Shown here: positions 1 to 64,000 of the stretch, in pieces
Layout of the letters: the number at the start of each line of letters is the position of its first letter
Numbering within the stretch: position 1 is the first letter of the stretch
Program-made: the position numbers and the translations under genes
Notes under the pieces: model-generated
Told to the model about the DNA's origin: nothing
Seen by the model: the letters and a program-made list of their open reading frames with translations, nothing else
Databases searched by the model: none
Source of the DNA: an uncultured Planctomycetaceae bacterium
GTDB lineage: Bacteria > Planctomycetota > Phycisphaerae > SM23-33
DNA: 64,000 nucleotides
Reading direction: 5' to 3'
Assembly (NCBI GenBank): GCA_964607575.1
Contig: CAZSLS010000006.1
Coordinates: 16,581 to 80,580, forward strand

Positions 1-458
1 TTGCGGTCAACTCAGACAGGGCTCTGGTGCCCTGGTTGTCTGATGTCTTCGTCCCATCAACCATTCTGGAAGGTCCCGAAGCCACGGCAGAAGCGCTGGG
101 CGATCTGAACAAGATCGCAAGGACCTTATTGCAGTCCGCAAGATCCCCGAGAAAGAACAAGAAACCTCCCCATGGTTATTCGGAGAGAGGTACGGCAATC
201 GACTCATTCAAGATCGAACTGTTCAGCAAACGGATTCACGAAAAGATAGAGGCATTGAGGAACAGCGAGAGGTTGACGTCGGACGAATGGCAGGTTCTCC
301 ATGCCTTTGTGACTCTAATGCACAGAGACGATGCTACCGGCAGACGTTGGCTCGCCATCCTTGTTGATGAACTCGACGCGATAATGACCCTGTTGTCGGA
401 ATCCTCAATATCCGCACCAAAACGACCACTGACACCACCGGCGATAGGGGACAGTTGA
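1..458 (+). CDS. hypothetical protein, possibly 5'-truncated by the window edge
   Basis: The frame is open from base 3 with no upstream stop. The first in-window start is GTG at 27 and the stop is TGA at 456-458. The region looks AT-richer than its neighbours. No recognisable motif. Confidence 0.3.
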   Translation, partial: AVNSDRALVPWLSDVFVPSTILEGPEATAEALGDLNKIARTLLQSARSPRKNKKPPHGYSERGTAIDSFKIELFSKRIHEKIEALRNSERLTSDEWQVLHAFVTLMHRDDATGRRWLAILVDELDAIMTLLSESSISAPKRPLTPPAIGDS

Positions 459-586
459 AGACAACCGAGCGCCCCTGCCACCGGTTGCGCGTTTTCGTTG
501 CCAATTGCCCCCCGTTGCCGAAATATGTTACCCTATACCTGCCCGGCGGGCAGTTGCTGTGGCGCTTACTTTGGGAGCGATCAAAA

Positions 587-3500
587 ATGATGCGACGGAT
601 TATTAGCGCTTGGGTGGGGGCTGTTTTACTTGTTATCGCAGCGGGCGGGACGACCGTGGCGGCCGCCGAGCCCGTCAAGGCCGATGCTGCCGGTGTCACC
701 CTGGGCGACTGGTACTGCGCAGGTCCGTTTAAGGATGAATTGTTTGGGCTTCATCTCAAGTCGTTTAAGACGGTCTTCCCGCCGGAGAAACAGGTGATTG
801 CGGCGGGTGGGAAGCTTGTTGATCTTTCTGCGGTCTGGGAAGTTGAGAAACTGCCCGGAATGACTTCCACCAGGCGGCGGTGGGTTAAGTTTGGCGATTG
901 GAGCGACGGGTACGTCAATCAACTTCCGGTCGGTCCGCCGCCGATGCGGAATGAGACCTGCTATCTCTATCGTACGATTACTGCCAAAACCGCGGGCAGT
1001 GTCGAGATGCGGATCCTGGCGGTGGATAACATCAAGGCGTGGTTGAACGGTAAGGAAGTGGCGGGGGTGGGCAACCCGGGTCGGTCGGGCGCCTCGCGGT
1101 TCCCGGCCGGTTTGAACGCACAGTTGGAACTGGTGTCCGGAGATAATCGGCTGATGGTGAAGATCACTTCGATGCATGGTAGGCATGGGTTTGCGTTTGC
1201 GATACCGTCGCTCACGCCGTCCAGCAACACTCGTCCGGGCAGACTGGCGAGTACGTACAACCTGGGCTCCGGCGATGAGCCGTACGCCCGCTCGGGCAAA
1301 CTCGTTGCGCCCAAGGCTATGTCGGCGTCTCACGCAAAGGAACGCGTTAAGGCGTTTCGGTTTGATATCGCCCCGATCCCGATGTACGACCCGGCGCGTC
1401 TGAAAATGGTGGAAGATCTCGAGCGGACCGCTTCGGCCACCAGCGGCGCCCGGGCGTATCTCAAGGTGCTGGCGGCGTTGAAACCGAAGATCGGCGGCGA
1501 CGCGGTGGCCGCGGCTGGGCAGATCGAGAAGATGTGGCGCCGGCAGATTCGCAGCCTCGGACCGATAGCGTTTGTGCGCTGCCCGCCGTACCGCGTAAAT
1601 GCGATCGCGCCGTACACCGCTCGCGGTGCCGGACCGGCGAGTATCTGCGTGTTCGATCCCGCCAACGAGAAAGAGCCCATGCGCGTGATCTACGACCGCC
1701 CGGGACTATGCATATTCGACATGAACCTGTCGTACGACGCCAAGACGATATTCTTCGCCGCCCGCAATGGTGGCGAGCCCTGGCACATATACGAGATCGG
1801 CGTCGATGGGAAGGGCCTCAAGCAGATCACCAATGGTTCCAGTAGCGACATATCGCCGACGGTCCTGCCGAGCGGAGAGATAATGTTCGTCTCGACGCGG
1901 GCCGGTACGCGAGTCGTCTGCCAGAAGCAGCCCTCGGGCCTGCTGTACGTTTGCAATCGCGACGGGTCGAACGTGCGGCGGGTGTCGGGCAATACGCTCA
2001 GCGACCACACGCCCCAGGTGATGAACGATGGGCGGGTACTCTTTACGCGATGGGACTACGGCGTCGACAAGAACGTATTCTGCCGCCAGAACCTCTGGAC
2101 CATGAACCCCGACGGGACGCGCTTCGCCCTGTTTGGATCGAACACGAAGGAAGATCCAAACTCGTTCTGGGAGGCCAGTGCCATCCCCGGCCGCCCGGAG
2201 GTCGTGTGCGTCTTCGGGCCTCACCACAGTTATCACGCGGGTATGATCGGCCTGGTGTGGGACCGCCCGGTGGGGTTCCGAAAGGACGTCCGCGGCGAAG
2301 GGTTCAGGTGGGTAACCCCCCAGATGCCGTTTGTCGGCGACACGACCCTGTCGTGGGGCTACCAGGATCCTTGGCCGATAAACGAGCGGTTGTTCCTGGT
2401 GTCGTACGGCGGAGACGGCGGACGAAAGAACCGTTTGTATCTCCTGGACGATCGGGGCAATCGCAAGTGCATCTACGAGGCCGAGGGGAAAATGGGCTGC
2501 TGGGACCCTGTGCTGCTGCGCCCGCGCAAGACGCCCCCGGTGATACCAAACCAGTCGACGCCGGTGAAATACGCCCACCGCACGCCGGCGGAGGCGAACC
2601 TCAATCCCAACGACAAGCTCACCGGAACATTCCTGCTGCAGGACGTTTATGAGGGGCTCGGGCCCACGGTCAAGCGAGGCGAGGTAAAGTCGCTGGCGAT
2701 TATCGAGCAGGTTCCCAAGTATGGCGACCCCGCCGGCGCCCAGATATGGGGTTATTCGCCTACGATTAGCCGCGGGACGATGTTTGTACGGCGGATTATC
2801 GGGACCGTGCCCGTCGAGTCAGACGGATCGGCGCACTTCACGGCCCCGGCGATTCGCGACATATCGTTCAATGCCCTGGATGCCGAAGGGCGCCTGATCA
2901 GGCACATGGGCTCGACGCTGCACATCATGCCTGGCGAGACTCAAAGCTGCCTCGGTTGCCATGAAACGCGGGGCAAGGTTCCCGCCCGCGGTCCGTCCGC
3001 CGTCATTGCCGCCAAGCGCCCACCGTCAGTGCCGAAGTATCCCTCGTGGACCGCCAAGGGAATACTCGACTTCACCAAGGTGGTCCAGCCCGTACTCGAC
3101 AAGCACTGCATCAAGTGTCATTCGGGCCCGACTCCGAAAAAAGGCGTGGACCTCTCCGGCGACAAGACGCACTCGCACTCGATGGCCTACGACCAGTTGC
3201 TCGATCGGGGCATGGTCCACTACGTGCCCGTCGCGGGGACCGGACACGACAACAGCTCCCCGAAGGCCCGCGGTTCGTACGTCTCAAAAATCCGCAAGCA
3301 TCTCGAAACGAACTTTTGCGTGAAAGAGCCGATCCCGCTCGAGGACCGCAAACGCATCTACATGTGGATCGACGCCAACGTACCGTATTTCGGTACGTAC
3401 GAGTTCACCAACTCCCGCGTGATGGGCGGGCGCAGCCGCTGGTACGTTACAGACAAGCGCAAGTGGTTCCGCAGAGATTTCGAGCCCGTGTTCAACCGCC

Positions 3501-4354
3501 GCTGCCTGCCCTGCCACAAACGCTACATCACGCCGCAGACGTATAACTACAATCCGGGCGGTAGGGGGCAGATCATGGTTACCTCGAAGATATGGAACGA
3601 TATCGCGCTGGGTTCGTTCCAGTTGGGACACGGGCGGATATCGATGATCGGGCAGATCGGGCCTGTGCATCGGATCAACCTGACGCACCCCGAATGGTCG
3701 CAGATGCTGATGGCGCCGCTGGCGAAATCGGCGGGCGGGATGGGCCTCTGCAAGGCTGCCGACGGTGGGGCAGTGTTCAAGGACAAACAGGACGCCGACT
3801 ACAAGGCGATCAGCAAGGCGCTGCAAAAAGGCCACGACACTCTGATGGCCGACCCGCGCGTGGACATGCCCGAGGCCCGAAAACCCAAGAATCTCGAAAA
3901 GGCCCGCGAGAAAACTGCCGCCGCCGCGAGTTGGCGGACCAGGAAAGACGGATGGATATCGGCCAGCGCGACCTATCGCGCCAGTTCGATAATACCCAAA
4001 TGGACCACGGACAAGGAAAAGCTGCTGACGGGCAAGCCGTACGCCAACGATTGGGCGTTCTGCACCGAAAGGGAGGACAATCCATACATAATCATCACGC
4101 TCGACAAGGCGTATGCGATAGATGAAGTGCATATCGTAAACCGCGTCAACTCGTGTCAGGAGTTTGCCCGCACGCTTACGATGTGGGTGTCGGCCGACGG
4201 GAAAACGTGGACGAAGACCTGGTCGGCAGGTGGGCGGCCCAGGGCGGACTGGCACGTAAAACTACCTAAAACTCCGAAGGCAAAGTACGTAAAACTGGGC
4301 CTGACCGAGAAGCAGTACCTGGACTTGAAGTACGTTTTTGTCTACGGTAAGTAG
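587..4354 (+). CDS. secreted multidomain protein: N-terminal jelly-roll/lectin-like module, PD40/TolB-like beta-propeller, three CXXCH haem-c motifs, C-terminal F5/8 type C (discoidin)-like module (propeller/CXXCH paralog 1 of 4)
   Basis: ATG at 587 follows GGGAGC. Signal-peptide-like MMRRIISAWVGAVLLVIAAGGTTVAAA. PD40-like LSYDAKTIFF / GVDGKGL / LPSGEIMFVSTR. Motifs CLGCH, CIKCH, CLPCH. Discoidin-like tail NPYIIITLDKAYAIDEVHIVNR...WVSADGKTW. Alignable with the ORFs at 9025, 23986 and 48097(-). Confidence 0.75.
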   Translation: MMRRIISAWVGAVLLVIAAGGTTVAAAEPVKADAAGVTLGDWYCAGPFKDELFGLHLKSFKTVFPPEKQVIAAGGKLVDLSAVWEVEKLPGMTSTRRRWVKFGDWSDGYVNQLPVGPPPMRNETCYLYRTITAKTAGSVEMRILAVDNIKAWLNGKEVAGVGNPGRSGASRFPAGLNAQLELVSGDNRLMVKITSMHGRHGFAFAIPSLTPSSNTRPGRLASTYNLGSGDEPYARSGKLVAPKAMSASHAKERVKAFRFDIAPIPMYDPARLKMVEDLERTASATSGARAYLKVLAALKPKIGGDAVAAAGQIEKMWRRQIRSLGPIAFVRCPPYRVNAIAPYTARGAGPASICVFDPANEKEPMRVIYDRPGLCIFDMNLSYDAKTIFFAARNGGEPWHIYEIGVDGKGLKQITNGSSSDISPTVLPSGEIMFVSTRAGTRVVCQKQPSGLLYVCNRDGSNVRRVSGNTLSDHTPQVMNDGRVLFTRWDYGVDKNVFCRQNLWTMNPDGTRFALFGSNTKEDPNSFWEASAIPGRPEVVCVFGPHHSYHAGMIGLVWDRPVGFRKDVRGEGFRWVTPQMPFVGDTTLSWGYQDPWPINERLFLVSYGGDGGRKNRLYLLDDRGNRKCIYEAEGKMGCWDPVLLRPRKTPPVIPNQSTPVKYAHRTPAEANLNPNDKLTGTFLLQDVYEGLGPTVKRGEVKSLAIIEQVPKYGDPAGAQIWGYSPTISRGTMFVRRIIGTVPVESDGSAHFTAPAIRDISFNALDAEGRLIRHMGSTLHIMPGETQSCLGCHETRGKVPARGPSAVIAAKRPPSVPKYPSWTAKGILDFTKVVQPVLDKHCIKCHSGPTPKKGVDLSGDKTHSHSMAYDQLLDRGMVHYVPVAGTGHDNSSPKARGSYVSKIRKHLETNFCVKEPIPLEDRKRIYMWIDANVPYFGTYEFTNSRVMGGRSRWYVTDKRKWFRRDFEPVFNRRCLPCHKRYITPQTYNYNPGGRGQIMVTSKIWNDIALGSFQLGHGRISMIGQIGPVHRINLTHPEWSQMLMAPLAKSAGGMGLCKAADGGAVFKDKQDADYKAISKALQKGHDTLMADPRVDMPEARKPKNLEKAREKTAAAASWRTRKDGWISASATYRASSIIPKWTTDKEKLLTGKPYANDWAFCTEREDNPYIIITLDKAYAIDEVHIVNRVNSCQEFARTLTMWVSADGKTWTKTWSAGGRPRADWHVKLPKTPKAKYVKLGLTEKQYLDLKYVFVYGK

Positions 4355-4450
4355 GACGTCCCCGAGCGTCGGTCCCCAGCGTGAGATCAGGGAATTCTGA
4401 CGTCGCGGTAGGCGTAAGGTATTTAGGGGCGCTATAATAAAACTACAAGT

Positions 4451-4472
4451 CGCCCGGTGGAGTAGCCGGGCG
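4451..4472. other. GC-rich stem-loop (7-bp stem, 8-nt loop) between paralog 1 and the corrinoid gene
   Basis: cgcccgg-tggagtag-ccgggcg is a perfect inverted repeat. No T-tract follows, so a terminator role is uncertain. Confidence 0.25.
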
Positions 4473-4492
4473 AGTCCCCACTCAATTTAAGG

Positions 4493-5173
4493 ATGGTCCG
4501 GATGGACATTCGAGAATCACTGGTCGCAAAGATTATGAACGCAGATCGGGCCGGAGCCGGCGCGCTGCTGGTGGAATGGGGCTGGCAGAACGGGTATAGG
4601 AAACTTCTCCCGGAAGTGCTCGAACCGGTTCTGCGGGAGATCGGAGAGTTGTGGACGGCCCCGGATGGGATATCCCTGGCGCAGGCGTATATTGCCGCCA
4701 AGGTAGCCGAGGACGTCATTGGCAAGATTGGCGACATCGTTGCGGATCCCGGATCCGATCCGGTCGAGTCGCGCGGACCCGTGGTCATCGGAAACATCGA
4801 GGACGACTTCCACGCACTGGGACGCCGAATGGTTGGTACCTTCCTCCGGACCGATGGTTGGGACGTTCACGATATGGGCAATGACGTACCGGCCGCCGAT
4901 CTGGTCGACCAGGCCGTCGCCGTCGGCGCGAAGGTCATCGGCGTCTCGGCGATGATGCGTACGACCGCGGAGAACATTCCCGCCGTTCGGGCGGAGTTGG
5001 ACCGGCGGGGCTTGACGGGCAAGATTCAACTCGCAGTCGGCGGCGCGGTATTCGTGCTCCGCCCGGAATTGGTCGAGGAAGTCGGCGGCGACGGGACTGC
5101 CGCAAATGCACTGGCGGCGCCGGCGCTGTTCGAGAAACTCGCGCGCCGGGCCTGCGGTGAGGAAAGCGAGTGA
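4493..5173 (+). CDS. cobalamin (B12)-binding corrinoid protein, MtaC/MtbC-like
   Basis: DxHxxG motif (DFHALG), then SxM/L (SAMM) and GG (VGGA) at the spacing typical of B12-binding Rossmann domains, with a helical N-terminal cap. An alternative ATG at 4502 is possible. Confidence 0.8.
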   Translation: MVRMDIRESLVAKIMNADRAGAGALLVEWGWQNGYRKLLPEVLEPVLREIGELWTAPDGISLAQAYIAAKVAEDVIGKIGDIVADPGSDPVESRGPVVIGNIEDDFHALGRRMVGTFLRTDGWDVHDMGNDVPAADLVDQAVAVGAKVIGVSAMMRTTAENIPAVRAELDRRGLTGKIQLAVGGAVFVLRPELVEEVGGDGTAANALAAPALFEKLARRACGEESE

Positions 5174-6201
5174 ACAGTCGACAGCGCATCATGGCGACGG
5201 TCGCCGGCGATCCTGCGGACCGCCCCGCATTCACCGCCACGCTGAGTCTCTACGGCGCCGCCCTGACGGGCTGTCCGCTGCAGCAGTACTATACCAGTGC
5301 CGCGGCCTACGCCGATGGGCAGGCTGCGGTCGCCGAGATCTTCGGACCTGACATCCTCTTCACGCCATTTTCCTGCCCGGCGGAGGGAGAGGCCTTCGGG
5401 ACAGAGGTGGCGTTCTTCGAGCACCAGCCTCCCAACGTGGTCCGCCCGGCGGTCTCGTCGGTCGAGGAGATTGCTTCTCTGGCGATACCCGACGTCGAAG
5501 CGCATCCCAGGCTGATGTACATTCGCGAGGCGCTGCGGACGATGGTCTCGGCGCACGGTCGGGAGCGGGCGATAGCGGGAATTGCGCTGAGCCCGGTTGG
5601 CGTGCCTCTGATGATTATGGGGATCAGCGGTTGGATGGAGACGGTGCTGTTCGATCCGCAAGGCGCGCGGCGCATGTTGGACGTGACGCGCCCGTTCTCC
5701 GTGCGGTGGGTTAACGCGCTGCTGGGCGACGGGGCCGACTTCGTTGCCATGCCCGCGGGAATGCTCAGCCCATTGATCGTGACGCGGGAAATCGCCGAGG
5801 ATTTCACCCGCCCCGCGCTGGTCGAAGCGCTGGAGGAGGTCGACGGGCCTGTCATTCTGCACCACGCCGGCGGACCATGCACGAGGCATCTCGACCTGTT
5901 CGTGGGGCTTCCGAACGTTATCGGCGTGGTCATCGATAATCGCGACGACCCCGGCGAGGCCCGCAGGATTCTCGGACCGGAGATGGTGCTGCTGGCCGGC
6001 CCGAGCGGACCGGAACTACCCGAATGCACTGTCGATCAGATCGAGGCCGATTGCAGGAGCCGGCTCACCAGATGCAACGGCGATTCGAAGGCCATCCTGG
6101 CAACAGCGGCAGCCGACATACCACTGGCGACGCCGGCGGAGAATATACATGCGATTTGCCGGGCGGTCGGGGCTTATGCGGAGGGGGGGCAAGATGGCTA
6201 G
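5170..6201 (+). CDS. uroporphyrinogen decarboxylase (URO-D) family / MtaA-like methylcobamide methyltransferase homolog
   Basis: N-terminus NSRQRIMATVAGDPADRPA resembles the MtaA/URO-D start (..eR....l.g...DR.P). About 340 aa. GTG at 5170 overlaps the upstream TGA (GTGA). No H-x-C zinc motif is visible. Confidence 0.65.
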   Translation: MNSRQRIMATVAGDPADRPAFTATLSLYGAALTGCPLQQYYTSAAAYADGQAAVAEIFGPDILFTPFSCPAEGEAFGTEVAFFEHQPPNVVRPAVSSVEEIASLAIPDVEAHPRLMYIREALRTMVSAHGRERAIAGIALSPVGVPLMIMGISGWMETVLFDPQGARRMLDVTRPFSVRWVNALLGDGADFVAMPAGMLSPLIVTREIAEDFTRPALVEALEEVDGPVILHHAGGPCTRHLDLFVGLPNVIGVVIDNRDDPGEARRILGPEMVLLAGPSGPELPECTVDQIEADCRSRLTRCNGDSKAILATAAADIPLATPAENIHAICRAVGAYAEGGQDG

Positions 6202-6796
6202 TCGGGAGATCGTTTGTGTGGTCTGCGGGATTTTTGAAGTGGAACTTCGGGCGCTTCAAGAGCAAGGCGAACTATCGTATCCGCTACGTTTTCTCTCTTC
6301 GATGCTGCACATGGTACCCGAGGAACTCGCCAGGAAACTCACCTGCGCCGTCGATGCAGAACTCCACGCCGGGCGCCGCGTCATCGTGGTCTACGGGGAC
6401 TGTCATGCGTCGATGCCCGAAATGGTGAATCGACCGAACGTCGTACGCACCAACGGTATCAACTGTTGCGAGTTGCTGCTTGGGTCGCAGCGCTACCGAA
6501 AACTCCGCGCCGAGGGCGCGTTTTTCATGATGAACGACTGGGCCATGCGCTGGCAAGAGGTCTTCACCGAGAGATTGGGACTCTCGGAAACCAACGCAAC
6601 CGACCTGATGCGCGAGATGCACGCGAAGCTGATCTATATCGACACCGGCGTGACGCTCCTACCGCGGGCGGAATTGGAGGCGATGAGCGCCTATTGCGGA
6701 CTGGAATGGGAGGTGCTGACGGTTTCACTGGAACCGTTGCTGGAAACGATTACCGACGCGGTGGGGCGACTGGACGAGCAGGGAGAGATCGAGTGA
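6194..6796 (+). CDS. DUF1638-like protein
   Basis: MASREIVCVVCGIFEVEL...LHMVPEEL...VVYGDC...NCCELLLGS matches my recollection of DUF1638 (Cys-rich, about 200 aa, found beside corrinoid methyltransferases). ATG at 6194 overlaps the upstream gene by 8 nt. Confidence 0.6.
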   Translation: MASREIVCVVCGIFEVELRALQEQGELSYPLRFLSSMLHMVPEELARKLTCAVDAELHAGRRVIVVYGDCHASMPEMVNRPNVVRTNGINCCELLLGSQRYRKLRAEGAFFMMNDWAMRWQEVFTERLGLSETNATDLMREMHAKLIYIDTGVTLLPRAELEAMSAYCGLEWEVLTVSLEPLLETITDAVGRLDEQGEIE

Positions 6797-8883
6797 GAGG
6801 TGCCTCGGGACATACCGACCCGGCGTATGCATCCTTCACGCTGGACATGGTCAACGGCCTGCTTCGCCATACGGGCAACGTGCAGCAGGCCGCCGACCAC
6901 CTTACCGAGCAATTGCGAGAGGTGACCGGCGCCAGGACGGTCATCGTGCTTCGAGCGATGAGCCCCGAACGCGGTGGTCCGTGTCGCGCCGTAAGCGTTA
7001 ACCCCCAGCGACGCGGAGCGATCGCCGATTCGCCCGAGGCTTCGAATCTGTTTGCGCTATGTGGCGATCTGGCGCAGACGGCCCTGTGGCGAGCGGGCGA
7101 CGGCGGTCCGGCGGCGAGAGTTATCGAGGCGCTCGATTGCGGGCTGACGGCGGCCGTTCCGCTGCGCGTGGAGGACAACTACATCGGATGCATCCTCGCA
7201 CTCGATCTGCCAGACGACCGCCAGGGGGATATGGTTGCGGCGTGTCTGGACACGGTCGCCGGAATTGTCGCCCTCGTGCTTCACGGCGCCTTCCTGAGCG
7301 AGCAACAGGACAATATCATCGAGGCTCGCACCGCGGAACTGCGGAGTTCGCACGCCTTCCTGCAGACCGTTATGGACGCCGACCCCGAGAGCATCCTCGT
7401 GATCGATCGCGATTATCGCATCGCACTGGGAAACCTCGCGGCGCGAAGGCGGGCGGGCGATGGCGGCGATATTGTCGGGCACAAGTGCCACGAGATCTGC
7501 CACGGAAACGACACCCCCTGCGACGAGACTGATCGCGTCTGTCCGTTGCGGCGGGTGCTGAAAACCGGCGTGCCGGTTACGGTCGTGCATAAGCATGCCG
7601 ACGAGGGCGGCGACGGAGCGATCATGGAAGTGACGGCCGCTCCGATCTTCGATACCGACGGGCAGATCGTACAGGTTGTCGAGGTCGCCCGCGATATAGC
7701 GCAGCGCGTCCGGGCCGAGGATGAGCGTGAGAAACTGGAAGCCCAACTCCGCCAGGCGCAGAAAATGGAGGCTGTCGGGCAACTGGCCGGAGGGATCGCC
7801 CACGACTTCAACAACCTGTTGCAGGCGATCCTGGGCTACGGCGAGATGGCACATTCCGATGCTGAGCCGGGCGGCCACGTTCGCGATTTTGTCGAGGAGG
7901 TGCTGAAGGCGGGGCATCGCGCCAAGACGCTGGTCAGCCAGTTGCTGGCCTTCAGCCGGAGGCAGGTGCTCGAGATGGAGGACCTGGACCTCAATGAAGT
8001 GATCGCTGACCTGATGAAGATGATCCGACGCGTCATCGGTGAATATATTACGCTCGATGTTCTTCTCGGGCACGACCTCGGAACTGTCCGGGCCGACCGC
8101 GGACAGATCGCGCAGATCCTGACGAACCTTTGCGTCAATGCTCGCGACGCGATGCCTGAAGGCGGAACGATCACCATCGAAACCGAGAACGTCAGGATCG
8201 ACCAGGAGTATTGCGAGTCCCACACCTGGGCCAGACCGGGACGATACGTACTGCTGAGCGTGACCGACATGGGCTGTGGGATGGACGCCGAGACCATGGG
8301 GCGAGTCTTCGAACCCTTCTTCACCACCAAGGTCGTTGGCAAGGGCACGGGTCTGGGCCTCTCGACCGTCTATGGCCTGGTCAAACAGCACGAGGGATAT
8401 ATCCAGGTCTACAGCGAAGTCGACAAGGGCACGACGTTCAAAACCTATCTGCCCGTGGTCGAACGCTCCGTGACGGCCGTCGGCGACAAGATCGAAGGCC
8501 CCATCCCGGGCGGTAGCGAGACGATCCTGCTGGCCGAAGACGACGAAATGGTGCTCACACTATCCGAGGCCATACTGACCCAGGCGGGGTATACTGTGCT
8601 GACCGCCGCCGACGGCGCCGAGGCGCTGAGCTTGTTCGAAGAGAACGCCGATGCGATTGGCTTGGCGATCCTGGATGTGGTGATGCCCAAACTTGGCGGA
8701 CATGCCGTCTTCGAGCGGATTCGCCCCAGGCATCCGGATGTGCGCGTGCTCTTTGCCAGCGGATACAGCATGAACGCCATCCACACGAACTTCGTCCTCG
8801 ACGAGGGTTTGGCGCTCATCCAGAAACCGTATCAACGCGCCAACCTTCTCCGCAAAGTGCGGGAGATGCTCGACCATAAATGA
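6793..8883 (+). CDS. soluble hybrid sensor histidine kinase (GAF-like, PAS with Cys4 motif, HisKA, HATPase_c, receiver)
   Basis: H-box [10 protein letters not shown]-box [11 protein letters not shown]-boxes DMGCGMD and GTGLGLS, receiver ILLAEDDE...[14 protein letters not shown] at 6793 overlaps the DUF1638 stop (GTGA). An alternative ATG lies at 6847. No TM segment seen. Confidence 0.85.
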
Positions 8884-8930
8884 CAGGCACAGGCAGGGTG
8901 GATGCCTAATTCCGATATCGCAGGTGTATA

Positions 8931-8959
8931 TTGACATTTTCGCTCGGGTTTACTAGGCT
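8931..8959 (+). promoter_or_regulatory. candidate sigma70-like promoter (TTGACA-17 nt-TAGGCT) upstream of paralog 2
   Basis: TTGACA at 8931-8936, a 17-nt spacer, then TAGGCT (TAnnnT) at 8954-8959, about 65 nt upstream of ATG 9025. Promoter rules for this lineage are not established. Confidence 0.3.
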
Positions 8960-9024
8960 CAGGGGGCGTTGGTTTGCATGAAGAACAGAAACCGATAACC
9001 CTCAGGCTGTTCAGGAGTATTAAG

Positions 9025-11514
9025 ATGACGTGTCCCCGAAAAGTGTTGGCTGTGGTACTTATTTCGATTCTTTGTTTGCAGATTTCGGCGGTCCGGGCGG
9101 CGAATGTCGTCGGCGGGACACCTGAAGTTGTTCATGCCGACTGGAAAGCGCAATATCTCCAGACCAAGAACCAGATTGGAGGCAAGGGGCGGAATCGTTT
9201 TCCAGCCGAGCAGATCCTCAACGCACAGGCGACGATACTGGATACGGACAAGACCCCGCTGGACGTCGCCCTGCGTCGCATAGCGGCGGTTGTCAAGAAG
9301 CTCAAGGGGCTGAAAGGCGTTGGCGATCTGAGCGGGGCAGAAAAGACGATCGCCCAAATCAAGGCCGCCGCCTCCAAAGACGGCGCCGACGTGGAGGCGC
9401 TCTACATGACGTTGCGAGCGGCCGGTCGCAAGGCGATCCTGTCGAACCCGCTACTGAAAGCCGACGATCTGCTGTTTGTCTCACGCGGAGTTCTCAACGA
9501 CGCATCACGGCGGAAGTCCGAGTACGACGGCGATCATTTCTGCGATCAGTACTACGGGCACAACGGCAGGACCGGCGGGGGGCTGTTCATCCTGAAGAAC
9601 TACAAAACCGATGCTCCGAAGCTGGTGAACGTCGTGAAAGGCCTGAAGGTCCCCAGCGGTACGAACAAGGGCAAGCTGATGGAAGAAGGAGCGTTCATCT
9701 CGCCGGATCTTTCCTTTGACGGCAAGACGATACTCTTTTCCTGGAGCAGCGGCGTCAAGACGAAATGGAGCCCCGAAACCAGGTTCAGCGTCTTCAAGAT
9801 CGGCGTCGATGGCAAAGGGCTCACCCGCCTGACCGACGGTTGCTTCGACGATTTCGACCCATTCTGGCTGCCCAATGGTCGGATCGTTTTCATGTCGACG
9901 CGTAGATACGGGTTCGGTCGCTGCCACGGCCGCCCCGTCCCGGCGTTTACGATGTTCTCGATAAAGCCCGACGGAAGCGACATGTACAGCATCGACTTCC
10001 ACGAGACCAACGAGTTCCATCCCAGCGTCGACAATCGCGGTATGCTCGTCTACACGCGCTGGGACTACGTCGACCGCGACCACAACGGCGCCCACCATAT
10101 GTGGCATTGCTATCCGGACGGGCGGGACCCGCGGTCGTTCCACTCCAACTACGCGCTGCCCTTCAGCACGGTCGATCCTAAGGCGCCCAAGCCCCGCGGA
10201 ATTAACATGCGTCCATGGGCGGAATTCAACTGTCGTTCGATACCCGGGTCCAACAAGTACGTCGCCACCGCCGGACCGCATCACGGACAGGCGTTCGGTT
10301 CGCTCGTGCTGATCGACATCAGCGTCCCCGACGACAACAAAATGTCGCAGACCAAACGCATCACGCCGGACGTGAGGTTCCCCGAATCCGAAGGCGGCGT
10401 GCGCGGATTCGATAAGATGACGTATGGTACGGCATGGCCTCTGAGCGAGAGCTTCTACCTGTGCAACTACAAGGATACCGCCAGCCTGATCGACGAAATG
10501 GGCAACAGGGAAATCATCTGCAAGACCACCAACGGGCTGCGGATACTCGACCCGACGCCCGTTCGCGCCAGGAAGAAACCGCCGATTATCGCCACCCAGA
10601 CCTACCAGGGCGAAAGGCTGAAAGCAGACTCGCCGACCGCCACCATAAGCGTGATGAACGTCTACGTCACCGACGAATACGGGAAACTCCCCAAGGGTTC
10701 GAAGATCAAGCATATGCGTATCGTCCAGGTGCTTCCCAAGTCGACCCCGCGTGCCAACAACCCGAGGATCGGACGCGGCGATCAATCCCTGGCGAGAATC
10801 CCGCTGGGCGTGGTCCCGGTCGAGGCCGACGGAAGCGTTTCATGCGAGGCTCCGGTCGGAAAGGCGATCTACTTCCAACTGCTGGACGCAAACGGAATGG
10901 CCGTTCAGTCCATGCGGTCGGTCACGTACGTTCACCCCGGCGAGCGGTTGTCGTGCATCGGTTGTCACGAGGACAAGTGGGGCGCACCGCCGTCGGCCGC
11001 ACGCCCGCTTGCAATGCGACGGGCGCCTTCGGAACTCAAACCGGAGGTCAAGAATAACGTGATGTTCAGCTTCCATCGCAACGTCCGTCCGGTGTTCGAC
11101 GCCAAATGCGTCAAGTGCCACAAGTCCAAGAAGGACGCCGGTCCCACGAATATGTCGTTCGGCGCTCTGGGCAAGTACACGTTCTACTTCGGGCATGGAT
11201 ACCACAGGAACATGTCCGGCGGAACGCGCACGAAACCGGGTCAGTTCGGCGCGATGTTCTCGAAGATGGGCAAGGCGCTGATGAGCCCCGGGCATCTGAA
11301 AGCGATGAAGGCGGGCAAGTTCACCGCCGAGGACCGGCGGAGCGTCTTCATGTGGCTGGACATGAACTCCAACGAGTTCACCGCGTACCTGGACGTGGCC
11401 GCGCAGAGGGAGGGAAAGATAGTCTGGCCGAAGTACGACGTGGACCCGAAGAACTACACCGGTGTCGAGAAGCGCAGCGCGGTGGTCACGGCGACCCCCG
11501 CTTCGTCGCGATAG
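9025..11514 (+). CDS. secreted PD40 beta-propeller + two CXXCH motifs (propeller/CXXCH paralog 2 of 4)
   Basis: AGGAG lies 7 nt before ATG 9025. Signal peptide MTCPRKVLAVVLISILCLQISAVRA. Blocks FISPDLSFDGKTILF, WLPNGRIVFMSTR, HPSVDNRGMLVYTRWDYVDRD, VPVEADGS...LSCIGCHE, VRPVFDAKCVKCH. Confidence 0.75.
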   Translation: MTCPRKVLAVVLISILCLQISAVRAANVVGGTPEVVHADWKAQYLQTKNQIGGKGRNRFPAEQILNAQATILDTDKTPLDVALRRIAAVVKKLKGLKGVGDLSGAEKTIAQIKAAASKDGADVEALYMTLRAAGRKAILSNPLLKADDLLFVSRGVLNDASRRKSEYDGDHFCDQYYGHNGRTGGGLFILKNYKTDAPKLVNVVKGLKVPSGTNKGKLMEEGAFISPDLSFDGKTILFSWSSGVKTKWSPETRFSVFKIGVDGKGLTRLTDGCFDDFDPFWLPNGRIVFMSTRRYGFGRCHGRPVPAFTMFSIKPDGSDMYSIDFHETNEFHPSVDNRGMLVYTRWDYVDRDHNGAHHMWHCYPDGRDPRSFHSNYALPFSTVDPKAPKPRGINMRPWAEFNCRSIPGSNKYVATAGPHHGQAFGSLVLIDISVPDDNKMSQTKRITPDVRFPESEGGVRGFDKMTYGTAWPLSESFYLCNYKDTASLIDEMGNREIICKTTNGLRILDPTPVRARKKPPIIATQTYQGERLKADSPTATISVMNVYVTDEYGKLPKGSKIKHMRIVQVLPKSTPRANNPRIGRGDQSLARIPLGVVPVEADGSVSCEAPVGKAIYFQLLDANGMAVQSMRSVTYVHPGERLSCIGCHEDKWGAPPSAARPLAMRRAPSELKPEVKNNVMFSFHRNVRPVFDAKCVKCHKSKKDAGPTNMSFGALGKYTFYFGHGYHRNMSGGTRTKPGQFGAMFSKMGKALMSPGHLKAMKAGKFTAEDRRSVFMWLDMNSNEFTAYLDVAAQREGKIVWPKYDVDPKNYTGVEKRSAVVTATPASSR

Positions 11515-12520
11515 TTTTTACCGGTTGCGTGGTTGGGATTCTCCCGCCCAGAGCCTTGATGGATTTGGCGTAGAAGGCGGCTTGGTCTTTCAGGCCGGTT
11601 CTTGCGCAGAACGAATATAGTGCGGCGAATCGTTTTACCGGATCGATGCGGGTGGCCCAGCATACTTTGGCGAGGCATTCGGGTCCGAGTGCTATCGGGC
11701 GGCTGTCTGATTCTTCGCGGTGGTTCGCCCCGCACATGTTGCACTCGTATGCCGTGCAGTGATACATTGTGAACATGTGTCCGGTCTCGTGCGTGGCGGT
11801 CTTCAGCGTCCTCAGCAGGAACAGACGGAAGTCGGCGGGGGACTTGTCGGGCTCACCGTTGCGATTGACCGACCATACGCCCACACGCTTCCGCAGCGAA
11901 GCCTGCCCGAACACGAAATTCCATCCCTCGCCCGGCCAGAGGTCCGTGGCGGTGAAAGCGATGTAGGCGGCGGCGTCTTTCGGAAGGCGGGGGTAGAGCA
12001 CCTGGTCGAGCACGTAGGTGCTGAGTATCTGCTTTACGCGCCACCGTGGATGCACCCGCCGGGCCTTGGACGGTATTACCGAAAGCGGGAGGTCCTTGCG
12101 GATGACGACCTTCGTGTTGAAGTACAGGCCCATGAACTCCGCGGACAGCGCGACCGTTTTTCGCTGCGATTTTGTGAAGGCGCCCAGTGGCTGGACGTAG
12201 ATGATATTCCTGGTTCCGATAGGGCGGACGGGTCCCGATGCCAGGTACTGGGCGAAGGTCTGTCCCGGTTCGGTGTGGGTGTCCAGCCAGTCGCCGTGTC
12301 TGGGCTTGCGGATCTTCTTATGCAGCGGTTTGAGCTTCGCGATGGCGGTCTTGAGTTGTGCGGCGCGGGTCCGGTCGGCCGGTGTGGCGGCAAGGGAACT
12401 GCTCAATAAGAACTGTCGCACGCATGCGGTGGCGACCAGGATTACTCCCGTACCCAGAAGCATTGCCACGGCGCGGCGTCTGAGTCGCCGCCTGGGGCCC
12501 ACGTTGTCCTGCTGTTCCAT
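11486..12520 (-). CDS. membrane-anchored archaemetzincin-like zinc metallopeptidase (M54-like)
   Basis: HETGHMFTMYHCTAYECNMCG...ECLAKVC contains HExxH followed by Cys pairs, as in archaemetzincins. N-terminal TM segment AVAMLLGTGVILVATACV. Confidence 0.55.
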   Translation of the reverse strand: MEQQDNVGPRRRLRRRAVAMLLGTGVILVATACVRQFLLSSSLAATPADRTRAAQLKTAIAKLKPLHKKIRKPRHGDWLDTHTEPGQTFAQYLASGPVRPIGTRNIIYVQPLGAFTKSQRKTVALSAEFMGLYFNTKVVIRKDLPLSVIPSKARRVHPRWRVKQILSTYVLDQVLYPRLPKDAAAYIAFTATDLWPGEGWNFVFGQASLRKRVGVWSVNRNGEPDKSPADFRLFLLRTLKTATHETGHMFTMYHCTAYECNMCGANHREESDSRPIALGPECLAKVCWATRIDPVKRFAALYSFCARTGLKDQAAFYAKSIKALGGRIPTTQPVKTIATKRGSP

Positions 12521-12608
12521 TACTTGATTGTAGCAACGGACGAATCGTCAGGCAAAAAAAATGACTGGTAGTTGCCAGAACCCCGGCCGGTGCCTATCCT
12601 TGGGGCAT

Positions 12609-13727
12609 ATGGTTAGTAAGAACAACAGATTGAAGACGTGTGCATCCCGCAGGCGCCGGACCGCCAAACGGGCTGCGGGTCAGAAGGTTGACGCAATGTT
12701 GATCAGCAAGCCTGAAGATGTCAGCTACCTTTGCGGTTTCACCGGTGAAGACGCCACGCTGCTCGTCGCGGCGCGATGGGCGGTACTCATCACCGACGGG
12801 CGGTTTGGGCAGCAGGGCCCGCGCGAGTGTCCGGACATCGAGGTGGTCATCCGCAAGAAGGGAATGGCCGAGGCGATCAAGAACACACTCAAAGGACGCA
12901 AGATCCGTCGCCTTGGTGTGCAGGCAGGTTACCTTACTGCCGCCGCGGTCGATATCTTTGCGAAAGCCCTCGGGCAGCGCCGGGTTAAAACGCTTACCAA
13001 CATCGTAGCCCCGCTCAGGGCGAGCAAGGACGACAGCGAGGTCCGCCTGATCCGCAAAGCCGCCTCCGTCGCCCAGAAGGCGTTCTTGCGACTGACGTCT
13101 CGCGGACGGAAGGCATTTGTCGGTCGCAGCGAGCGTGAGGTCGCGGCTGAACTGGAATACCTTATGCGTCTGGAGGGCGCCGATGCGGCAGCCTTCGAGA
13201 CCATACTGGCCGCCGGTCCCCACGCATGCGACTGCCACTACAAGCCCGATTCAACGAAGATCCGCGCCGGTCAATCGGTCCTCATAGACTGGGGCGCCAG
13301 GGTCGGGGGTTATTGCAGCGACTTGACTCGGACCATATTCACGGGTAAAATCCCGCCGAAAATTGGTGAGATATACCCGATCGTTCGCGACGCCCAGACC
13401 GCGGGCATTAACGCCCTGCGGGCCGGTGTGTTGTTGAAATCGCCCGACGCCGCGGCGCGCAAGGTGATCGTTGACGCCGGATTCGGAGACAAATTCGTCC
13501 ACGGGCTAGGTCACGGACTTGGTCGGGAAGTACACGAGGCCCCGGGTTTGGGCGCCAAGGGACCGGGGCGCCTGCGAAGCGGTATGGTCGTGACGGTCGA
13601 ACCGGGAATATACCTGCCCGGAGTCGGTGGTGTGCGGATCGAAGACGACATTCTCGTCACCGCCGACGGACCAAAACGCCTGAGCACGCTGACCACAGAT
13701 ATCCGTGCGATGGTGCTCAAACGATAA
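12609..13727 (+). CDS. pepP: Xaa-Pro aminopeptidase (M24B)
   Basis: Creatinase-like N-domain (DAMLISKPEDVSYLCGF). Metal-ligand motifs HGLGHGLGREVHE and VEPGIYLPGVGGVRIEDD. The start is uncertain (12561 to 12609). Confidence 0.85.
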   Translation: MVSKNNRLKTCASRRRRTAKRAAGQKVDAMLISKPEDVSYLCGFTGEDATLLVAARWAVLITDGRFGQQGPRECPDIEVVIRKKGMAEAIKNTLKGRKIRRLGVQAGYLTAAAVDIFAKALGQRRVKTLTNIVAPLRASKDDSEVRLIRKAASVAQKAFLRLTSRGRKAFVGRSEREVAAELEYLMRLEGADAAAFETILAAGPHACDCHYKPDSTKIRAGQSVLIDWGARVGGYCSDLTRTIFTGKIPPKIGEIYPIVRDAQTAGINALRAGVLLKSPDAAARKVIVDAGFGDKFVHGLGHGLGREVHEAPGLGAKGPGRLRSGMVVTVEPGIYLPGVGGVRIEDDILVTADGPKRLSTLTTDIRAMVLKR

Positions 13728-13756
13728 CGCCTCGGCGTCAGTGACAGGAGTTGCTT

Positions 13757-14227
13757 ATGGACATCAAGGAAATCAAGCGGTTGGTCAAGCTCATGATCGA
13801 CAACGGCCTGACCGAGATGAATATCGTCGACGGAGACCAGAAAATATCTCTGAAGAAAGGCCCGCAGGGAAGAGTGGTTATGGACCCTGTGATCCTGCCC
13901 GCGCCCGCACCGACCATTGCGGCTTCCGCCCCGGTGGTCCCTAACGGAGCCGATCTCGCACCCGCTGTCGACGAGCCCGAAAGCACCCTGATTGAGATAA
14001 CCAGTCCCATGGTGGGCACCTTCTACAGCTCATCGAGCCCCGACACCGACGCATTCGTATCGCTGGGAGACCCTGTCGGAGACGACACGGTTGTCTGTAT
14101 CGTTGAAGCCATGAAAGTCATGAACGAGATCAAGGCCGAATGCCGCGGTAAGATCGCTGAAATATGCGTCAAGAACGCTCAACCGGTGGAATTCGGGCAG
14201 GTTCTCTTTCGCCTCATACCGGATTGA
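13757..14227 (+). CDS. accB: acetyl-CoA carboxylase biotin carboxyl carrier protein
   Basis: Biotinyl-lysine motif EAMKVMNEI and an Ala/Pro-rich linker. AGGAG lies 6 nt before ATG 13757. Located immediately upstream of accC. Confidence 0.9.
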   Translation: MDIKEIKRLVKLMIDNGLTEMNIVDGDQKISLKKGPQGRVVMDPVILPAPAPTIAASAPVVPNGADLAPAVDEPESTLIEITSPMVGTFYSSSSPDTDAFVSLGDPVGDDTVVCIVEAMKVMNEIKAECRGKIAEICVKNAQPVEFGQVLFRLIPD

Positions 14228-14248
14228 CGCCCACCAAGGAACCATTGA

Positions 14249-15595
14249 ATGTTTTCCCGTATCCTCATTGCCAATCGCGGTGAAGTGGCTTTGCGTATCA
14301 TCCGGGCCTGCAGAGAACTCGGTATCGAGTCGGTGGCGGTCTACTCCCAGGCCGACAGCAACGCCAGCTACCTCCACCTCGCCGACGAACGCGTGTGCAT
14401 AGGCAAGGCCCCCTCGGTCGACAGCTATCTCAATATCCCGCGAATTATCGCGGCGGCGGAAATAGCCGACGTCGAAGCGATACACCCCGGATACGGTTTT
14501 CTCGCCGAGAACGCCCATTTCGCCGAGGTCTGCCAGGACTGCAAGATCGAGTTCATCGGACCGAGCATCGACAGCATGAAACTGCTCGGCGACAAGATCC
14601 GCGCCAAGGCTCTCGCCAAAGAAGTGGGCGTTCCGATGGCGCCCGATTCTGACGGACCGGTCGAGACCGTCGAAGAGGCCCTGGCGGTAGCTGAGCGAAT
14701 CGGTTATCCCGTCGCCATCAAAGCCGCCGCCGGCGGCGGGGGGCGCGGAATACGCTTCGTCCACAATGCCGCAAGCCTCAAGAGCATGTACAGGCAGGCG
14801 CAGTCCGAGGCCGAAATCGCCTTCAAAGACGGTACGCTGTTCATGGAGAAGTGCATCGAGAACTTCCGCCATATCGAGGTCCAACTGCTCGGCGACCGCC
14901 ACGGTAACGTGGTACACCTCTACGAGCGCGACTGCTCGGTCCAGAGACGCCAGCAGAAGCTGATCGAAGAAACTCCCGCACCGGGGCTGGACCCGGAACT
15001 CCGAGAACAAATATGCGATGCGGCGGTCCGGCTGGCCAGGGCGTGCGATTATTACAGCGCGGGCACGGTCGAGTTCATGCTCGACGAGGACAACAACTTC
15101 TACTTCCTCGAGGTCAACACGCGGATACAGGTAGAACATCCGATTACCGAAATGGTCACCGGGATAGACCTGGTGAAGTGGCAGTTGCGGATCGCCGACG
15201 GCGAGAAGTTGCCCTTTGCCCAGGACGACATAACCTCCCAGGGCCACGCCATCGAATGCCGCATCAACGCCGAAGATCCCGCAAATAACTTCCGGCCGTC
15301 CCCCGGCGAGGTCCGCGCATTTGTCGCTCCGGGCGGATTTGGCGTTCGCTGGGACTCTCACGTCTACCAGGGATACAATATCCCGCCGACCTACGATTCG
15401 CTGGTGGGCAAGCTGATCGTCCACAAACCGACGCGCGCCGAAGCCATCGCCACGACCAAGAGGGCACTCGATGAGTTTGTGATAGAGCCTACAAGAACAA
15501 CTATCCCGCTCTGCCGCCGGATCATGTCCGAGCAGAGATTCGTCGCCGCCCAATGGGATACGAAATACGTTGAACGCGAAATGATGGACGATTAG
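14249..15595 (+). CDS. accC: acetyl-CoA carboxylase biotin carboxylase subunit
   Basis: [29 protein letters not shown]-grasp [22 protein letters not shown]. About 448 aa. Confidence 0.95.
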
Positions 15596-15627
15596 CCCGA
15601 CCGATGCGCCCCTGAAGGGAGATACGC

Positions 15628-16950
15628 GTGCTCAGTCCTGAAAACGTCAAGGTCAAGTCGCTTGGCGCATGCCGGATCCCTTCACCCATGGGTCTGTCGA
15701 CTGTTATCGGCGACGGTATAGTGAACTACGTGCCCGACAACGCTCGAATGCCCGCGATGGTCGAATTGTCGAGCGAGGTCTCGGACGCCGCGGGGGTGTT
15801 CTTCGAAAAAGCGGGCCCGCGCCAGAATATCTACTTCGATCCGGAAGGAACTTCCGCGGCGATAGTGACCTGCGGCGGATTGTGTCCCGGGCTCAACAAC
15901 GTGATCCGATCGCTCGTCCTCCAGTTGCACTACCATTACGGCGTGAAGAACATACTCGGTATCCGTTTCGGGTATTCGGGTCTCGATCCGGACTCGGGCA
16001 GGGAACCGATAGCGCTGACCCCCGAGTTCGTCGAGGATATCCACAAGGACGGCGGGACCGTGCTGGGCAGTTCGCGCGGTCCGGTGGCGACCGACCGGGC
16101 GGTGAACTTCCTCAGGCAGCGCGGCGTCAATATCCTGTTCTGCATCGGGGGCGACGGTACGCAGCGAGGCGCTCAACGCCTCTCCGAAGAGGCCGAGCGA
16201 CAGGAATATCCGCTGGCTGTGATCGGGATCCCAAAGACCATAGACAACGATATCCAATACGTGCAGCAGACGTTCGGATACTACACCGCCATCGACAAGG
16301 CCAGAGAGGTCATCGACTGCGCACACAATGAGGCCCGCAGTGCTCTGGGCGGGATCGCGGTGGTCAAACTCATGGGACGCGACGCGGGATTCATCGCCGC
16401 CGGAGCCACCGTCGCCAGCCAGGATGTGAATCTCACCCTCGTGCCCGAACTGCACTTCGATCTCGACGGGCCCGGAGGCGTGTTCGATCTGCTCGAAAAG
16501 CGGATTACGGGGCGAGGGCACGCTGTTGTAGTGGTCGCCGAAGGCGCCGGACAGCATCTGCTGCCCAGGAATGAGGACAACCGCGACGCGTCGGGCAATG
16601 TCCTGCTCGAGGATATCGGGGTCTTTCTTACCGGCGAAATCAAAGCCCATTTCAAGGACAGGGACGTTTGCGCGACGGTCAAGTACATCGATCCAAGCTA
16701 CATTATCAGGAGCATTCCCGCCAACTGTGAGGATGCACTCCTCTGCGACCAGATGGCTCGTAACGCGGTACATGCAGGGATGGCGGGCAGGACGGGGATG
16801 CTGATCGGATACTGGTACGATGTGTTCACCCACGTACCGATCTCGCTCGTCACCAGCCGGAAGAAGCAGATGTCTCCCGAGAGCGACCTTTGGCGAAGCG
16901 TACTGGCCGCCACCGGACAACCGGTGCATATCGGGCGCCGAAACGCCTGA
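15628..16950 (+). CDS. pfkA: 6-phosphofructokinase, probably ATP-dependent type
   Basis: TCGGLCPGLNNVIR, IGGDGTQRGA, PKTIDNDI. A GGDG (not GGDD) motif is usually associated with ATP rather than PPi use. GTG start preceded by GGGAGA. Confidence 0.85.
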   Translation: MLSPENVKVKSLGACRIPSPMGLSTVIGDGIVNYVPDNARMPAMVELSSEVSDAAGVFFEKAGPRQNIYFDPEGTSAAIVTCGGLCPGLNNVIRSLVLQLHYHYGVKNILGIRFGYSGLDPDSGREPIALTPEFVEDIHKDGGTVLGSSRGPVATDRAVNFLRQRGVNILFCIGGDGTQRGAQRLSEEAERQEYPLAVIGIPKTIDNDIQYVQQTFGYYTAIDKAREVIDCAHNEARSALGGIAVVKLMGRDAGFIAAGATVASQDVNLTLVPELHFDLDGPGGVFDLLEKRITGRGHAVVVVAEGAGQHLLPRNEDNRDASGNVLLEDIGVFLTGEIKAHFKDRDVCATVKYIDPSYIIRSIPANCEDALLCDQMARNAVHAGMAGRTGMLIGYWYDVFTHVPISLVTSRKKQMSPESDLWRSVLAATGQPVHIGRRNA

Positions 16951-17034
16951 TAATGCAGGGAACAGAAAAAGGGGTCAGGGAAAGCGCCGGGATAAACCGG
17001 CTTGGGATAAGGAATGAAATTAAAGAGCCCTGAC

Positions 17035-17053
17035 CTGCTCTGTAGAAAAGCTC
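17035..17053. repeat. IS left inverted repeat core
   Basis: ctgctctgtagaaaagctc is the exact reverse complement of 18017-18035. Confidence 0.9.
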
Positions 17054-17120
17054 AATATTCTCCAATATTTTGTTCAATAAAGACTTGCGCGATTGGACTT
17101 CGTCGGGTAGACAATGAAGG

Positions 17121-17474
17121 ATGAGCACTACCAGCAAGTCGCCACGGAAGGTCGCGCTGGTCGCATTGGCGGTCGCCGAACAAACCCTGCCGCCTTACAG
17201 CCATCGATTCAGCCCAAGGACCTTCACCCAACCGCAACTGTTCGTCTGCCTGGCGATCAAGACGTTTTTCAGAACCGATTACCGGGGCGTCACGGCCATC
17301 CTGGCTGACATGCCCGATCTGTGCACGGCCATCGGTCTTCTGAAAGTTCCGCATTTCACCACGCTGCAAAAAGCGGCTTGCCGGTTGATGGCTTCAGCCG
17401 TTCCAAGAAGCTCTTGGAAGGGACCATTCGCCAGGCGTTGGGCGAACAACCGCGGGTCGAATTGGCGGCCGTAG
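17121..17474 (+). CDS. transposase N-terminal part (orfA frame)
   Basis: YSHRFSPRTFTQPQLFVCLAIKTFFRTDYRGVTAILADMPDLCTAIGLLKVPHFTTLQKAACRL resembles the N-terminus of IS4/IS5-type transposases. The frame ends in non-homologous residues after about 17400. Confidence 0.6.
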   Translation: MSTTSKSPRKVALVALAVAEQTLPPYSHRFSPRTFTQPQLFVCLAIKTFFRTDYRGVTAILADMPDLCTAIGLLKVPHFTTLQKAACRLMASAVPRSSWKGPFARRWANNRGSNWRP

Positions 17475-18079
17475 ACTCCACCGGAATGGAATCCCGTCAC
17501 ATCAGCCGATACTTTGTCCGCCGCCGATCACGCTTGGCAACCCTTTGGCAAACAACTTATTACACAAAGTATCCTAAGCTCGGAGTTGTCTGCGATTGCC
17601 AAAGCCACATTATCCTCTCAACGCTTCGCAAGCGGGGGCCGACGCCCGACATTAACCAACTTCGCCAGACGCTCCGTCCAGCCGTTGGTCGAGCTCAAAT
17701 CAAGACATTGCTGGCCGACGCCGGATATGACTCCGAAGCAAATCACACGTTCACACGAGAGCAACTTGGAATTGAAACGATCATCCCTCCCCGTCATGGG
17801 CGTCCCAGCATCCGCCCGCCAACGGGCAAATATCGCAGATTGATGCGAGAAGAACTTGACACCGAACGCTACGGCCAGCGTTGGCAAGTCGAGACGGTGT
17901 TCTCAATGATCAAACGTAACCTGGGCAGCGCCCTGCACGGGCGAAGCTACTGGTCGCAGTGCAGAGAATTGATGCTTCTTGCGATCACACACAATATAAT
18001 GATCATTATGCTTGTGGAGCTTTTCTACAGAGCAGTCCTGCCCCCTTTTTCTGGAGCCGTAAAGGAATACGATCCATGA
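17321..18079 (+). CDS. transposase catalytic part (orfB frame, -1 relative to orfA)
   Basis: DDE residues in AVDSTG and LLADAGYDSE, plus YGQRWQVETVFSMIKRNLG (Y-2-R-3-E-6-K). The ORF runs through the right IR and stops at the TGA overlapping the next gene's ATG. The homologous part probably begins near 17400. Confidence 0.7.
   Translation: MHGHRSSESSAFHHAAKSGLPVDGFSRSKKLLEGTIRQALGEQPRVELAAVDSTGMESRHISRYFVRRRSRLATLWQTTYYTKYPKLGVVCDCQSHIILSTLRKRGPTPDINQLRQTLRPAVGRAQIKTLLADAGYDSEANHTFTREQLGIETIIPPRHGRPSIRPPTGKYRRLMREELDTERYGQRWQVETVFSMIKRNLGSALHGRSYWSQCRELMLLAITHNIMIIMLVELFYRAVLPPFSGAVKEYDP
18017..18035. repeat. IS right inverted repeat core
   Basis: gagcttttctacagagcag is the exact reverse complement of 17035-17053. 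Confidence 0.9.
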
Positions 18080-20637
18080 GACGATTCGGAATGTTGGCGT
18101 GCCTGCTCGCGTGTCTGTTTGCTTCGGTTGGACAGGCGGTCGAACCGATCCGTCTGGCAAATAAGCATATCCGGGCTGATTTCAAGTTGATCGGTGGCGC
18201 GTGGGCCAACTGTGGTCTTTCGCGGGCCGACGGGTCGGATGCGATGAGACTGGTCAGCGACGAGTTCGAGGTTCTCCTGTTTGATGACACTCGCTTCACG
18301 GCCGCAGACTACCGGGCGGGCGACCCCAAGCGAATAATCGGCAACGATGGATCGCAGGTGATGGTGATCGAGTACAAGCCTGAAGCCTCGACGTCTCCCA
18401 AAGCGCCTCGCAGGGTGACGGTCGCCTACGAGCTTGGCAAGGGACCATATCTCCGCAAGATCGTTACGATCGCGATGAAAAAAGGCGAGAAGGTCGACCG
18501 ACTGAGCGTGCTGCGATTCTCGACGTCGACAAAAGCCTCTCGCGGCGGGCGGGGCGAGGCGGTGTTCCTGGGCAACTGGTTCGTCGGGGCGGACTATCCG
18601 TGCTTCTATAGTCGGCATAGCGACGGATTTGCCAATCCCGATTATTTCTACCGCTGGGATTACATGATAGATCTCGCCGGCGGCGATAAGATTCTGGCCC
18701 CGCGCAAGGGTCTGGTGTCGGTGTTTCATTTTCCCGGATACGCCCGCTTGCAGGCCGGAGGCAAGTGGGAGATCGTTTCCAAACGTGCGGTTATCGGTTT
18801 GAGCAAGGCCAAGGGCGACAATGCGGAGTTGGCGCTGTTCGATTACATCGCCGAAACGCGAAAACCTCCTCGCAGCCACCTGCACTACAACAACTGGTAC
18901 AGCCCCGAAGGCAAGAACCTCAGCGTCGACAAGTTCATCCCGAACGTCTACAAACCCATCAACGACAAGCTGAAAAAGTACGGGGCTAAACTCGATGCGA
19001 TAGTGCCTGACCACGGATGGCAGAACACCAAGGCGTTCGAATACATATTCCAGCCGCAGGTCAACGCCACCCACTCACCGCTGCCCGAACTCGCTAAAGC
19101 TCTGATGGACTCAGGCAAAACGCACCTGGGGATTTGGATGGCGCTGGACGGGACGAACAACTCCACCGCACACGGACTGAAAATCGGCTACAAGCCCGCA
19201 TACGCCAAAGGCTTCAAACGCGAGGCCAAATGGATGGCGGGCAAGGCGTACTTCAACATACTCGACCCGAAATACCAGCGCGACCTCAAGAAGGCGCTGA
19301 AGTTCCTGATCGTCGATGCGGGAGTGGACTATATCAAGCACGATTTCAACCACAACTTCACCAGCAACTACATCTCGCAGCGTCACGCGCGCGAGGCCTG
19401 CCTCGACGTGACGCTCGGCCTGCTGAAGTACGAACGGTCGCTTAATCCGAAGGTCTACCAGAATTACACCAACGGATCGTGGTTTTCGCCATGGTGGTTG
19501 CAGCATGTAGATTCGCTGTGGATGATGTCGGGCGATTCGGGCAACTCTCGCAAGTATCCGCACCTGGCGCATCGCGACCGTTCAACGTCGTATCGCGACG
19601 AATATTTTTTCCAGAATTTCAACAACCCCCAGCGCACCGCCCGGCCGGTGATTCCGATCGCCAACTTCATGACGCACGGGATCATTTATTCAGCCAAGAA
19701 GCCCTTCACCGACGGGCACGACCTGCTGGAAAACTGGTCGAATCACGTTGTGATGTACTACGCACGCGGGACGATGGTCAAGGAACTCTACCTCACGCCG
19801 AAGCTGCTCAGCGAGGCCCAGTGGGAAGTGCTGGGGCGGGCGTCCGACTGGGCGCAGCGCAACCAGCATCGCCTGAAGAACACGGTGATAATCGGCGGGG
19901 ATCCGGGCAAGGGCGAGATTTACGGGCTTATCAGTTGGGTCGGTGGGCGGGCGATACTCACCGTTCGCAATCCCAACCGCAACGCTCAAACACTAACCGT
20001 ACCGTTCGACTGGACGGTCTACTACCGCGGCGCAAAGGGCAAGGCGTACCGGGCGCGGGCGATCTATCCGTTCGTCGAACAGATGCCCTGGGTGCTGACT
20101 TCGGGCCAACCGTTCAAAGTAACGGTCCCCGGCGACACGGTGATCGTTTACGAGATTGATCCGGGCCGACCGCCTGAGACGCCGGCGGCCGAGGCCAAAC
20201 CGTTACCGGTGACCAAGGCGACAGTCGACGGCGATGCGATCGTTATGAAGTTGCGGGTGCCTGACGAGGCGATGGAACGCTACGAACTGATCATCCAGCC
20301 GTGGGGTACAATCGACGTGGAACTCACCATCGACGGTAAGCCCGTTCCGGCCCGCCAATCATCCAAGGACGCTCGATGGAGCATCCACGCGTTCGGCCTT
20401 GCGTCATACCGCGGCAAGACGATAGCTCTCCGGGCCCGCCTCAAGGCCGACCCCGCCGCCAAGCGAAAGCCTCGCCCCAAGACTCCGACCGAAGCATGGG
20501 TCATCGCCGACCGTCCCGTAACCGCCAGGCCCGAGCCCTCCGACCGGCATCTGCCCAAACCGATCTCGCAGAACTATCGCCGAGTAACCCAAAACGTTCT
20601 GACCAAACGAAGCGTTCCGGTATCCACGGGCAAGTAG
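18076..20637 (+). CDS. secreted putative glycoside hydrolase, alpha-galactosidase-like (clan GH-D-like) TIM barrel
   Basis: Signal peptide MRRFGMLACLLACLFASVGQA. IVPDHGWQN and VDYIKHDFNHNF resemble the DDGW and (Y)IKWD(M/F)N motifs of GH27/36 enzymes. Family assignment is tentative. Confidence 0.4.
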   Translation: MRRFGMLACLLACLFASVGQAVEPIRLANKHIRADFKLIGGAWANCGLSRADGSDAMRLVSDEFEVLLFDDTRFTAADYRAGDPKRIIGNDGSQVMVIEYKPEASTSPKAPRRVTVAYELGKGPYLRKIVTIAMKKGEKVDRLSVLRFSTSTKASRGGRGEAVFLGNWFVGADYPCFYSRHSDGFANPDYFYRWDYMIDLAGGDKILAPRKGLVSVFHFPGYARLQAGGKWEIVSKRAVIGLSKAKGDNAELALFDYIAETRKPPRSHLHYNNWYSPEGKNLSVDKFIPNVYKPINDKLKKYGAKLDAIVPDHGWQNTKAFEYIFQPQVNATHSPLPELAKALMDSGKTHLGIWMALDGTNNSTAHGLKIGYKPAYAKGFKREAKWMAGKAYFNILDPKYQRDLKKALKFLIVDAGVDYIKHDFNHNFTSNYISQRHAREACLDVTLGLLKYERSLNPKVYQNYTNGSWFSPWWLQHVDSLWMMSGDSGNSRKYPHLAHRDRSTSYRDEYFFQNFNNPQRTARPVIPIANFMTHGIIYSAKKPFTDGHDLLENWSNHVVMYYARGTMVKELYLTPKLLSEAQWEVLGRASDWAQRNQHRLKNTVIIGGDPGKGEIYGLISWVGGRAILTVRNPNRNAQTLTVPFDWTVYYRGAKGKAYRARAIYPFVEQMPWVLTSGQPFKVTVPGDTVIVYEIDPGRPPETPAAEAKPLPVTKATVDGDAIVMKLRVPDEAMERYELIIQPWGTIDVELTIDGKPVPARQSSKDARWSIHAFGLASYRGKTIALRARLKADPAAKRKPRPKTPTEAWVIADRPVTARPEPSDRHLPKPISQNYRRVTQNVLTKRSVPVSTGK

Positions 20638-20661
20638 TATTGTTCGATGACCTGAGATGCG

Positions 20662-20871
20662 TCAGAACCCCGCGGCGGTGAGATCCAGCAGATCGACCCC
20701 GCCGAGGATCGGACCGATCTCCGGGCGGGAATTGCCGACATTTACCAGCGCATTTGCGGTGAGTGTTTCGGCGTCATCACCGAGATCGAAGAACGCTGCC
20801 CCCACGACGTTCAGGGACCCACTCAACAGTATCCGCTCTTCCAGGACTTCAAATAACGTATGTTCGTGCAT
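20662..20871 (-). CDS. small acidic protein (69 aa) with an N-terminal LEERxLLS-type motif
   Basis: ATG is preceded by GGAGAG at 8 nt. Sequence MHEHTLFEVLEERILLSGS.... Located 80 nt downstream of the sulfatase pair on the same strand. No other homology recognised. Confidence 0.4.
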   Translation of the reverse strand: MHEHTLFEVLEERILLSGSLNVVGAAFFDLGDDAETLTANALVNVGNSRPEIGPILGGVDLLDLTAAGF

Positions 20872-20951
20872 TGCCTACTCTCTCCGTAAGTAGAGTAGGA
20901 CACAAAACACCCTCGGGCAAATCGACCCGGCGACAAACAGTTATCTTCGAC

Positions 20952-22388
20952 TTAAGTGATCCGCTCGGGCATGATCGCGTTGTTCTTCACCAGCCAGGTT
21001 TCGAGATCGGCTTTCATTTGTGCGGCTATTTTCGGGTGCTGCTTGGCGATGTTCACTTTCTCCGAGATATCTTTCGACAGATCGTACAACTCGACCGATC
21101 CGTCGAGATACCACTTGATGAGCTTGTACTTGCCTTGCCTGATCGCCCCACCCAGGCCGTTGGACCTGTGGAAGGCGTAGTTGGGGTAGTGGAAGTGGAT
21201 GGCTTTACGCGTGAGGGGCCCCTTTTGCGTCAGCAGGGGCGTGATGTCCTCACCGTCGATGATCTGTCCACGCTGCGGTTGCAATCCGGCCGCTGACAGC
21301 AGGGTCGGGTAAAAGTCCGTGCTGATAATCGGCGTGGCGCAGGTCGTATTCGGGGGCACGATCCCTGGCCAGCGGATGATGGTCGGTACGCGAATCCCGC
21401 CTTCGTAGAGGTGTCCCTTGTCCAGGCGAAGCGGTCTGTTGTCGCCCACGCCGCCGTAGGCGCCGTTGTCGGACGTGAAGATCACCAGCGTCTCGTCGCG
21501 GATGCCCAGTTCGTCGACTTTCGCGAACAGTCGCCCCATGGCCGTATCCATCGCTTCGAGCATGGCGGCGTATCGCGCGTCCTTGATGCCCGGCCCGATG
21601 CGAGACTTGTACTTCTCGATCAGCGGATTCGGCGCCTCCATCGGCCAGTGTACCGTGTAGTTCCACAGTGACAGGAAGAACGGTTGCTTTTTGGCTCGGC
21701 TGGCGGTGATGAAACTCATCGCTTCGTCGCACAGGCGGTCAGGCAGGTACTCACCGGCCTTGCGGGGCTTGAGATTGTAGATCTTGTAGGGATCCCAGTA
21801 GGTCGGCGGTCCGCCGTAGCAGCATCCGCCAATGTTAATGTCGAAACCCTGGTTCTCGGGATTGAACCTGTCGTCGCCGCGGCCTTGATCGTTGCCCTTG
21901 CGTTTCCCGCTCATGTGCCATTTGCCCATGAAGGCGGTGGCGTATCCGGCGGATTTGAGGCGTTCGGCGATGGTGACCTTCTCAAGCGGCAGGACGTTGA
22001 TTGTCTTGGCGGACTTGAGCTTGGCGCCTTTGGGCTCGAAGCGCGGGTGGTCGGGGATGTGGTTAGTGATCATCAGGCGGGCCGGCGACTGCCCCGACAT
22101 GATCGACGCCCGCGTGGGTGAGCACACCGGTGCGGCCGCGTAGGCGTCGGTGAATCGCATACCATCTTTGGCGAGCTTGTCGATATGCGGCGTGTCGAGA
22201 TTCTTGTTGCCTTGGCAGTGCAGGTCCATCCAGCCCATGTCATCGACCATTATCAGGATGATATTGGGCTTCTTGCCGGCCTTGCCGGATGCTGTCGTGG
22301 AGATTGCCTGCTTGCAGCCGCCCAGCGATACCGCCGCGGCGCCGAGTGCGACGGTTTTGAGAAATTCACGTCTGTTGTGTTGCTTCAT
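20952..22388 (-). CDS. Cys-type sulfatase (arylsulfatase family), Tat/lipoprotein signal
   Basis: NRREFLKTVALGAAAVSLGGC, formylglycine motif CSPTRASIMSG, IIMVDDMGW, GKWH. Confidence 0.9.
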   Translation of the reverse strand: MKQHNRREFLKTVALGAAAVSLGGCKQAISTTASGKAGKKPNIILIMVDDMGWMDLHCQGNKNLDTPHIDKLAKDGMRFTDAYAAAPVCSPTRASIMSGQSPARLMITNHIPDHPRFEPKGAKLKSAKTINVLPLEKVTIAERLKSAGYATAFMGKWHMSGKRKGNDQGRGDDRFNPENQGFDINIGGCCYGGPPTYWDPYKIYNLKPRKAGEYLPDRLCDEAMSFITASRAKKQPFFLSLWNYTVHWPMEAPNPLIEKYKSRIGPGIKDARYAAMLEAMDTAMGRLFAKVDELGIRDETLVIFTSDNGAYGGVGDNRPLRLDKGHLYEGGIRVPTIIRWPGIVPPNTTCATPIISTDFYPTLLSAAGLQPQRGQIIDGEDITPLLTQKGPLTRKAIHFHYPNYAFHRSNGLGGAIRQGKYKLIKWYLDGSVELYDLSKDISEKVNIAKQHPKIAAQMKADLETWLVKNNAIMPERIT

Positions 22389-22397
22389 GGAAGTTCC

Positions 22398-23855
22398 TTA
22401 CTTTGGTTTGTACTCGGGATTGGGCTTGGGGAGTTTGGCTCCGACTGACTTGAGCCATGCGGTCAGCTTTGCGTCCAGGTCGGCGACCTTTTTGGGCATT
22501 GCTGCGGATTGGTCGGTCTTTTCGGACAGGTCGTCCTTGAGATTGTAAAGTTCCCGCTTACCGCTCTCGTAGCGGCGGATGAGTTTCCAGTCGCCCTCGC
22601 GGATGATGCTGTACGGCTTGATCCGCGTGCCCCACCAGTAATGCGGGAAATGCCAGTACAGCGTCTTGCGCTCCAGCCCGCCTGTCTGCTTTAGCAGCGG
22701 CATGAGGCTCAGCCCGTCGATAGTTTTGTCGGGCAATTTGGCGCTGGTGGCGGCGGCGATAGTGGGCAGGAGGTCGATGCTGCAGACGGGCGTGTCGCAT
22801 ACCGAGCCGGGCTTGACGTTGCCCGGCCAGCGGATGATGAACGGTTCGCGAATCCCACCTTCGTACGCGTAACCCTTGCCCTTGCGAAGCGGGGCGTTGT
22901 TGGTCGCGGGGAAATGCACCGCGCCGCCGTTATCGGATGTGAAGATGAACATCGTATCGTCGGTGAGCTTGTGTTTGTCCAGGGCGGCCAGGATCCTGCC
23001 CACCGCTTGGTCAACGCTTTCGACCATGGCTGCATACACCGGGTTCTTCTGGTTGGTGGTCTTGCGTGCCCTGTACTTGGCGATGATTTCCTTCTTGGCC
23101 TGGATGGGGGAGTGGACCGCGTAGTGGGCCATATACAGGAAGAACGGCTTGTCGTAATGCTTCTCGATGAAGCCGACCGCATGCTCGGCTTCGCGGTCGG
23201 TTAGGTACTCGCCTTTCTTCCGGGGCGGGAATGTGGCGATTCCCGCGGTCTTGCCTGACCTCGAGTACGGGTCGAAGAAGCTCGGCGGGGCTCCGATCTT
23301 GCATCCGCCGAAATTGTAATCGAATCCCTGCTGGTCAGGATGCCAGCCGGGAGGACCCAGATGCCACTTGCCCACGTGGCAGGAGACGTATCCGAGCGGT
23401 TTGAGCATCTCGGGGATAGTGACCTCGTCGTGTTCGAGCCAGAACTTGCAGATTGGAGTCAGGAGCTTTCGATTGCGGTGCGGGTCGAAGCCTTCGGGGT
23501 TCTTGCGGGCTTTGGCGGCCTTTGCGGCGCGGCGGTCGTGGCAGTGGATCCAATCGGTCACGCCGACGCGGGCGGGGTATCGTCCGGTCATGACAGATGC
23601 TCGCGTGGGGCTGCAGACGGCGCAGGCGGCGTAGCCCTGGGTGAACTTCATGCCCCCGCGACAGAGGCGATCGATGCTGGGCGTCTGGTAGTACGTGCTT
23701 CCAAAGCAGCCCACGTCGGTCCAGCCCATATCGTCGACCAGCACGAGTACGACGTTCGGTTTGCGTTTCGAAGCTCTCACCGCGGCGGACGCTTGCGGAA
23801 CGACGGCGGCCGCTGCGCCGAGGCTCAAAGCTTTGAGGAAGTCGCGTCGTTGCAT
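22398..23855 (-). CDS. Cys-type sulfatase (arylsulfatase family), Tat signal
   Basis: MQRRDFLKALSLGAAAAV, CSPTRASVMTGRYP, LVLVDDMGW, GKWHLG. Confidence 0.9.
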   Translation of the reverse strand: MQRRDFLKALSLGAAAAVVPQASAAVRASKRKPNVVLVLVDDMGWTDVGCFGSTYYQTPSIDRLCRGGMKFTQGYAACAVCSPTRASVMTGRYPARVGVTDWIHCHDRRAAKAAKARKNPEGFDPHRNRKLLTPICKFWLEHDEVTIPEMLKPLGYVSCHVGKWHLGPPGWHPDQQGFDYNFGGCKIGAPPSFFDPYSRSGKTAGIATFPPRKKGEYLTDREAEHAVGFIEKHYDKPFFLYMAHYAVHSPIQAKKEIIAKYRARKTTNQKNPVYAAMVESVDQAVGRILAALDKHKLTDDTMFIFTSDNGGAVHFPATNNAPLRKGKGYAYEGGIREPFIIRWPGNVKPGSVCDTPVCSIDLLPTIAAATSAKLPDKTIDGLSLMPLLKQTGGLERKTLYWHFPHYWWGTRIKPYSIIREGDWKLIRRYESGKRELYNLKDDLSEKTDQSAAMPKKVADLDAKLTAWLKSVGAKLPKPNPEYKPK

Positions 23856-23911
23856 TTATACGCTCCTGACTAACTTCGGACGACTATAGCAGGCATGGGA
23901 CCGCAAAGGAA

Positions 23912-23940
23912 TTGAAATGCCCGCTGCAAACCGGTACGCT
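23912..23940 (+). promoter_or_regulatory. candidate sigma70-like promoter (TTGAAA-17 nt-TACGCT) for the paralog-3 operon
   Basis: TTGAAA at 23912-23917, a 17-nt spacer, TACGCT at 23935-23940, about 45 nt upstream of ATG 23986, in the divergent intergenic region shared with the sulfatases. Confidence 0.3.
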
Positions 23941-23985
23941 ATGTTAACGCAGGCGGGGTGGTTCTATACAAAGGTGAGAAACGAA

Positions 23986-26568
23986 ATGAACACAAATGGT
24001 ATCTCGAAAGTTATTTTGGGGCTGATGGTTGTTGCGTTGCTTTGCGGGCGGGCGGTCGCTGAACCCGACGCATGGACCGGAGGGGCGCCTTCGGGAGCCG
24101 CGTATCCCGAAGGGGAGGCCGACCGGCGATTCGCTACGCTGTCCCGGGATATCAAATCGCGGGCGACGATCAACAAGTTCGCCGCGGAGACTTTCCGCAA
24201 GGAGTCGATGATACTCGACACCGACCGCGACCCGCTGGACGTGGTCCTGCGCCGCAGCGAATCGCTACTTGCGGATATCGCGCGCCTGCCCAAGGCGCCC
24301 AAGCTCGACAAGATGAAGACCGAACTTGCCGCCTTGAAAACCGCCGCCGCCAAGGTCGACCCGAAGGACGCTCCGGCCCGCCGTGCGATCTTCGACAAGG
24401 TCTGCGCGCTCCGCAGGCGGATCGCATTCGCCAATCCGCTGCTGGACTTCAGCGAGATGCTGATCGTCAAGCGTCTGTTGCCTGGATACAATCACATGTG
24501 CGACCAGTACTACGGTATGGCGCAGCGTCCCGGCGGGGGACTCTACGTTCTCAGCGACGTGTTCGGAGCCAAACCGCAGATACGAAGCCTTCTGGACAAG
24601 TCGGTGGTGACCACCGGGCGTCTGAAGGGCAAGAAGCTCTCCGGCGGTCCGAATAAACTCTGGAGGGTCCGCTACAACGGTATGGGAAGCAGCGGTGGCG
24701 ACGAGACCCAGGGCGGATCGTTCCTCTCGCCCGATCTGTCGTTCGATGGTAAGACCGTCGCGTTCGCTTACGTTGAAATGACAGGCGACAGGAAGCACGA
24801 TTTCCACACCGACCCTACAAAAGGGCACTGGAGCAAGGAACGAGCCTACCATGTATTCTCCGTCGGGATCGACGGGAAGAACCTCCGCATGCTCACCGAC
24901 GGTACGTGGAACGATTTCGACCCGTGCTTCATGCCCTCGGGTCGAATCGCATTCATCACCGAGCGGCGCGGCGGATATCTGCGATGCGGGCGAGTCTGCC
25001 CGACCTACACCCTGTACGACATGGCCGCAGACGGAAGCGGTATCAAATGCCTGTCGTTCCACGAGACAAACGAATGGCATCCCAGTGTCACCAACGACGG
25101 GATGATCATCTGGACGCGATGGGACTACGTTGACCGTCACGGGCAGATTGCCCACATGGCGTGGACCACCACCCCCGACGGACGCGACCCGCGCGCCGTA
25201 CACGGAAACTACGCCACACGCAACAAGCGCCCTGACATGGAAGTCGACGCTCGTGCCATTCCCGGTTCGAACAAGTTCGTAGCCGTTGCCGCCCCGCACC
25301 ACGCTCAATCGTTCGGTTCGATGGTGATTATCGACCCCCGCGCCGAAGACGATGACGCGATGGGCCCGGTGAAGCGCGTGACACCCGACGCGGGCTTCCC
25401 CGAATCGCAGACCCACAAGCAGCGGTCGATGCTCTACGGACAGCCCTGGCCGCTGAACGAAGACTACTACATCTGCGCGTATGATCCCGGAGGAAGAGGC
25501 ACCAGCGGGACAATGTACGGAATCTATCTCGTCGATTCCTTCGGTAACAGGGAACTGATCTATCGCGACCCGGCGATCGCCTCGCAGAGTCCCATTCCGA
25601 TCAAGGCCCGCAAAAAGCCCCCGGTGATTCCGGAGATGTCCAAACGTCTCGAAGCCAATCCGCTCAAGGAGGCGACGGTCGGCGTGGTCAACGTTTACAA
25701 TGCCGACAAGCCGCTGCCCAAGGGCGTGAAGATCAAATCGCTGCGAGTTTACCAGGTCTTCCCGCTGTCGGTCGCTTCGGCGCGGGTGACCCACGCCACC
25801 GGATGCCAGATCCCACAGGCCAGGGACTCGATCAACCTGACCCGCGCCGTGCTCGGTACGGTCCCCGTCGAGGCCGACGGAAGCGCCCACTTCACCGTAC
25901 CCTCGGGCAAGGAACTGTTCTTCCAGGTACTCGACGAGAAGGGGCTGGCGGTTATGTCGATGCGGTCGGGCACGCATTTTCAGCCCGGCGAGCGTACGAT
26001 CTGCCAGGGCTGCCACGAGTCCAAATACGGAGTAGCCACCTCGCCGTCGAGGAAGGTGACGATGGCGATGAAACGGGCTCCCTCAAAACTCAAACCCGAG
26101 GCCGACGGTACCAATCCGTTCAGCTACCCGCGACTCGTCCAGCCCGTGCTGGACAAGCACTGCGTCAAATGTCACGAGAAGAACAAGGACAATAAGGACA
26201 AGACCAAGCGAACCCTCCCGCTGGATTCGAAGATCGTCAAGACGGCCCGGGGTAGTTACATGAACCCGAAGACTTCCTACTTCGTTTCGTATCTGAACCT
26301 GGCGCCGAAGTACGGTTTCTACAATTACGGCGGTAAGAATTGGAACGATCCCAAATGGTACCGGAGCACGGCCGGCGAGTTCGGAGCCCAGGCCTCGAAA
26401 CTTTATCAATTGCTCCAGAAGGGGCATTACAAGGTGAAGCTTTCGCCCGATGAGATGCGTCGCATAACCGTATGGCTGGATTCCTGCTCGCCGTTCTACG
26501 GAGTGTATGAGAAGGAAGGCGGACTGGCTCAACTCCGCGGTGAGATCGCCAAACCGACACTCGAATAA
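23986..26568 (+). CDS. secreted PD40 beta-propeller + two CXXCH motifs (propeller/CXXCH paralog 3 of 4)
   Basis: ATG 23986 follows AAGGTGAG. Signal peptide ISKVILGLMVVALLCGRAVA. Blocks FLSPDLSFDGKTVAF, FMPSGRIAFITER, HPSVTNDGMIIWTRWDYVDRH, VPVEADGSAHF...ICQGCHE, VQPVLDKHCVKCH. The N-terminal helical region is alignable with paralog 2. Confidence 0.75.
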   Translation: MNTNGISKVILGLMVVALLCGRAVAEPDAWTGGAPSGAAYPEGEADRRFATLSRDIKSRATINKFAAETFRKESMILDTDRDPLDVVLRRSESLLADIARLPKAPKLDKMKTELAALKTAAAKVDPKDAPARRAIFDKVCALRRRIAFANPLLDFSEMLIVKRLLPGYNHMCDQYYGMAQRPGGGLYVLSDVFGAKPQIRSLLDKSVVTTGRLKGKKLSGGPNKLWRVRYNGMGSSGGDETQGGSFLSPDLSFDGKTVAFAYVEMTGDRKHDFHTDPTKGHWSKERAYHVFSVGIDGKNLRMLTDGTWNDFDPCFMPSGRIAFITERRGGYLRCGRVCPTYTLYDMAADGSGIKCLSFHETNEWHPSVTNDGMIIWTRWDYVDRHGQIAHMAWTTTPDGRDPRAVHGNYATRNKRPDMEVDARAIPGSNKFVAVAAPHHAQSFGSMVIIDPRAEDDDAMGPVKRVTPDAGFPESQTHKQRSMLYGQPWPLNEDYYICAYDPGGRGTSGTMYGIYLVDSFGNRELIYRDPAIASQSPIPIKARKKPPVIPEMSKRLEANPLKEATVGVVNVYNADKPLPKGVKIKSLRVYQVFPLSVASARVTHATGCQIPQARDSINLTRAVLGTVPVEADGSAHFTVPSGKELFFQVLDEKGLAVMSMRSGTHFQPGERTICQGCHESKYGVATSPSRKVTMAMKRAPSKLKPEADGTNPFSYPRLVQPVLDKHCVKCHEKNKDNKDKTKRTLPLDSKIVKTARGSYMNPKTSYFVSYLNLAPKYGFYNYGGKNWNDPKWYRSTAGEFGAQASKLYQLLQKGHYKVKLSPDEMRRITVWLDSCSPFYGVYEKEGGLAQLRGEIAKPTLE

Positions 26569-26580
26569 ACGAGGTGGACA

Positions 26581-29451
26581 ATGCGATATCGAATCTTGCC
26601 GGCGATGCTTGTCGTGGTCGCGGTCTGTCGGACCGCGCCGGCGGAGTTCCCGTTGACCGCAAAGCCTGAAGTTGTCGAGGCGTGGAAGGATATGCGTTTC
26701 GGTATGTTCCTCTGCTGGGGACCGGTCAGCCTTACCGGTAAGGAGATCGGATGGTCGCGGGGAGCGCCCCCCTGGGGGCGCCGCAAGGGCGTTCGCGGCG
26801 GGAAAGGCCCCACGCCGGCGGCGGTCTACGACAAACTCTACACCAAGTGGAAGCCCGACAAGTTCGATGCCGAGCAGTGGGTGAAAATCGCCAAGGACGC
26901 CGGGCAGAAGTACTTGATCTTCCTGGTCAAGCATCACGACGGATTCTGTCTGTACGACACGAAGCTGACGGACTTTAAGTCTACCGGCCCGGCGTCGGCG
27001 TGGAAGGTCGACGTGATGAAGCACGTCACCGACGCCTGTCACAAACACGACCTGAAACTGATAATCTACTACTCCCAGCCGGACTGGCATCATCCGGATT
27101 TTCTCGGTGAGAATCACCAGCGATATATCAAGTATCTCCACGGACAGATACGCGAACTGCTGACGAACTACGGGAAGATAGACGGGCTCTGGTTCGACAA
27201 TCTCCGGGGACGCGGAAATAACCCCGCGGCGGCTAAGCTGTGGGACTCTGAGAAACTGTTCAAAATGGCCCGCGGCATTCAGCCGCACCTCATCATCAAT
27301 GATCGCTGCGGGCTTGACGCGGATTTCTACACGCCCGAACAGCACGTCGGACGATCGGACACAAAACGGTCGTGGGAAAGCTGCATCACCCTCGGTACGC
27401 AGTGGGCGTGGAAGCCCGACGACAAACTCAAGCCGTACACCGACGGGCTTCGGATGCTGATCCTCTGTGCGGTGGGGGATGGTAACCTGGCCCTGAACAC
27501 CAACCCCATGCCCGACGGGAGAATCGAACCGCGCCAGGTGATCAGCTTCCAGAAAATCGGAAAGTGGATGAAGAAATACGGGGAATCGATTTACGGCACG
27601 CGCGGCGGTCCGTTCATCTCGCCGGATCGCAACGCCCGCAGGTTCAACTCCGCGCGCGATGGTTTCAAACTCCCGACGAAGCGGTGGTGGGGCGGTTCGA
27701 CCTGCAAGGGCAAGACCGTCTACCTGCACATCCTCAGATGGCCTGCCGATTCGGTCACCCTCCCGCCGATAGATCGGAAGATAGTCTCGCACTCGGTCCT
27801 GACCGGCGGTAAAGCTATCGTCAAGCAGACCGCCGGCGGTATTACTGTAAGCGTTCCAAAGGACCATCGCGACGATCTGGACACAATCGTCAAACTCGAA
27901 TTCGACAGGTCAGTGGCGGGGATGGAACCTGTCAAACCGAAGGCCTATAAGCCGACTCATTGCAAAGTCAGCGAGAAGAAAGCAAAGGACGGAACCAGTC
28001 TGCTGACAGTGCGCAGGCCCGACGGAAAGACCGTCGCCGCTTACCAGGTCAAGCTCCGGCCCAACCATAGCCCCGCGACGTCTGAGGATAACGAACTGAT
28101 CAGGAAATGGCGGGAGTGGAAGTACGGAGCGTTCCTCTGTTTCAATTCAAACCAGTTCAGCGGTAAGGAATTCTGCGACATCAAGGATCCCATGCTTTAC
28201 GGTCCACAGCAATTGGATGTCAAACAATGGATTACCACCTTCAAGACCGCGGGCATGACGCACGCGGTGCTTACCGCTCGTCACACTTCGGGCTTTCTTC
28301 TCTGGGACAGCGCCACAACGGATTTCGACGTGGCCTCGAGCGGAAACAAGACCGACGTGGTTAAGGCCTACGTTCAGGAATGCAGGCGCCAGGGACTCAT
28401 TCCCGGTTTCTACTATTGCCTGTGGGGCGGTAAGAACTGTGGACCTTCAGGAAAGAAGGAGCTTCCCGGCGCTCGGGCCATGATCCTGGCGCAGCTCCAC
28501 GAACTCGCGACCCGCAACGGACATATCCCTTATTTCTGGATCGACATGATGAACTGGGCGCCGGCGGACCTGACGGCCCAGGAAATCTATGACTCGATCA
28601 AGAACGTCAATCCGCAGACAGTTGTGCTCTTCAACCAGCACATACAGGACGGTAGTCGGCTCAAGTACTTTCCAACAGATGTCATTAACGGTGAGATGAT
28701 GCCTCCGCCCGCATCAGGCCACGCCGCAAGGCGCAAAGTCGGAGACAAGACCTATTACCTTCCTTTCGAATTCGAGCCCTGCTCCCAGAGCAGGGCAGGC
28801 GGACCGGGGGGCGTATACAGGAACTATTGCTGGTTCACTTACGGCGGTGGTAAGGGGTTCGCCCCCAGCAGACCTTTTTCCGTGCGGCTTATTTACAAGC
28901 ATATCAAGCAGGCTCGCGACCGGGGCGCCAGCAATATTCTCCTGTCGTGCGCCCCCGACCATACGGGGCGGTTTCGCAAGCTGGATGTCGAGCAGATCAT
29001 CCTTCTCTCGCGCGTTATGAAAGACCCGTCGCTCTTGCCTCCGGCGCCCATTACTGCCGGCTGCAAGGCGACCGCATCAGGCGTCTGGCCGAATCCTCGA
29101 TTGGATGCGGGTTTGGCGTTCGATGATGACATGACCACACGTTGGGGCGGCGCCACCGACAGTAAATCGGGCTGGTTGGCGGTGGATCTCGGCGCCGAGA
29201 AAACGTTCGGACGCGTGTTTATCAGCGAGGCTTACGATCGGATCCAGAAGTTCGAACTGCAGATAAAGAAGGGCGATTCGTGGCGGACGTTTTATAAGGG
29301 CGCCAAGATTGGCGAGAAGTTCTCCGCGGCCTTTGCTCCCGTTACGGCGCGTCACGTGCGTTTGAATATCATCGAGGCTTCGCACGTGCCGACGATCTGG
29401 GAAGTCCAGCTTTTAGCACCCAAAGCCGCAAAGAAACGCCTACGCGAGTGA
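26581..29451 (+). CDS. tandem GH29 alpha-L-fucosidase (two GH29-like catalytic modules) + C-terminal F5/8 type C (CBM32-like) module
   Basis: Module 1: WKDMRFGMFLCWGP...AGQKYLIFLVKHHDGFCLYDT. Module 2: WREWKYGAFLCFNS...AGMTHAVLTARHTSGFLLWDS. Tail: DDDMTTRWGG...GWLAVDLG...ARHVRLNIIEASHVPTIWEVQL. Confidence 0.75.
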   Translation: MRYRILPAMLVVVAVCRTAPAEFPLTAKPEVVEAWKDMRFGMFLCWGPVSLTGKEIGWSRGAPPWGRRKGVRGGKGPTPAAVYDKLYTKWKPDKFDAEQWVKIAKDAGQKYLIFLVKHHDGFCLYDTKLTDFKSTGPASAWKVDVMKHVTDACHKHDLKLIIYYSQPDWHHPDFLGENHQRYIKYLHGQIRELLTNYGKIDGLWFDNLRGRGNNPAAAKLWDSEKLFKMARGIQPHLIINDRCGLDADFYTPEQHVGRSDTKRSWESCITLGTQWAWKPDDKLKPYTDGLRMLILCAVGDGNLALNTNPMPDGRIEPRQVISFQKIGKWMKKYGESIYGTRGGPFISPDRNARRFNSARDGFKLPTKRWWGGSTCKGKTVYLHILRWPADSVTLPPIDRKIVSHSVLTGGKAIVKQTAGGITVSVPKDHRDDLDTIVKLEFDRSVAGMEPVKPKAYKPTHCKVSEKKAKDGTSLLTVRRPDGKTVAAYQVKLRPNHSPATSEDNELIRKWREWKYGAFLCFNSNQFSGKEFCDIKDPMLYGPQQLDVKQWITTFKTAGMTHAVLTARHTSGFLLWDSATTDFDVASSGNKTDVVKAYVQECRRQGLIPGFYYCLWGGKNCGPSGKKELPGARAMILAQLHELATRNGHIPYFWIDMMNWAPADLTAQEIYDSIKNVNPQTVVLFNQHIQDGSRLKYFPTDVINGEMMPPPASGHAARRKVGDKTYYLPFEFEPCSQSRAGGPGGVYRNYCWFTYGGGKGFAPSRPFSVRLIYKHIKQARDRGASNILLSCAPDHTGRFRKLDVEQIILLSRVMKDPSLLPPAPITAGCKATASGVWPNPRLDAGLAFDDDMTTRWGGATDSKSGWLAVDLGAEKTFGRVFISEAYDRIQKFELQIKKGDSWRTFYKGAKIGEKFSAAFAPVTARHVRLNIIEASHVPTIWEVQLLAPKAAKKRLRE

Positions 29452-29472
29452 ACGCAGGTTAGGGAGTCGGTT

Positions 29473-31434
29473 ATGCGTGAAAGACTATCCGGACGTGTCC
29501 TGTTGCTCATTGCGGCAATTGGATGGTGCGTTTCGGTCTCGGCGGGCGCCGAGGGCGACAAGGCCTTAACAACCAAGCAGACCGAACTTCGGGCCAAGTT
29601 GAAAAAACTGCCGTTTAGAATCGTTTACGAGAGTTACCGGGGCAAGGACTGGGAGCTGTTCCTGATGAATGCCGACGGTTCCGCCGGTAAGAATCTCACC
29701 AATACACCCGACGCCGACGACATGTACCCCCACGCCTCGCCCGATGGTAAGCAGATATGTTTCGTCGTGGACCAGGGCAAGGGATCGGGCAAATCGCGCA
29801 GCGTTTACGTGATCGGCGCTGATGGTAAGGGGCGGCGCATGATCGCACGCGATGCCCGCCAACCGTGTTGGAGCCCCGATGGGCGGAAGATCGCCTACCT
29901 GCCGGCAGAGTTCAAGCGATTCACGCTTAAGGATTTCGCCACCAAAGGCGTGGTGGTCTTCGACCTGAAGACCGCCAAGGGCGCCCCGCATCCCAACGCG
30001 AAGCTCCATCACCTATACAACCTCTGCTGGTCGCCCGCCGGCGGGTGGTTCACCGCCACCGTACACGGAGGAATGGGCCACAAGCACGCGAATCTGGCGT
30101 TCGAGGCCGGCGGGACGAAGGTCTTCAAACTGCCCGGCGTCAATGGATGCCGCCCCGACATCAGCCCGGACGGGAAGAAAATATCCTGGAACCCCTCCGA
30201 CCATGCGATCTGCGTCGGCGACCTGCAACTAGGCGCCTCGGGGCCGAAGGTGACAAACATTCGCAAGCTTGTCACGTGCGATAAAAAACATGAGGTGTAT
30301 CACTCAGACTGGTCGCCGGACGGAAAGTACGTCGCGTTCTCATACGGGCCGAAGGGGGGCGAACAGGTTGGCTCGATGGCAAAAGGGTGGCATATCGCCG
30401 TCGCCGACGCCGCCGCGGACAACGTGTGGGTCACGGTTACCAAAGACGGTCTCTGCAACAAGGAGGCCGACTGGGTCGCCATTGCCCCGGCGGCGAGTTC
30501 GAAACAGGCGCGGTTGCGGGCGGAACTCAGCGAACTGCCGCACAAGATCGTCCATGAGAGTTATCGCAAGGGTAACTGGGATTTGTTCATGATGGCCGCT
30601 GACGGGTCGACGCCGGTCAACCTTACCAAAACGTCCGACACCCAGGAAATGTACCCGCACGCATCGCCCGACGGCAAGAAGATCAGCTTTGTTGCCGACG
30701 AGGGGACCGGCAGGGACAGGCAGCGAAACGTGTATCTCATGAACGCCGACGGGACGGGCCGTACGCTGGTGGCGAAAAACGCCCGCCAGCCCTGCTGGAG
30801 CCCCGACGCATCCAAACTGCTCTACGCCAGGGGCGAGTATAAGCGGTTTACATACAGCAGCTACGGAACGAAGGAACTGGTATTCTACGACCCGGTCGCC
30901 AGGCAACACACCCCGCACCCCAACACATCACTCCTTCACGCGACGTACCTTTGCTGGGCGCCGGGGGAGAAGTGGATTTTCGCCACCGTACACGGGGGCA
31001 TGGGCTTGAAGCACGCCGATGTAGCCATCGAGGCAAACGGTACGGGCGTATTCCGTCTCAAGCCCGTCCGCGGATGCAGGATGGATGTCCGGGCCGATGG
31101 CAGGAAAATCCTGTGGAACCTCAACGACCGCGAGATTGTCACCGCGGATATCGATTTGCAGGCCGGCCCGCCGGCAATCACGAACATCAGAACCGTCGTC
31201 AGTTGCGACAAGAAACACATGATCTACCACGGCGATTGGTCGCCGGATGGGAAATACATCGCCTTCTCGCATGGCCCGAACGGTCAGCAGCACGTCGGAC
31301 GCATGGCTCGCGGGTGGCATACCTGTGTTGCCGACGCGGCTGAGACCAACGTATGGGTAACCCTGACCACTGCCGGCGAGAGCAACAAGGAGCCCGACTG
31401 GATTCGCGTTGCGAGTGGGGATTCGAAACCATGA
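29473..31434 (+). CDS. secreted TolB-like PD40 repeat protein made of two homologous halves
   Basis: Signal peptide. RIVYESYRGKDWELFLMNADGS...YPHASPDGKQICFV recurs as KIVHESYRKGNWDLFMMAADGS...YPHASPDGKKISFV. The halves (about 29570-30480 and 30500-31420) align end to end. Confidence 0.7.
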   Translation: MRERLSGRVLLLIAAIGWCVSVSAGAEGDKALTTKQTELRAKLKKLPFRIVYESYRGKDWELFLMNADGSAGKNLTNTPDADDMYPHASPDGKQICFVVDQGKGSGKSRSVYVIGADGKGRRMIARDARQPCWSPDGRKIAYLPAEFKRFTLKDFATKGVVVFDLKTAKGAPHPNAKLHHLYNLCWSPAGGWFTATVHGGMGHKHANLAFEAGGTKVFKLPGVNGCRPDISPDGKKISWNPSDHAICVGDLQLGASGPKVTNIRKLVTCDKKHEVYHSDWSPDGKYVAFSYGPKGGEQVGSMAKGWHIAVADAAADNVWVTVTKDGLCNKEADWVAIAPAASSKQARLRAELSELPHKIVHESYRKGNWDLFMMAADGSTPVNLTKTSDTQEMYPHASPDGKKISFVADEGTGRDRQRNVYLMNADGTGRTLVAKNARQPCWSPDASKLLYARGEYKRFTYSSYGTKELVFYDPVARQHTPHPNTSLLHATYLCWAPGEKWIFATVHGGMGLKHADVAIEANGTGVFRLKPVRGCRMDVRADGRKILWNLNDREIVTADIDLQAGPPAITNIRTVVSCDKKHMIYHGDWSPDGKYIAFSHGPNGQQHVGRMARGWHTCVADAAETNVWVTLTTAGESNKEPDWIRVASGDSKP

Positions 31435-32309
31435 GGACGCCGGCGCTGATCGCTCTGCTGGCGCTGGCCGGTGCGATGGGCGTGTCATGTCAGCGGCGCG
31501 ATGACGCCGACAGCGCCAAACCCCTGCCGGTTTTCACCACCAAATCAGGCGTGGAGATGCTTCACGTACCGGGCGGGTGGTTCCAGATGGGTTCGGCTAC
31601 CGGGCAGGCCGACGAAGGGCCCGTTCACCGGGTCCGGGTCGATGCGTTTCTAATGGACAAATACGAAGTGACGCAGGACCAGTTCCGGCGGCTGGAGATA
31701 CCCGACCCGTCCCATTTTAAAGGTCCGCGGCGCCCGGTCGAGCATGCCACGTTCGCCGAAGTGGTTGAATTTTGCAACGAGCGTTCCCTGGCAGAGGGAC
31801 TCAAGCCGTGCTACAAGCTCGAAGCTTCCGGCCGCGTGTCGCACTGCAACTTCGACGCCGACGGATACCGCCTGCCCACCGAAGCCGAGTGGGAGTATGC
31901 CTGCCGCGCCGGTACGGACGCCGATCGCTTCTTTACCGGTGGGGCGGATCGGAATCTGCGGCGATACGCCTGGTATGCGGTAAACGCGGCGAAGAAGACG
32001 CATCCCGTGGGCCTGAAGCAGCCCAACGCCTGGGGCCTGTACGACATGTACGGAAACGTCGCCGAGTGGTGCAATGACTACTACGCCCCGGATTACTTCA
32101 AGACCAGCCCGGAAGAGAACCCTCGCGGCGCGCTGGCGACCAGGCTGATGGTCGTGCGCGGCGGGGCGTGGAATTCTTCGCCGGACTGGTGTCGTTCGGC
32201 GGCGCGCGGCGGAGAGAACCCGCGAGTTCACGATGTGTGTTTCACTCCCGACTCATTGGGTTTTCGCTGCGTCCGCAAAGCAGTTGCGGTCAAAACTGGA
32301 AGTAGATGA
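31431..32309 (+). CDS. formylglycine-generating enzyme (FGE/SUMF1) family lipoprotein
   Basis: Lipobox LAGAMGVSC. GYRLPTEAEWEYACRAG, NAWGLYDMYGNVAEWCND, VRGGAW. ATG overlaps the upstream stop (ATGA at 31431-31434). Confidence 0.85.
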   Translation: MRTPALIALLALAGAMGVSCQRRDDADSAKPLPVFTTKSGVEMLHVPGGWFQMGSATGQADEGPVHRVRVDAFLMDKYEVTQDQFRRLEIPDPSHFKGPRRPVEHATFAEVVEFCNERSLAEGLKPCYKLEASGRVSHCNFDADGYRLPTEAEWEYACRAGTDADRFFTGGADRNLRRYAWYAVNAAKKTHPVGLKQPNAWGLYDMYGNVAEWCNDYYAPDYFKTSPEENPRGALATRLMVVRGGAWNSSPDWCRSAARGGENPRVHDVCFTPDSLGFRCVRKAVAVKTGSR

Positions 32310-33738
32310 ACGCCTGCCCGCCGGCGGTGACGCAGGTGGCCATGTAAACGATCATGGCGACGACCAGTGCAATCCGCACAGGTGCGGGCTCAAGCAGGCT
32401 GCGGAGGCGTGACTCGTAGATGTACTGGTATGCCCAAACCGCCACGACCAGGCCCGCGGCCAGCAAGGGGAATCTCGGATCGGACCAGCCTCCGGTGGCG
32501 ATACGGCTGACGATTAACCATGCGTCGGAAACGGTTTCCGCGCGAAAGAATATCCACGCGAAAGTGACGATCGAGAACGTAATGAGCTGCTTGACCGCTC
32601 TGGGGACGTGTTTGCGGTAGAAAACTGTACCCTCCAGGCCCCGTGTCAGCAGGCGCCCGACCGCGTGGACCGCACCCCAGAGGAAGAACGTCCACATCGC
32701 CCCATGCCACAACCCCGAGATGAGCATCGTCAGGACCATATTTACGTAGGTGCGGAACTTCCCGCGCCGATTGCCCCCCAGCGGTACGTAAACGTAGTCC
32801 CGGAACCATGTCGACAGGCTGATGTGCCACCGCTGCCAGAAGTCCCCCAGCCCGTCGGCCAGATAGGGATTGTTGAAGTTGAGCATCAGGCGGAAACCCA
32901 TCATCCGCCCCAGCCCGCGGGCCATGTCCGTGTATCCGCTGAAGTCGAAGTAGATCTGCCAGGCGAACGCAAACGTTGCCAGCAGCAGGGCGGGCGCTCC
33001 ATATTCCCCCGGAGCGCCGTAGCACGGATTGACGTACATCGCCAGGTAGTCGGCCAGGGCGATCTTCTTGAACAGGCCCACCACGAACAGCGACGCACCG
33101 TCGGCTGCATCGTGCGGAGTTATCTTCGTATCGGATCGCAATTGCGGCAGGAGGTTACTTGCCCTTTCGATCGGTCCGGCGACCAGTTGCGGAAAGAGCG
33201 AGACGAACGTCGCGTAGCGTATGAAGCTGGTTTCTCGCTGGACGCGGCCGCGGTAGTAGTCGATCGTGTAGCTCATCGATTGGAACACGAAAAACGAAAC
33301 GCCCAGTGGCGGCAAGTCGATCGGCGACATCGTCCAACTCAGCCCCATCGAGGCGGCGAGGTAGTTAATCGTGGTGCTCAGGAAAGCGAAGTTAGGCTGG
33401 CTCAGGACAAAGGGCAGACCAAGCCAGGCGGCAAGGGCGTTCAGGTTGTCGACGAAGAACTGACCGTACTTGAAGAAACCCAGCAGCAGCATATTGTTGA
33501 CGATGCTGCAGGTCAGCCAGGGCTTCTTCCAGCGTGTCTTGGCCATCGCGACTACGGCCAGGTAATCGACCGTCGTGGACCAGAAGATCAGCAGCAGATA
33601 GAGCGGGTTGGCATATCCGTAGAAGGCGTACGACGCCAACCACAGCCACGGCGCCTTCAACCGCGTGCGTTTGAGCAGAAGAAAGACCGGGTATACAACG
33701 AGGAAGAAAGCCAGAAATATCCAGGTGTGGAAGAGCAT
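32290..33738 (-). CDS. MBOAT family O-acyltransferase (AlgI/DltB-like)
   Basis: Polytopic membrane protein with WQRWHISLSTWFRDYVYVPLGGNRRG and the conserved His in LISGLWHG. Confidence 0.85.
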   Translation of the reverse strand: MLFHTWIFLAFFLVVYPVFLLLKRTRLKAPWLWLASYAFYGYANPLYLLLIFWSTTVDYLAVVAMAKTRWKKPWLTCSIVNNMLLLGFFKYGQFFVDNLNALAAWLGLPFVLSQPNFAFLSTTINYLAASMGLSWTMSPIDLPPLGVSFFVFQSMSYTIDYYRGRVQRETSFIRYATFVSLFPQLVAGPIERASNLLPQLRSDTKITPHDAADGASLFVVGLFKKIALADYLAMYVNPCYGAPGEYGAPALLLATFAFAWQIYFDFSGYTDMARGLGRMMGFRLMLNFNNPYLADGLGDFWQRWHISLSTWFRDYVYVPLGGNRRGKFRTYVNMVLTMLISGLWHGAMWTFFLWGAVHAVGRLLTRGLEGTVFYRKHVPRAVKQLITFSIVTFAWIFFRAETVSDAWLIVSRIATGGWSDPRFPLLAAGLVVAVWAYQYIYESRLRSLLEPAPVRIALVVAMIVYMATCVTAGGQAFIYFQF

Positions 33739-33755
33739 ATAGTCGTTCTGCCAGG

Positions 33756-34883
33756 TCAGTCTCCGGCGAAGCGAATGAACGCCTCATTGGCGAGCAGTTG
33801 TCTTGCCAGCAGCACATAACCTTCGTCGAGGGGATGGCTGGCGTCGGCGTAGGTCCCGCTGGGCAGCGGTTTGGGAACGTAGTGCGGGATATCGTGGTCT
33901 CCGAGCCAGGTGTGGGCTTTGGCGGTCAGAGTCATGTAAGCGGCGAGGCTTCTTTTTGTGAGCATGTGCTCGTTGAACGGCCCGACCACGACGAACACGC
34001 GGTTGCCCCTGGCGGCCAGGATATCGATGGTTCGCTTGAAGCATCGCCATTGGAACGAATCGTCCAGGTCGACCCATGGCGGGTCGAACTGACCGATATC
34101 CTTTTCAATCCATGGGCGAATGTCGGGCTTGGGCGTTGGCGGCTCATCGGGCGAGGGAAGCTTCAGCGTTATGGCGTCGGCGGGATTGGCGCGAGGGTTG
34201 TCGATCGTCCAGGTCGGCAGGTCGGAGTTGTCGAAGTATGCGATGTGCATATGATCGGCCCAGGCGAAGACGGGGACTTTGCGGGCGATCAGCACGCCGA
34301 GGCGATGAGCTTTCGGGCGGTCGTAACACTCGGGGCGCTGGATGAATTGGCCGATGAGGTCCGGATGGTTTATCGAGCGTTCCTTACCGCCGGACAGATC
34401 GCCTCTGGGCGAACTCATCCACAGGAGGTTGCAGTGCAGGATGACTTTCCTGCCCGAGATGCCCCGCCCGTAGTGTTCCATCAGTCCGGCCAGTGCGGCT
34501 GGATGGATACCGTCGACGCCCATATTGGCAAACCGAGCGTCACCAGGCGCCCTGTTAAGGTGGGCCGGAAGCGTTTGGTCCTTGCCGACAAAGTGGCCCC
34601 AAATGACCGAATCGCCCACGACCAGCGTAGTGTCGCGGTCGGCGGAGATCTTGTCGCAGTAGCGGTCGTACGTCCAGTAATCGTTGCCGAGGCTGAACGG
34701 CATGCGGTGGTTGGTCTCGATGCGGATCGGCTCGATCTGCTCCCAGGCGAAAGGAATCGCCGCCAGGATCGCAGCCGCGATGCCCAGCGCAATGATCCAC
34801 TCACGCGGTGAGAGGCGCACATTGTTGGCGGCAAACGGCGTGTCATCAGAACTGCTGTCGCTTGCTGTGTCTCTATGACCCAT
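33756..34883 (-). CDS. membrane-anchored SGNH/GDSL-like partner of the MBOAT (putative acyl-transfer or esterase protein)
   Basis: One N-terminal TM segment (WIIALGIAAAILAAIPFAW). GDS block TLVVGDSVIWGHF. Sits 17 nt upstream of the MBOAT gene on the same strand. Confidence 0.45.
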   Translation of the reverse strand: MGHRDTASDSSSDDTPFAANNVRLSPREWIIALGIAAAILAAIPFAWEQIEPIRIETNHRMPFSLGNDYWTYDRYCDKISADRDTTLVVGDSVIWGHFVGKDQTLPAHLNRAPGDARFANMGVDGIHPAALAGLMEHYGRGISGRKVILHCNLLWMSSPRGDLSGGKERSINHPDLIGQFIQRPECYDRPKAHRLGVLIARKVPVFAWADHMHIAYFDNSDLPTWTIDNPRANPADAITLKLPSPDEPPTPKPDIRPWIEKDIGQFDPPWVDLDDSFQWRCFKRTIDILAARGNRVFVVVGPFNEHMLTKRSLAAYMTLTAKAHTWLGDHDIPHYVPKPLPSGTYADASHPLDEGYVLLARQLLANEAFIRFAGD

Positions 34884-34900
34884 AGTTATCCGGCAGGGGG

Positions 34901-37900
34901 CTATTTGCTTTTGGCGGCTGGAAGTTCGGCGATCTCGATGTTCTTGTAGCGAATGATGACGCCGTCCTTGCCGTGCGACTGGAACATGATGGGCGCCGTG
35001 GTCTGGTAGTCCTTCCTGTCGGGTTTATCCAGATAGCCCGTCCCGTCGAAATCCGACATGACCACGCTATTGAGCTTAAACTTGAACTGCAGTCCCCGGC
35101 AGGTAATTTCAACGTCGTTCCACCCCGGCGGCTGATCGGCGTAGTGGAACTTGAATCCCTTTGGCGCCTTCCGTGTCTTGCCGTATTTCCATGCTCCCCC
35201 CGCGAAACTCTTCTTTTTGGACACCTTGATTGGGGCCAGCCAGCCTAATGTGGATCGCGGCCCGTGGTCCCAGACCCAGCCGGTCAGTGAAGGCTCGGGC
35301 GGGTGCAGGTCGAACTGCAGCCCGTTACGGACCTCGATACCGCTGTTGCCCTGGCGGTCCCATTTGCGTTCGATCTGCATTTTGCAGCGCATCACGAAAT
35401 CGCCGTATTTCTTCTCCGTCGCCAAGTATCCACCCATGCGGTCTTTCACCGGCAGGCTCAGCGTGTCTACGACGATCGCGCCGTTCTCCGCACGAAACAT
35501 CTTTCCGATCGCCGCCTTCTGAGCATCGGTTCTGGGCTTCATGGTGGGCTTCCATCCCTTCAGCGACTTGCCATCGAAGAGCGACACGAAATCCAGCTTC
35601 TCCGCCGGTGCTGAAAGGTCCACGATGGTGATGTCCTTGTACCATGCTTCGCTGGGCCTGCCGCCGTGGATCTGCAGACCGATGATGCCCGTAGTCGCAA
35701 TCTTAGCGTCCCGTTCGGTGTAGTCGACGGTCTTCAGGCCGTTGAAAAACAGTTGGATTCGCGGCCCGACGCAGCGGATGATGTACTCGTTCCAGCCGTC
35801 GGCTTTGAGGACCTTCGCGAGTTCTGCTTTCTTCGGCCGGGCGAGTACCTTGTTGCGGCGCGACTCGTCGTAGAGGCATCCCCACCAGTTCTGGCCCATG
35901 TCGGCCTGGTATCCGCTGACCTCGTGGTGGTTCGGGATCCGGCGCGTACGGATCTGGATGCCCGCGTTGCCTCTACCGCCGGCGAGTTTAACCTTCAGTC
36001 GCAGTTCAAAGTCGGAGTACTTCTTCTTCGTGCAGAGAAACTCGTTGCGGGGGATCTTGGCCTTGAGCGTCCCGCCGACGATCGCACCATCCTCGATACG
36101 GAACGACTTGAGGTTGCCTTCCCAGCCGTCAAACGTCTTACCGTCGAAGATTCGCACCGCCTTGCCCGCTGGTGCGAGTTTTTCGCTCTTGAGTGGAGGT
36201 GCTTCCGCCGGCAAGGTCCAGTCGCCTTTATGCCCCGGGTCAACGCGGAGGCCTTCGATGGGCTTGCCTTTGCGGGTGACGACTTGCGCGCAGAATTCAC
36301 AGGGGCCATTGTTCTGGGTGATCTTCAGCATGAGTGGGTTCCAGCCTGCCCGCAGCGTTACGGGGACCTTGTCGGTATAGGGGATCGCGGCGCGGGCGAC
36401 GTTATTGGTGTGAACGAGCTTCCCGTTCAACCACGCCTTGACACCATCATCGCTGCCAAGATCGAGCCTGGCCGCGAAGGCCTTATCGACGTGGATCCAC
36501 GTAAGTGCGTATGCGACCTTCTGATTGCCACCGACAGTTCTTGTCAGATCGAGAATGTGAGGCCGTTTCGGATCCGTTCCCGTCGGGATTCTCCGCCACA
36601 CAACGTCTGTGGCACCGGGCGTCTCAGGGGCGAAGGGGATGCCGAGCAGTTCCCTGTACGTCTTGCCTTTCTTGCTATACGGGCCGGTGATGCGCCAAGC
36701 GGTTATGCAGTTGCGTAATAAGTCTATCTGTCGGATTACCCGTTGTGCTTCGGCGGCGAGGGGCTTGCCTTTCATTGCGGTCTGGACCTTCTCCATCGTC
36801 GCACGTGCCTGCTTGCGATCGGCGCCCATGGTAGCCCTGGCGATGCTTACCGCCGCCAAAGCCGCTTCGCCTCGAACCGCCTTGTCGTCGAGCAGGGGGA
36901 CGACGAGTTTCAGCGCATCGCTGTGGACCACGCCGGCGATACCGCTGAGGACGAGCTTCTTCGTTTCCGGCTGTTTGGCGAGGTCCAATGCTTCGGCGTA
37001 CTTCCGCACGGGCGCGTCGGGGTCGAGCCCAAGCAGGCGGATGTATCCCCGCAGCGCCAGGATGCGATGCGTCTTGTCCTTGGTATTCTTGACGATATCA
37101 AGCAGCGGTCCGGCGGCCTTACCGTCGGGCCAACCGGCCAGCGCGCGGACGGCTGCGTCGGTGCTGTTGGATTTGACGACGGCTGCGAGAGCCTTGTCGC
37201 CTCCGATCTTGCCGAGTATGCGGACGAGGGATGCTTGTCGCTGGGGTTTCTTCTCGGAGGCCAGGGCAGCCAGGACGCCGTCGGCGCGTTTGGACGGGTC
37301 GGTAGTCTTTGCGGCCACCGCAATAATTGACGCTTCGGCCTGGGCGGCGGCGGGGTTGCTGTCGCCTGTGGGCATGTGCTTTATCATGGCGGGAATGTCG
37401 CCCTGGTCTGCAAGCACGCCAAGGGCTTTGAAGGCAGCCTTGGCGAGCGTTGCATCGGTGCTTCCGGCGTGGGAGAGCACGGGCTTGGCGGCCGGAGCGT
37501 AACGGCGATCGGACAGGACGGAGATCAGATCAACTCGCAGCTCGCCCTTGGCGCCGGTCATGCCTTTCAGTATTGCAGCGCCCACGCCCTCGCCGTCGAT
37601 CGAACGCATCGAGACCAGCGCGACCTTTGCTTCGGGGCCTTCGGCGTCGGCTGCTTTCAGGAGAACCGGTATCGCTCCCGCGTCGCCTATAGCTCCGAGG
37701 GCTTTCAGTGACTCCAGACGGACCGCCGCGGTTTTGCTGCTCGCCAGGGCGGCGATGGCCTTGCGGGCGCTTGGGTCGCCGCGGTCAGTCAGTGTCTTGA
37801 TCAGCATTGCCTGGATGGCTGGAGACGCCTTGGGCATCTCGGCCGCCAGCTTCAGCGAGACCTCGGGCCCGGGCAGTTCTCTGGCGGCGCGAAGGGCAAT

Positions 37901-38623
37901 GGCTATCAGCGCGGGATCGTTGCTGTTGAGTTGTTTCACCAGCAGCGGTAGGCCCTTGGCACCGCGGGCGAGAATAGCTCCGTAGACCGACGACGTTCGG
38001 ACGAAGACCGGGACCTCGGCCTTTCCGACTGCATCGTATAGGCTTACCGCTGAATCCTTCTTGCCCGCATCCAACAGGATTTTGGCGGCGACCAGAGCGG
38101 CGTCGGCGGCGGGCGTTCGCAGCGCCGCCGGGCCTTTGGCCAGTGTCTGCAGGATAGCTCCAGTCGCTTCATCGGTTGCGATGCGCCCCAGTGCGCCCAG
38201 AGTTGCTGCGGCGACATCCTTATCTTTGTCGCTGACGAGCTTCCGCAAAACGCCGACGGCCTTGGCGTCGCGCCGGACGCCGATCGAAGTGATCACGCCG
38301 ACGAGGGGCCGCCCTTTGAGTTTGCCCAGCGCCGCGCGAAACGCAACGTCAACGCTCGGAAATTTCATCGGCTCCAGGGCGATTCGCGCGTAGTCGCCCA
38401 GCGCCTTGTCGCCAAGGAGGTCCGCCAGGGGGGGGACGGCCTTGGCGCTTCCGAAAATCGCCAGCTTCTGACACGCCTGGGTCTTGTCGTAGAGAGGCGC
38501 TTCGGACTTCAGCACAGCGATGAGTTTCTGCTCGTCGACGTTTTGGAGGGTCACGTCTGCGGCGAATATGGGCGCCGCAACCGCCAGTATTATAATGACG
38601 CCTATGTATCGTTTAATTGTCAT
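34901..38623 (-). CDS. secreted giant protein: HEAT-repeat region + jelly-roll module + two DUF1080 (3-keto-disaccharide hydrolase-like) domains
   Basis: ATG at 38623 (MTIKRYIGVIIILAVAAPIFA). Long Ala/Leu-rich HEAT-like repeats. WRITGPY...VKAWLNGKLV...LMLKIT module. DUF1080 hallmarks FDGKTFDGWEG...FRIEDGAIVG and LFDGKSLKGWKP...FRAENGAIV. Confidence 0.7.
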   Translation of the reverse strand: MTIKRYIGVIIILAVAAPIFAADVTLQNVDEQKLIAVLKSEAPLYDKTQACQKLAIFGSAKAVPPLADLLGDKALGDYARIALEPMKFPSVDVAFRAALGKLKGRPLVGVITSIGVRRDAKAVGVLRKLVSDKDKDVAAATLGALGRIATDEATGAILQTLAKGPAALRTPAADAALVAAKILLDAGKKDSAVSLYDAVGKAEVPVFVRTSSVYGAILARGAKGLPLLVKQLNSNDPALIAIALRAARELPGPEVSLKLAAEMPKASPAIQAMLIKTLTDRGDPSARKAIAALASSKTAAVRLESLKALGAIGDAGAIPVLLKAADAEGPEAKVALVSMRSIDGEGVGAAILKGMTGAKGELRVDLISVLSDRRYAPAAKPVLSHAGSTDATLAKAAFKALGVLADQGDIPAMIKHMPTGDSNPAAAQAEASIIAVAAKTTDPSKRADGVLAALASEKKPQRQASLVRILGKIGGDKALAAVVKSNSTDAAVRALAGWPDGKAAGPLLDIVKNTKDKTHRILALRGYIRLLGLDPDAPVRKYAEALDLAKQPETKKLVLSGIAGVVHSDALKLVVPLLDDKAVRGEAALAAVSIARATMGADRKQARATMEKVQTAMKGKPLAAEAQRVIRQIDLLRNCITAWRITGPYSKKGKTYRELLGIPFAPETPGATDVVWRRIPTGTDPKRPHILDLTRTVGGNQKVAYALTWIHVDKAFAARLDLGSDDGVKAWLNGKLVHTNNVARAAIPYTDKVPVTLRAGWNPLMLKITQNNGPCEFCAQVVTRKGKPIEGLRVDPGHKGDWTLPAEAPPLKSEKLAPAGKAVRIFDGKTFDGWEGNLKSFRIEDGAIVGGTLKAKIPRNEFLCTKKKYSDFELRLKVKLAGGRGNAGIQIRTRRIPNHHEVSGYQADMGQNWWGCLYDESRRNKVLARPKKAELAKVLKADGWNEYIIRCVGPRIQLFFNGLKTVDYTERDAKIATTGIIGLQIHGGRPSEAWYKDITIVDLSAPAEKLDFVSLFDGKSLKGWKPTMKPRTDAQKAAIGKMFRAENGAIVVDTLSLPVKDRMGGYLATEKKYGDFVMRCKMQIERKWDRQGNSGIEVRNGLQFDLHPPEPSLTGWVWDHGPRSTLGWLAPIKVSKKKSFAGGAWKYGKTRKAPKGFKFHYADQPPGWNDVEITCRGLQFKFKLNSVVMSDFDGTGYLDKPDRKDYQTTAPIMFQSHGKDGVIIRYKNIEIAELPAAKSK

Positions 38624-38654
38624 GGTATCGCCTTTCTGGCGGGGGGTGTGGGTG

Positions 38655-39953
38655 TTATGCCTTCCATGGAGCGCGTTTGGCGCGGGTTCGCATGCGGTTG
38701 GCCTCTTCGTCGTTGACGAAGGCCTCCTTGGCGGGATCGAACGTGACCTTTCGTCCGAGTTGCCAGGCGATGGCGGCCGCATGACACGCCAGGTGCGAGT
38801 GTCGCATGACGTCGGCGTTGCACGCCGTCAGGGCCCGCGACCGCACGCAGTCGAAGAAGTTGCTCGTATGCCCGGCCGGGTCCGTTCCTCTCCGCAAATA
38901 ACGCTTCCGCTCGCCCATCAGCGAGACCGGATGCAGTTTGATACCCCCGCTGTCGCCGGTTTCAACCCATCCCTCGTCGCCTTCGAATCTCACCGGGCAG
39001 GTGCCCAGGCCGAGCCAGTTGCCCTCGCCGCGGAATCCGCCGGGGCGCATGATAAGCTTCACGCCGTTTGCGTATTTGGCGATTATCACGCCAGCCTCGA
39101 CCGGTTCGTACGTCAGCGGCGTAGTGTTGTCGGCGTCGTTTGCCCACTGGCAGAGGTCTGCGGTGTGGGCTCCCCAGTCCAGCAGCGTGGCGCCGGAGTC
39201 GAAGTCCGCATAACCGCGCCAACGCCCATTAACGTAACTCTTGTTGTAGGGGCGCCACGGCGCCGGACCCAACCAGCGGTCCCAGTCGCAGATATCCTTG
39301 TCCGGCTCGGGCTGGGCGGGCAGCCAACCATGATTGATGCGCAGCTTGTAGATCGACGCGTGGACGGTGTGGAGCTTGCCCAACTTCCCGCTGCGGGCGA
39401 GGTGAACGGCGAACTGGAAATTGCTCACCGATCGCCTCTGCGTACCGGCCTGGAAGACGCGGGAGTAGCGGTTCATCGTGTCTGACAGTTCCTGACAATC
39501 GCCGATCGTGATCCCGCAGGGCTTCTCGCTGTAGACGTCCTTGCCCGCCTTTGCCGCCAGTATCGACGCCAGCGCGTGCCAGTGATCGCCCGTAGCCACG
39601 AGTACGGTGTCGACATCCTTCCGCCCGAGCAGTTCGAACATGTCGCGGTACATCACGCAGTCTTTGTTGCCGTATTTTCCGTCAGCCATCTGCTTGACGT
39701 ACTCGCGACGGGATTTCTGCACGTCGGCGATGGCGACGAACTGCACGCCTTTTTCGTTGAGCATTCGCCCCAGCACGTACCGTCCGCGCGGGCCGATGCC
39801 GATCGCGCCCAGTACGATCCTGTCGCTTGGCGCCGTGGCGCCGTCCTTGCCAAGGGCGGCTGCCGGGATGATGGTTGGAACGCTCGCCGCGGCCAGGGCG
39901 ATCGCCGAGCCTTTCAGGAACGTCCGTCTTGGGATGGGTTCTTTGAGCTTCAT
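38655..39953 (-). CDS. Tat-exported Gfo/Idh/MocA family oxidoreductase (copy 1)
   Basis: Twin-arginine signal PRRTFLKGSAIALAAASVPT, Rossmann start IVLGAIGIGPRGR, EKPCG motif. About 80% identical by eye to the next gene. Confidence 0.85.
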   Translation of the reverse strand: MKLKEPIPRRTFLKGSAIALAAASVPTIIPAAALGKDGATAPSDRIVLGAIGIGPRGRYVLGRMLNEKGVQFVAIADVQKSRREYVKQMADGKYGNKDCVMYRDMFELLGRKDVDTVLVATGDHWHALASILAAKAGKDVYSEKPCGITIGDCQELSDTMNRYSRVFQAGTQRRSVSNFQFAVHLARSGKLGKLHTVHASIYKLRINHGWLPAQPEPDKDICDWDRWLGPAPWRPYNKSYVNGRWRGYADFDSGATLLDWGAHTADLCQWANDADNTTPLTYEPVEAGVIIAKYANGVKLIMRPGGFRGEGNWLGLGTCPVRFEGDEGWVETGDSGGIKLHPVSLMGERKRYLRRGTDPAGHTSNFFDCVRSRALTACNADVMRHSHLACHAAAIAWQLGRKVTFDPAKEAFVNDEEANRMRTRAKRAPWKA

Positions 39954-39984
39954 AGTCGACTCCGTTATCTCAGGTTGCTTTATG

Positions 39985-41262
39985 TCATACATGCCACGGG
40001 GCGCGTTTGGCGCGAGTGCACATGCGATTGGCTTTTTCATCGTTGATGAAGATCTCCTTGACCGGATCGAACGTGACCTTTCGCCCGAGTTGCCAGGCGA
40101 TTGCCGCTGCATGACAGGCCAGGTGCGATTGTCGCATAACGTTCGCATTGGCCGCCGTCAGGGCGCGAGATTTCATGCAGTCGAAGAAATTGCTCGCATG
40201 CCCGGCTGGGTCCGTTCCCCTTCGCAGATAGCGCTTCCGCTCGCCCATCAGTGAGGCTGGTTGCAGCACGATCCTCCCGGTGTCGCCGGTTTCGATCCAT
40301 CCCTCGTCGCCCTCGAAGCGGACGGGGCAGGTCCCCAGGCCGAGCCATTTATCGGGCCGTATCACCAGCTTGACGCCGTTGGCGTATCGGGCGTTGATCG
40401 TGCCGCCGTCGGGTTCGTACGTTATCGGCGTGGTTTCATCGGCATCGTTGGCCCACTGGCAAAGGTCCACGGTGTGAGAGCCCCAGTCCAGCAGCCTGGC
40501 TCCGGCATTGAGGTCGGCGTAACCGTGCCATTGTCCCTGTACGTAACGTTTGTTGTAAGGGCGCCATGGCGCCGGGCCCAGCCATCGGTCCCAGTCGCAG
40601 ATGTCCTTGTCCGGCTCGGGCTGGGCGGGTAGCCAGGCGTGACTGACGCTAAGACGGTTGATCGATGCGTGCAGAGTGTTGAGTTTGCCCAGCTTCCCGC
40701 TGCGTGCGAGGTGAACGGCGAACTGGAAATTGCCTATGGACCGCCGCTGCGTACCGGCCTGGAAGACGCGAGAGTAGCGATTCATCGTGTCGGCCAGATC
40801 CTGGCAGTCGCCGAACATCATCCCGCAGGGCTTCTCGCAGTAGACGTCCTTGCCCGCCTTTGCCGCCAGTATCGACGCCAATGCGTGCCAGTTGTCGCCC
40901 GTAGTTATCAGCACCGCATCGATGTCCTTCCTCCCGAGCAGTTCGAACATGTCGCGATACATCACGCAGTCCTTATTGCGGTACTTCCCGTAGACCATGT
41001 GCTTGACGTATTGGCGGCGGGATGCCTGTACGTCGCAGGCGGCGACGAATTGAGTACCCTTTTCGGCGAGCATGCGGCCCAGGACGTACCGTCCGCGCCG
41101 GCCGACACCGATACCGCCGAGTACGATCTTGTCGCTTGGCGCGACGGCGCCGTCTTTGCCCAATGCGGCGGCTGGAATGATGGTTGGAATGCTCGCTGCA
41201 GCCAGAGCGGCCGCTGAGGTTTTGAGGAATGTTCGTCTCTGGACAAGTCTGCCAGGCTTCAT
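39985..41262 (-). CDS. Tat-exported Gfo/Idh/MocA family oxidoreductase (copy 2)
   Basis: QRRTFLKTSAAALAAASIPT, IVLGGIGVGRRGR, EKPCG. Tandem paralog of 38655-39953. Confidence 0.85.
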   Translation of the reverse strand: MKPGRLVQRRTFLKTSAAALAAASIPTIIPAAALGKDGAVAPSDKIVLGGIGVGRRGRYVLGRMLAEKGTQFVAACDVQASRRQYVKHMVYGKYRNKDCVMYRDMFELLGRKDIDAVLITTGDNWHALASILAAKAGKDVYCEKPCGMMFGDCQDLADTMNRYSRVFQAGTQRRSIGNFQFAVHLARSGKLGKLNTLHASINRLSVSHAWLPAQPEPDKDICDWDRWLGPAPWRPYNKRYVQGQWHGYADLNAGARLLDWGSHTVDLCQWANDADETTPITYEPDGGTINARYANGVKLVIRPDKWLGLGTCPVRFEGDEGWIETGDTGRIVLQPASLMGERKRYLRRGTDPAGHASNFFDCMKSRALTAANANVMRQSHLACHAAAIAWQLGRKVTFDPVKEIFINDEKANRMCTRAKRAPWHV

Positions 41263-41380
41263 AGTTGGTTCCCTTATCTCTGGTCGCGATGATTGTATCC
41301 GGATCGACGCTTCGGATAAACCACGATTTGGTTCCAATTTCGTGGTAGAATATCGGCGTTGACGGAAAGGAGCCAAAGCC

Positions 41381-42436
41381 ATGAACGCCAAGATCGCCCT
41401 GTCCGTTGTACTCGCCGTTTCCTGTGTGTTGCTTGTCGCCGGATTGTCGATGTCCCGTGAGGAGTCGAGCGATGCATCCTTCAAGCCGCCGACTGCGTGG
41501 CGGTACTCAGCGCCTCTGATTTCTCCGGAGAAACGCGACACACTCCCCAGCCGCGCCCAGAAGGACCCGACGGTGGTGTTCTTCAAGGGAAAGTGGCACG
41601 TGTTCATGACGGTAAAGCTCAAGGGGATGTCGGCGATCGAGTATTGCTCGTTCGAGACGTGGGACAAGGCCAACAGTTCCAAACGCACCATTCTGAAGCT
41701 TACCGATAGCAAGTACTACTGCGCCCCGCAGGTCTTCTACTTCACTCCGCACAAGAAGTGGTACCTGATCTATCAACTCGGGCGGAAAGGCAAGAGGAGG
41801 ATGCAGATCGCGTTTTCCACCACTACCGACATCGCCGACCCGAAATCCTGGACAAAAGCTGGTTCGGTATTCCGCAACGATGCCGAGGATCCGCGGAAAG
41901 AAGGGGGGCTGGACTACTGGATGATCTGCGACAGCAGGCGAGCGTACTTGTTCATCACCAGTCTCAACGGCAAGATGTGGCGGATGTCGGCGAAGCTGAA
42001 GGATTTCCCGCACGGATTCGGCGATCTCGTGCTGGCGCTCCGAGCCGATATCTTCGAAGCGAGCCACACATACAAGCTCAGCGGGACCGACAAGTACCTT
42101 ACCGTGATCGAAGCCAATCCCGGTGGCAGGCGATATTACAAGGCCTATCTCGCCGACCGCTTGGACGGAAAGTGGACCCCGGCGTCCGGTGGTGAACGAA
42201 AGCCGTTTGCCGGGGCGGCCAACGTGCGCCCCGCCGATGGTGTCGCGGCGTGGACCGACAACATCAGCCACGGTGAACTAATACGAAAAGGTTATGACCA
42301 GACACTGCTCGTCGATCCGAAAGACTTTCGATTTCTCTTCCAGGGCGCCCTGCAGAAGGAAAAGGCGGGCAAGAACTATGGCGCCATCCCCTGGCGACTA
42401 GGAATGCTCACACCCGCCGGGTCGGCGGGCAAATAG
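41381..42436 (+). CDS. secreted five-bladed-propeller-type glycoside hydrolase, GH62/GH43-like (tentative)
   Basis: AAGGAG before the ATG and a signal peptide. AQKDPTVVFFKGKWHVFMT...YCAPQVFYFTPHKKWYLIYQ resembles arabinofuranosidase-family (GH62-like) proteins as I recall them. Confidence 0.45.
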   Translation: MNAKIALSVVLAVSCVLLVAGLSMSREESSDASFKPPTAWRYSAPLISPEKRDTLPSRAQKDPTVVFFKGKWHVFMTVKLKGMSAIEYCSFETWDKANSSKRTILKLTDSKYYCAPQVFYFTPHKKWYLIYQLGRKGKRRMQIAFSTTTDIADPKSWTKAGSVFRNDAEDPRKEGGLDYWMICDSRRAYLFITSLNGKMWRMSAKLKDFPHGFGDLVLALRADIFEASHTYKLSGTDKYLTVIEANPGGRRYYKAYLADRLDGKWTPASGGERKPFAGAANVRPADGVAAWTDNISHGELIRKGYDQTLLVDPKDFRFLFQGALQKEKAGKNYGAIPWRLGMLTPAGSAGK

Positions 42437-42521
42437 CTTCCTGACAAGATCTATTGGCTTGCTCAGGACATGGGTTTGGATACAATCACTTCAAATGAAC
42501 TCAATTGCAGGGAGAATGCAG

Positions 42522-43967
42522 ATGGTTAGAGTATCGAAATACTGGATGATTGCGGTGTTGGTTGCGGTGGCGGTTTGTGCGGGCGAGGTCCGCGGCGCCG
42601 AACCGGCAAAGACCAAAACCCCGACCGCTGCGAAGAAGTACAAGCCCACGTGGGAGTCACTCGATTCCCGCCCGCTGCCGGGATGGTTCAACGAGGCGAA
42701 GTTCGGTATCTTCGTGGTCTGGGGCCCGTACTCCGTGCCGTCCTGGGTCGATCGCGGATACGCCGAGTGGTACTGGAACCGCTCCAAACGAAAAGGCTCC
42801 CCCACCCAGAAGTTCCACGAGAAGATGTACGGTAAGGATTTTCCATACGAGAAATTCGCCGAGCAGCTTACCGCCAAGTTGTACAAACCCGACTACTGGT
42901 GCGAGATATTCGCCCGCAGCGGGGCGAAGTATGTGGTGACGACGGCGAACTATCACGACGGTTTCTGCTTGTGGGACTCGCCGTATTCCAAGACGAAGAA
43001 CACCGACAAGTGGAACGCGACCGTTGTCGGACCGAAGCGGAACGTGCTCCGCGAGCTGTTCGACGCGGGCGAAAAACGCGGTCTGAAGATGGGCATCTAT
43101 TACTCGCTCTACGAGTGGTACCACCCGCTGTATCTCACCGATCGGGCGAAGTACGTCACCGAGCACCTGCACCCGCAGTTCAAGGATGTGGTCACCAAGT
43201 TCAAACCGTGGTTCATATTCCTCGATGGTGAGTGGACGGCGGATTACAAGGTGTGGAGATCGTTCGAGATGGCGACGTGGTTGTACAACGAATCGCCGTG
43301 CAAGGACTACGTGGTCACTAACGATCGCTGGGGCAAGACGCGCCGCAAACACGGGGACGTTTACTCCAGCGAGTATGGCGGGGGAAAATTCTCGCCCAAG
43401 CACCCGTGGCAGGAGGACCGCGGGATCGGGCACAGCTATGGGTACAACCGCAACGAAGGGATCGACCAGTACGATTCGGAATACACGCTGATCAAGATGC
43501 TCTCCCGCGTGTGCGGTAACGGTGGAAATTTGCTGCTGGACGTAGGTCCGACCGCCGACGGGCGAATTCCCGTGATAATGCAGGACCGCCTGGTGCGGAT
43601 CGGCAAGTGGTTGAAGGTCAACGGCGAGGCGATCTACGGGACAAGGCACAGCCCGTTCTGGCCGAGGAAGTTCCCGTGGGGCACGTGTACCGTCAAGGGC
43701 TCAAAGATATTCCTGCATGTGTGGGGCAAGCAGGCCGGCGAGATCTCCCTGCCCGGACTCAAGAACAAGATCACCGCTGCCTACGTCCTGGGCGATGCGA
43801 AGAAGACGCCCCTCAAACGTCGCGTCGACAAGCAGACTCGCGCGATCACCATGCCTGCGGGCCTGCGGGCCGAGGAAGTCGTCGTCCTGGTCGTCGAGGT
43901 CGAAGGCAAACTCAGCGTCGACGCCTCCGCAAACCAGGTCGCCAAACCCGCCAAACCCGCCAAATGA
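42522..43967 (+). CDS. GH29 alpha-L-fucosidase
   Basis: GGAG lies 7 nt before ATG 42522, with a signal peptide. WESLDSRPLPGWFNEAKFGIFVVWGPYSVPSW, GAKYVVTTANYHDGFCLWDSPYS. Confidence 0.85.
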   Translation: MVRVSKYWMIAVLVAVAVCAGEVRGAEPAKTKTPTAAKKYKPTWESLDSRPLPGWFNEAKFGIFVVWGPYSVPSWVDRGYAEWYWNRSKRKGSPTQKFHEKMYGKDFPYEKFAEQLTAKLYKPDYWCEIFARSGAKYVVTTANYHDGFCLWDSPYSKTKNTDKWNATVVGPKRNVLRELFDAGEKRGLKMGIYYSLYEWYHPLYLTDRAKYVTEHLHPQFKDVVTKFKPWFIFLDGEWTADYKVWRSFEMATWLYNESPCKDYVVTNDRWGKTRRKHGDVYSSEYGGGKFSPKHPWQEDRGIGHSYGYNRNEGIDQYDSEYTLIKMLSRVCGNGGNLLLDVGPTADGRIPVIMQDRLVRIGKWLKVNGEAIYGTRHSPFWPRKFPWGTCTVKGSKIFLHVWGKQAGEISLPGLKNKITAAYVLGDAKKTPLKRRVDKQTRAITMPAGLRAEEVVVLVVEVEGKLSVDASANQVAKPAKPAK

Positions 43968-43990
43968 ACGCCGCCAGAGAGACACGATCC

Positions 43991-44764
43991 ATGCCAGTTA
44001 AACTACATTATGAAACAGTTGGCCAGGGCGATCCGCTCATCCTCATTATGGGACTGGGCGCCGACAACAGCCTCTGGGAGCTTCATGCCAAGGCGTATTC
44101 GCAGCATTTTCGCTGCATCATGCCCGACAACCGCGGGGCGGGGAATTCTCCCAAGCCCGACGGGCCGTACACCACGGAGATGATGGCCGAAGATACGCTC
44201 GCGATGATGGACGAACTGGAGATCGACTCCGCCCGAGTGGCCGGTATTTCCATGGGCAGCGCAATTGCCCAGTCCATGGCGCTTCTCTCGCCCGATCGCG
44301 TGCGGTCCATGGTGCTGATCAGCTCTTGGGCACGCTGCGATCGGTACATGAAGGACGTGTTCGAACATTTCACGCGGATCCGCCCGCTGGTTCCGCCCGA
44401 AGACTTCATGCAGCTCCTGCAATTGTGGATATTCGCCCCGGATCATTTCTCCGCGAGCTACGCGGATCTGCTTGTCGGTAGAAAAGACGCCGGAGACAAC
44501 CCGATGGCCGAGCATGCCTTCGACGCCCAGTGTGCCGCCTGCAGCGGCCACGACACGCTCGATCGCCTGGGAGAAATTCAGACACCCTGCCTGCTGACCG
44601 TCGGCGATAAAGATATCTTCACCCCGCTCCGTTGCAGCGAGGAAATGCACGAACGCTTACCGAATTCGGAACTGTTTGTACTTCCCGGGTTGGGGCACTG
44701 TCACCACTGGGAGGATCTGAAGACATTCAACGAGACGACAACGAAATTCCTGCTTGAAAACTAA
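43991..44764 (+). CDS. alpha/beta-fold hydrolase
   Basis: GDPLILIMGLGAD, nucleophile elbow GISMGSAIAQ, C-terminal LPGLGHCHHWE. Confidence 0.75.
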   Translation: MPVKLHYETVGQGDPLILIMGLGADNSLWELHAKAYSQHFRCIMPDNRGAGNSPKPDGPYTTEMMAEDTLAMMDELEIDSARVAGISMGSAIAQSMALLSPDRVRSMVLISSWARCDRYMKDVFEHFTRIRPLVPPEDFMQLLQLWIFAPDHFSASYADLLVGRKDAGDNPMAEHAFDAQCAACSGHDTLDRLGEIQTPCLLTVGDKDIFTPLRCSEEMHERLPNSELFVLPGLGHCHHWEDLKTFNETTTKFLLEN

Positions 44765-44774
44765 GGAGAGAAGT

Positions 44775-45584
44775 ATGTGTGCAATCCAATACGGCTGCCA
44801 AACCTATACGTGGCAGATGTCATACGAGAAGTACTCACAGCGCCTCGATCACATCATAGACGTGGTCGCCGAGTCGGGCTTTGCAGGAATCGAATCTGAA
44901 GTCTGCATGCTTGGTCCTTACAACGAAGACCCGGTAAGGCTGGCGGGGGACATGCAGGCGAAGGGACTCGCACTTGCGGCGATCTGCCTGGTTTGCGATT
45001 GGCTCTCGCCGCAGGAGACGCCTGAGGAACTCACCGAAGCCGACAGGGTTATCGCGATGCTTCAGACGCACTTTCCCGGCACGCTTCTCGCGCTCTGCCA
45101 GATGCCGCAGGCCGACCGGAGCGATTTACAGGCGCGTCAAGACAACTGTATCGCATGCAGCAACGCGATCGGCCGGCGCGCCGCCGACAGTGGTGTCCGG
45201 ACTGCTTTTCATCCTAATTCGCCCGAGGGCTCGGTATTCCGAATCGCCGAGGACTACAAGATTCTCATGGACTCTCTGGATACGTCCGTGGTCGGGTTTG
45301 CTCCCGACGCGGGCCACATCGCCAAAGGTGATATGGATCCCGTCGCGATCTTCCAGGAGTACGGACCGACAATCCAGCACGTCCACTTCAAGGATATGCG
45401 CCAAGATGGAACTTGGGCCGAGATGGGCCAGGGTTGCATAGATTTTGACGCAATTGTCAACGGGCTCAAGGCCCATGACTACCAAGGCTGGATCATGGTC
45501 GAGGATGAATCGCCCCGGGCCGAGATCGATCCCGACGCGGTGACCCGTGCGAACGGAGAGTATCTCAAAGTGCGGTTCAAGTAG
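44775..45584 (+). CDS. sugar phosphate isomerase/epimerase (xylose isomerase-like TIM barrel)
   Basis: AAGGAGAG before ATG 44775. GFAGIE, HVHFKDM, GWIMVEDES are typical of the AP-endonuclease-2/xylose-isomerase-like TIM barrel family. Confidence 0.7.
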   Translation: MCAIQYGCQTYTWQMSYEKYSQRLDHIIDVVAESGFAGIESEVCMLGPYNEDPVRLAGDMQAKGLALAAICLVCDWLSPQETPEELTEADRVIAMLQTHFPGTLLALCQMPQADRSDLQARQDNCIACSNAIGRRAADSGVRTAFHPNSPEGSVFRIAEDYKILMDSLDTSVVGFAPDAGHIAKGDMDPVAIFQEYGPTIQHVHFKDMRQDGTWAEMGQGCIDFDAIVNGLKAHDYQGWIMVEDESPRAEIDPDAVTRANGEYLKVRFK

Positions 45585-45676
45585 GCAAGCGGCTGAAGGC
45601 GGCGTGTGACATCACGGGAGAGTATTAAAGACAACCGGGCTCTGCCGAGACCTCCGTGAGATGAGGGTGGCTGGCG

Positions 45677-46579
45677 TCAATTTGGCGCCTCCGGCGGCTC
45701 CGGGAGCCTATCAGCATCGCCTTTACGCTGCTCCCACTGCTCGCGCGACGCCCCATGGGCGATCAGCATCTCAGCGACCGGTTTATTGCCCACTTGCAAC
45801 AACTCGATCGGCGTCATTCCGGCGCCGCTCTTGGCGTTCACATCCGCTTTGTGTGCGAGCAGCACTTCAATCAGCGCCTTGTTGGGAGGACTTTTTCTGC
45901 ACGCATGATGTAAGGGGGTGAATCGACTCCATCCACCATGTGCGTTGACGTTGGCGCCTTTTTCGAGAAGCTTCCCGGCAATGAGGTGATCATTTTCCTG
46001 GCCGTGGGGAGCGTTTGTCTCGCAGAACCAGAGTAGCGGTGTCGACGAATATTCTCCCTTCGTTTTCGCGTCGACCGCAGCGCCGCGTGCCAAGAGCAGT
46101 TCGACTGTTTCTAGCTGACGATTCTTGGCTGCCCAATGTAGCGATGTCATCTCAGGATTTCTCGTTTTCGCGTCGATCGCCGCGTCGTTGTCCAGCAGCC
46201 AGGCGATCGCCTTGACACGATTGTTCGCTGCGGCGTAATGAATCGGTTGCCAAGAGGTGCTATCTTGGATTTTGGCGTTGAGGTCGGCTCCGCGTTCTTT
46301 CAGCAATTTCAGAACATCGACATGGCCCTCTTCTGCGGCGATGTGCACGAGCTGTTTGCCCGTATTGGTTGAGAACGGAATGCGTCCGCGCGGCGGCTGG
46401 CGATAGACTTCCGTGAGAAGTGTGGGGTCTTCATCGAGATACTTGCGAACTTGGTCAGCGTCACCCTTTGCAGCCGCATCGAAGATTGGGTGGTCTCGCC
46501 CGTCGCCCCAGCCCTTGCAACCTCCGCTGCCAAATACCCCGATCAGCACCAGGATCCACCACAAACGATGCGTCTTCAT
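45677..46579 (-). CDS. ankyrin-repeat lipoprotein
   Basis: Lipobox VFGSGGC. At least five ankyrin-like repeats (LVHIAAEEGHVDVLKLLKERGADLNAK, PIHYAAANNRVKAIAWLL, SLHWAAKNRQLETVELLLARGAAVDAK, and others). Confidence 0.75.
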   Translation of the reverse strand: MKTHRLWWILVLIGVFGSGGCKGWGDGRDHPIFDAAAKGDADQVRKYLDEDPTLLTEVYRQPPRGRIPFSTNTGKQLVHIAAEEGHVDVLKLLKERGADLNAKIQDSTSWQPIHYAAANNRVKAIAWLLDNDAAIDAKTRNPEMTSLHWAAKNRQLETVELLLARGAAVDAKTKGEYSSTPLLWFCETNAPHGQENDHLIAGKLLEKGANVNAHGGWSRFTPLHHACRKSPPNKALIEVLLAHKADVNAKSGAGMTPIELLQVGNKPVAEMLIAHGASREQWEQRKGDADRLPEPPEAPN

Positions 46580-46642
46580 ATAGGACACCATGGCGACGTT
46601 TCTCCCTGCACCCGGTATTCTCCACATGAAACTGCGCCACGT

Positions 46643-48100
46643 CTACTTCCAGGCTTTCAGTTTGGCGTGCTGTTTGGCGAGGTCCGCGTTCTTGTGGAGC
46701 AGTAGGCGGTATCGCAGGACCAGTGGTTTGTCGCGGGGGACCGTTACGGCGTGGCGGCCGGGGTAGACTACGTTCTGGGCGCTGCCCTTTTTTCGCAGGA
46801 TCCACGGCTGGGGATATCCGGGGTTTGCGGGATGAACCAGGACTGCGATGGCAGACTTTTGCTGTCCGAACTTGCCGGCGAAGTTGAGCCACTCACCGGC
46901 GGCTACAGGGGTTCGTTTTGGCGTGACGGGGCCTTTGGGTCCGGTCATTGTCAGGTCCTTGGGCATGACAATGCGGGTCGAGAACCCGCCGTATCCCTTA
47001 TCGTTCTCGGCGCCGCCGATTTTTACTTCCGCGTCAACCAGCGACTGCAACGCGATAGTGAAATCGATCGCTCGCGATTGAGCTTTGATACCGTGTGCGC
47101 GAATGGTCACGGTCTCTGCCAGGAATGCTTCCTTACCCTTTTTGTACTTTAGCGATTTCCAGTGGACGGTTGCCTTGACGGCGGCTCCGTCGAGGATTTC
47201 GCTCTTCACCGCTTCCCAGACGATGCCCGTGCATGCCCACGGATCGCCGACGGACTTACCGCCCACAGTCGCCTGGTGCCACGCCCAGAATATGCCCCGA
47301 TGGTGCGGGTGGTCGTCAGGAAAATCTTCGGTCAGCACTTCCGCGTCGAGTCCGATCAGCGGATGCACATAGTTCGCTCGGGCGTGTTTGCCTTTGTAGG
47401 AGTTCGTTCCGGTGTGATAGAACAGCACGGGCCGATCGCCGGAATAGAACTGGTATCCGTCAACGGCCTTGATTGCGTGCATCCGCTGTTTGGGCATCGC
47501 CGTCCAGACTTCGATCCAATCCACCCGCGAGCAGGCTTTCGATCCGCCGCCGGGCTTGAGATCGGTAAAGCCGATTTCGCTGACCTGCTTGAGGTTCGGC
47601 TTGGCGATGCGGCCGCCGCGAGTGATGGTTTTTATGTCGAATTTCGACCAGGACATGTCGCTGATTCGCAGGATGATACGCTGCCAGTCCCTCGACGATC
47701 CCGTGCTCTGGTTGCTGACAAGCCATCCGCCGGGCGTCTTGAGAATCACGTAAACGGTGCGCATGTAGTTCTTGGTTCGCATGCGGATTTGCGCGGCCGG
47801 CCCGCTCAGGTCGGCGGTCTGGTTCTTTTTCGCAAACGCGACCGCCCAGAGACCCTTGCACTGCCCCGACCAGATGTAGTGCGGGTCGTTTTTGGATGTC
47901 TCGTGATAGCTCTTCTTGATCGCGCCCTTGCCCGGTCCGTACAGGCCTAGCGTGAGATCGGGATTGGAAACGTGCGCCTGCGTGATCGGCAGCGCCGCTG
48001 GGATATCTCGCGTGTCCTCGCGGAAGAACAGCGCATCGCCGGCGTTTACCGAAGCTGACAGGGCGAGAATCGCCAGGCAACCTAAAGCGATCAATTTCAT
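46643..48100 (-). CDS. secreted PmoA-like (DUF6807) family protein with an extra N-terminal domain
   Basis: Signal peptide MKLIALGCLAILALSASVNA. The C-terminal half has DDHPHHRGIFWAWHQ, characteristic of the so-called PmoA/DUF6807 family. ATG overlaps the stop of paralog 4 (ATGA on the minus strand, 48097-48100). Confidence 0.6.
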   Translation of the reverse strand: MKLIALGCLAILALSASVNAGDALFFREDTRDIPAALPITQAHVSNPDLTLGLYGPGKGAIKKSYHETSKNDPHYIWSGQCKGLWAVAFAKKNQTADLSGPAAQIRMRTKNYMRTVYVILKTPGGWLVSNQSTGSSRDWQRIILRISDMSWSKFDIKTITRGGRIAKPNLKQVSEIGFTDLKPGGGSKACSRVDWIEVWTAMPKQRMHAIKAVDGYQFYSGDRPVLFYHTGTNSYKGKHARANYVHPLIGLDAEVLTEDFPDDHPHHRGIFWAWHQATVGGKSVGDPWACTGIVWEAVKSEILDGAAVKATVHWKSLKYKKGKEAFLAETVTIRAHGIKAQSRAIDFTIALQSLVDAEVKIGGAENDKGYGGFSTRIVMPKDLTMTGPKGPVTPKRTPVAAGEWLNFAGKFGQQKSAIAVLVHPANPGYPQPWILRKKGSAQNVVYPGRHAVTVPRDKPLVLRYRLLLHKNADLAKQHAKLKAWK

Positions 48101-51100
48101 TTCGATGCTCCCTTCGGCGCTACTGGTGGTCCTAGTGGCGGTAGTTCGCGGCAGACGCCTTGTTCGATTATCGCTCCGGGCATGTCAACTCGCGGGCTCT
48201 TAAGTGCCGCGGCGCGGGCGTCGGTGATTATCTTCAGCATCGCCTGGTACGTCGCGTTGGTCGTGTCGGCGAATGCTGTGACGACCTTGCCTTCGCCCTT
48301 TGGTGCAGGCGTTTTTCGCGGGCGGAAAACGTCCGGCGGTTGGGACCCCCTTACAAACTGGGTGGATACCGCCGGCGCTTTGCGATCGCGACACCACGCC
48401 AGGCCCAGCGATTTGTCGCCCTTTGCCAGCGGGGCCCGGAGGATGCGGCTTCGTCCGGGCGTCTTGAGGTTCACCCAATCGTTTCCGATCGCCGACGAGT
48501 GACACTTGAGGCATCCGCCTTTCTTCATCTGCGCCAGCAGGGCGCCCTTGGTCGATCCCAGCGCGTTGCAGACGGCGTGCTTGGAGTAGTTCCACGTTCC
48601 GTAGTAATTGCAGTTCCCGTCCATCCATGCCAGCAGGAGATCGATTTCCTTTTGCGGCATGTTCTTGACGTATTTCTTATGGCCGCCGAGGAGCAGCTTG
48701 GTAAGCGGGGCGGCGCCCGAACCGTGGGTCAGCGGGTCGAGTATTTTCGTGCCGGCGACCGCTCCGTTGTTGCAGTTGAGGAATCCCACAAGCGTGTTCT
48801 TGATCAGCGTTTCGTAGCTGATATTGAATGCCCATGTCCATCCGCCGCTCAGGTCGATCCCGCCGGCGATGCCTTTGGCGCCTCCGTGACAGCTCACGCA
48901 TCGCTTGTCGAGTACCGGTTGGACCATCGTCGGGTAATCGAGAAAACCATTGCCCCACGATTCAGCTTTGATTTTGGCGGGGGCTTTGCGGGCGGCCATC
49001 GGGCGCATGGTGGCCACCGCCGGCGCCGCGTTGTCTTCCTTGATGTGGCAACCGGTGCAGGATCGTGCGACGCCCTGGACGGCCTGGACGAACGTCCGCT
49101 GCGACTGGAGCATCTGCCCCTCGGCGTCGAGTGCCTGGAAGTAGATCGCCTTTCCGGGCGGGGCCTCGAAGTAAGCCGACCCGTCCTTCTCGACCGGAAT
49201 CGTTCCGAGGAAGTACTTGATATCGTACGACCCCTGCCAACTGGCCAGGAACGCCTGGTTCCACCATCGCCCGCCGCGCGGGATTCCACTGAGCCGGGCG
49301 GTGGTTTCGAGAATGCGAAGCTTCTTGACCCGCCCGCGCTCGATACCGGTCAGGCCCTTGTAAATATCGTGGACCACGAAGGTCGCGGGCTTGCCCGGTT
49401 GGATGATCGAGATGACGTCCCGCGGTTTGGGGCGGGGTTTTACGAGCATTGGCGAGTAGCACGAGATGTCCGGGTCGCGGTGGATGACGGAGCGGAAACC
49501 GAATCGGTCGATCAGTTCGATAACGCCGTGGGCACCGTGTGACGGGGCGTTATTCGCGATAAGGACAACGTCTTTCGACAGCGGCCAGGGGTCGCACGGT
49601 CCGCGCCTGAGGCCCTGGTCCATTTCCTTGCGGTATTCGGGCGTGAAGTTCGTTATCGCATCGAGATTGTTCTTGCCCACTTTTGAATCGATCATTGCGA
49701 TAGCGCCCACGGCCTGTCCGTTGTGGGGCGTCAGCGACGCGACGACCAGATCGGTTCCGGGCACGGCGCGCGTATCGAGCAGCGCGGTCGGTTTGGCGAG
49801 GTTGTTTGCGAAGTACGCGGTCTCGTTGCTCCCGTCGGGGTTCACGGTCCAGAGGCTCTGCATGTAGAGTGCGGACTTGTCGATGTATTCCCATCGCCCG
49901 TAGATGATCCGCCCGTCGGGCAGGACCGAGGGGTCGAACTCGGTCTGGTTATTGACCGAGATGCACCTGATGTCGCTACCGTCGCCGTTCATTGTGTGCA
50001 GGACGTCGATGTAGTTGCTGAAGCACATCACGTGCGCGCCGGTGCGCGTCGAGGTAAAGGCGATCCGCCCGCTGGGCAGATAACACGGAGTGACGTCGTG
50101 CTGCCCCTTACCGTAGAGCCCCTGGGAGGGCTTTATGTCTCTGCAGTCGTACCCTGGATTGGTCAGGCGTTTCAGGCCCTTACCGTTGACGCCGATTTCA
50201 TAAATGCTCGTATTACCGTCTTCGCCCTTGAACGCGAAGACCAGCGTCTTTGCGTCGAACGACAGGTCCGGGTCGCGATATACTCCCTTACCGAGCGTTT
50301 CGGGGGTCTTTGGATCGATGATCGCGCGGACGATATGCTTGTCGAGCGGAGCGGTCGGGTTCTCGAGTACGTAGATACCGCCGCCGGGACGGTAGGGCAG
50401 GTAGTCATCGTAGATATGCGGCGCGTAGTACGGGTGCTGCTTGACGAAGAGCAGCGGGGCGTCGAGTTCCGCGACGCGAACGCCTCGCACGATCGCCCAT
50501 AACGCCTCGGTGCGTTTCAGGGCTTCGGGCGACTGTTCGTCGAGACCCTTGCTGATCTCGTCGAACGATTTTATGCACGATTGTATTTCGAGAAGCGCCT
50601 TCCTGGCCGCAGCGGTGTTTCCGGAACCGGCGGCGATCAACTTGGAGATTGCCTCCTCTAATGATGCGAGATTCTCCTTGCTGAACCTCTTCTTTGGTGG
50701 TACCGGGGCACTTGGGGTGACGCTTCTTCCGATGACCTTGGAAGTTTTGCTCTTTTTGAACGACTTGGCGTCGAACACCTTGAAGACAACGCTGCCCTGC
50801 CTTGTCGCTGTGTGGTTTATGCCCACCTGCGCTTCAAAGCGAACGTACTTGCGGGCGAGTTTGTAGACCACCGCGCTGTTGGCGTGTGCGAACAGCCCGT
50901 GCGGGATCTTCACGCCTCCGATGGACAGGGGTCTGTTGTCGGGACCCTTGTTGCGGGAGAACGTTCCCCATCCAACGCGGACGGAAACGGGCTTCAGATC
51001 GACAAGGCGTGTCTTGGTGCCCTTGGCGTCGATGAGTGTCGCGTTTCCCCAGACGGCCTGGCCCCAGGAGTATCCCACGGCGGTCAGGGTGAGGGTGTCG

Positions 51101-51273
51101 AATCCGGCGACGTTGGCCGAAAGCTGCTGCGGTTTCTCGCCGCCGCGTTTGATTTGGCTGGTCGCCACGGCGCCGTCCGTCTTGGCGGCGGGCTTGGGAG
51201 CCGACATGGCGGTGCTGGTTGCTACGATCAGGATTATGCAGAAGGGCAATAGAATTCGGTACTTGCGGCTCAT
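48097..51273 (-). CDS. secreted NPCBM-like module + PD40 beta-propeller + three CXXCH motifs (propeller/CXXCH paralog 4 of 4)
   Basis: AAGGAGA before the ATG, with a signal peptide. N-terminal FDTLTLTAVGYSWGQAVWGNATLID...GLFAHANSAVVYKL...FEAQVGIN (NPCBM-like). PDLSFDAKTLVF, YLPSGRIAFTSTR, DPSVLPDGRIIYGRWEYIDK, IPVEKDGSAYF...SCTGCH, VQPVLDKRCVSCH, GCLKCH. Confidence 0.75.
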   Translation of the reverse strand: MSRKYRILLPFCIILIVATSTAMSAPKPAAKTDGAVATSQIKRGGEKPQQLSANVAGFDTLTLTAVGYSWGQAVWGNATLIDAKGTKTRLVDLKPVSVRVGWGTFSRNKGPDNRPLSIGGVKIPHGLFAHANSAVVYKLARKYVRFEAQVGINHTATRQGSVVFKVFDAKSFKKSKTSKVIGRSVTPSAPVPPKKRFSKENLASLEEAISKLIAAGSGNTAAARKALLEIQSCIKSFDEISKGLDEQSPEALKRTEALWAIVRGVRVAELDAPLLFVKQHPYYAPHIYDDYLPYRPGGGIYVLENPTAPLDKHIVRAIIDPKTPETLGKGVYRDPDLSFDAKTLVFAFKGEDGNTSIYEIGVNGKGLKRLTNPGYDCRDIKPSQGLYGKGQHDVTPCYLPSGRIAFTSTRTGAHVMCFSNYIDVLHTMNGDGSDIRCISVNNQTEFDPSVLPDGRIIYGRWEYIDKSALYMQSLWTVNPDGSNETAYFANNLAKPTALLDTRAVPGTDLVVASLTPHNGQAVGAIAMIDSKVGKNNLDAITNFTPEYRKEMDQGLRRGPCDPWPLSKDVVLIANNAPSHGAHGVIELIDRFGFRSVIHRDPDISCYSPMLVKPRPKPRDVISIIQPGKPATFVVHDIYKGLTGIERGRVKKLRILETTARLSGIPRGGRWWNQAFLASWQGSYDIKYFLGTIPVEKDGSAYFEAPPGKAIYFQALDAEGQMLQSQRTFVQAVQGVARSCTGCHIKEDNAAPAVATMRPMAARKAPAKIKAESWGNGFLDYPTMVQPVLDKRCVSCHGGAKGIAGGIDLSGGWTWAFNISYETLIKNTLVGFLNCNNGAVAGTKILDPLTHGSGAAPLTKLLLGGHKKYVKNMPQKEIDLLLAWMDGNCNYYGTWNYSKHAVCNALGSTKGALLAQMKKGGCLKCHSSAIGNDWVNLKTPGRSRILRAPLAKGDKSLGLAWCRDRKAPAVSTQFVRGSQPPDVFRPRKTPAPKGEGKVVTAFADTTNATYQAMLKIITDARAAALKSPRVDMPGAIIEQGVCRELPPLGPPVAPKGASK

Positions 51274-51431
51274 GTTATCTCCTTGCAGCAGGCTGTCAGT
51301 CGATTGTGGCGACCGTTCGGGCGACGCCGTGCATTATAATGATACCGTCTTGTGCGGACCCCGTGTCAAGTACTAACCTGCCGGCCGATCCGATTGCCGG
51401 CGGCGCGAATTAAATATGTGTGTTGGCGATC

Positions 51432-51460
51432 TTGACATATTGGGCAATAATCGCAATAAT
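51432..51460 (+). promoter_or_regulatory. candidate sigma70-like promoter (TTGACA-17 nt-AATAAT)
   Basis: TTGACA at 51432-51437, a 17-nt spacer, AATAAT at 51455-51460, in an AT-rich patch about 65 nt upstream of ATG 51525. Confidence 0.35.
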
Positions 51461-51524
51461 AAATCGTTAAGCCGGTGAACCCGCCGGCGGGAGGCGCCGG
51501 TAGCCCCAGACGGTAGTGATTGCG

Positions 51525-51977
51525 ATGAGAAGAATCACGAAAGCCACAAGTTGCGTGTTGTTTGTATCGCTGGTCCTGGTCGGACTGGGCGAGACCGAGT
51601 CGCTGGTGCTCTGCATCGGCTTCGACGGGCACATTTCGCTTGAAGATACCAGGACGGGCATCTGCAATCACACGTTGGCGAAAGTTGCCGAGGAACTCGG
51701 TCTGCCGACGAGCGACGAATTGGTCCATAAAAATGCCAAGTGCTGCCCCTGTGCAGACATGAACCTGCCAGGCCAGTCTCTGGACTACCCCGAAGTCATG
51801 CCCGTCGAGATCCTCTGCGTGCCCGAACCCGCTGAGTTTTCTCTGCCTGTGTTTGAGTTGACACGAGCGGAATTTGTATACGTCCCGAGCAGCGAGATTA
51901 TCCCGCACCCCCCTCCGCCTGACCCTGGAGACAATGCGGCCCGAATCGCTCTAAGGAGCGTGGTTATCCTGGTTTGA
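51525..51977 (+). CDS. small exported Cys/His-containing hypothetical protein
   Basis: N-terminal hydrophobic segment SCVLFVSLVLVGLG, then LVLCIGFDGHISLE...ICNH...KCCPCAD and a Pro-rich tail. GTG at 51516 is an alternative start. Confidence 0.4.
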   Translation: MRRITKATSCVLFVSLVLVGLGETESLVLCIGFDGHISLEDTRTGICNHTLAKVAEELGLPTSDELVHKNAKCCPCADMNLPGQSLDYPEVMPVEILCVPEPAEFSLPVFELTRAEFVYVPSSEIIPHPPPPDPGDNAARIALRSVVILV

Positions 51978-52113
51978 TATGCAGGGTACTTTCCGGGCCT
52001 CCCGAGAGGCTTCCGGTGTCGCTTGGTTTCGACCGATCGCCGACGTGCGGTGAACCTGGTTGAAAAACGCATTATTTCCAACTAATTAATTACATTTATC
52101 ACGAGGAAGAAGC

Positions 52114-53244
52114 ATGGATCAGCTTGCCTCCTACACAACAGAGTCAACCCAAGGTCGTGAATCCCTCATGGATATTCATACGCTTGTCCGGCCCGGGTTA
52201 ACCGAGTTGTTCGTTACCGCCAGTTCGCAGAATGGAAACCCATACGGGATTTTCGCCGATGCGCTCAAGATCATTGAGGAAAGTGATGCAACGGTTGTCT
52301 CGCAGCACGTTTTCGCCCCTATAGGTTCTGACAACAAGGGTATCTCTGCGCTGGACGATGCCGCGGGGCGGTGCGCCTGGCCCGTTACGTGGATAGACAG
52401 CGGTCACAAGAAGGGTTCGCACCTTACCGGAACGCAGTTCTACGCCATTATCGGCGGCGATGTCGAGTTGATCGAGGACGGCGGGCGAGTTGTAGCCAGC
52501 ACCTTTGAAGATTCCGACGCCAGATATTGCTACCTCGGTGACATGCGAGCGGAAGATACGTCCGAGACGCGACCCGATCAGGCAAAGAGAACTTTCGATC
52601 TGATGGAAGCATCGCTCGATAAGGCGGGTATGGATTTCTCGAATGTGATACGAACGTGGATATACCTCGAAGATCTGCTGGACTGGTACGATCCTTTCAA
52701 CGTGGTGCGAACTGATTTCTTTGAAGAACGCGGCGTTTTCGACCGCCTCGTCCCCGCCAGCACCGGTATCAGCGGCGCCAATCCGTACGGGGCGGCTATG
52801 ATGGCCAGCGCCTTGGCTGTGGCGCCCAAGAGTGGACAGTTCACGGTAACCGCCGTCAACTCACCCCTGCAGTGCCCGGCGCCCGCATACGGTAGTTCGT
52901 TCAGCCGCGGAGTCGAGTTCGGTACGCCTGCCTGCCGGCGCCTCTCGGTGTCGGGAACCGCGAGCATTGCGCCCGAGGGCCAAACCGCCCACCTGGACGA
53001 TATTTCCGCGCAGATCAAGCTTACCTTCGAGGTTGTAGAAGCCATTCTGGACTCTCGACATATGGATTGGGGCAATGTCGCCAAGGCGATGGCCTATCTT
53101 AAAGAGGCACGCTACATCACCGCATTCGATGACTATTGTGCAGCCAACGACGTTGAAAAAATCCCGTTTGTGATCACCGAAAACCATGTCTGCCGCCACG
53201 ACCTGCTGTTCGAAATGGAACTCGATGCTGTGGACGTTGGTTAG
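52114..53244 (+). CDS. RidA-fold protein, FkbO/Hyg5-type chorismatase-like (tentative)
   Basis: About 376 aa. The C-terminal RidA/YjgF-like region has RTWIYLEDLL, SFSRG, VSGTASI. The SGTASI block and overall length match my recollection of chorismatases. Confidence 0.45.
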   Translation: MDQLASYTTESTQGRESLMDIHTLVRPGLTELFVTASSQNGNPYGIFADALKIIEESDATVVSQHVFAPIGSDNKGISALDDAAGRCAWPVTWIDSGHKKGSHLTGTQFYAIIGGDVELIEDGGRVVASTFEDSDARYCYLGDMRAEDTSETRPDQAKRTFDLMEASLDKAGMDFSNVIRTWIYLEDLLDWYDPFNVVRTDFFEERGVFDRLVPASTGISGANPYGAAMMASALAVAPKSGQFTVTAVNSPLQCPAPAYGSSFSRGVEFGTPACRRLSVSGTASIAPEGQTAHLDDISAQIKLTFEVVEAILDSRHMDWGNVAKAMAYLKEARYITAFDDYCAANDVEKIPFVITENHVCRHDLLFEMELDAVDVG

Positions 53245-53350
53245 AACCTGCCGTCGAACTGCATCATGGGGGGCTTGCCTGACCGAGGTCGACGCGTAGA
53301 TCGTGGCAGCCGTAACGAATAGGTTTTTGTCGCACCTTGGCGTGGGGTGA

Positions 53351-53611
53351 CTTTTCTCTGAAAAATGTGGCGTACGGGACACCAGAACTCTGGTCGCCCA
53401 GAGCGGCTCACGCGGAGGTTATCAGTTGACGCTCAAGCAGAACGGAAAGACCAGGACGGTCTATGTCCCTAAGAATCTCAAGGAAGAGGTAGAAGCATCA
53501 ATACGCGAGCATCGAAGAATCAGGACGTTGCTCCAGGAGATCACTCAACTGCAACTGGCGTTGATTCGATCCCATGTAGCCGACAATCGCCGGCGTGGCA
53601 AGAGACCGTAG
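53351..53611 (+). pseudogene. N-terminally truncated DUF6788-like gene fragment (mobile-element associated family)
   Basis: EKCGV...GGYQLTLKQNGKTRTVYVPKNLKEEVEASIREHRRIRTLLQEI resembles the C-terminal two-thirds of DUF6788 proteins (CGK..C.C...GPY...GKT..vYv). No ATG is present; the frame opens directly after a stop codon. Confidence 0.4.
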
Positions 53612-53760
53612 GCCTGGGTGAAACGCTGGGCAAGACCATTGGGCACGTTTTTCCTGAATTTCGAAACTGGCTGGACGATATCCGCGACACGAGGTTCCAG
53701 CCATGGTCACCTACGACAAGCGGTTCATGACGTGGATGAGCCTGATGTTGTTCCTTCTGA

Positions 53761-53934
53761 AGCTGGGGCCTGCGCCTGCTCAAGGACCATGACCAACTCT
53801 ACGAGATTCGCCTTGCTGAACTCCGCAGGGAAATAGCGGTCGGTATTGAACAGGCCGATCGCGGCCCGACCGCGCCGATGGACATGCAGGCGATCAAGAC
53901 CGAGGCTCGCTCGCGCAAGGGTACTCAGACATGA
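53761..53934 (+). pseudogene. ParD-like antitoxin remnant (C-terminal part only in frame)
   Basis: GLRLLKDHDQLYEIRLAELRREIAVGIEQADRG...MQAIKTEARSRK resembles the ParD/COG3609 C-terminus. The frame is closed by stops upstream of 53761. Its TGA overlaps the next ATG (ATGA). Confidence 0.45.
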
Positions 53935-54074
53935 ATCGGCGCGTGCAACGGACGGATCAGGCCCGGGAGGATCTGATAGGTATCTGGTCCTACATTGCTG
54001 ACGACGATCCCGACGCGACCGACCGACTTCTGGATGAGATCGACGAGGTTTGCGGCACGCTGGCTTCGTCCTGA
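53931..54074 (+). pseudogene. ParE-like toxin remnant (47 codons, truncated)
   Basis: MNRRVQRTDQAREDLIGIWSYIADDDPDATDRLLDEIDEVCGTLASS matches the ParE/RelE-fold N-terminus (a..DL..IW.YI). A premature TGA lies where about 50 more residues are expected. Confidence 0.5.
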
Positions 54075-54109
54075 CAAGTCGTCCTGCGGACTACGACGCG
54101 GCAGGCCTG

Positions 54110-55087
54110 CTACCGATTTGACAAAGATTTGCTCCTGGATGTCCCTGGACTTCTGGATTTTCGGCGTCTGTCGCGAGCCTCGGCGTCCTTTTTCTTCTTT
54201 TGCCACCGGCGCCATTTTTCGGCTTCGGCCTTGGCGATGTTGATGGTGCGGATGGTCATCCCGGCGGCTTTGCGGATGGTCCTAGATTCCTTGCGGTCCA
54301 GGGCGATCCTGGTGAGCTTGTCGATCGCCGCGTCGGCGGAGGCCTTCATACCGGCCAGTTGGCGCATGGCGCGCGTTCGCGTGCGGTCGGGCGGTTTGTT
54401 GAGGCGTTCGATCAGTTTTTCGACCATGTCCTGAAGCTGCTTGCGGATCGCGTGTGGATCGCCTTTCTTGTCGGGCGGCGCCGAGGCGGCGTCCGCCAAA
54501 CCGGGGGCGAACCACAACTCGGACACCAGCGCCTTGACGGTGACCTGGGCGGCCCGTCGGGTTAGCTTGTCGGTGGTGTTGGCGGCGAGGTGCCTGGCCG
54601 CGGGCAGCGCGGGAGCCCCCAGCGCCTTGAGCCAGCGAAGTTGGGTCAGCGCCCGCCGCTTGACCGTCTCGTCGGCGTCGCCCAAGCGGGCTATCAGTCC
54701 AACAAGCGTTTGCGACCGGGCGGTCAGATCGGTCGGCGGATCGGGCTCGACGCCGGCCTGGAGGATCTTCTCGAGTATCCGCCGCATCATGGCGGCGACC
54801 TGGGGCCGGCCCGTTCTTCCGGTCGTCTCACGACGGATGCATGCCTTCAGCGCCGGTACCGCGCGCTTGCGCAGCAGGACCAGGTCTCCGGGCGTGGCGT
54901 TATCGACGGCCTGTTCCAGTTCCACCACGCAGGTCAATTGCGCCGTAACGTCGTTTCGGGTCAACCCGCGGATCAGCCGGTCGAGCCGGTGTTCGGTCAG
55001 GTTTCCTGTCTTCGGCGTCTGCGCGGGGCGGGCGACGGTGGTCGTCAACAGCACGCATGCAATAACGGCGATAGATTTGTTACTCAT
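54110..55087 (-). CDS. secreted helical-repeat (HEAT-like) protein with a Lys/Arg-rich tail
   Basis: Signal peptide SIAVIACVLLTTTVARPAQT. Repeated AL..L..L helical units. C-terminal KWRRWQKKKKDAEARDRRRKSRS. Confidence 0.45.
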   Translation of the reverse strand: MSNKSIAVIACVLLTTTVARPAQTPKTGNLTEHRLDRLIRGLTRNDVTAQLTCVVELEQAVDNATPGDLVLLRKRAVPALKACIRRETTGRTGRPQVAAMMRRILEKILQAGVEPDPPTDLTARSQTLVGLIARLGDADETVKRRALTQLRWLKALGAPALPAARHLAANTTDKLTRRAAQVTVKALVSELWFAPGLADAASAPPDKKGDPHAIRKQLQDMVEKLIERLNKPPDRTRTRAMRQLAGMKASADAAIDKLTRIALDRKESRTIRKAAGMTIRTINIAKAEAEKWRRWQKKKKDAEARDRRRKSRSPGTSRSKSLSNR

Positions 55088-55149
55088 GGCGTTCTCCGAA
55101 TCCATTCGCCTGACCCGTTTAATGCTTCGCTCGGGGTCCGGTCTTGTTA

Positions 55150-55905
55150 TCAAGTACGGTCTTTATAAAACTTGATGACCTCGTCGAGTGATTTACCGGG
55201 CATCTGGCCGTGGATTCCCGGGAAACTGACTTTGGGTATTTTAAGAAGAAACGAAGATATCTCACCGGGACTGCTAACTTCTCCTTCCGATGCGATAAGC
55301 AACGTGTCGCTATCAAGCAGCTTGCGGATATGTTCCGTCTTCAATCGGTTGGGTAATGTAGGATCAATCAACGCAAGACCGGCTACGCGATCCAAAAGTT
55401 CGGGATGCCGCTCCAAAAACTCGACCATGATTTTCCCGCCCATGGAAAAACCAATAAAGCCCAATTTCCTGTCAACGTCAATATCGGCTACAACCCGCTG
55501 GAGTTGATAATGAAAGGAGTCTCCCTCAATATCCGGATCAAAACAATTGGGATTGATAGCTATAAGACCAATGTCATTATTTGCAAATTCGCGGAAATAT
55601 GACTCCATGCTGGTTTCACTGACTTGCGAGTGCTGCAGCAGAGTATACGACCAGACTCCCGCTTGTTCAGGATAGCCGAGAACAGCGATAACAATAAGTT
55701 CTTTGTCAAACGCTCCGGGTGTGATCAGGTTCCAGTACTCTTTACCCACTCGCCGATCAGTATAGACCTTCTTTTGAGCTACATCTGCCGCCACAATATC
55801 GGCTACGATTCGGTCTACTGCCTCCCGTAGTTGTGTTTCATCTTCAAGCATAAGCCTCTTCTTTCTGTTTTCCTGGAAACACGCCGCAAAGCAACCGTCA
55901 GTCAT
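55150..55905 (-). CDS. alpha/beta-fold hydrolase (start uncertain: 55851, 55905 or 56016)
   Basis: Nucleophile elbow GFIGFSMGG, later Asp and His candidates (LIDPT, GIHGQMP). Visibly AT-richer than the flanking genome. Confidence 0.5.
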   Translation of the reverse strand: MTDGCFAACFQENRKKRLMLEDETQLREAVDRIVADIVAADVAQKKVYTDRRVGKEYWNLITPGAFDKELIVIAVLGYPEQAGVWSYTLLQHSQVSETSMESYFREFANNDIGLIAINPNCFDPDIEGDSFHYQLQRVVADIDVDRKLGFIGFSMGGKIMVEFLERHPELLDRVAGLALIDPTLPNRLKTEHIRKLLDSDTLLIASEGEVSSPGEISSFLLKIPKVSFPGIHGQMPGKSLDEVIKFYKDRT

Positions 55906-56015
55906 CGCTGGCTGAGACAAACTGTTTGACGACCACCGATTCGGTTTGTTAACATTTTGCCCTGAATATATCAAGACTGATTTCAAACAGGCAATAGGTT
56001 TTGCGAGGATATGCA

Positions 56016-56222
56016 ATGAAACTGTGTTTAAATGGCGAAGAATCCGATTTTGCAGATGGTCTGACTATAAGTGGACTTTTAGTTGAGCAAGAGGTCAAGA
56101 CACCGGAGATGGTATCAGTTGAACTTAACGGTCAGATTCTGAAAAGGTCGAAATTTGAAGATACGGTAGTGAAGGATGGTGATAAAATAGAGTTTCTGTT
56201 CTTTGCAGGAGGCGGTAGTTAA
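56016..56222 (+). CDS. ThiS/MoaD-like ubiquitin-fold sulfur-carrier protein, C-terminus GGGS
   Basis: MKLCLNGEESDFADGLTISGLLVEQ...VSVELNGQILKRSKFEDTVVKDGDKIEFLFFAGGGS follows the ThiS pattern (..NG......t+..LL......vavE.N..i+.r......l.dGD.iE......GG). GAGGA precedes the ATG. Confidence 0.65.
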   Translation: MKLCLNGEESDFADGLTISGLLVEQEVKTPEMVSVELNGQILKRSKFEDTVVKDGDKIEFLFFAGGGS

Positions 56223-56229
56223 GAAAGGC

Positions 56230-56253
56230 GTCGCCGTCGCCGTCGCCGTCGCC
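56230..56253. repeat. hexanucleotide tandem repeat (GTCGCC)x4
   Basis: gtcgcc gtcgcc gtcgcc gtcgcc lies directly 3' of the ThiS-like stop codon. Confidence 0.95.
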
Positions 56254-56268
56254 GCTAAGCCGTTGTCG

Positions 56269-56292
56269 TTCACTTCTCCGGTATTAAGTGAA
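56269..56292. terminator. stem-loop between convergent genes (possible bidirectional terminator)
   Basis: ttcactt-ctccggtatt-aagtgaa has a 7-bp perfect stem. It lies between the ThiS-like (+) and HAMP (-) gene ends. No clear U-tract. Confidence 0.3.
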
Positions 56293-56406
56293 GAACCTCA
56301 GTAAATACTAAGTTTACACACGGAGTCCGGCGCTGCGCGAGAGAGATGTTTGATATGGGATGCTGCTCTGCGAAATAGGACTTCGCCACGAAGCAGGAGT
56401 TATTGA

Positions 56407-57615
56407 CTATACCGTCATGGTTGAAGAGCGTTCGAGTTGTTCGATTTTCTGCTGCAACTCATTCTCGGCTTGCCTCCGATCGCGGAGTTCGTCCCTGAGT
56501 CGCTGGGAGGAAGTCTGCACTTCCTCGCTCATACGATCGAACGCGCGTGCGAGGTCGCCTATCTCGTCGCGTCGCTTGCTACCGATCCTGTAATCCATGT
56601 TACCCCTGGATAGTTCGGCGGTGGCGTCTGCGAGTGTTTTGAGCGGACGGCAGATAGAACGAGTGATGATCGTCCCGATAATCAGCGCGGCTATGATCGC
56701 GAAAATGCTTACCGCTATCGTAACGATCTTGGCACGTCCAGCCGCCTGTCCCCTGTCTGCGATCCGCTTCTCAATGTACTTCTGCATCTTGTAATCTATC
56801 ACGCCATCGGCGAGGGAGATTTGCTTGTACATTTCTGAGAATTGCTGCTCTGTTTTATCGTGCGTTGTCACGAGTCCTCTTGCAACGGTGATTGCCCTGG
56901 TCCACTTGGTCTCGAATTCCCGGATGGGTTCGGTCTCGCTTTCGGCGTCCGCGAGAGTTTTGTATTTCGCCCAGAACTCCGCGACGTCGTCGAACTGTTT
57001 TTCCATTAGTTGCGCGAATGTCTTCTGTGCATGTCCGGATCGTTCGATGTTCTTGTCGAGCCCCGTATATTGCTCGGCTGCGTGAATGACCTCCCAGATG
57101 CTGACCTCGACCTCCCTGAGGGCCTGTTCCTTGGCGAGGATGTTCGGGTCGGATGATGAGAATACAGCTTGTATCTTGAAATCGATTATATCGTCGGCTT
57201 CGTCTACCAGTGTGAATAGTTCGTCTTCGGCGGCTTTTTGCCTTGTCACCAGTTCCATCATCTGCTCGCCGGCAACGTTTGCTCGCCACCAGTAGCGTCC
57301 GAACTCTTCTGTAGACCGCCTCTCGGCGGCGGTGTCGATCAGTGTGATGTACTTCGAAAAGAACGCATTAACTTTGCCAAACTGTTCTTCATAAAGCTCT
57401 GAGTAATATGGGTCGGCGGTCGATCGAAAGGCGTCGGCTGCGTGAGTGGCTTCCCAGATGCTGACCTCGACTTCCCTGAGATTCTGCTCCATAGGCAGTT
57501 CCACATGTCGCAGTTGCTCGACATGCCCGGAAAGGGGTATCACCTGAGAGGCCACAAGCACCACTAACAGCGCAAAGACGAAGAATCCGGCCCGCAGTTT
57601 TTGACGTATCCTCAT
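56407..57615 (-). CDS. membrane sensor-like protein: duplicated periplasmic helical modules + TM + HAMP + coiled coil, no output domain
   Basis: TM1 AGFFVFALLVVLVASQV. Repeated LREVEVSIWEATHAADAF / LREVEVSIWEVIHAAEQY modules. TM2 IVTIAVSIFAIIAALIIGTII. HAMP RSICRPLKTLADATAELSRGNMDYRI...DEIGDLARAFDRMSEEV. Ends after a short coiled coil. Confidence 0.65.
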   Translation of the reverse strand: MRIRQKLRAGFFVFALLVVLVASQVIPLSGHVEQLRHVELPMEQNLREVEVSIWEATHAADAFRSTADPYYSELYEEQFGKVNAFFSKYITLIDTAAERRSTEEFGRYWWRANVAGEQMMELVTRQKAAEDELFTLVDEADDIIDFKIQAVFSSSDPNILAKEQALREVEVSIWEVIHAAEQYTGLDKNIERSGHAQKTFAQLMEKQFDDVAEFWAKYKTLADAESETEPIREFETKWTRAITVARGLVTTHDKTEQQFSEMYKQISLADGVIDYKMQKYIEKRIADRGQAAGRAKIVTIAVSIFAIIAALIIGTIITRSICRPLKTLADATAELSRGNMDYRIGSKRRDEIGDLARAFDRMSEEVQTSSQRLRDELRDRRQAENELQQKIEQLERSSTMTV

Positions 57616-57810
57616 TTTCAGTACCTTATGCGATGCAAATCTTTGAAGATCATCGACGATTCGTCGGGCGAAGGGTGTTTGCCCGGACCCTATCGCTATT
57701 TCGGACAGTTTATTACCGTCCTTTAGCAAGTGGCGGGGATTCCGGCGGGCGCTAAAGGGGTGGTGAGGTATGGGATTTGGTTTGACGGTTGACAGCTACC
57801 TCGCCGTGAA

Positions 57811-58356
57811 TCACGTCAGTTCGAAGATGGACTGGGTTTTGACTATTGTCAGGTCGTCGGGGAAGGCGTGGAATGTGAATACGTGGAGACCGGCGGGCTT
57901 GGCTTCGTAGTCGATGAAGGTAAACGGCGTCAGTGGCGGGCGGGTCATCCATGTGGGGAACGGGACGAACAATCCGCGGCGGGCGCCGATCCTGGCCAGG
58001 TCGTGGTGAGTCTTGTGGTAGACCATCGGACTCATCCGTTCGACCTGGAAGTTCATCATGTAGTTGATGCCTTGCGTGCGCCTGTGATGGTGCGCTTTCT
58101 CGCCGCGGAAAGGCATCTTCCTGAGTACGCCGGAGGCGGGCAGTCCGCCGCGGTCGTCGGCAGTCAACTCGACCAGCGAGCGTTTCCCGCGGAAGAACCC
58201 GATCACGTGCGTGCATCCGGTAACCCATATCTGGGCTTCATACCCGCCGACAATCAGGTGGCGGTCATGGTATATATCGAACAGCTCCGGATGAAGGGGC
58301 CGGTCGTAGAGGTAATACCTCAGTGACGAAATTCTCTGTTGCTGACGAGTATCCAT
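57811..58356 (-). CDS. conserved hypothetical protein
   Basis: Clean ATG ORF of 181 aa (LRYYLYDRPLHPELFDIYHD...). It vaguely recalls DUF2617-type proteins, but I cannot support that assignment. Confidence 0.45.
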   Translation of the reverse strand: MDTRQQQRISSLRYYLYDRPLHPELFDIYHDRHLIVGGYEAQIWVTGCTHVIGFFRGKRSLVELTADDRGGLPASGVLRKMPFRGEKAHHHRRTQGINYMMNFQVERMSPMVYHKTHHDLARIGARRGLFVPFPTWMTRPPLTPFTFIDYEAKPAGLHVFTFHAFPDDLTIVKTQSIFELT

Positions 58357-58546
58357 GATGCCTGAGCTCTTGTAACTTCTCTCGTGGATTCAGAGGCGGC
58401 GGGCGAGCCTCCTCGGAACCCATGACTTCCTACTGCCATTATACAGCACAGGCCCTGGTATGCAAAGTGTCCTGCTGGTCAATAATATATCGCGGACTTC
58501 AGGCGCTCTTTCCACTGGTCAATTGGTGCCCGGGACAGCCGGTAAG

Positions 58547-58686
58547 CAGTGATCAGTGATCAGTGATCAGTAACGACAACGACGCGCGAAACCGCAAGCG
58601 GTTTGATGCGCGCGGGCAAACACGTTCATCCGCTCGCCACAAAACCGCTTGCGGTTTCGCGCGTCGTTACTGCTCACTGATTACTG
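58547..58686. repeat. extended imperfect palindrome (about 45-bp arms, 37-nt spacer) with a (CAGTGAT)x3 tandem repeat in the left arm
   Basis: Left arm 58547-58604: cagtgat x3, then cagtaacgac(aacgac)gcgcgaaaccgcaagcggttt. Right arm 58642-58686 is its reverse complement, with a 6-nt indel and 2 mismatches. Each arm also contains the sub-palindrome aaaccgc..gcggttt. Confidence 0.9.
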
Positions 58687-59179
58687 TCTTTTCGTGGCGA
58701 TGGCGGAGCTTGCGATACTTGACTACCGCGTAGTAGATCAGTCCGTAGGATATTACGCCCAGCGATAAGCCCACGATAAGGCTGCCTATCCAGAGCGGCC
58801 AGAATACCTGCCACGTTGCGGCCCACCAGTTCTGGACCGTTTCCAACCATGAGCCAGTGAAGGTCATTGCCTTGGTGAAATCGGGATCTGGAGAATTGCT
58901 GCCTAACACCCACTTACCGATCTTGTAGTTTGGCCAGAAGATCGGTACGAGTGTGGCGGGGTTGGATATCCACACAAACGGTACGCCGACAAGCTTATTT
59001 GCCCCCAGCAACCACGCCATCGCCACCACCAGCAGCATCTGGAAACCGACGGTGGGCGTCCAGGTGATGAACATACCAATGGCCACGCCCAACGCTATGC
59101 GGTGGGGCGTGTCATCCACGTGCAGGACCCTGTAGATGAAAAAGGCCTTGAGCTTTCTTAAGATAAAACGATGCGGCAT
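58667..59179 (-). CDS. DUF2062-like membrane protein
   Basis: LKAFFIYRVLHVDDTPHRIALGVAIGMFITWTPTVGFQMLL and three or four TM segments, typical of DUF2062. Its last 7 codons lie inside the right palindrome arm. Confidence 0.6.
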   Translation of the reverse strand: MPHRFILRKLKAFFIYRVLHVDDTPHRIALGVAIGMFITWTPTVGFQMLLVVAMAWLLGANKLVGVPFVWISNPATLVPIFWPNYKIGKWVLGSNSPDPDFTKAMTFTGSWLETVQNWWAATWQVFWPLWIGSLIVGLSLGVISYGLIYYAVVKYRKLRHRHEKTVISEQ

Positions 59180-59200
59180 GCTTCGTTCTCCGGTCTGCGT

Positions 59201-60259
59201 TCAGGCGGTCAGCCGCCTGGCGTTTGTCAGCATTGCGTCCGCTGCTTCGATAACTTCGTCGGGGTCAATAATCTGCATGCAGGATATGTGGCTGCACCGT
59301 TTCCTGAGGCAGCCGCCGCATGGGATATCCGCCACGATTGCCCGCCCGCTGCGGTACGGACCGGTACGCTCAGGGCGGGTCGGACCGATCAGGACAACCG
59401 ATTTGACTCCTACTGCCGGAGCGATCAGCGCGGCCGCTGAATCGCCGCAGATCACGCCGCCGGACGCGGCGATCATCGCCACGAGCTGGGTGATGCGCGT
59501 CTGTCCGGCGAGATTAATCGCCCCGGCGCCCGCATTTCGCATCGCAGTTTGGCAGAGATCCCGGTCGCCCGGTGCGCCCATTAACACCACGGTCGTCCGC
59601 TCGGTCATAGCCGATATCACCCGCTGCCAGTGTCGCGACGGATAGAGCTTGGTCTCCCATCGCGTGGGCGGTACGCAGACGAGGAACCCGCCGGTCCGCA
59701 GGTTATTGGTTCGCAGAAAATCATCGGCGAACTCCTGTCCTTCCGGCGCGATCTGGAGGGTCATGTCGTCGCTGCGTGCGTCGATGCCCAGGTGTCGCGC
59801 CAGTTCGATGTTGCGGTCGACCGTATGCAGCGCTTCGGGGGCGAAGCGATGGTTGTAGAACCACGCGGCGCCCTCCCTTGCCGAGGCGAAACCCGTTCGC
59901 ACCGCCGCGCCGGTCGCCCTGGTGAATATCCCGCTCCGCAGCAGACCCTGGAGATCCAGCACCCAGTCGAAATGCGAGCGCCTCAGATTCCACAGAAAAC
60001 TCACCACAAGCCCCGCCGCACTGACAGACCGCCACGCCTTGCCCATTCTCCCGCGATCGAAACCGACGATTTCGTCGAGGTCGCTATCGTGCGATATCAG
60101 CGCGGCGCAGTTAGTGTTCACCAACCACGAAACGCGGCAGTGGGGGAACGTTCTTTTCAGACCTCGAAGGACGGGCATGGCGGTAATCACGTCGCCCAGA
60201 GCACTGGGCTTGATGATGAGTACCCGCCGGGGCGCCGATGGAGCTGCTCTGGCGATCAT
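59201..60259 (-). CDS. glycosyltransferase family 9 (LPS heptosyltransferase-like)
   Basis: RVLIIKPSALGDVITAMPVLRGLKRTFPHCRVSWLV is the classic GT9 N-terminus. ATG overlaps the upstream kinase stop (ATGA, 60256-60259). Confidence 0.8.
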   Translation of the reverse strand: MIARAAPSAPRRVLIIKPSALGDVITAMPVLRGLKRTFPHCRVSWLVNTNCAALISHDSDLDEIVGFDRGRMGKAWRSVSAAGLVVSFLWNLRRSHFDWVLDLQGLLRSGIFTRATGAAVRTGFASAREGAAWFYNHRFAPEALHTVDRNIELARHLGIDARSDDMTLQIAPEGQEFADDFLRTNNLRTGGFLVCVPPTRWETKLYPSRHWQRVISAMTERTTVVLMGAPGDRDLCQTAMRNAGAGAINLAGQTRITQLVAMIAASGGVICGDSAAALIAPAVGVKSVVLIGPTRPERTGPYRSGRAIVADIPCGGCLRKRCSHISCMQIIDPDEVIEAADAMLTNARRLTA

Positions 60260-62028
60260 GCCTGCGCCCTCCCGGCGCCGCGTTGACGCTTGCGCTGGCG
60301 TTTGCGGCGGGATTTTATCTGCTGGCTGAGCTTCCTGGCGGACCACTGCTGCAGCACGCGCCAATACGGTTTGAATTCGATTCTCCCGGCGCCGGGGCGC
60401 CGCAGGTAGCCCAGGAGCATCCTCAGTCGCCCGGTATGGCTGACGGAGGTACACTCCAGCAGCGACACGTTGAGGCGCATCAGGCCCTGGAACCGCTGGC
60501 GCATGGATATGTGAGCGACACGCTTCAGACCGTCGAGATCGATCAGGACGACGTTCGGACCGTCTTCCAGCGTCCAATGCACCAGGATATTTCCGCTCTT
60601 GAGGTCCCTGTGTACCAGGTTGTTGTCGTGCAGGCGCCGCACCATGTGCCCGAGGCTGCTGAGCACGTTGCGGGCGATGGACTCCTGCTTATCCTCGCTG
60701 AGTTCGGCTAGTTGCGGATCGGCGACATGCGTCAACCGCGTGTGCAGGAACTGGTTGAGGTGCGATGCGGCAACGGTTTCAGTGATCAGGATGCTGTCGG
60801 TCAGAAACGGTCCGGTTCTTTTCTCGATTGCCGCCAGCGGAAGGGCGGTGTCCACGCCGCGGGTCATCATCTGGTGACCGATACGAAACGCCCGCAGCGG
60901 GCGGGAAGCACGAAGACAGTCGAAGATTATCTTCCAGGTCCGCTTGCGGCGGGGACGTTTGATATGAACGTCCAGTTCGACCTCGCCGACCTTCAGACGG
61001 CGCCTCACTACCCGCCCGGAGGGACTGTCCTTGATGATTTCAACCCCGTCGCCTTCAAGCAGCTCCGGTCCTCGGGCCAGCACCTCGCTCCAGCCCTCGG
61101 CGGTAAGTACATGACTTGCGGCGGTGGACCCCGGGGGGCGATGTTTCGATGCCAGTACAACGTACCCTTTCCAGTGTCCGGGTAGGGAGATGTCGGTGAA
61201 ATAGCGATTCTTACCGGTGACGCGGCGGTCTCTGTGCGCGCGATGTTTTCGCGTGTGTCTCCGGGCCATCTGGTCGATAAGGAACTCCCAACCGCGCAGC
61301 GTGCCCCTGGCGCCGCTTTCAGCGAGGTAGTGTTTGAGGAAGCGCAGTCGCTGCGTGCGGGTTGTCGTGTCGCGGCGATCGTGGAGTAGTTGTGCGAGGT
61401 TGGCTGTCCGGGCCAGCCTGGACAGGCGCATGCGGCGCTTGAGGCGGTGCAGATCGGTCATCACGAGCCTCGGGGCGCCTTCCCGCGGGACCACGAGGAT
61501 ATTACCGAGATGCAGATCGCGGTGAATTACTCCCGCCGCATGCATGCGGGCCACCATCTCCGCGAGGGCTTTCGTCGCGCCGGCGATTGCGGGCTTTCCG
61601 GCGTCGCCGGCGGCGAGCTGCTCGTCGTACCACCGATCGCCTGGCAAGGCGCCTTGGACGGCGACTGTCGCGTACCATTCCGGACCGCGGGATGATGCAG
61701 CTAACGGCTCGGGCGTTTCAACTCCCGCCGATCGCAGGTACTGCGCGTAGTACAATTCGCGCGAGGCGTGGCTGACTCCGAGCGTGCGCGCGACGCGATG
61801 GAAGAACGATTGCCCGTGAAAGTGTTTGAGGTAGATATCGGTGCCGCCGACGTTTCCGCGATAGACCGTGCGGGAGGTGTTGTGCTTCACCCGCGTCCAG
61901 TCCGGTTCGCGCGGCGCGTCGAGGGATGCTGTCCGGCCGGTCAGAAGCGCACGGGCCTCGTCGCCGGCGTATGCTATCCGGGAATCGCGTTTCTGCGGCG
62001 GGTTGTCTGGTTTCTGTGGGGCGGGCAT
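60256..62028 (-). CDS. fused tandem lipopolysaccharide kinase (Kdo/WaaP/InaA family) protein, two kinase-like modules + Arg/Lys-rich tail
   Basis: Module 1: VKHNTSRTVYRG...MHAAGVIHRDLHLGNILV...TDLHRLK. Module 2: IKDSPSGRVVRR...LHDNNLVHRDLKSGNILV...IDLDGLK. Tail SRRKRQRKRQRG. Confidence 0.75.
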   Translation of the reverse strand: MPAPQKPDNPPQKRDSRIAYAGDEARALLTGRTASLDAPREPDWTRVKHNTSRTVYRGNVGGTDIYLKHFHGQSFFHRVARTLGVSHASRELYYAQYLRSAGVETPEPLAASSRGPEWYATVAVQGALPGDRWYDEQLAAGDAGKPAIAGATKALAEMVARMHAAGVIHRDLHLGNILVVPREGAPRLVMTDLHRLKRRMRLSRLARTANLAQLLHDRRDTTTRTQRLRFLKHYLAESGARGTLRGWEFLIDQMARRHTRKHRAHRDRRVTGKNRYFTDISLPGHWKGYVVLASKHRPPGSTAASHVLTAEGWSEVLARGPELLEGDGVEIIKDSPSGRVVRRRLKVGEVELDVHIKRPRRKRTWKIIFDCLRASRPLRAFRIGHQMMTRGVDTALPLAAIEKRTGPFLTDSILITETVAASHLNQFLHTRLTHVADPQLAELSEDKQESIARNVLSSLGHMVRRLHDNNLVHRDLKSGNILVHWTLEDGPNVVLIDLDGLKRVAHISMRQRFQGLMRLNVSLLECTSVSHTGRLRMLLGYLRRPGAGRIEFKPYWRVLQQWSARKLSQQIKSRRKRQRKRQRGAGRAQA

Positions 62029-62081
62029 TGCGTGTCAGTGGTTTTTGCAGCGGGCATTATAGGACGGCGGGGTGAGTTTCT

Positions 62082-63128
62082 TCAAGAACGTCCCGAAACA
62101 ACGGTCGAATAGATCGAGCGAAGTGTGGCGGCTGCGATGTCCGGAGCGAACTTCTCAGCGGCCAGTATTGAAGCTTCCCGCCCGAGTGTTTTCCGGAGTT
62201 TCGCGTCTCGGGCGAGGGTCAGCAGGTTATCGGCGGCTTGTCGCATGTCACCGGGCGGCGAGAGCAGAGCGGCGCGCCGATCTGTTGTGCAGTCGGCAAT
62301 TTCCGGACGATTGGTAGCCAATATGGGCAGTCCGCAAGCCATCGCGTCGGCAAGTGCGCCCACGCCGCAGTCGTGGCGTTGGAGAAAGACCGCGGCGTCC
62401 GCGGCGGCAAGCGCGTCAGATGGGCTGAGGTTCCCCGCGGTGAAAAATATCTCGCTGTCGTGCCCGGTCGATCGGGCGAAAGCTTCAATGGCGCCGCGTG
62501 CCGGCCCGCTTGCGGGGAAGACCAACCTGGTCTGATCGGTGATGATGCGGGCCATCGCGTGCGCCCAGCAGGCCTGCTTGTGTCCGTTTGCATGGACCAT
62601 TTCGCCTCCCGCGGCCAGCAGGAATTGCCCGTTATCTATACCGAGTTCGCCGCGGGTGCTGGTGCGCCGCCGGTTGGCGTCGCCATTCGCCTCGGCGATC
62701 GGCGGAAGGACGAAAACACGCTTCGGATCCAGCCCGAGGGCGATCAACTCCCGTCGCTGCGCGTCAGTGGGGACGGTGAGTGTCCAGAGTCCGTCGAAAA
62801 CACCCGATATTGCGATGTCGACCTGGTGGATTCCGCGAAGATGCGACAGCGATAACAGGACGCTCCTTCCTTGGGCGGCCCATCGCGCGGTTTCCGCCGC
62901 CGCGGGCGACCAGGCGTGGAGGAGGTCGGCATCGCCGGTGAGTTTGCGAAGCTGCAGGCTCGCCAGAGCAGCGCTGCCCAGCGGCGCGCGTAGGGAAACC
63001 GTTTCGCGATCGAACTGTCTGACCGGTCCGATCGACACGACGGTTTCGCTCGGGGAGGCAAGTGCGCAGGCCTGTGCGAGCATGTCCGCGGGTGCATCGT
63101 CGCCGATTATGTGAATTGCATGAGCCAT
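62082..63128 (-). CDS. glycosyltransferase, GT-B fold (GT4/group 1-like)
   Basis: ATG at 63128 (MAHAIHIIGDD). C-terminal half FLLAAGG...FTAGNLSPSDALAAADAAVFLQRHDCGVGALADAMACGLPILAT is typical of group-1 glycosyltransferases. Confidence 0.7.
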   Translation of the reverse strand: MAHAIHIIGDDAPADMLAQACALASPSETVVSIGPVRQFDRETVSLRAPLGSAALASLQLRKLTGDADLLHAWSPAAAETARWAAQGRSVLLSLSHLRGIHQVDIAISGVFDGLWTLTVPTDAQRRELIALGLDPKRVFVLPPIAEANGDANRRRTSTRGELGIDNGQFLLAAGGEMVHANGHKQACWAHAMARIITDQTRLVFPASGPARGAIEAFARSTGHDSEIFFTAGNLSPSDALAAADAAVFLQRHDCGVGALADAMACGLPILATNRPEIADCTTDRRAALLSPPGDMRQAADNLLTLARDAKLRKTLGREASILAAEKFAPDIAAATLRSIYSTVVSGRS

Positions 63129-63154
63129 TGGGGCAGCGGTGCTTGATTGTGTCT

Positions 63155-63862
63155 CTAGCGTCTGGGCAAGGCGGAGTTGCTCGAAGGCGTGGATGGATAG
63201 ATTTGGCAGCCCCACCCGTCCCAGTCTATGCGTCCGGGCGCCATGAACTGCTTGTGCGTCGTGGCGCCGGGAGCGAGGGTGGGGATATCGAACTTCTTCT
63301 GCCACACCATCTTCTTGTCCTTATAGAGCTTGAAGTACCCAAGTATGTTTCCGCGTGCGGCGGTCGCCTGGTTCTTGAGCGTGAAGGATATCTGCAGCAA
63401 TTCCAGGTTGGCGTTGGATGGGTCCGCGACCAGGTTCAGGGTCACGTTCTTTGTCGTTACGTCGTAGTTGTAGTGGAGAGCATCGACTTCCTCGTCGCTC
63501 AGCGACGCGTAAGCCTTTCTCAGTTCGTGTTTCATCCCATCCAGTTCCCTCTTGAGCTGGGGGCACCTTGGGCAGCCCGGTGCGACACCGACGTGCCCGC
63601 GGACTTCGGTGTGATGCTTCTGGCGTATGTCCTGGACGGCCTGCATCCTGGTGTCGTCAAATTTCCTTTGAAGGTCATTGAAGTCCCTTACGGCGCCATT
63701 GCGGCTGATCCACGCTACGACCGTAAGTACGACGCTGATCACCAGGAGCGCTCCCAGGATCATCGTGGCGGCCATCAACCCGCCATTACCCGAACCGCGA
63801 AACTGATCGTAACGCCCCTGTCCCGTACCGCGAGTTTGCCCGCGTTGAACGTATCTGGCCAT
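63155..63862 (-). CDS. single-pass membrane hypothetical protein
   Basis: Gly/Arg-rich N-terminus, TM LMAATMILGALLVISVVLTVVAWI, a coiled-coil segment, then a beta-rich C-terminal domain. First gene of the minus-strand LPS-type operon. Confidence 0.5.
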   Translation of the reverse strand: MARYVQRGQTRGTGQGRYDQFRGSGNGGLMAATMILGALLVISVVLTVVAWISRNGAVRDFNDLQRKFDDTRMQAVQDIRQKHHTEVRGHVGVAPGCPRCPQLKRELDGMKHELRKAYASLSDEEVDALHYNYDVTTKNVTLNLVADPSNANLELLQISFTLKNQATAARGNILGYFKLYKDKKMVWQKKFDIPTLAPGATTHKQFMAPGRIDWDGWGCQIYPSTPSSNSALPRR

Positions 63863-64000
63863 GATTGTGCCGCCTTTCGCTATGACTATCGGGAAACGCC
63901 GACGCTGTAATTAGACTCTTAGACGCCCGGGAGGTCCACATGTTTCAGTAATTCCACAGGTCTACTTCGGTTGTCGCTCGTCGAGACGTTCGATGCGCAC

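Follow-up and report, generated by a model that had tools for sequence, protein, structure and literature searches.

Does a corrinoid protein that is encoded beside a methyltransferase homolog and a histidine kinase belong to a catabolic pathway, or does it provide the input to a signal? The question is raised by four consecutive plus-strand genes in the stretch of DNA analyzed here (the window, 64 kb from an uncultured Planctomycetaceae bacterium). The open reading frames at 4493–5173, 5170–6201, 6194–6796, and 6793–8883 encode a corrinoid protein, a URO-D-fold protein, a DUF1638 protein, and a hybrid histidine kinase. An earlier interpretation made from the letters alone (the sequence-only reading) had favored a sensory or regulatory device over a catabolic methyltransferase pathway.

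The ORF coordinates bear out the layout described in that reading, with overlaps of 4, 8, and 4 nt in gene order behind a spacer of 138 nt. At the first junction, the GTG start of the URO-D gene at 5170 and the TGA stop of the corrinoid gene at 5171–5173 share the sequence GTGA (5170–5173), with GAGGAA just upstream, and 72 of 79 orthologous junctions overlap. The second overlap, ATGGCTAG (6194–6201), runs from the ATG start of the DUF1638 gene at 6194 to the URO-D stop codon TAG at 6199–6201; GGAGGGGGGG lies just upstream, and 60 of 74 orthologous junctions overlap. The GTGA of the third junction (6793–6796) is preceded by AGGGAGAG; the overlap recurs at 60 of 69 orthologous junctions, with a fusion at one. 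Public gene calls for the cassette sequence place the starts of the URO-D and DUF1638 genes later, giving proteins of 336 and 164 aa, which would abolish two of the three overlaps. The later starts would also drop residues that are conserved among orthologs (R6 of the URO-D protein, 76/78; C11 of DUF1638, 73/74), and the resulting lengths disagree with those of the orthologs (341–343 and about 200 aa, respectively), indicating that the overlapping starts are the correct ones. Judged from these sequences, the cassette genes are translationally coupled. The spacer (4355–4492, plus strand) follows an upstream gene ending at 4354, is the probable promoter region, and contains a GC-rich hairpin at 4450–4473. 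No cobalamin riboswitch was found in the spacer, and Rfam gave zero matches over the entire window.

The first gene (4493–5173; 226 aa; Pfam PF02310, 3e-20) encodes a helical cap followed by a Rossmann domain, the Pfam support for the cap being weak. Its relatives in the PDB are corrinoid proteins, the B12 domain of MetH, and CarH. The base-off/His-on motif recognized earlier is present as D105-x-H107-x-x-G110 ... S152-x-M154 ... G183-G184, and these residues are kept in 80 of 80 orthologs. By sequence, the protein has the ligands for a base-off/His-on cobamide, the mode of methyltransferase corrinoid proteins. The similarity to CarH/LitR spans both cap and Rossmann domain (PDB 8c31 and 5c8a, about 1e-7; NCBIfam CarH, 1e-12), as would be expected of a light sensor in which the Co–C bond of methyl- or adenosyl-cobamide is photolysed on the corrinoid protein and read by the kinase, with the URO-D-like and DUF1638 proteins restoring the dark state. 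The published light-response signature consists of GxxW, EH, GxxH, and GxxxP (PMC11796333). The GxxW is present in the corrinoid protein, but EH and GxxH are replaced by x-Y/F and D-D-F-H. The carriers are, moreover, mostly dark-living anaerobes (sulfate reducers, methanogens, and groundwater or sludge MAGs), and photoprotection genes are not recurrent nearby, which makes a photoreceptor highly improbable.

The second gene (5170–6201; 343 aa; Pfam PF01208, 1e-39) encodes a URO-D-fold, MtaA-like methyltransferase homolog; among solved structures, MtaA comes closest to it (4ay7; profile E 2.5e-21). In the alignment with this Methanosarcina mazei enzyme, the MtaA segments LHICG and PGCG correspond to LHHAG and TAAA, and the zinc cysteines of MtaA are absent from the protein and from its whole ortholog family, in agreement with the earlier description of an MtaA/URO-D-like protein in which the H-x-C zinc motif could not be found. 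Invariant or near-invariant positions in the ortholog alignment are D61, R265, D316, H231, W155, and T321. The corrinoid and URO-D-like proteins both score far under the NCBIfam cutoffs (for the latter, 80.7 bits against mtaA_cmuA, cutoff 235). Given these scores and the missing zinc site, the URO-D-like protein may transfer no methyl groups at all. Substrate:corrinoid (MT I) methyltransferases can also have the URO-D fold, and some of these, such as CdmB, do without zinc (PMC13222342), so the protein could itself be the "missing" MT1. The earlier statement that the locus lacks an MT1, an activase, and a tetrahydrofolate-side enzyme is thus imprecise as to MT1 and otherwise holds: when every sizeable ORF of the window was compared with Pfam, pterin-binding methyltransferases, enzymes of the MttB/MtaB type, and RamA-like activases were not found, and neither a second methyltransferase nor a folate enzyme was found within the 64 kb.

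The third gene (6194–6796; 200 aa) encodes the DUF1638 protein suspected from the sequence (Pfam PF07796, 9e-29). It is predicted to adopt an α/β fold (AlphaFold2, pLDDT 94.5) for which Foldseek found no solved relative in the PDB at E ≤ 1e-3. C11, H39, C70, and C91 are conserved in 73–74 of 74 sequences and retained in a distant DUF1638 clade. In the model these residues are placed just after strands β1 to β4, which suggests a metal or Fe-S site. Genetic evidence shows that a split B12-dependent methionine synthase needs a DUF1638 protein, which co-occurs with a RamA-like activase (PMC5764234), and DUF1638 is co-induced with corrinoid enzymes (PMC12478193); together, the requirement and the co-induction link DUF1638 proteins to cobalt-state maintenance.

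The fourth gene (6793–8883; 696 aa) encodes a hybrid histidine kinase with Pfam PAS_4, HisKA, HATPase_c, and Response_reg domains. The kinase has no confident transmembrane segment and is soluble, as had been supposed; its single hydrophobic stretch (residues about 150–170) is modeled as the C-terminal helix of a GAF domain. This module-specific N-terminal domain (residues 1–186; 6793–7350) has no Pfam match in the window protein itself, and its assignment comes from an AlphaFold2 model with a GAF fold (pLDDT 90) and from Foldseek, which returned 372 PDB matches at E ≤ 1e-3, the top ones all GAF domains. Its conserved residues are P71-x-R73, P123-L124, and G132. It occurs in 417 protein clusters, almost always N-terminal or right after a fused DUF1638. 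The PAS_4 domain with a four-Cys motif (7375–7713) varies among orthologs and lies outside the conserved core; it is followed by the transmitter (HisKA with H-box AHDFNN plus HATPase_c, 7777–8457) and a receiver domain (8524–8859). Structurally, the GAF model most resembles the bilin-binding GAF domains of phytochromes; tetrapyrroles are the substrates of URO-D enzymes, and the P-x-R motif (74/74 and 73/74) could bind propionates. These features would suit a maturation system for a tetrapyrrole ligand of the kinase GAF domain, which the products of the first three genes would synthesize, alter, or deliver. The TM-scores of the GAF matches are only about 0.6, however, and the phytochrome ranking may be a sampling effect because GAF structures in the PDB are drawn predominantly from phytochromes. 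The domain is without any conserved Cys or His. In addition, the profile of the URO-D-like family fits MtaA over the whole length (E 2.5e-21) far better than the best UroD (E 1.7e-11), whose matches start at about profile position 71 and leave the N-terminal 70 residues unaligned. Such a system is the least probable of the explanations considered.

To what extent do the four genes travel together? In 80 loci retrieved through the corrinoid protein, each from a different species, the corrinoid, URO-D-like, DUF1638, and GAF-domain proteins are encoded in the same order and on the same strand in 71; contig ends interrupt four of the nine remaining loci. The cassette is spread over about 15 phyla, many bacterial, with some archaea including Methanoperedenaceae and Methanospirillum, and in unrelated contexts (sulfate reducers, Geobacteraceae, Holophagaceae, Bacteroidales, Accumulibacter, and methanogens). 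Cultured carriers include Anaeromyxobacter paludicola, Geothrix, and Desulfocicer vacuolatum. Sampling through the other parts recovered it in 6/6 contexts of the URO-D homolog and 2/3 of DUF1638, and among three of the GAF domain, one was complete and one truncated but consistent. The four parts co-vary with r = 0.79–0.88. All downstream proteins share the one specific GAF domain and are otherwise variable: among 67, HATPase_c is found in 64, HisKA in 60, HisKA_2 and HWE_HK in 3 each, and REC in 48, and one carries PAS-GGDEF in place of the kinase (L006). Fusions join URO-D to DUF1638 (P0029), DUF1638 to GAF, PAS, and histidine kinase (L001), and DUF1638 to GAF, PAS, and GGDEF (L006), with four further DUF1638–GAF fusions. 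Some loci are without DUF1638 (L032 and L038), and stand-alone GAF-domain kinases and stand-alone DUF1638 genes occur (L013, L011). The suggestion of an incomplete O-demethylase for methylated sugars found no support, given the unrelated contexts and the same polar residues kept throughout the URO-D-like family.

A regulator co-transcribed with the genes under its control is common and would also yield a conserved linkage. The cassette might be an ordinary corrinoid methyltransferase operon for substrate demethylation or one-carbon metabolism, with MT II and activase encoded elsewhere and the kinase a mere transcriptional regulator that senses the substrate itself through GAF/PAS. The corrinoid and URO-D-fold proteins resemble MtaC/MtaA-type pairs, known catabolic cassettes such as mec contain a kinase gene (PMC9768040), and the DUF1638 of Phaeobacter inhibens serves a metabolic enzyme (PMC5764234). 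When 1642 flanking ORFs from the 80 loci were clustered, however, no fifth conserved gene (RamA, MT II, or transporter) emerged, in keeping with the window itself; the only recurrent neighbors, seen in 35 loci, are additional PAS/kinase proteins. The GAF domain is specific to the cassette, the enzyme–kinase junction overlaps as tightly as the others, several genomes fuse DUF1638 to a kinase or GGDEF protein, and many hosts are not known as methylotrophs. An operon of this kind is the likeliest of the alternatives, and still an unlikely one.

At one locus (L051), the corrinoid gene is followed directly by the GAF kinase and both enzymes are missing. Together with the invariant B12 ligands, this arrangement fits a sensor of cobamide availability, in which the kinase reports whether the corrinoid protein is holo or apo, or which cobamide is bound, and the role of the URO-D-like and DUF1638 proteins is limited to loading, repairing, or conditioning the cofactor; since the window has no cobalamin riboswitch, a B12 sensor made of protein would not duplicate an RNA-based one. 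Detection of binding needs no two conserved accessory enzymes with invariant catalytic-looking residues, though, and B12 transport or biosynthesis genes are not recurrent in the flanks, so that this function is unlikely as well.

The conserved linkage, ligands, overlaps, and GAF fusions argue for a sensory or regulatory device over a catabolic pathway, as first proposed. That reading had named what would speak against it: a canonical methyltransferase/activase set elsewhere with a kinase linkage unique to this genome, starts that remove the overlaps, and B12 ligands that vary among orthologs. All three were examined and none was found. From sequences and models, the four genes probably form one signaling device (probability about 0.65) in which a corrinoid-based sensory input is read by the kinase. 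The URO-D-fold enzyme would carry methyl groups to or from the corrinoid cobalt, with a small molecule as the partner. With no second methyltransferase to take the methyl group off again, such a half-reaction would act as a detector, not a pathway. The invariant Cys3-His site of DUF1638 would help to establish or restore the state of the cobalt, for instance by passing on electrons for reductive re-methylation, and the protein may double as an adaptor contacting the kinase. The GAF domain would sense the state of the corrinoid protein/DUF1638 complex, Co(I), Co(II), or CH3-Co(III), and alter autophosphorylation, the signal passing to the receiver and into a phosphorelay. The cassette has no ATP-dependent activase for reaching Co(I), which counts against this mechanism, as do the loci that lack one or both enzymes and the stand-alone kinases and DUF1638 genes. 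Of the conceivable inputs, a common methyl donor or one-carbon status under reducing conditions is favored, followed by redox state or Co(I)-destroying oxidants such as O2, N2O, or NO; light is less likely. No description of the four-gene cassette was found in the searchable literature, and it looks like an undescribed route from the chemical state of a B12 cofactor to a cellular signal.

Like the corrinoid-dependent methyltransferase systems MtaABC, MtbA/MtmBC, the O-demethylases Odm/Vdm/Mto, chloromethane Cdm, and the mec cassette, the four-gene cassette has a stand-alone corrinoid protein (DxHxxG...SxL...GG) beside a URO-D-fold methyltransferase homolog. Unlike them, it has a single methyltransferase-like gene, lacks MT II, pterin enzyme, and RamA-type activase in cassette, flanks, and window, is without the MtaA zinc cysteines family-wide, and ends in a GAF signaling protein. 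The split B12-dependent methionine synthase of P. inhibens, which involves DUF1638 and a RamA-like protein and whose corrinoid enzyme needs DUF1638 to work (Price et al., 2018, PMC5764234), likewise has a DUF1638 gene adjoining a gene for a B12-binding domain with cap. In contrast, homocysteine and pterin modules are missing here, a RamA-like partner is not encoded nearby, and the DUF1638 of the present cassette precedes, or is fused to, a kinase. With CarH/LitR, AerR/PpaA, photocobilins, and photoglobin-B12 it would share the use of a capped B12-binding domain for signaling; it differs in that sensor and output are separate proteins, the AdoCbl light signature lacks its EH and GxxH elements, two enzyme-like proteins are added, and the output would be a GAF histidine kinase controlled through protein contact. 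In H-NOX/HnoK systems, a small heme protein shares a transcript with a histidine kinase or GGDEF protein, which it controls through protein–protein contact. The logic is the same, a stand-alone cofactor sensor encoded with a kinase or cyclase, but the cassette uses a corrinoid instead of heme, adds two accessory enzymes, and equips the kinase with a dedicated GAF domain as the putative docking site.

Four open reading frames on the plus strand occupy positions 4493–8883, with overlapping ends. The gene for a corrinoid protein (gene 1, 4493–5173) meets that for a URO-D-like protein (gene 2, 5170–6201) in a GTGA at 5170–5173, which contains the TGA at 5171–5173. The ATG of a DUF1638 gene (gene 3, 6194–6796) lies at 6194, ahead of the TAG at 6199–6201, and a second GTGA at 6793–6796 marks the start of the gene for a GAF kinase (gene 4, 6793–8883). 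A purine-rich, Shine-Dalgarno-like run stands ahead of each start. The three overlaps, claimed in the sequence-only reading, are present as described and survive a check of the start codons. Public gene calls for the same proteins place later starts in genes 2 and 3 (336 and 164 aa, respectively). The overlapping starts stand, because orthologues of gene 2 are 341–343 aa and those of gene 3 about 200 aa long, and the residues cut off by the short calls are conserved (R6 in 76/78 and C11 in 73/74). Between the end of the upstream gene, at 4354, and gene 1 lies the 138-nt spacer reported earlier. Within it, 20 nt upstream of the corrinoid gene, is a GC-rich hairpin with an 8-bp stem (4450–4473) and no plus-strand T-run. 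No cobalamin riboswitch or other Rfam family was found in the window, and a promoter and terminator scan gave nothing exceeding shuffled expectation.

Searches with HMMs confirmed the domains proposed for genes 1–4 (B12-binding, URO-D, DUF1638 and PAS/HisKA/HATPase/REC), and the GAF domain was assigned by AlphaFold2 (AF2) and Foldseek instead. Gene 1 matches PF02310 with 72.7 bits (cutoff 32.1, E = 3e-20). Its B12-binding signature, D105-x-H107-x-x-G110, S152-x-M154 and G183-G184, is present as previously noticed, and D105, H107, G110, S152, G183 and G184 are kept in 80/80 orthologues. On its sequence, gene 1 encodes a corrinoid protein whose B12 ligands are intact. Among its relatives, structures have been solved for corrinoid proteins, the B12 domain of MetH and CarH; gene 1 falls below the cutoffs of TIGR02370, a model of methyltransferase-cognate corrinoid proteins (82.1 against 215.3 bits), and of the helical cap PF02607 (17.9 against 23 bits). 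Corrinoid proteins of the methyltransferase type alternate between the Co(I) and CH3-Co(III) states and can drop into inactive Co(II). CarH-type AdoCbl photoreceptors carry the signature GxxW, EH, GxxH and GxxxP (PMC11796333), of which the first three elements were compared. Gene 1 has GxxW (G51 in 78/80, W54 in 70/80), whereas the EH position is A/G/V followed by Y/F and the GxxH position reads D-D-F-H. With EH and GxxH missing, gene 1 lies outside the CarH light signature. This incomplete AdoCbl signature, together with the prevalence of dark-habitat anaerobes among the carriers, disfavours light as the input.

Gene 2 matches PF01208, the TIM-barrel fold of URO-D, over its full length (136.8 bits, E = 1e-39). 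The closest solved structure is MtaA (4ay7, profile E = 2.5e-21), followed by UroD and CdmB. Every NCBIfam cutoff for MtaA, MtbA and CmuA is far above its score: 80.7 against 235.4 bits for TIGR01463 (MtaA/CmuA), 60 against 600 for MtbA and 57 against 400 for MtaA. Since the defining features are lacking, the cassette falls outside the curated MtaA/CmuA, MtaC/MtbC/MtgC and CarH families. The sequence-only reading could not find the H-x-C zinc motif in gene 2; in MtaA/CmuA enzymes the zinc site (His-x-Cys and a second Cys) activates the thiol acceptor. Indeed, alignment of 78 orthologues shows that the zinc His of MtaA is retained (H231, 77/78) and that both Cys are replaced, the first by G/V/A/T (Cys in just 4/78) and the second by G/A/S/N (Cys in 0/78). 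CdmB is a zinc-free enzyme of the URO-D fold and a proven substrate:corrinoid methyltransferase (PMC13222342). The loss of HxC is therefore evidence against a thiol as acceptor but no argument against methyl transfer. Three residues, D61, R265 and D316, never vary across the gene 2 family, and H231, W155 and T321 hardly do. The polar residues are identical across phyla, which favours a common metabolite or general condition over a niche substrate such as methylated sugars.

We know of no mechanism and no solved structure for DUF1638. Gene 3 matches this family (PF07796) with 100.8 bits against a cutoff of 27 (E = 9e-29). Residues C11, H39, C70 and C91 never vary, even in a clade at just 20%–23% identity. 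The AF2 model has a pLDDT of 94.5, and a Foldseek search against the PDB returned no solved structural relative (best E = 3e-3, TM ≤0.42), so the fold offers no functional lead. In the model the four residues follow directly after strands β1 to β4, one each, and from these positions they are predicted to cluster in a metal or Fe-S site. Genetic evidence makes DUF1638 necessary for a split B12-dependent methionine synthase, and DUF1638 co-occurs with a RamA-like activase (PMC5764234, PMC12478193).

The Pfam domains of gene 4 are PAS_4, HisKA (2e-9), HATPase_c (6e-22) and Response_reg (3e-17), and the H-box is AHDFNN. By sequence, then, gene 4 is a hybrid histidine kinase, with HisKA and its H-box, HATPase_c and a receiver. 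The N-terminal 186 aa have no Pfam match in the window protein; five of nine orthologues match Pfam GAF weakly. Its AF2 model (pLDDT 90) has 372 PDB matches at E ≤1e-3 in Foldseek, the best of which are GAF domains, and on this predicted structure the segment is a GAF fold. A membrane-bound kinase was considered and rejected, as the sole hydrophobic stretch is the C-terminal helix of the GAF domain. The PAS_4 domain contains a four-cysteine motif (about 7486–7551; aa about 232–253), a candidate metal or Fe-S site. It was discarded as part of the mechanism because the PAS domain of the closest orthologue, from a Phycisphaerales relative, is without it; if real, the site would be a second, lineage-specific input.

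The gene order recurs widely. All contexts reached through URO-D homologues (a Phycisphaerales MAG, Geobacteraceae, Geothrix and three others) show the order corrinoid protein, URO-D, DUF1638 and signalling protein. The cassette was reached through DUF1638 in Anaeromyxobacter paludicola and a deltaproteobacterial contig, along with one orphan DUF1638. The GAF domain led to one full cassette, one contig that starts inside DUF1638 and one orphan kinase; both orphan DUF1638 genes and orphan GAF kinases therefore exist. A scan with the corrinoid-protein alignment, one genome per species, found relatives in 234 species, and the best 80, the closest relatives of the window's corrinoid protein, were annotated with HMMs built from the four parts. 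All four were present, in order and on one strand, in 71/80 loci, so that the order of corrinoid protein, DUF1638 and kinase is not unique to the window genome. Contig ends cut four loci, and five are variants. Two of these (L032 and L038) lack DUF1638, in one (L051, 2250–5224) the GAF kinase comes immediately after the corrinoid protein, one (L027) carries two copies of URO-D but no DUF1638 or GAF, and one (L028) lacks the GAF protein; they could be used as natural deletion experiments. Hosts include Planctomycetota, Verrucomicrobiota, many Desulfobacterota, Acidobacteriota, Chloroflexota, Bacteroidota, Spirochaetota, Nitrospirota, Armatimonadota, Sumerlaeota and Alpha-, Beta- and Gammaproteobacteria (Accumulibacter, Competibacter, Thiodiazotropha), as well as the archaeal Methanoperedenaceae and Methanospirillum. 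Start and stop codons, with starts picked heuristically, overlap at 72/79, 60/74 and 60/69 of junctions 1, 2 and 3, respectively, and pairwise identities of the four parts correlate over 70 loci (r = 0.79–0.88).

Clustering of 1642 flanking ORFs from the 80 loci yielded no fifth conserved gene; the sole recurrent neighbours are further PAS, kinase and receiver proteins, at 35 loci. The lack of methyltransferase partners noted earlier holds for the sizeable ORFs of the window, where Pfam found no pterin-binding methyltransferase, no MtaB/MttB-type protein and no RamA-like activase. The set of substrate:corrinoid methyltransferase, second (pterin- or CoM-side) methyltransferase and ATP-dependent activase is absent from the 64 kb and does not recur in the flanks of the 80 loci. 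In two unrelated carriers (L002, 1899–5962; L007, 11524–16883) the cassette adjoins hybrid-cluster protein (Prismane) genes, accompanied by Rrf2, glutaredoxin or ferredoxin-thioredoxin-reductase genes. This neighbourhood, which is not recurrent across the 80 loci, may point to a connection with nitrosative or redox stress.

Around the cassette lies a polysaccharide locus of the Phycisphaerales type that encodes sulfatases, fucosidases and four propeller proteins containing an HZS_alpha domain. These four large paralogues (455–4354 (+), 8974–11514 (+), 23917–26568 (+) and 48097–51273 (−)) combine PF18582, the middle domain of hydrazine synthase alpha, with β-propeller repeats, to which F5/8 type C or NPCBM domains are added in some. 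One paralogue lies on either side of the cassette. In the Phycisphaerales relative only the upstream paralogue is present, followed by Peptidase_M54, which marks 8974–11514 as an extra copy in the window. Two sulfatases, an FGE-type sulfatase-maturing enzyme and two GH29 α-L-fucosidases (20952–23855 (−), 26581–29451 (+), 31353–32309 (+) and 42459–43967 (+)) suggest a region for sulfated-fucan utilisation, which in other genomes has no tie to the cassette. Also present are a DDE_Tnp_1 transposase gene (17321–18079 (+)), a subsequent 892-aa ORF with no Pfam match (17959–20637) and a 1293-aa protein with HEAT/Armadillo repeats and two 3-keto-disaccharide hydrolase domains (PF06439; 34901–38782 (−)). 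An incomplete O-demethylase for methylated sugars had been proposed as an alternative; such an enzyme, tied to the fucan and sulfatase genes, was rejected, since the neighbours of the cassette change in every lineage.

The downstream protein argues for a sensor. It always opens with the same GAF domain, and the later domains differ. Among 67 such proteins from 67 species, HATPase_c is found in 64, HisKA in 60, HisKA_2 and HWE_HK in three each and a receiver in 48; the number of PAS domains varies, and in one additional genome PAS-GGDEF replaces the kinase. An exhaustive search found this GAF domain in 417 protein clusters; in the best 150 it lies nearly always at residues about 5–185, or about 200–385 after a fused DUF1638. 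Fusions join URO-D to DUF1638 (P0029, a homologous protein) and DUF1638 to the GAF protein (L001, the Phycisphaerales relative, L006 and four representatives). The constant input with swappable transmitters, the ordered Rosetta-stone fusions and the translational coupling into the kinase are features of an input module and not of a pathway whose regulator lies close by.

From sequence, predicted structure and gene context, we put at about one half the probability that the cassette is a new class of two-component input, in which the oxidation or alkylation state of cobalt in a stand-alone corrinoid protein is the signal. A URO-D-fold methyltransferase without zinc and a DUF1638 protein with a Cys3-His set would write this state, a GAF domain dedicated to it would read it, and horizontal transfer would have carried the class into at least 234 bacterial and archaeal species. 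In this model the URO-D-like enzyme and DUF1638 would determine the state of the cobalt, which the GAF domain would sense by touching DUF1638, the corrinoid protein or both. As there is no second methyltransferase, the cassette would report rather than metabolise. As the input we rank methyl donor or one-carbon status first, then redox or oxidants that destroy Co(I), then cobamide availability and, last, light.

To our knowledge, B12 has so far served as a signalling cofactor solely in light-sensing regulators (CarH, AerR and photocobilins) and riboswitches. Coupling of a methyltransferase-type corrinoid protein to a histidine kinase, if true, would add a chemical, non-photic mode of B12 sensing, and DUF1638 would be given a mechanistic role for the first time, that of an adaptor or reductase for the corrinoid state. 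The cassette is also a testable handle on DUF1638, which is genetically required for corrinoid enzymes. The range of the cassette extends from Planctomycetota to methanogens and includes process-relevant carriers such as Accumulibacter, Competibacter, Geobacteraceae, sulfate reducers and Methanoperedens. Direct testing is possible because cultured carriers exist (Anaeromyxobacter paludicola, Geothrix and Desulfocicer vacuolatum).

No description of the cassette was found in the full-text literature covered, which excludes subscription journals, and the terms URO-D, uroporphyrinogen, MtaA and DUF have zero occurrences in a survey of B12-domain signalling (PMC8717448). There is a fair chance that the cassette represents a new class of B12-based signalling. 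It resembles a shortened corrinoid methyltransferase system with a two-component transmitter attached. In logic it is similar to H-NOX proteins, stand-alone cofactor sensors that are encoded alongside their kinase.

Follow-up and report, generated by a model that had tools for sequence, protein, structure and literature searches.

A putative sulfated-fucan operon of a planctomycete is probably the junction of a glycan-degrading gene set and a predicted envelope acyl-transfer module

The locus lies within a window of 64,000 nucleotides, the whole stretch of planctomycetal DNA that was analysed. Two minus-strand sulfatase genes (20952-22388 and 22398-23855) diverge from four plus-strand genes at 23986-26568, 26581-29451, 29473-31434 and 31431-32309, which the initial annotation had read as a sulfated-fucan operon. 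These open reading frames were verified at the same coordinates, which match public gene calls on GCA_030744825.1 JASLPU010000016.1, as were the spacings of 12 nt, 21 nt and a 4-nt ATGA overlap between the plus-strand genes and the 130-bp length of the divergent intergenic region (23856-23985). The promoter candidate proposed there, TTGAAA-17-TACGCT, is present at 23913-23941 but is weak: it agrees with 8/12 sigma-70 consensus positions and was missed by a consensus promoter scan, and the promoter-like sites that the scan did find in the region are at chance level (6 against 4.9 +/- 1.8 expected). No terminator-like sites were found in the plus-strand junctions, that between the fucosidase and propeller genes included, and co-transcription of these close-set genes is plausible. 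The genes up to 32309 do belong to the locus, but it does not end there as had been proposed: a minus-strand gene at 32290-33738 converges on the last plus-strand gene, overlapping it by 20 nt at its 3' end, and is followed on the same strand by ORF 33756-34883, and both are part of the locus.

Both sulfatases contain PF00884 (E 1.4e-58 for 20952-22388 and 3e-59 for 22398-23855) and SGSH_C and carry the CSPTRAS motif, at residues 89 and 81 respectively, which confirms that they are Cys-type, formylglycine-dependent enzymes. They are ~42% identical to each other and both have twin-arginine (Tat) signals, the former with a weak TAT_signal match and a possible lipobox. The best solved relative of the former is 9fo1, described as 'k-carrageenan sulfatase S1_16' (E 7e-124), with the S1_16 entries 6ust, 7oza and 7oz9 also among its top PDB matches, and the latter matches 9fo1 with E 1.3e-136; on the basis of these PDB neighbours both are assigned as S1_16-like. 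The S1_16 activities known so far are on Gal/GalNAc sulfate esters, and the fucose-sulfate sulfatase families are S1_17, S1_22 and S1_25. At 26581-29451 lies an exported alpha-L-fucosidase, whose PDB matches include GH29 structures and in which the double GH29 architecture with a CBM32-like module was borne out: two PF01120 domains (residues 30-335, E 1.6e-67, and the GH29-like second domain at ~538-690, E 1.4e-19) precede a C-terminal F5/8-type-C module (residues 830-941). Because its 589-aa counterpart in the relative L086 has domain 1 and the CBM only, the second GH29 domain is an insertion in this genome.

The product of the gene at 23986-26568 is related to HzsA: it has a Sec signal and combines a beta-propeller with an HZS-alpha middle domain (PF18582, E 1.6e-23), and the CXXCH signature noted previously occurs twice (residues 673 and 726). 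As in HzsA, the motifs are C-terminal; they align with the motifs of haems alpha-I and alpha-II in 5c2v_A (hydrazine synthase alpha) and are invariant among 25 orthologues (58-85% identity). Unlike for HzsA, however, the beta and gamma subunit genes are absent, the host does not belong to the anammox bacteria and paralogues of the window protein bear carbohydrate-binding modules, some of its >3889 relatives being fused to NPCBM or F5/8-C modules. None of its homologues has a confirmed function (PMC12758564). Orthologues at 68-78% identity occur in unrelated gene contexts, with 116 flanking proteins spread over 106 Pfam families at 79 metagenome loci. Compared with planctomycetal and verrucomicrobial fucoidan loci (GH29/GH95/GH141 with S1 sulfatases), the block shares an exported GH29-CBM32-like enzyme beside S1 sulfatases, and S1_16 is among the subfamilies abundant in such loci, those of planctomycetes included; it differs in its small size (two sulfatases and one fucosidase) and in lacking an endo-fucanase (GH107/GH168), an S1_17/22/25-like sulfatase, and a regulator or transporter. 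It is suggested that the sulfatases, HzsA-related protein and fucosidase (20952-29451, hereafter Unit A) form a lineage-specific, exported glycan-degrading set, which most likely acts on a sulfated, fucosylated glycan of marine origin by desulfating its galactose-type residues and removing its fucose. Of the earlier proposal of desulfation and defucosylation of a sulfated fucan, the action on such a glycan is plausible, but their S1_16-like assignment does not support a role of the sulfatases on fucose sulfate.

The PD40 protein encoded at 29473-31434, whose Pfam match is PD40, has a Sec signal and comprises two fused TolB-like six-bladed beta-propeller modules. Its reported duplication is evident from a gap-free alignment of residues 31-335 with 340-644, in which 170/305 positions (56%) are identical. 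The AlphaFold model of the second half (pLDDT 92.5) has the TolB propeller 1c5k as its best fold match (E 1.5e-15, TM 0.69), and single-module homologues of ~360 aa occur in >4800 proteins. The gene that overlaps it (31431-32309) encodes an FGE-fold lipoprotein (PF03781, E 1.7e-49), which had been annotated as the maturase of the sulfatases. This role is not credible on its sequence: in the alignment of GGAWNSSPDWC to GGSYLCHDSYC the first catalytic Cys is replaced by Ser, the closest PDB structure is Treponema Tvp1 (2y3c, 1.4e-37), with true FGEs at 6.5e-20, and the protein has a lipoprotein-type export signal as opposed to the Tat signals of the sulfatases. Tat substrates, which fold before export, would be out of reach of an exported lipoprotein. 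The PF03781 fold of the window protein, with the 'RGG.W...R' core at its C-terminal end, is indeed common to FGE (SUMF1) and to Tvp1, PorK/GldK and PvdO, which served as non-catalytic FGE-fold proteins for comparison; unlike SUMF1, the window protein lacks the first copper-binding cysteine of the pair and bears a lipoprotein signal. Across its family the first catalytic Cys position is Ser in 51/71 and Cys in 5/71, and the Ser persists even in genomes without a nearby sulfatase. It is thus suggested that the protein is neither a sulfatase-maturing nor a formylglycine-generating enzyme. Most species have the FGE-like domain joined to an HDAC-type deacetylase in one protein (51/87 ORFs), the orthologues of ~620 aa consisting of PF03781 and PF00850, and the window protein is without this domain. 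The topology of the HDAC domain is inconsistent between forms, since fused forms would be periplasmic and stand-alone forms are without a signal peptide.

The convergent gene at 32290-33738 encodes a PatA/AlgI-type MBOAT acyltransferase (PF03062, E 1.4e-19), which keeps the conserved catalytic His ('RWHIS') and ends in FIYFQF, fitting the FxYxxF motif in which, in PatA-type MBOATs, the Tyr is the acyl shuttle (PMC12148441). The FIY.QF motif is present in 46/50 of the cluster MBOATs. The product of ORF 33756-34883, formerly 'hypothetical', gave no match in a Pfam/NCBIfam search, and its AlphaFold model (pLDDT 85.5) identifies it as a membrane-anchored DltD-like SGNH protein: the top fold matches are DltD structures (6pfx, E 3.5e-7; 6o93; 7dxm; 3bma), with GDSL/SGNH esterases and PatB ranking next. 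The GDS motif (G89-D90-S91) and DxxH motif (D346/H349) are invariant among 41 homologues, of >2063 in all. The pair resembles the bacterial MBOAT-SGNH polymer acyltransferase pairs PatA/PatB (peptidoglycan O-acetylation), AlgI/AlgJ/AlgX and WssH/WssI in combining an MBOAT that has the catalytic His and C-terminal FxYxxF with an adjoining membrane-anchored SGNH protein that has a Ser/Asp/His triad, but it differs in that the SGNH partner is nearer in fold to DltD than to PatB or AlgJ and in that, within the window, the two genes are inverted with respect to the rest of the cluster. The Dlt system (DltABCDX, D-alanylation of teichoic acids) shares the DltD-like SGNH fold, and the MBOAT has a hit to the DltB model TIGR04091 (E 1e-42), albeit with a score of 146.6, far under the cut-off of 375; however, DltA, DltC and DltX are missing, and the MBOAT has its own shuttle motif, as do acyl-CoA-using MBOATs. 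No DltA/DltC-type or polymer-synthesis genes that would mark the acceptor were found for this gene set.

A synteny survey of 80 species-representative genomes was anchored on the PD40 propeller and covered the best-scoring 80 of 432 loci, a selection that may over-represent clusters of the canonical form. Among these best 80, the FGE-like gene is preceded by 1-3 separate propeller copies and is directly downstream of the propeller in 66/69 loci (median gap 90 nt); an MBOAT follows on the propeller/FGE-like strand in 48/51, and a homologue of ORF 33756-34883 is next in 47/49. The PD40-FGE coupling, thought to be a non-standard arrangement, is therefore the rule in Planctomycetota. By comparison, GH29 neighbours the cluster in 1/80, the HzsA-related CXXCH propeller in 1/80 and a sulfatase in 7/80 of the same best loci. 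Switching the anchor to the DltD-like protein retrieved the same cluster, and its parts are further linked by PD40-PF03781 gene fusions (P0028, P0105), by DltD-like-PD40 fusions (P0122-P0124, P0126) and by NCBIfam TIGR02171, which hits both window proteins. These domain identities, motif states, folds, syntenies and fusions, which are the direct observations, indicate that the PD40/FGE-like pair goes with the MBOAT and DltD-like SGNH protein and not with the sulfatases or GH29, and that the genes at 29473-34883 (Unit B) form a Planctomycetota-wide module of TolB-like propeller(s), FGE-fold lipoprotein, MBOAT and SGNH protein. The five-to-six-gene synteny, a search for which had been proposed, holds only in relatives at 75-86% amino acid identity, where the GH29 is a different one and a further sulfatase is present, and is absent elsewhere among the best 80 of 432 loci. 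It is therefore highly improbable that the locus is a single sulfated-fucan operon, with the FGE lipoprotein maturing both sulfatases and the propellers as new accessories of fucan breakdown, as the close spacing, the adjoining sulfatase, GH29 and PF03781 genes, the order shared with close relatives and the S1_16 content of planctomycetal fucoidan loci might suggest: the Cys to Ser change, the export routes and the missing block synteny in 79/80 genomes (best 80 of 432 loci) all stand against it, as does the identity of the true conserved partners.

Two further explanations of Unit B were considered. Given the TolB propeller as the top fold hit and the matches of the FGE-fold lipoproteins PorK/GldK and GldJ to the window protein, Unit B could be a structural envelope complex, Tol-Pal-like or PorK/GldK-like, in which the propeller binds the lipoprotein and the MBOAT-SGNH pair is a mere neighbour. 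However, this is quite unlikely: the N-terminal domain of TolB is missing and neither TolQRA/Pal nor T9SS genes were found nearby, the MBOAT and SGNH genes co-occur on the same strand in ~95% of loci in the survey of the best 80 of 432, some relatives have SGNH-propeller fusions, and the HDAC fusion suggests chemistry over scaffolding. The second explanation is a lineage-specific co-option: without HDAC and uncoupled from MBOAT-SGNH by the inversion, the propeller/FGE-fold pair of this marine lineage would have come to act for the glycan unit, for example in periplasmic glycan binding or as a scaffold. The FGE fold is of the C-type-lectin-like kind, the propeller gene begins just 21 nt past GH29 with no terminator-like site between, this adjacency is conserved in three related contigs and the arrangement is stable over contigs at 75-86% identity, and HDAC loss coincides with MBOAT-SGNH inversion in the window, L003 and L086. 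Nevertheless, co-option is doubtful, as the MBOAT and SGNH genes still adjoin directly, intact and with all catalytic motifs, the propeller and FGE-like proteins are still 50-60% identical to the canonical-cluster versions, and L004 has also lost the HDAC domain and shows neither the inversion nor adjoining glycan genes.

In summary, the 11.4-kb 'operon' is probably the junction of Units A and B, of which Unit B would be a cell-envelope acyl-transfer gene set whose adjacency to the fucosidase/sulfatase cluster is incidental. From the MBOAT-SGNH paradigm we infer the acyl donor, the acceptor and the parts played by the propeller and FGE-fold proteins as follows. The MBOAT would draw an acyl group, probably acetyl, from cytoplasmic acyl-CoA, load it on the tyrosine of the FIYFQF motif at its C-terminus and pass it to Ser91 of the SGNH protein, which would then acylate an extracytoplasmic envelope polymer. 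In the periplasm, the FGE-fold lipoprotein and the propeller or propellers may assist by binding or presenting the acceptor, and the HDAC domain, where present, may strip acyl groups. To our knowledge, no described system has accessories of this kind, TolB-like propellers together with an FGE-fold lipoprotein that may or may not bear HDAC. In this lineage the MBOAT-SGNH pair has been inverted and the glycan genes have come to stand directly upstream of the propeller gene, and this raises the possibility that transcription from the Unit A promoter runs on into the propeller and FGE-like genes although they do not share the function of Unit A.

The block, which the initial annotation treated as one sulfated-fucan operon, is best read as two units, a glycan set (Unit A, 20952-29451) and an acyl-transfer module (Unit B, 29473-34883). 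The same region is also present in contig JASLPU010000016.1 of the seawater MAG GCA_030744825.1, and a near-identical JGI contig exists. ORF listing and translation confirmed all genes that had been named: sulfatase 1 (20952-22388) and sulfatase 2 (22398-23855) on the minus strand, each with a CSPTRAS motif and a twin-arginine leader, and, on the plus strand, the CXXCH propeller (23986-26568), the GH29 protein (26581-29451), the TolB-like propeller protein with two fused modules (29473-31434) and the 292-aa FGE-like lipoprotein (31431-32309). An MBOAT (32290-33738) and a DltD-like SGNH protein (33756-34883), both on the minus strand, complete Unit B. The plus-strand spacings of 12 nt and 21 nt and the ATGA overlap that follows them were likewise confirmed, and the anatomy of the locus is therefore real. 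Shine-Dalgarno-like purine runs precede the second and third plus-strand genes, and from its layout a single transcript for the plus-strand genes is plausible. The 130-bp divergent spacer does contain TTGAAA-17-TACGCT, proposed as a promoter, but this matches the sigma-70 consensus at 8/12 positions only and was not reported by a consensus scan, in which promoter-like sites were at chance level (6 found, against a shuffled expectation of 4.9 +/- 1.8). No terminator-like site was found by scanning the plus-strand junctions, an uninformative result as such counts are at chance level. The sequencing runs containing the region are seawater DNA metagenomes only, with no RNA run.

The division into two units follows from a synteny survey in which an alignment of propeller homologues was the query, with one genome per species. 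A relative is encoded by 432 stretches, and the best 80 of these were fetched with 10-kb flanks and searched by tblastn with the window proteins. All 80 loci hold one to three propeller genes. An FGE-like gene lies directly downstream of the propeller in 66/69 loci with room for it, at a median gap of 90 nt, so that the pairing of a PD40 protein with an FGE protein, held at first to be unusual, is the normal arrangement. The MBOAT follows on the propeller strand (48/51 loci with room) and a homologue of ORF 33756-34883 comes after the MBOAT in 47 of 49; no other conserved flanking genes were seen around the cluster in these best 80 loci. Within 10 kb of the propeller, by comparison, GH29 and the HzsA-related gene (the CXXCH propeller of Unit A) each occur at 1/80 loci and any sulfatase at 7/80. 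Synteny of the whole block is thus confined to near relatives, in which Unit B is directly preceded by the glycan genes, arranged as sulfatase-sulfatase / HzsA-related - GH29 - (sulfatase), and the juxtaposition is stable at 75-86% identity and not beyond. The best 80 loci come mainly from Phycisphaerae/Sedimentisphaerales, Pirellulales and Planctomycetaceae, with one MAG each labelled Brocadiia, Verrucomicrobiota and Armatimonadota, and the same cluster was recovered when the search was anchored on the DltD-like gene instead (loci L168 and L169). On this gene-order evidence, the propeller/FGE-like pair belongs to a conserved module distinct from the glycan set. No description of the propeller/FGE/MBOAT cluster was found in the searchable literature.

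The window carries a variant of this module that is shared with its near relatives, the loci L003 and L086 and the JGI contig: two propeller modules are fused in one ORF, an HDAC-type domain common elsewhere is absent, and the MBOAT-SGNH pair is inverted, so that it runs towards the FGE-like gene and overlaps it by 20 nt. In a further locus, L004, HDAC was lost without inversion. The window propeller was considered as a fusion of the ancestral upstream and downstream copies; this was rejected, since half 1 (31/32) as well as half 2 (26/32) is closer to the FGE-proximal copy found elsewhere, so that the fusion did not arise by simply joining the ancestral pair. Beside Unit B lie genes for a 1293-aa HEAT-repeat / 3-keto-disaccharide-hydrolase (DUF1080) protein and then two Tat-signal GFO/IDH/MocA oxidoreductases (34901-41712, minus strand); this trio adjoins Unit B in L086 too, and a reduced form with one oxidoreductase is found in locus L087.

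The propeller module comprises about 305 aa, and the two window halves are 56% identical without gaps. Homologues with a single module, of about 360 aa, number in the thousands, and some of these carry a fused PF03781 or GH2_N-type sugar-binding domain. The AlphaFold model (pLDDT 92.5) is a six-bladed TolB-type propeller (1c5k, E 1.5e-15, TM 0.69). Nevertheless, the protein differs from TolB in that the N-terminal TolA-binding domain is absent, each module being a single helix plus propeller, in its TIGR02800 score of 102.6, below the cut-off of 343, and in that no tol or pal genes lie near it. Both the FGE-like and the propeller protein of the window match the NCBIfam model TIGR02171, which describes a Fibrobacter lipoprotein family and seems to represent a natural fusion of these two proteins.

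The FGE-like lipoprotein had been taken for the maturase of the neighbouring sulfatases. It has the PF03781 fold (E 1.7e-49); however, its closest solved relative is Treponema denticola Tvp1 (2y3c, 1.4e-37), true FGEs align to its C-terminal half only (about 1e-19 to 1e-20), and its top NCBIfam matches are GldK/PorK and PvdO, all under cut-off. Alignment to the S. coelicolor FGE (6muj/2q17) sets GGSYLCHDSYC against GGAWNSSPDWC, and the first of the two catalytic, copper-binding cysteines is therefore a serine. Among 71 homologues from the conserved cluster, 51 have Ser and 5 have Cys at this position, and 12 lack the second Cys. Furthermore, the signal at the start of the protein is of the lipoprotein type, that of the sulfatases a Tat leader; since Tat substrates cross the membrane already folded, a periplasmic maturase acting on them would be unlikely. 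As far as sequence analysis can do so, the formylglycine-generating reading is refuted. Planctomycetota PF03781 proteins beside sulfatases should not be taken as maturases, a point that affects the interpretation of sulfatase-rich genomes.

In most genomes a stretch of about 1 kb separates the FGE-like domain from the MBOAT. A separate gene filling this gap was considered and rejected: the stretch is an in-frame histone-deacetylase (HDAC)-type domain (PF00850, E 7e-102) of the FGE-like protein itself. The fusion is present in 51 of 87 ORFs (for example L012:10974-12836 and L169:5692-7551), and HDAC is absent in the window, L003, L004 and L022. Joined to a lipoprotein, the HDAC domains should be periplasmic; this is at odds with the few genomes in which HDAC is a stand-alone ORF without a signal peptide (L063:12972-13958, L070:2022-2993, L080:5064-6026). 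An internal start codon for HDAC is possible. Several conserved clusters also hold, between FGE-like genes, an accessory family of about 520-620 aa without a Pfam match (L057:5408-7258, L013:11776-13440, L169:1641-3410, L087:9941-13331).

The last two genes of Unit B resemble known MBOAT-SGNH acyltransferase pairs, and their predicted function follows from this likeness. The MBOAT (PF03062, E 1.4e-19) has the catalytic-His motif RWHIS, kept in 49/50 cluster MBOATs, and its C-terminus, FIYFQF, fits the FxYxxF acyl-shuttle hexapeptide, a motif kept in 46/50. ORF 33756-34883 has no Pfam or NCBIfam match, and its homologues, counted as more than 2000 protein clusters, are all annotated as hypothetical. 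Its AlphaFold model (pLDDT 85.5) matches DltD structures best (E 3.5e-7 to 1e-3), with GDSL/SGNH esterases and PatB next in rank; a membrane helix at residues 25-49 is the N-terminal anchor, and G-D-S91 and D346..H349 (the DxxH motif) are invariant among homologues. The window pair thus has the catalytic His, the FxYxxF motif and an adjacent, anchored SGNH partner with a Ser-Asp-His triad. It is set apart from the Dlt D-alanylation system by the DltB model score of the MBOAT (146.6 against a cut-off of 375) and by its neighbours, which include no DltA, DltC or DltX in the window or in the best 80 of the 432 loci. In close relatives at 80% identity (database proteins P0122, P0123, P0124 and P0126), the DltD-like protein has a PD40 propeller joined to its C-terminus. 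Together with the other gene fusions of Unit B, this argues for physical cooperation of the SGNH protein with the propeller and the FGE-fold lipoprotein. In L087, the fusion gene (8001-9944, P0123) has downstream of it two paralogues of 510 and 613 aa without Pfam matches and then an FGE-like lipoprotein.

On the best reading, Unit A is small, lineage-specific and directed at an exported glycan that is both sulfated and fucosylated. Both sulfatases contain PF00884 (E about 1e-59) and SGSH_C, with the C-x-P-x-R signature present as CSPTRAS. Their closest solved relative is 9fo1, an S1_16 kappa-carrageenan sulfatase (E 7e-124 and 1e-136), and three further structures, 6ust, 7oza and 7oz9, are within the top 14 PDB matches; all four belong to S1_16 (PMC11760155). 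By their PDB neighbours, both sulfatases are S1_16-like. The activities on record for S1_16 are Gal-4S, GalNAc-4S and GalNAc-6S (PMC11760155). S1_16 is frequent in planctomycetal fucoidan loci and one S1_16 enzyme is induced on fucoidan, while the fucose-sulfate families named for such loci are S1_17/22/25 (PMC11685898). The GH29 protein, for which GH29 structures are the top PDB matches, has one PF01120 domain at E 1.6e-67, a second, more divergent one at E 1.4e-19 and, at the C-terminus, an F5/8-type-C module; by eye, it also shows the motifs LWFD and FWID. Since the L086 orthologue, which is followed by a third sulfatase, has only domain 1 and the CBM, the second GH29 domain is an insertion specific to the window genome. 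Of the original proposal, then, a sulfated, fucosylated glycan fits the enzyme set, but the sulfatase subfamily points to galactose-type sulfate esters, so that a pure fucan on the one hand and a galactofucan or other fucose-containing sulfated polysaccharide on the other are equally likely. No SusC/SusD-like transporter domain occurs in any large ORF of the window, and the term PUL-like suits the block only if used loosely for a cluster of CAZymes and sulfatases. Among marine Planctomycetota, its sulfatase/GH29 part is nothing out of the ordinary.

Elsewhere in the window, a DDE transposase ORF (17321-18079, plus strand) overlaps the start of an 892-aa ORF (17959-20637, plus strand) that has no match in Pfam, NCBIfam or PDB; in one related contig an 853-aa protein without a Pfam match holds the corresponding place upstream of the sulfatase pair, with a GH20 gene between. 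A second small glycan cluster (41381-45584, plus strand) encodes a GH62-like protein, a 502-aa GH29, an alpha/beta hydrolase and a xylose-isomerase-like TIM-barrel protein, and at the end of the window there are LPS-core-type genes (59201-63305, minus strand), which encode a GT9 heptosyltransferase, a Kdo/WaaP-family kinase and a GT4 glycosyltransferase.

The remaining member of Unit A, the CXXCH propeller, shares with hydrazine synthase alpha the propeller, the middle domain (PF18582) and two haem c motifs; in an alignment with 5c2v chain A, the two CXXCH motifs fall on its two haem sites, and both are invariant among orthologues. It differs in its NF052339 score (56.7, far below the cut-off of 800) and in its unrelated, variable neighbours, the HZS beta/gamma partner genes being absent beside it. 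A Tyr at H+4 after the first CXXCH, a feature of HzsA, is present in the window protein, yet it is unconserved in orthologues and the idea of a proximal Tyr was dropped. The family is very large, with members 57-94% identical across Planctomycetota and Verrucomicrobiota, and the 64-kb window alone encodes four PF18582 paralogues, two of them with CBM32-like or NPCBM modules: the first (455-4354, plus strand) has a C-terminal F5/8-type-C module, the second lies at 8974-11514 (plus strand), the third is the Unit A gene and the fourth (48097-51273, minus strand) has an N-terminal NPCBM module. The first adjoins a URO-D-like protein (5170-6201, plus strand).

The position of the HzsA-related gene directly upstream of the GH29 gene, together with the paralogues and the identity among orthologues, is the basis for reading the protein as a redox enzyme for glycans that are sulfated or fucosylated, a reading that is improbable. 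Orthologues at 68-78% identity occur in three contexts, with a sulfatase and PQQ propellers, with GH43 and GDPD, and with nothing relevant. In 79 metagenome loci, the 116 immediate neighbours fall into 106 Pfam families, the commonest being sulfatase (7/116), with GH29 at 2/116; URO-D appears twice among them. No conserved partner gene emerged from either survey. Database members are recurrently fused to NPCBM or F5/8-C modules, and these fusions and the mild sulfatase enrichment are the sole pointers to glycans. No HzsA homologue has a confirmed function according to a 2025 study (PMC12758564), and nothing specific was found in the literature on HzsA-related proteins in glycan contexts. If the redox reading were true, the propeller would be a new class of carbohydrate-active enzyme; highly constrained and repeatedly fused to carbohydrate-binding modules, the family is flagged as a candidate enzyme family.

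Unit B, in turn, is best read as an acyl-transfer module of the MBOAT-SGNH kind that is phylum-wide and includes new accessory proteins. The FxYxxF tyrosine of PatA is auto-acetylated from acetyl-CoA, and the SGNH partner then receives the acetyl group from it (PMC12148441). If Unit B works like PatAB, its MBOAT would load its own C-terminal tyrosine from cytoplasmic acyl-CoA and the DltD-like protein would pass the acyl group on to an envelope polymer; where present, the HDAC domain suggests a deacylation step. That the conserved set modifies an envelope polymer is very likely, and the donor, the acceptor and the roles of the accessory proteins are inferred. At L168 (10220-12361) and L169 (10607-13050), the cluster is closely followed by genes for an MFS transporter and a sugar deacetylase, the deacetylase being PIG-L in one and CE4 Polysacc_deac_1 in the other, which hints at an N-acetyl-sugar polymer as acceptor. 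The larger proposal, that Unit B is an undescribed, phylum-wide machine for both acylating and deacylating the envelope, is put forward tentatively, although it is likelier than a redox role for the HzsA-related propeller. The cell-wall biology of Planctomycetota is still debated. Propellers, the FGE-fold lipoprotein with or without HDAC, the MBOAT and the DltD-like protein make up a set that is annotated almost wholly as hypothetical and is now testable, with the MBOAT tyrosine, the SGNH serine and the HDAC domain as genetic and biochemical handles.
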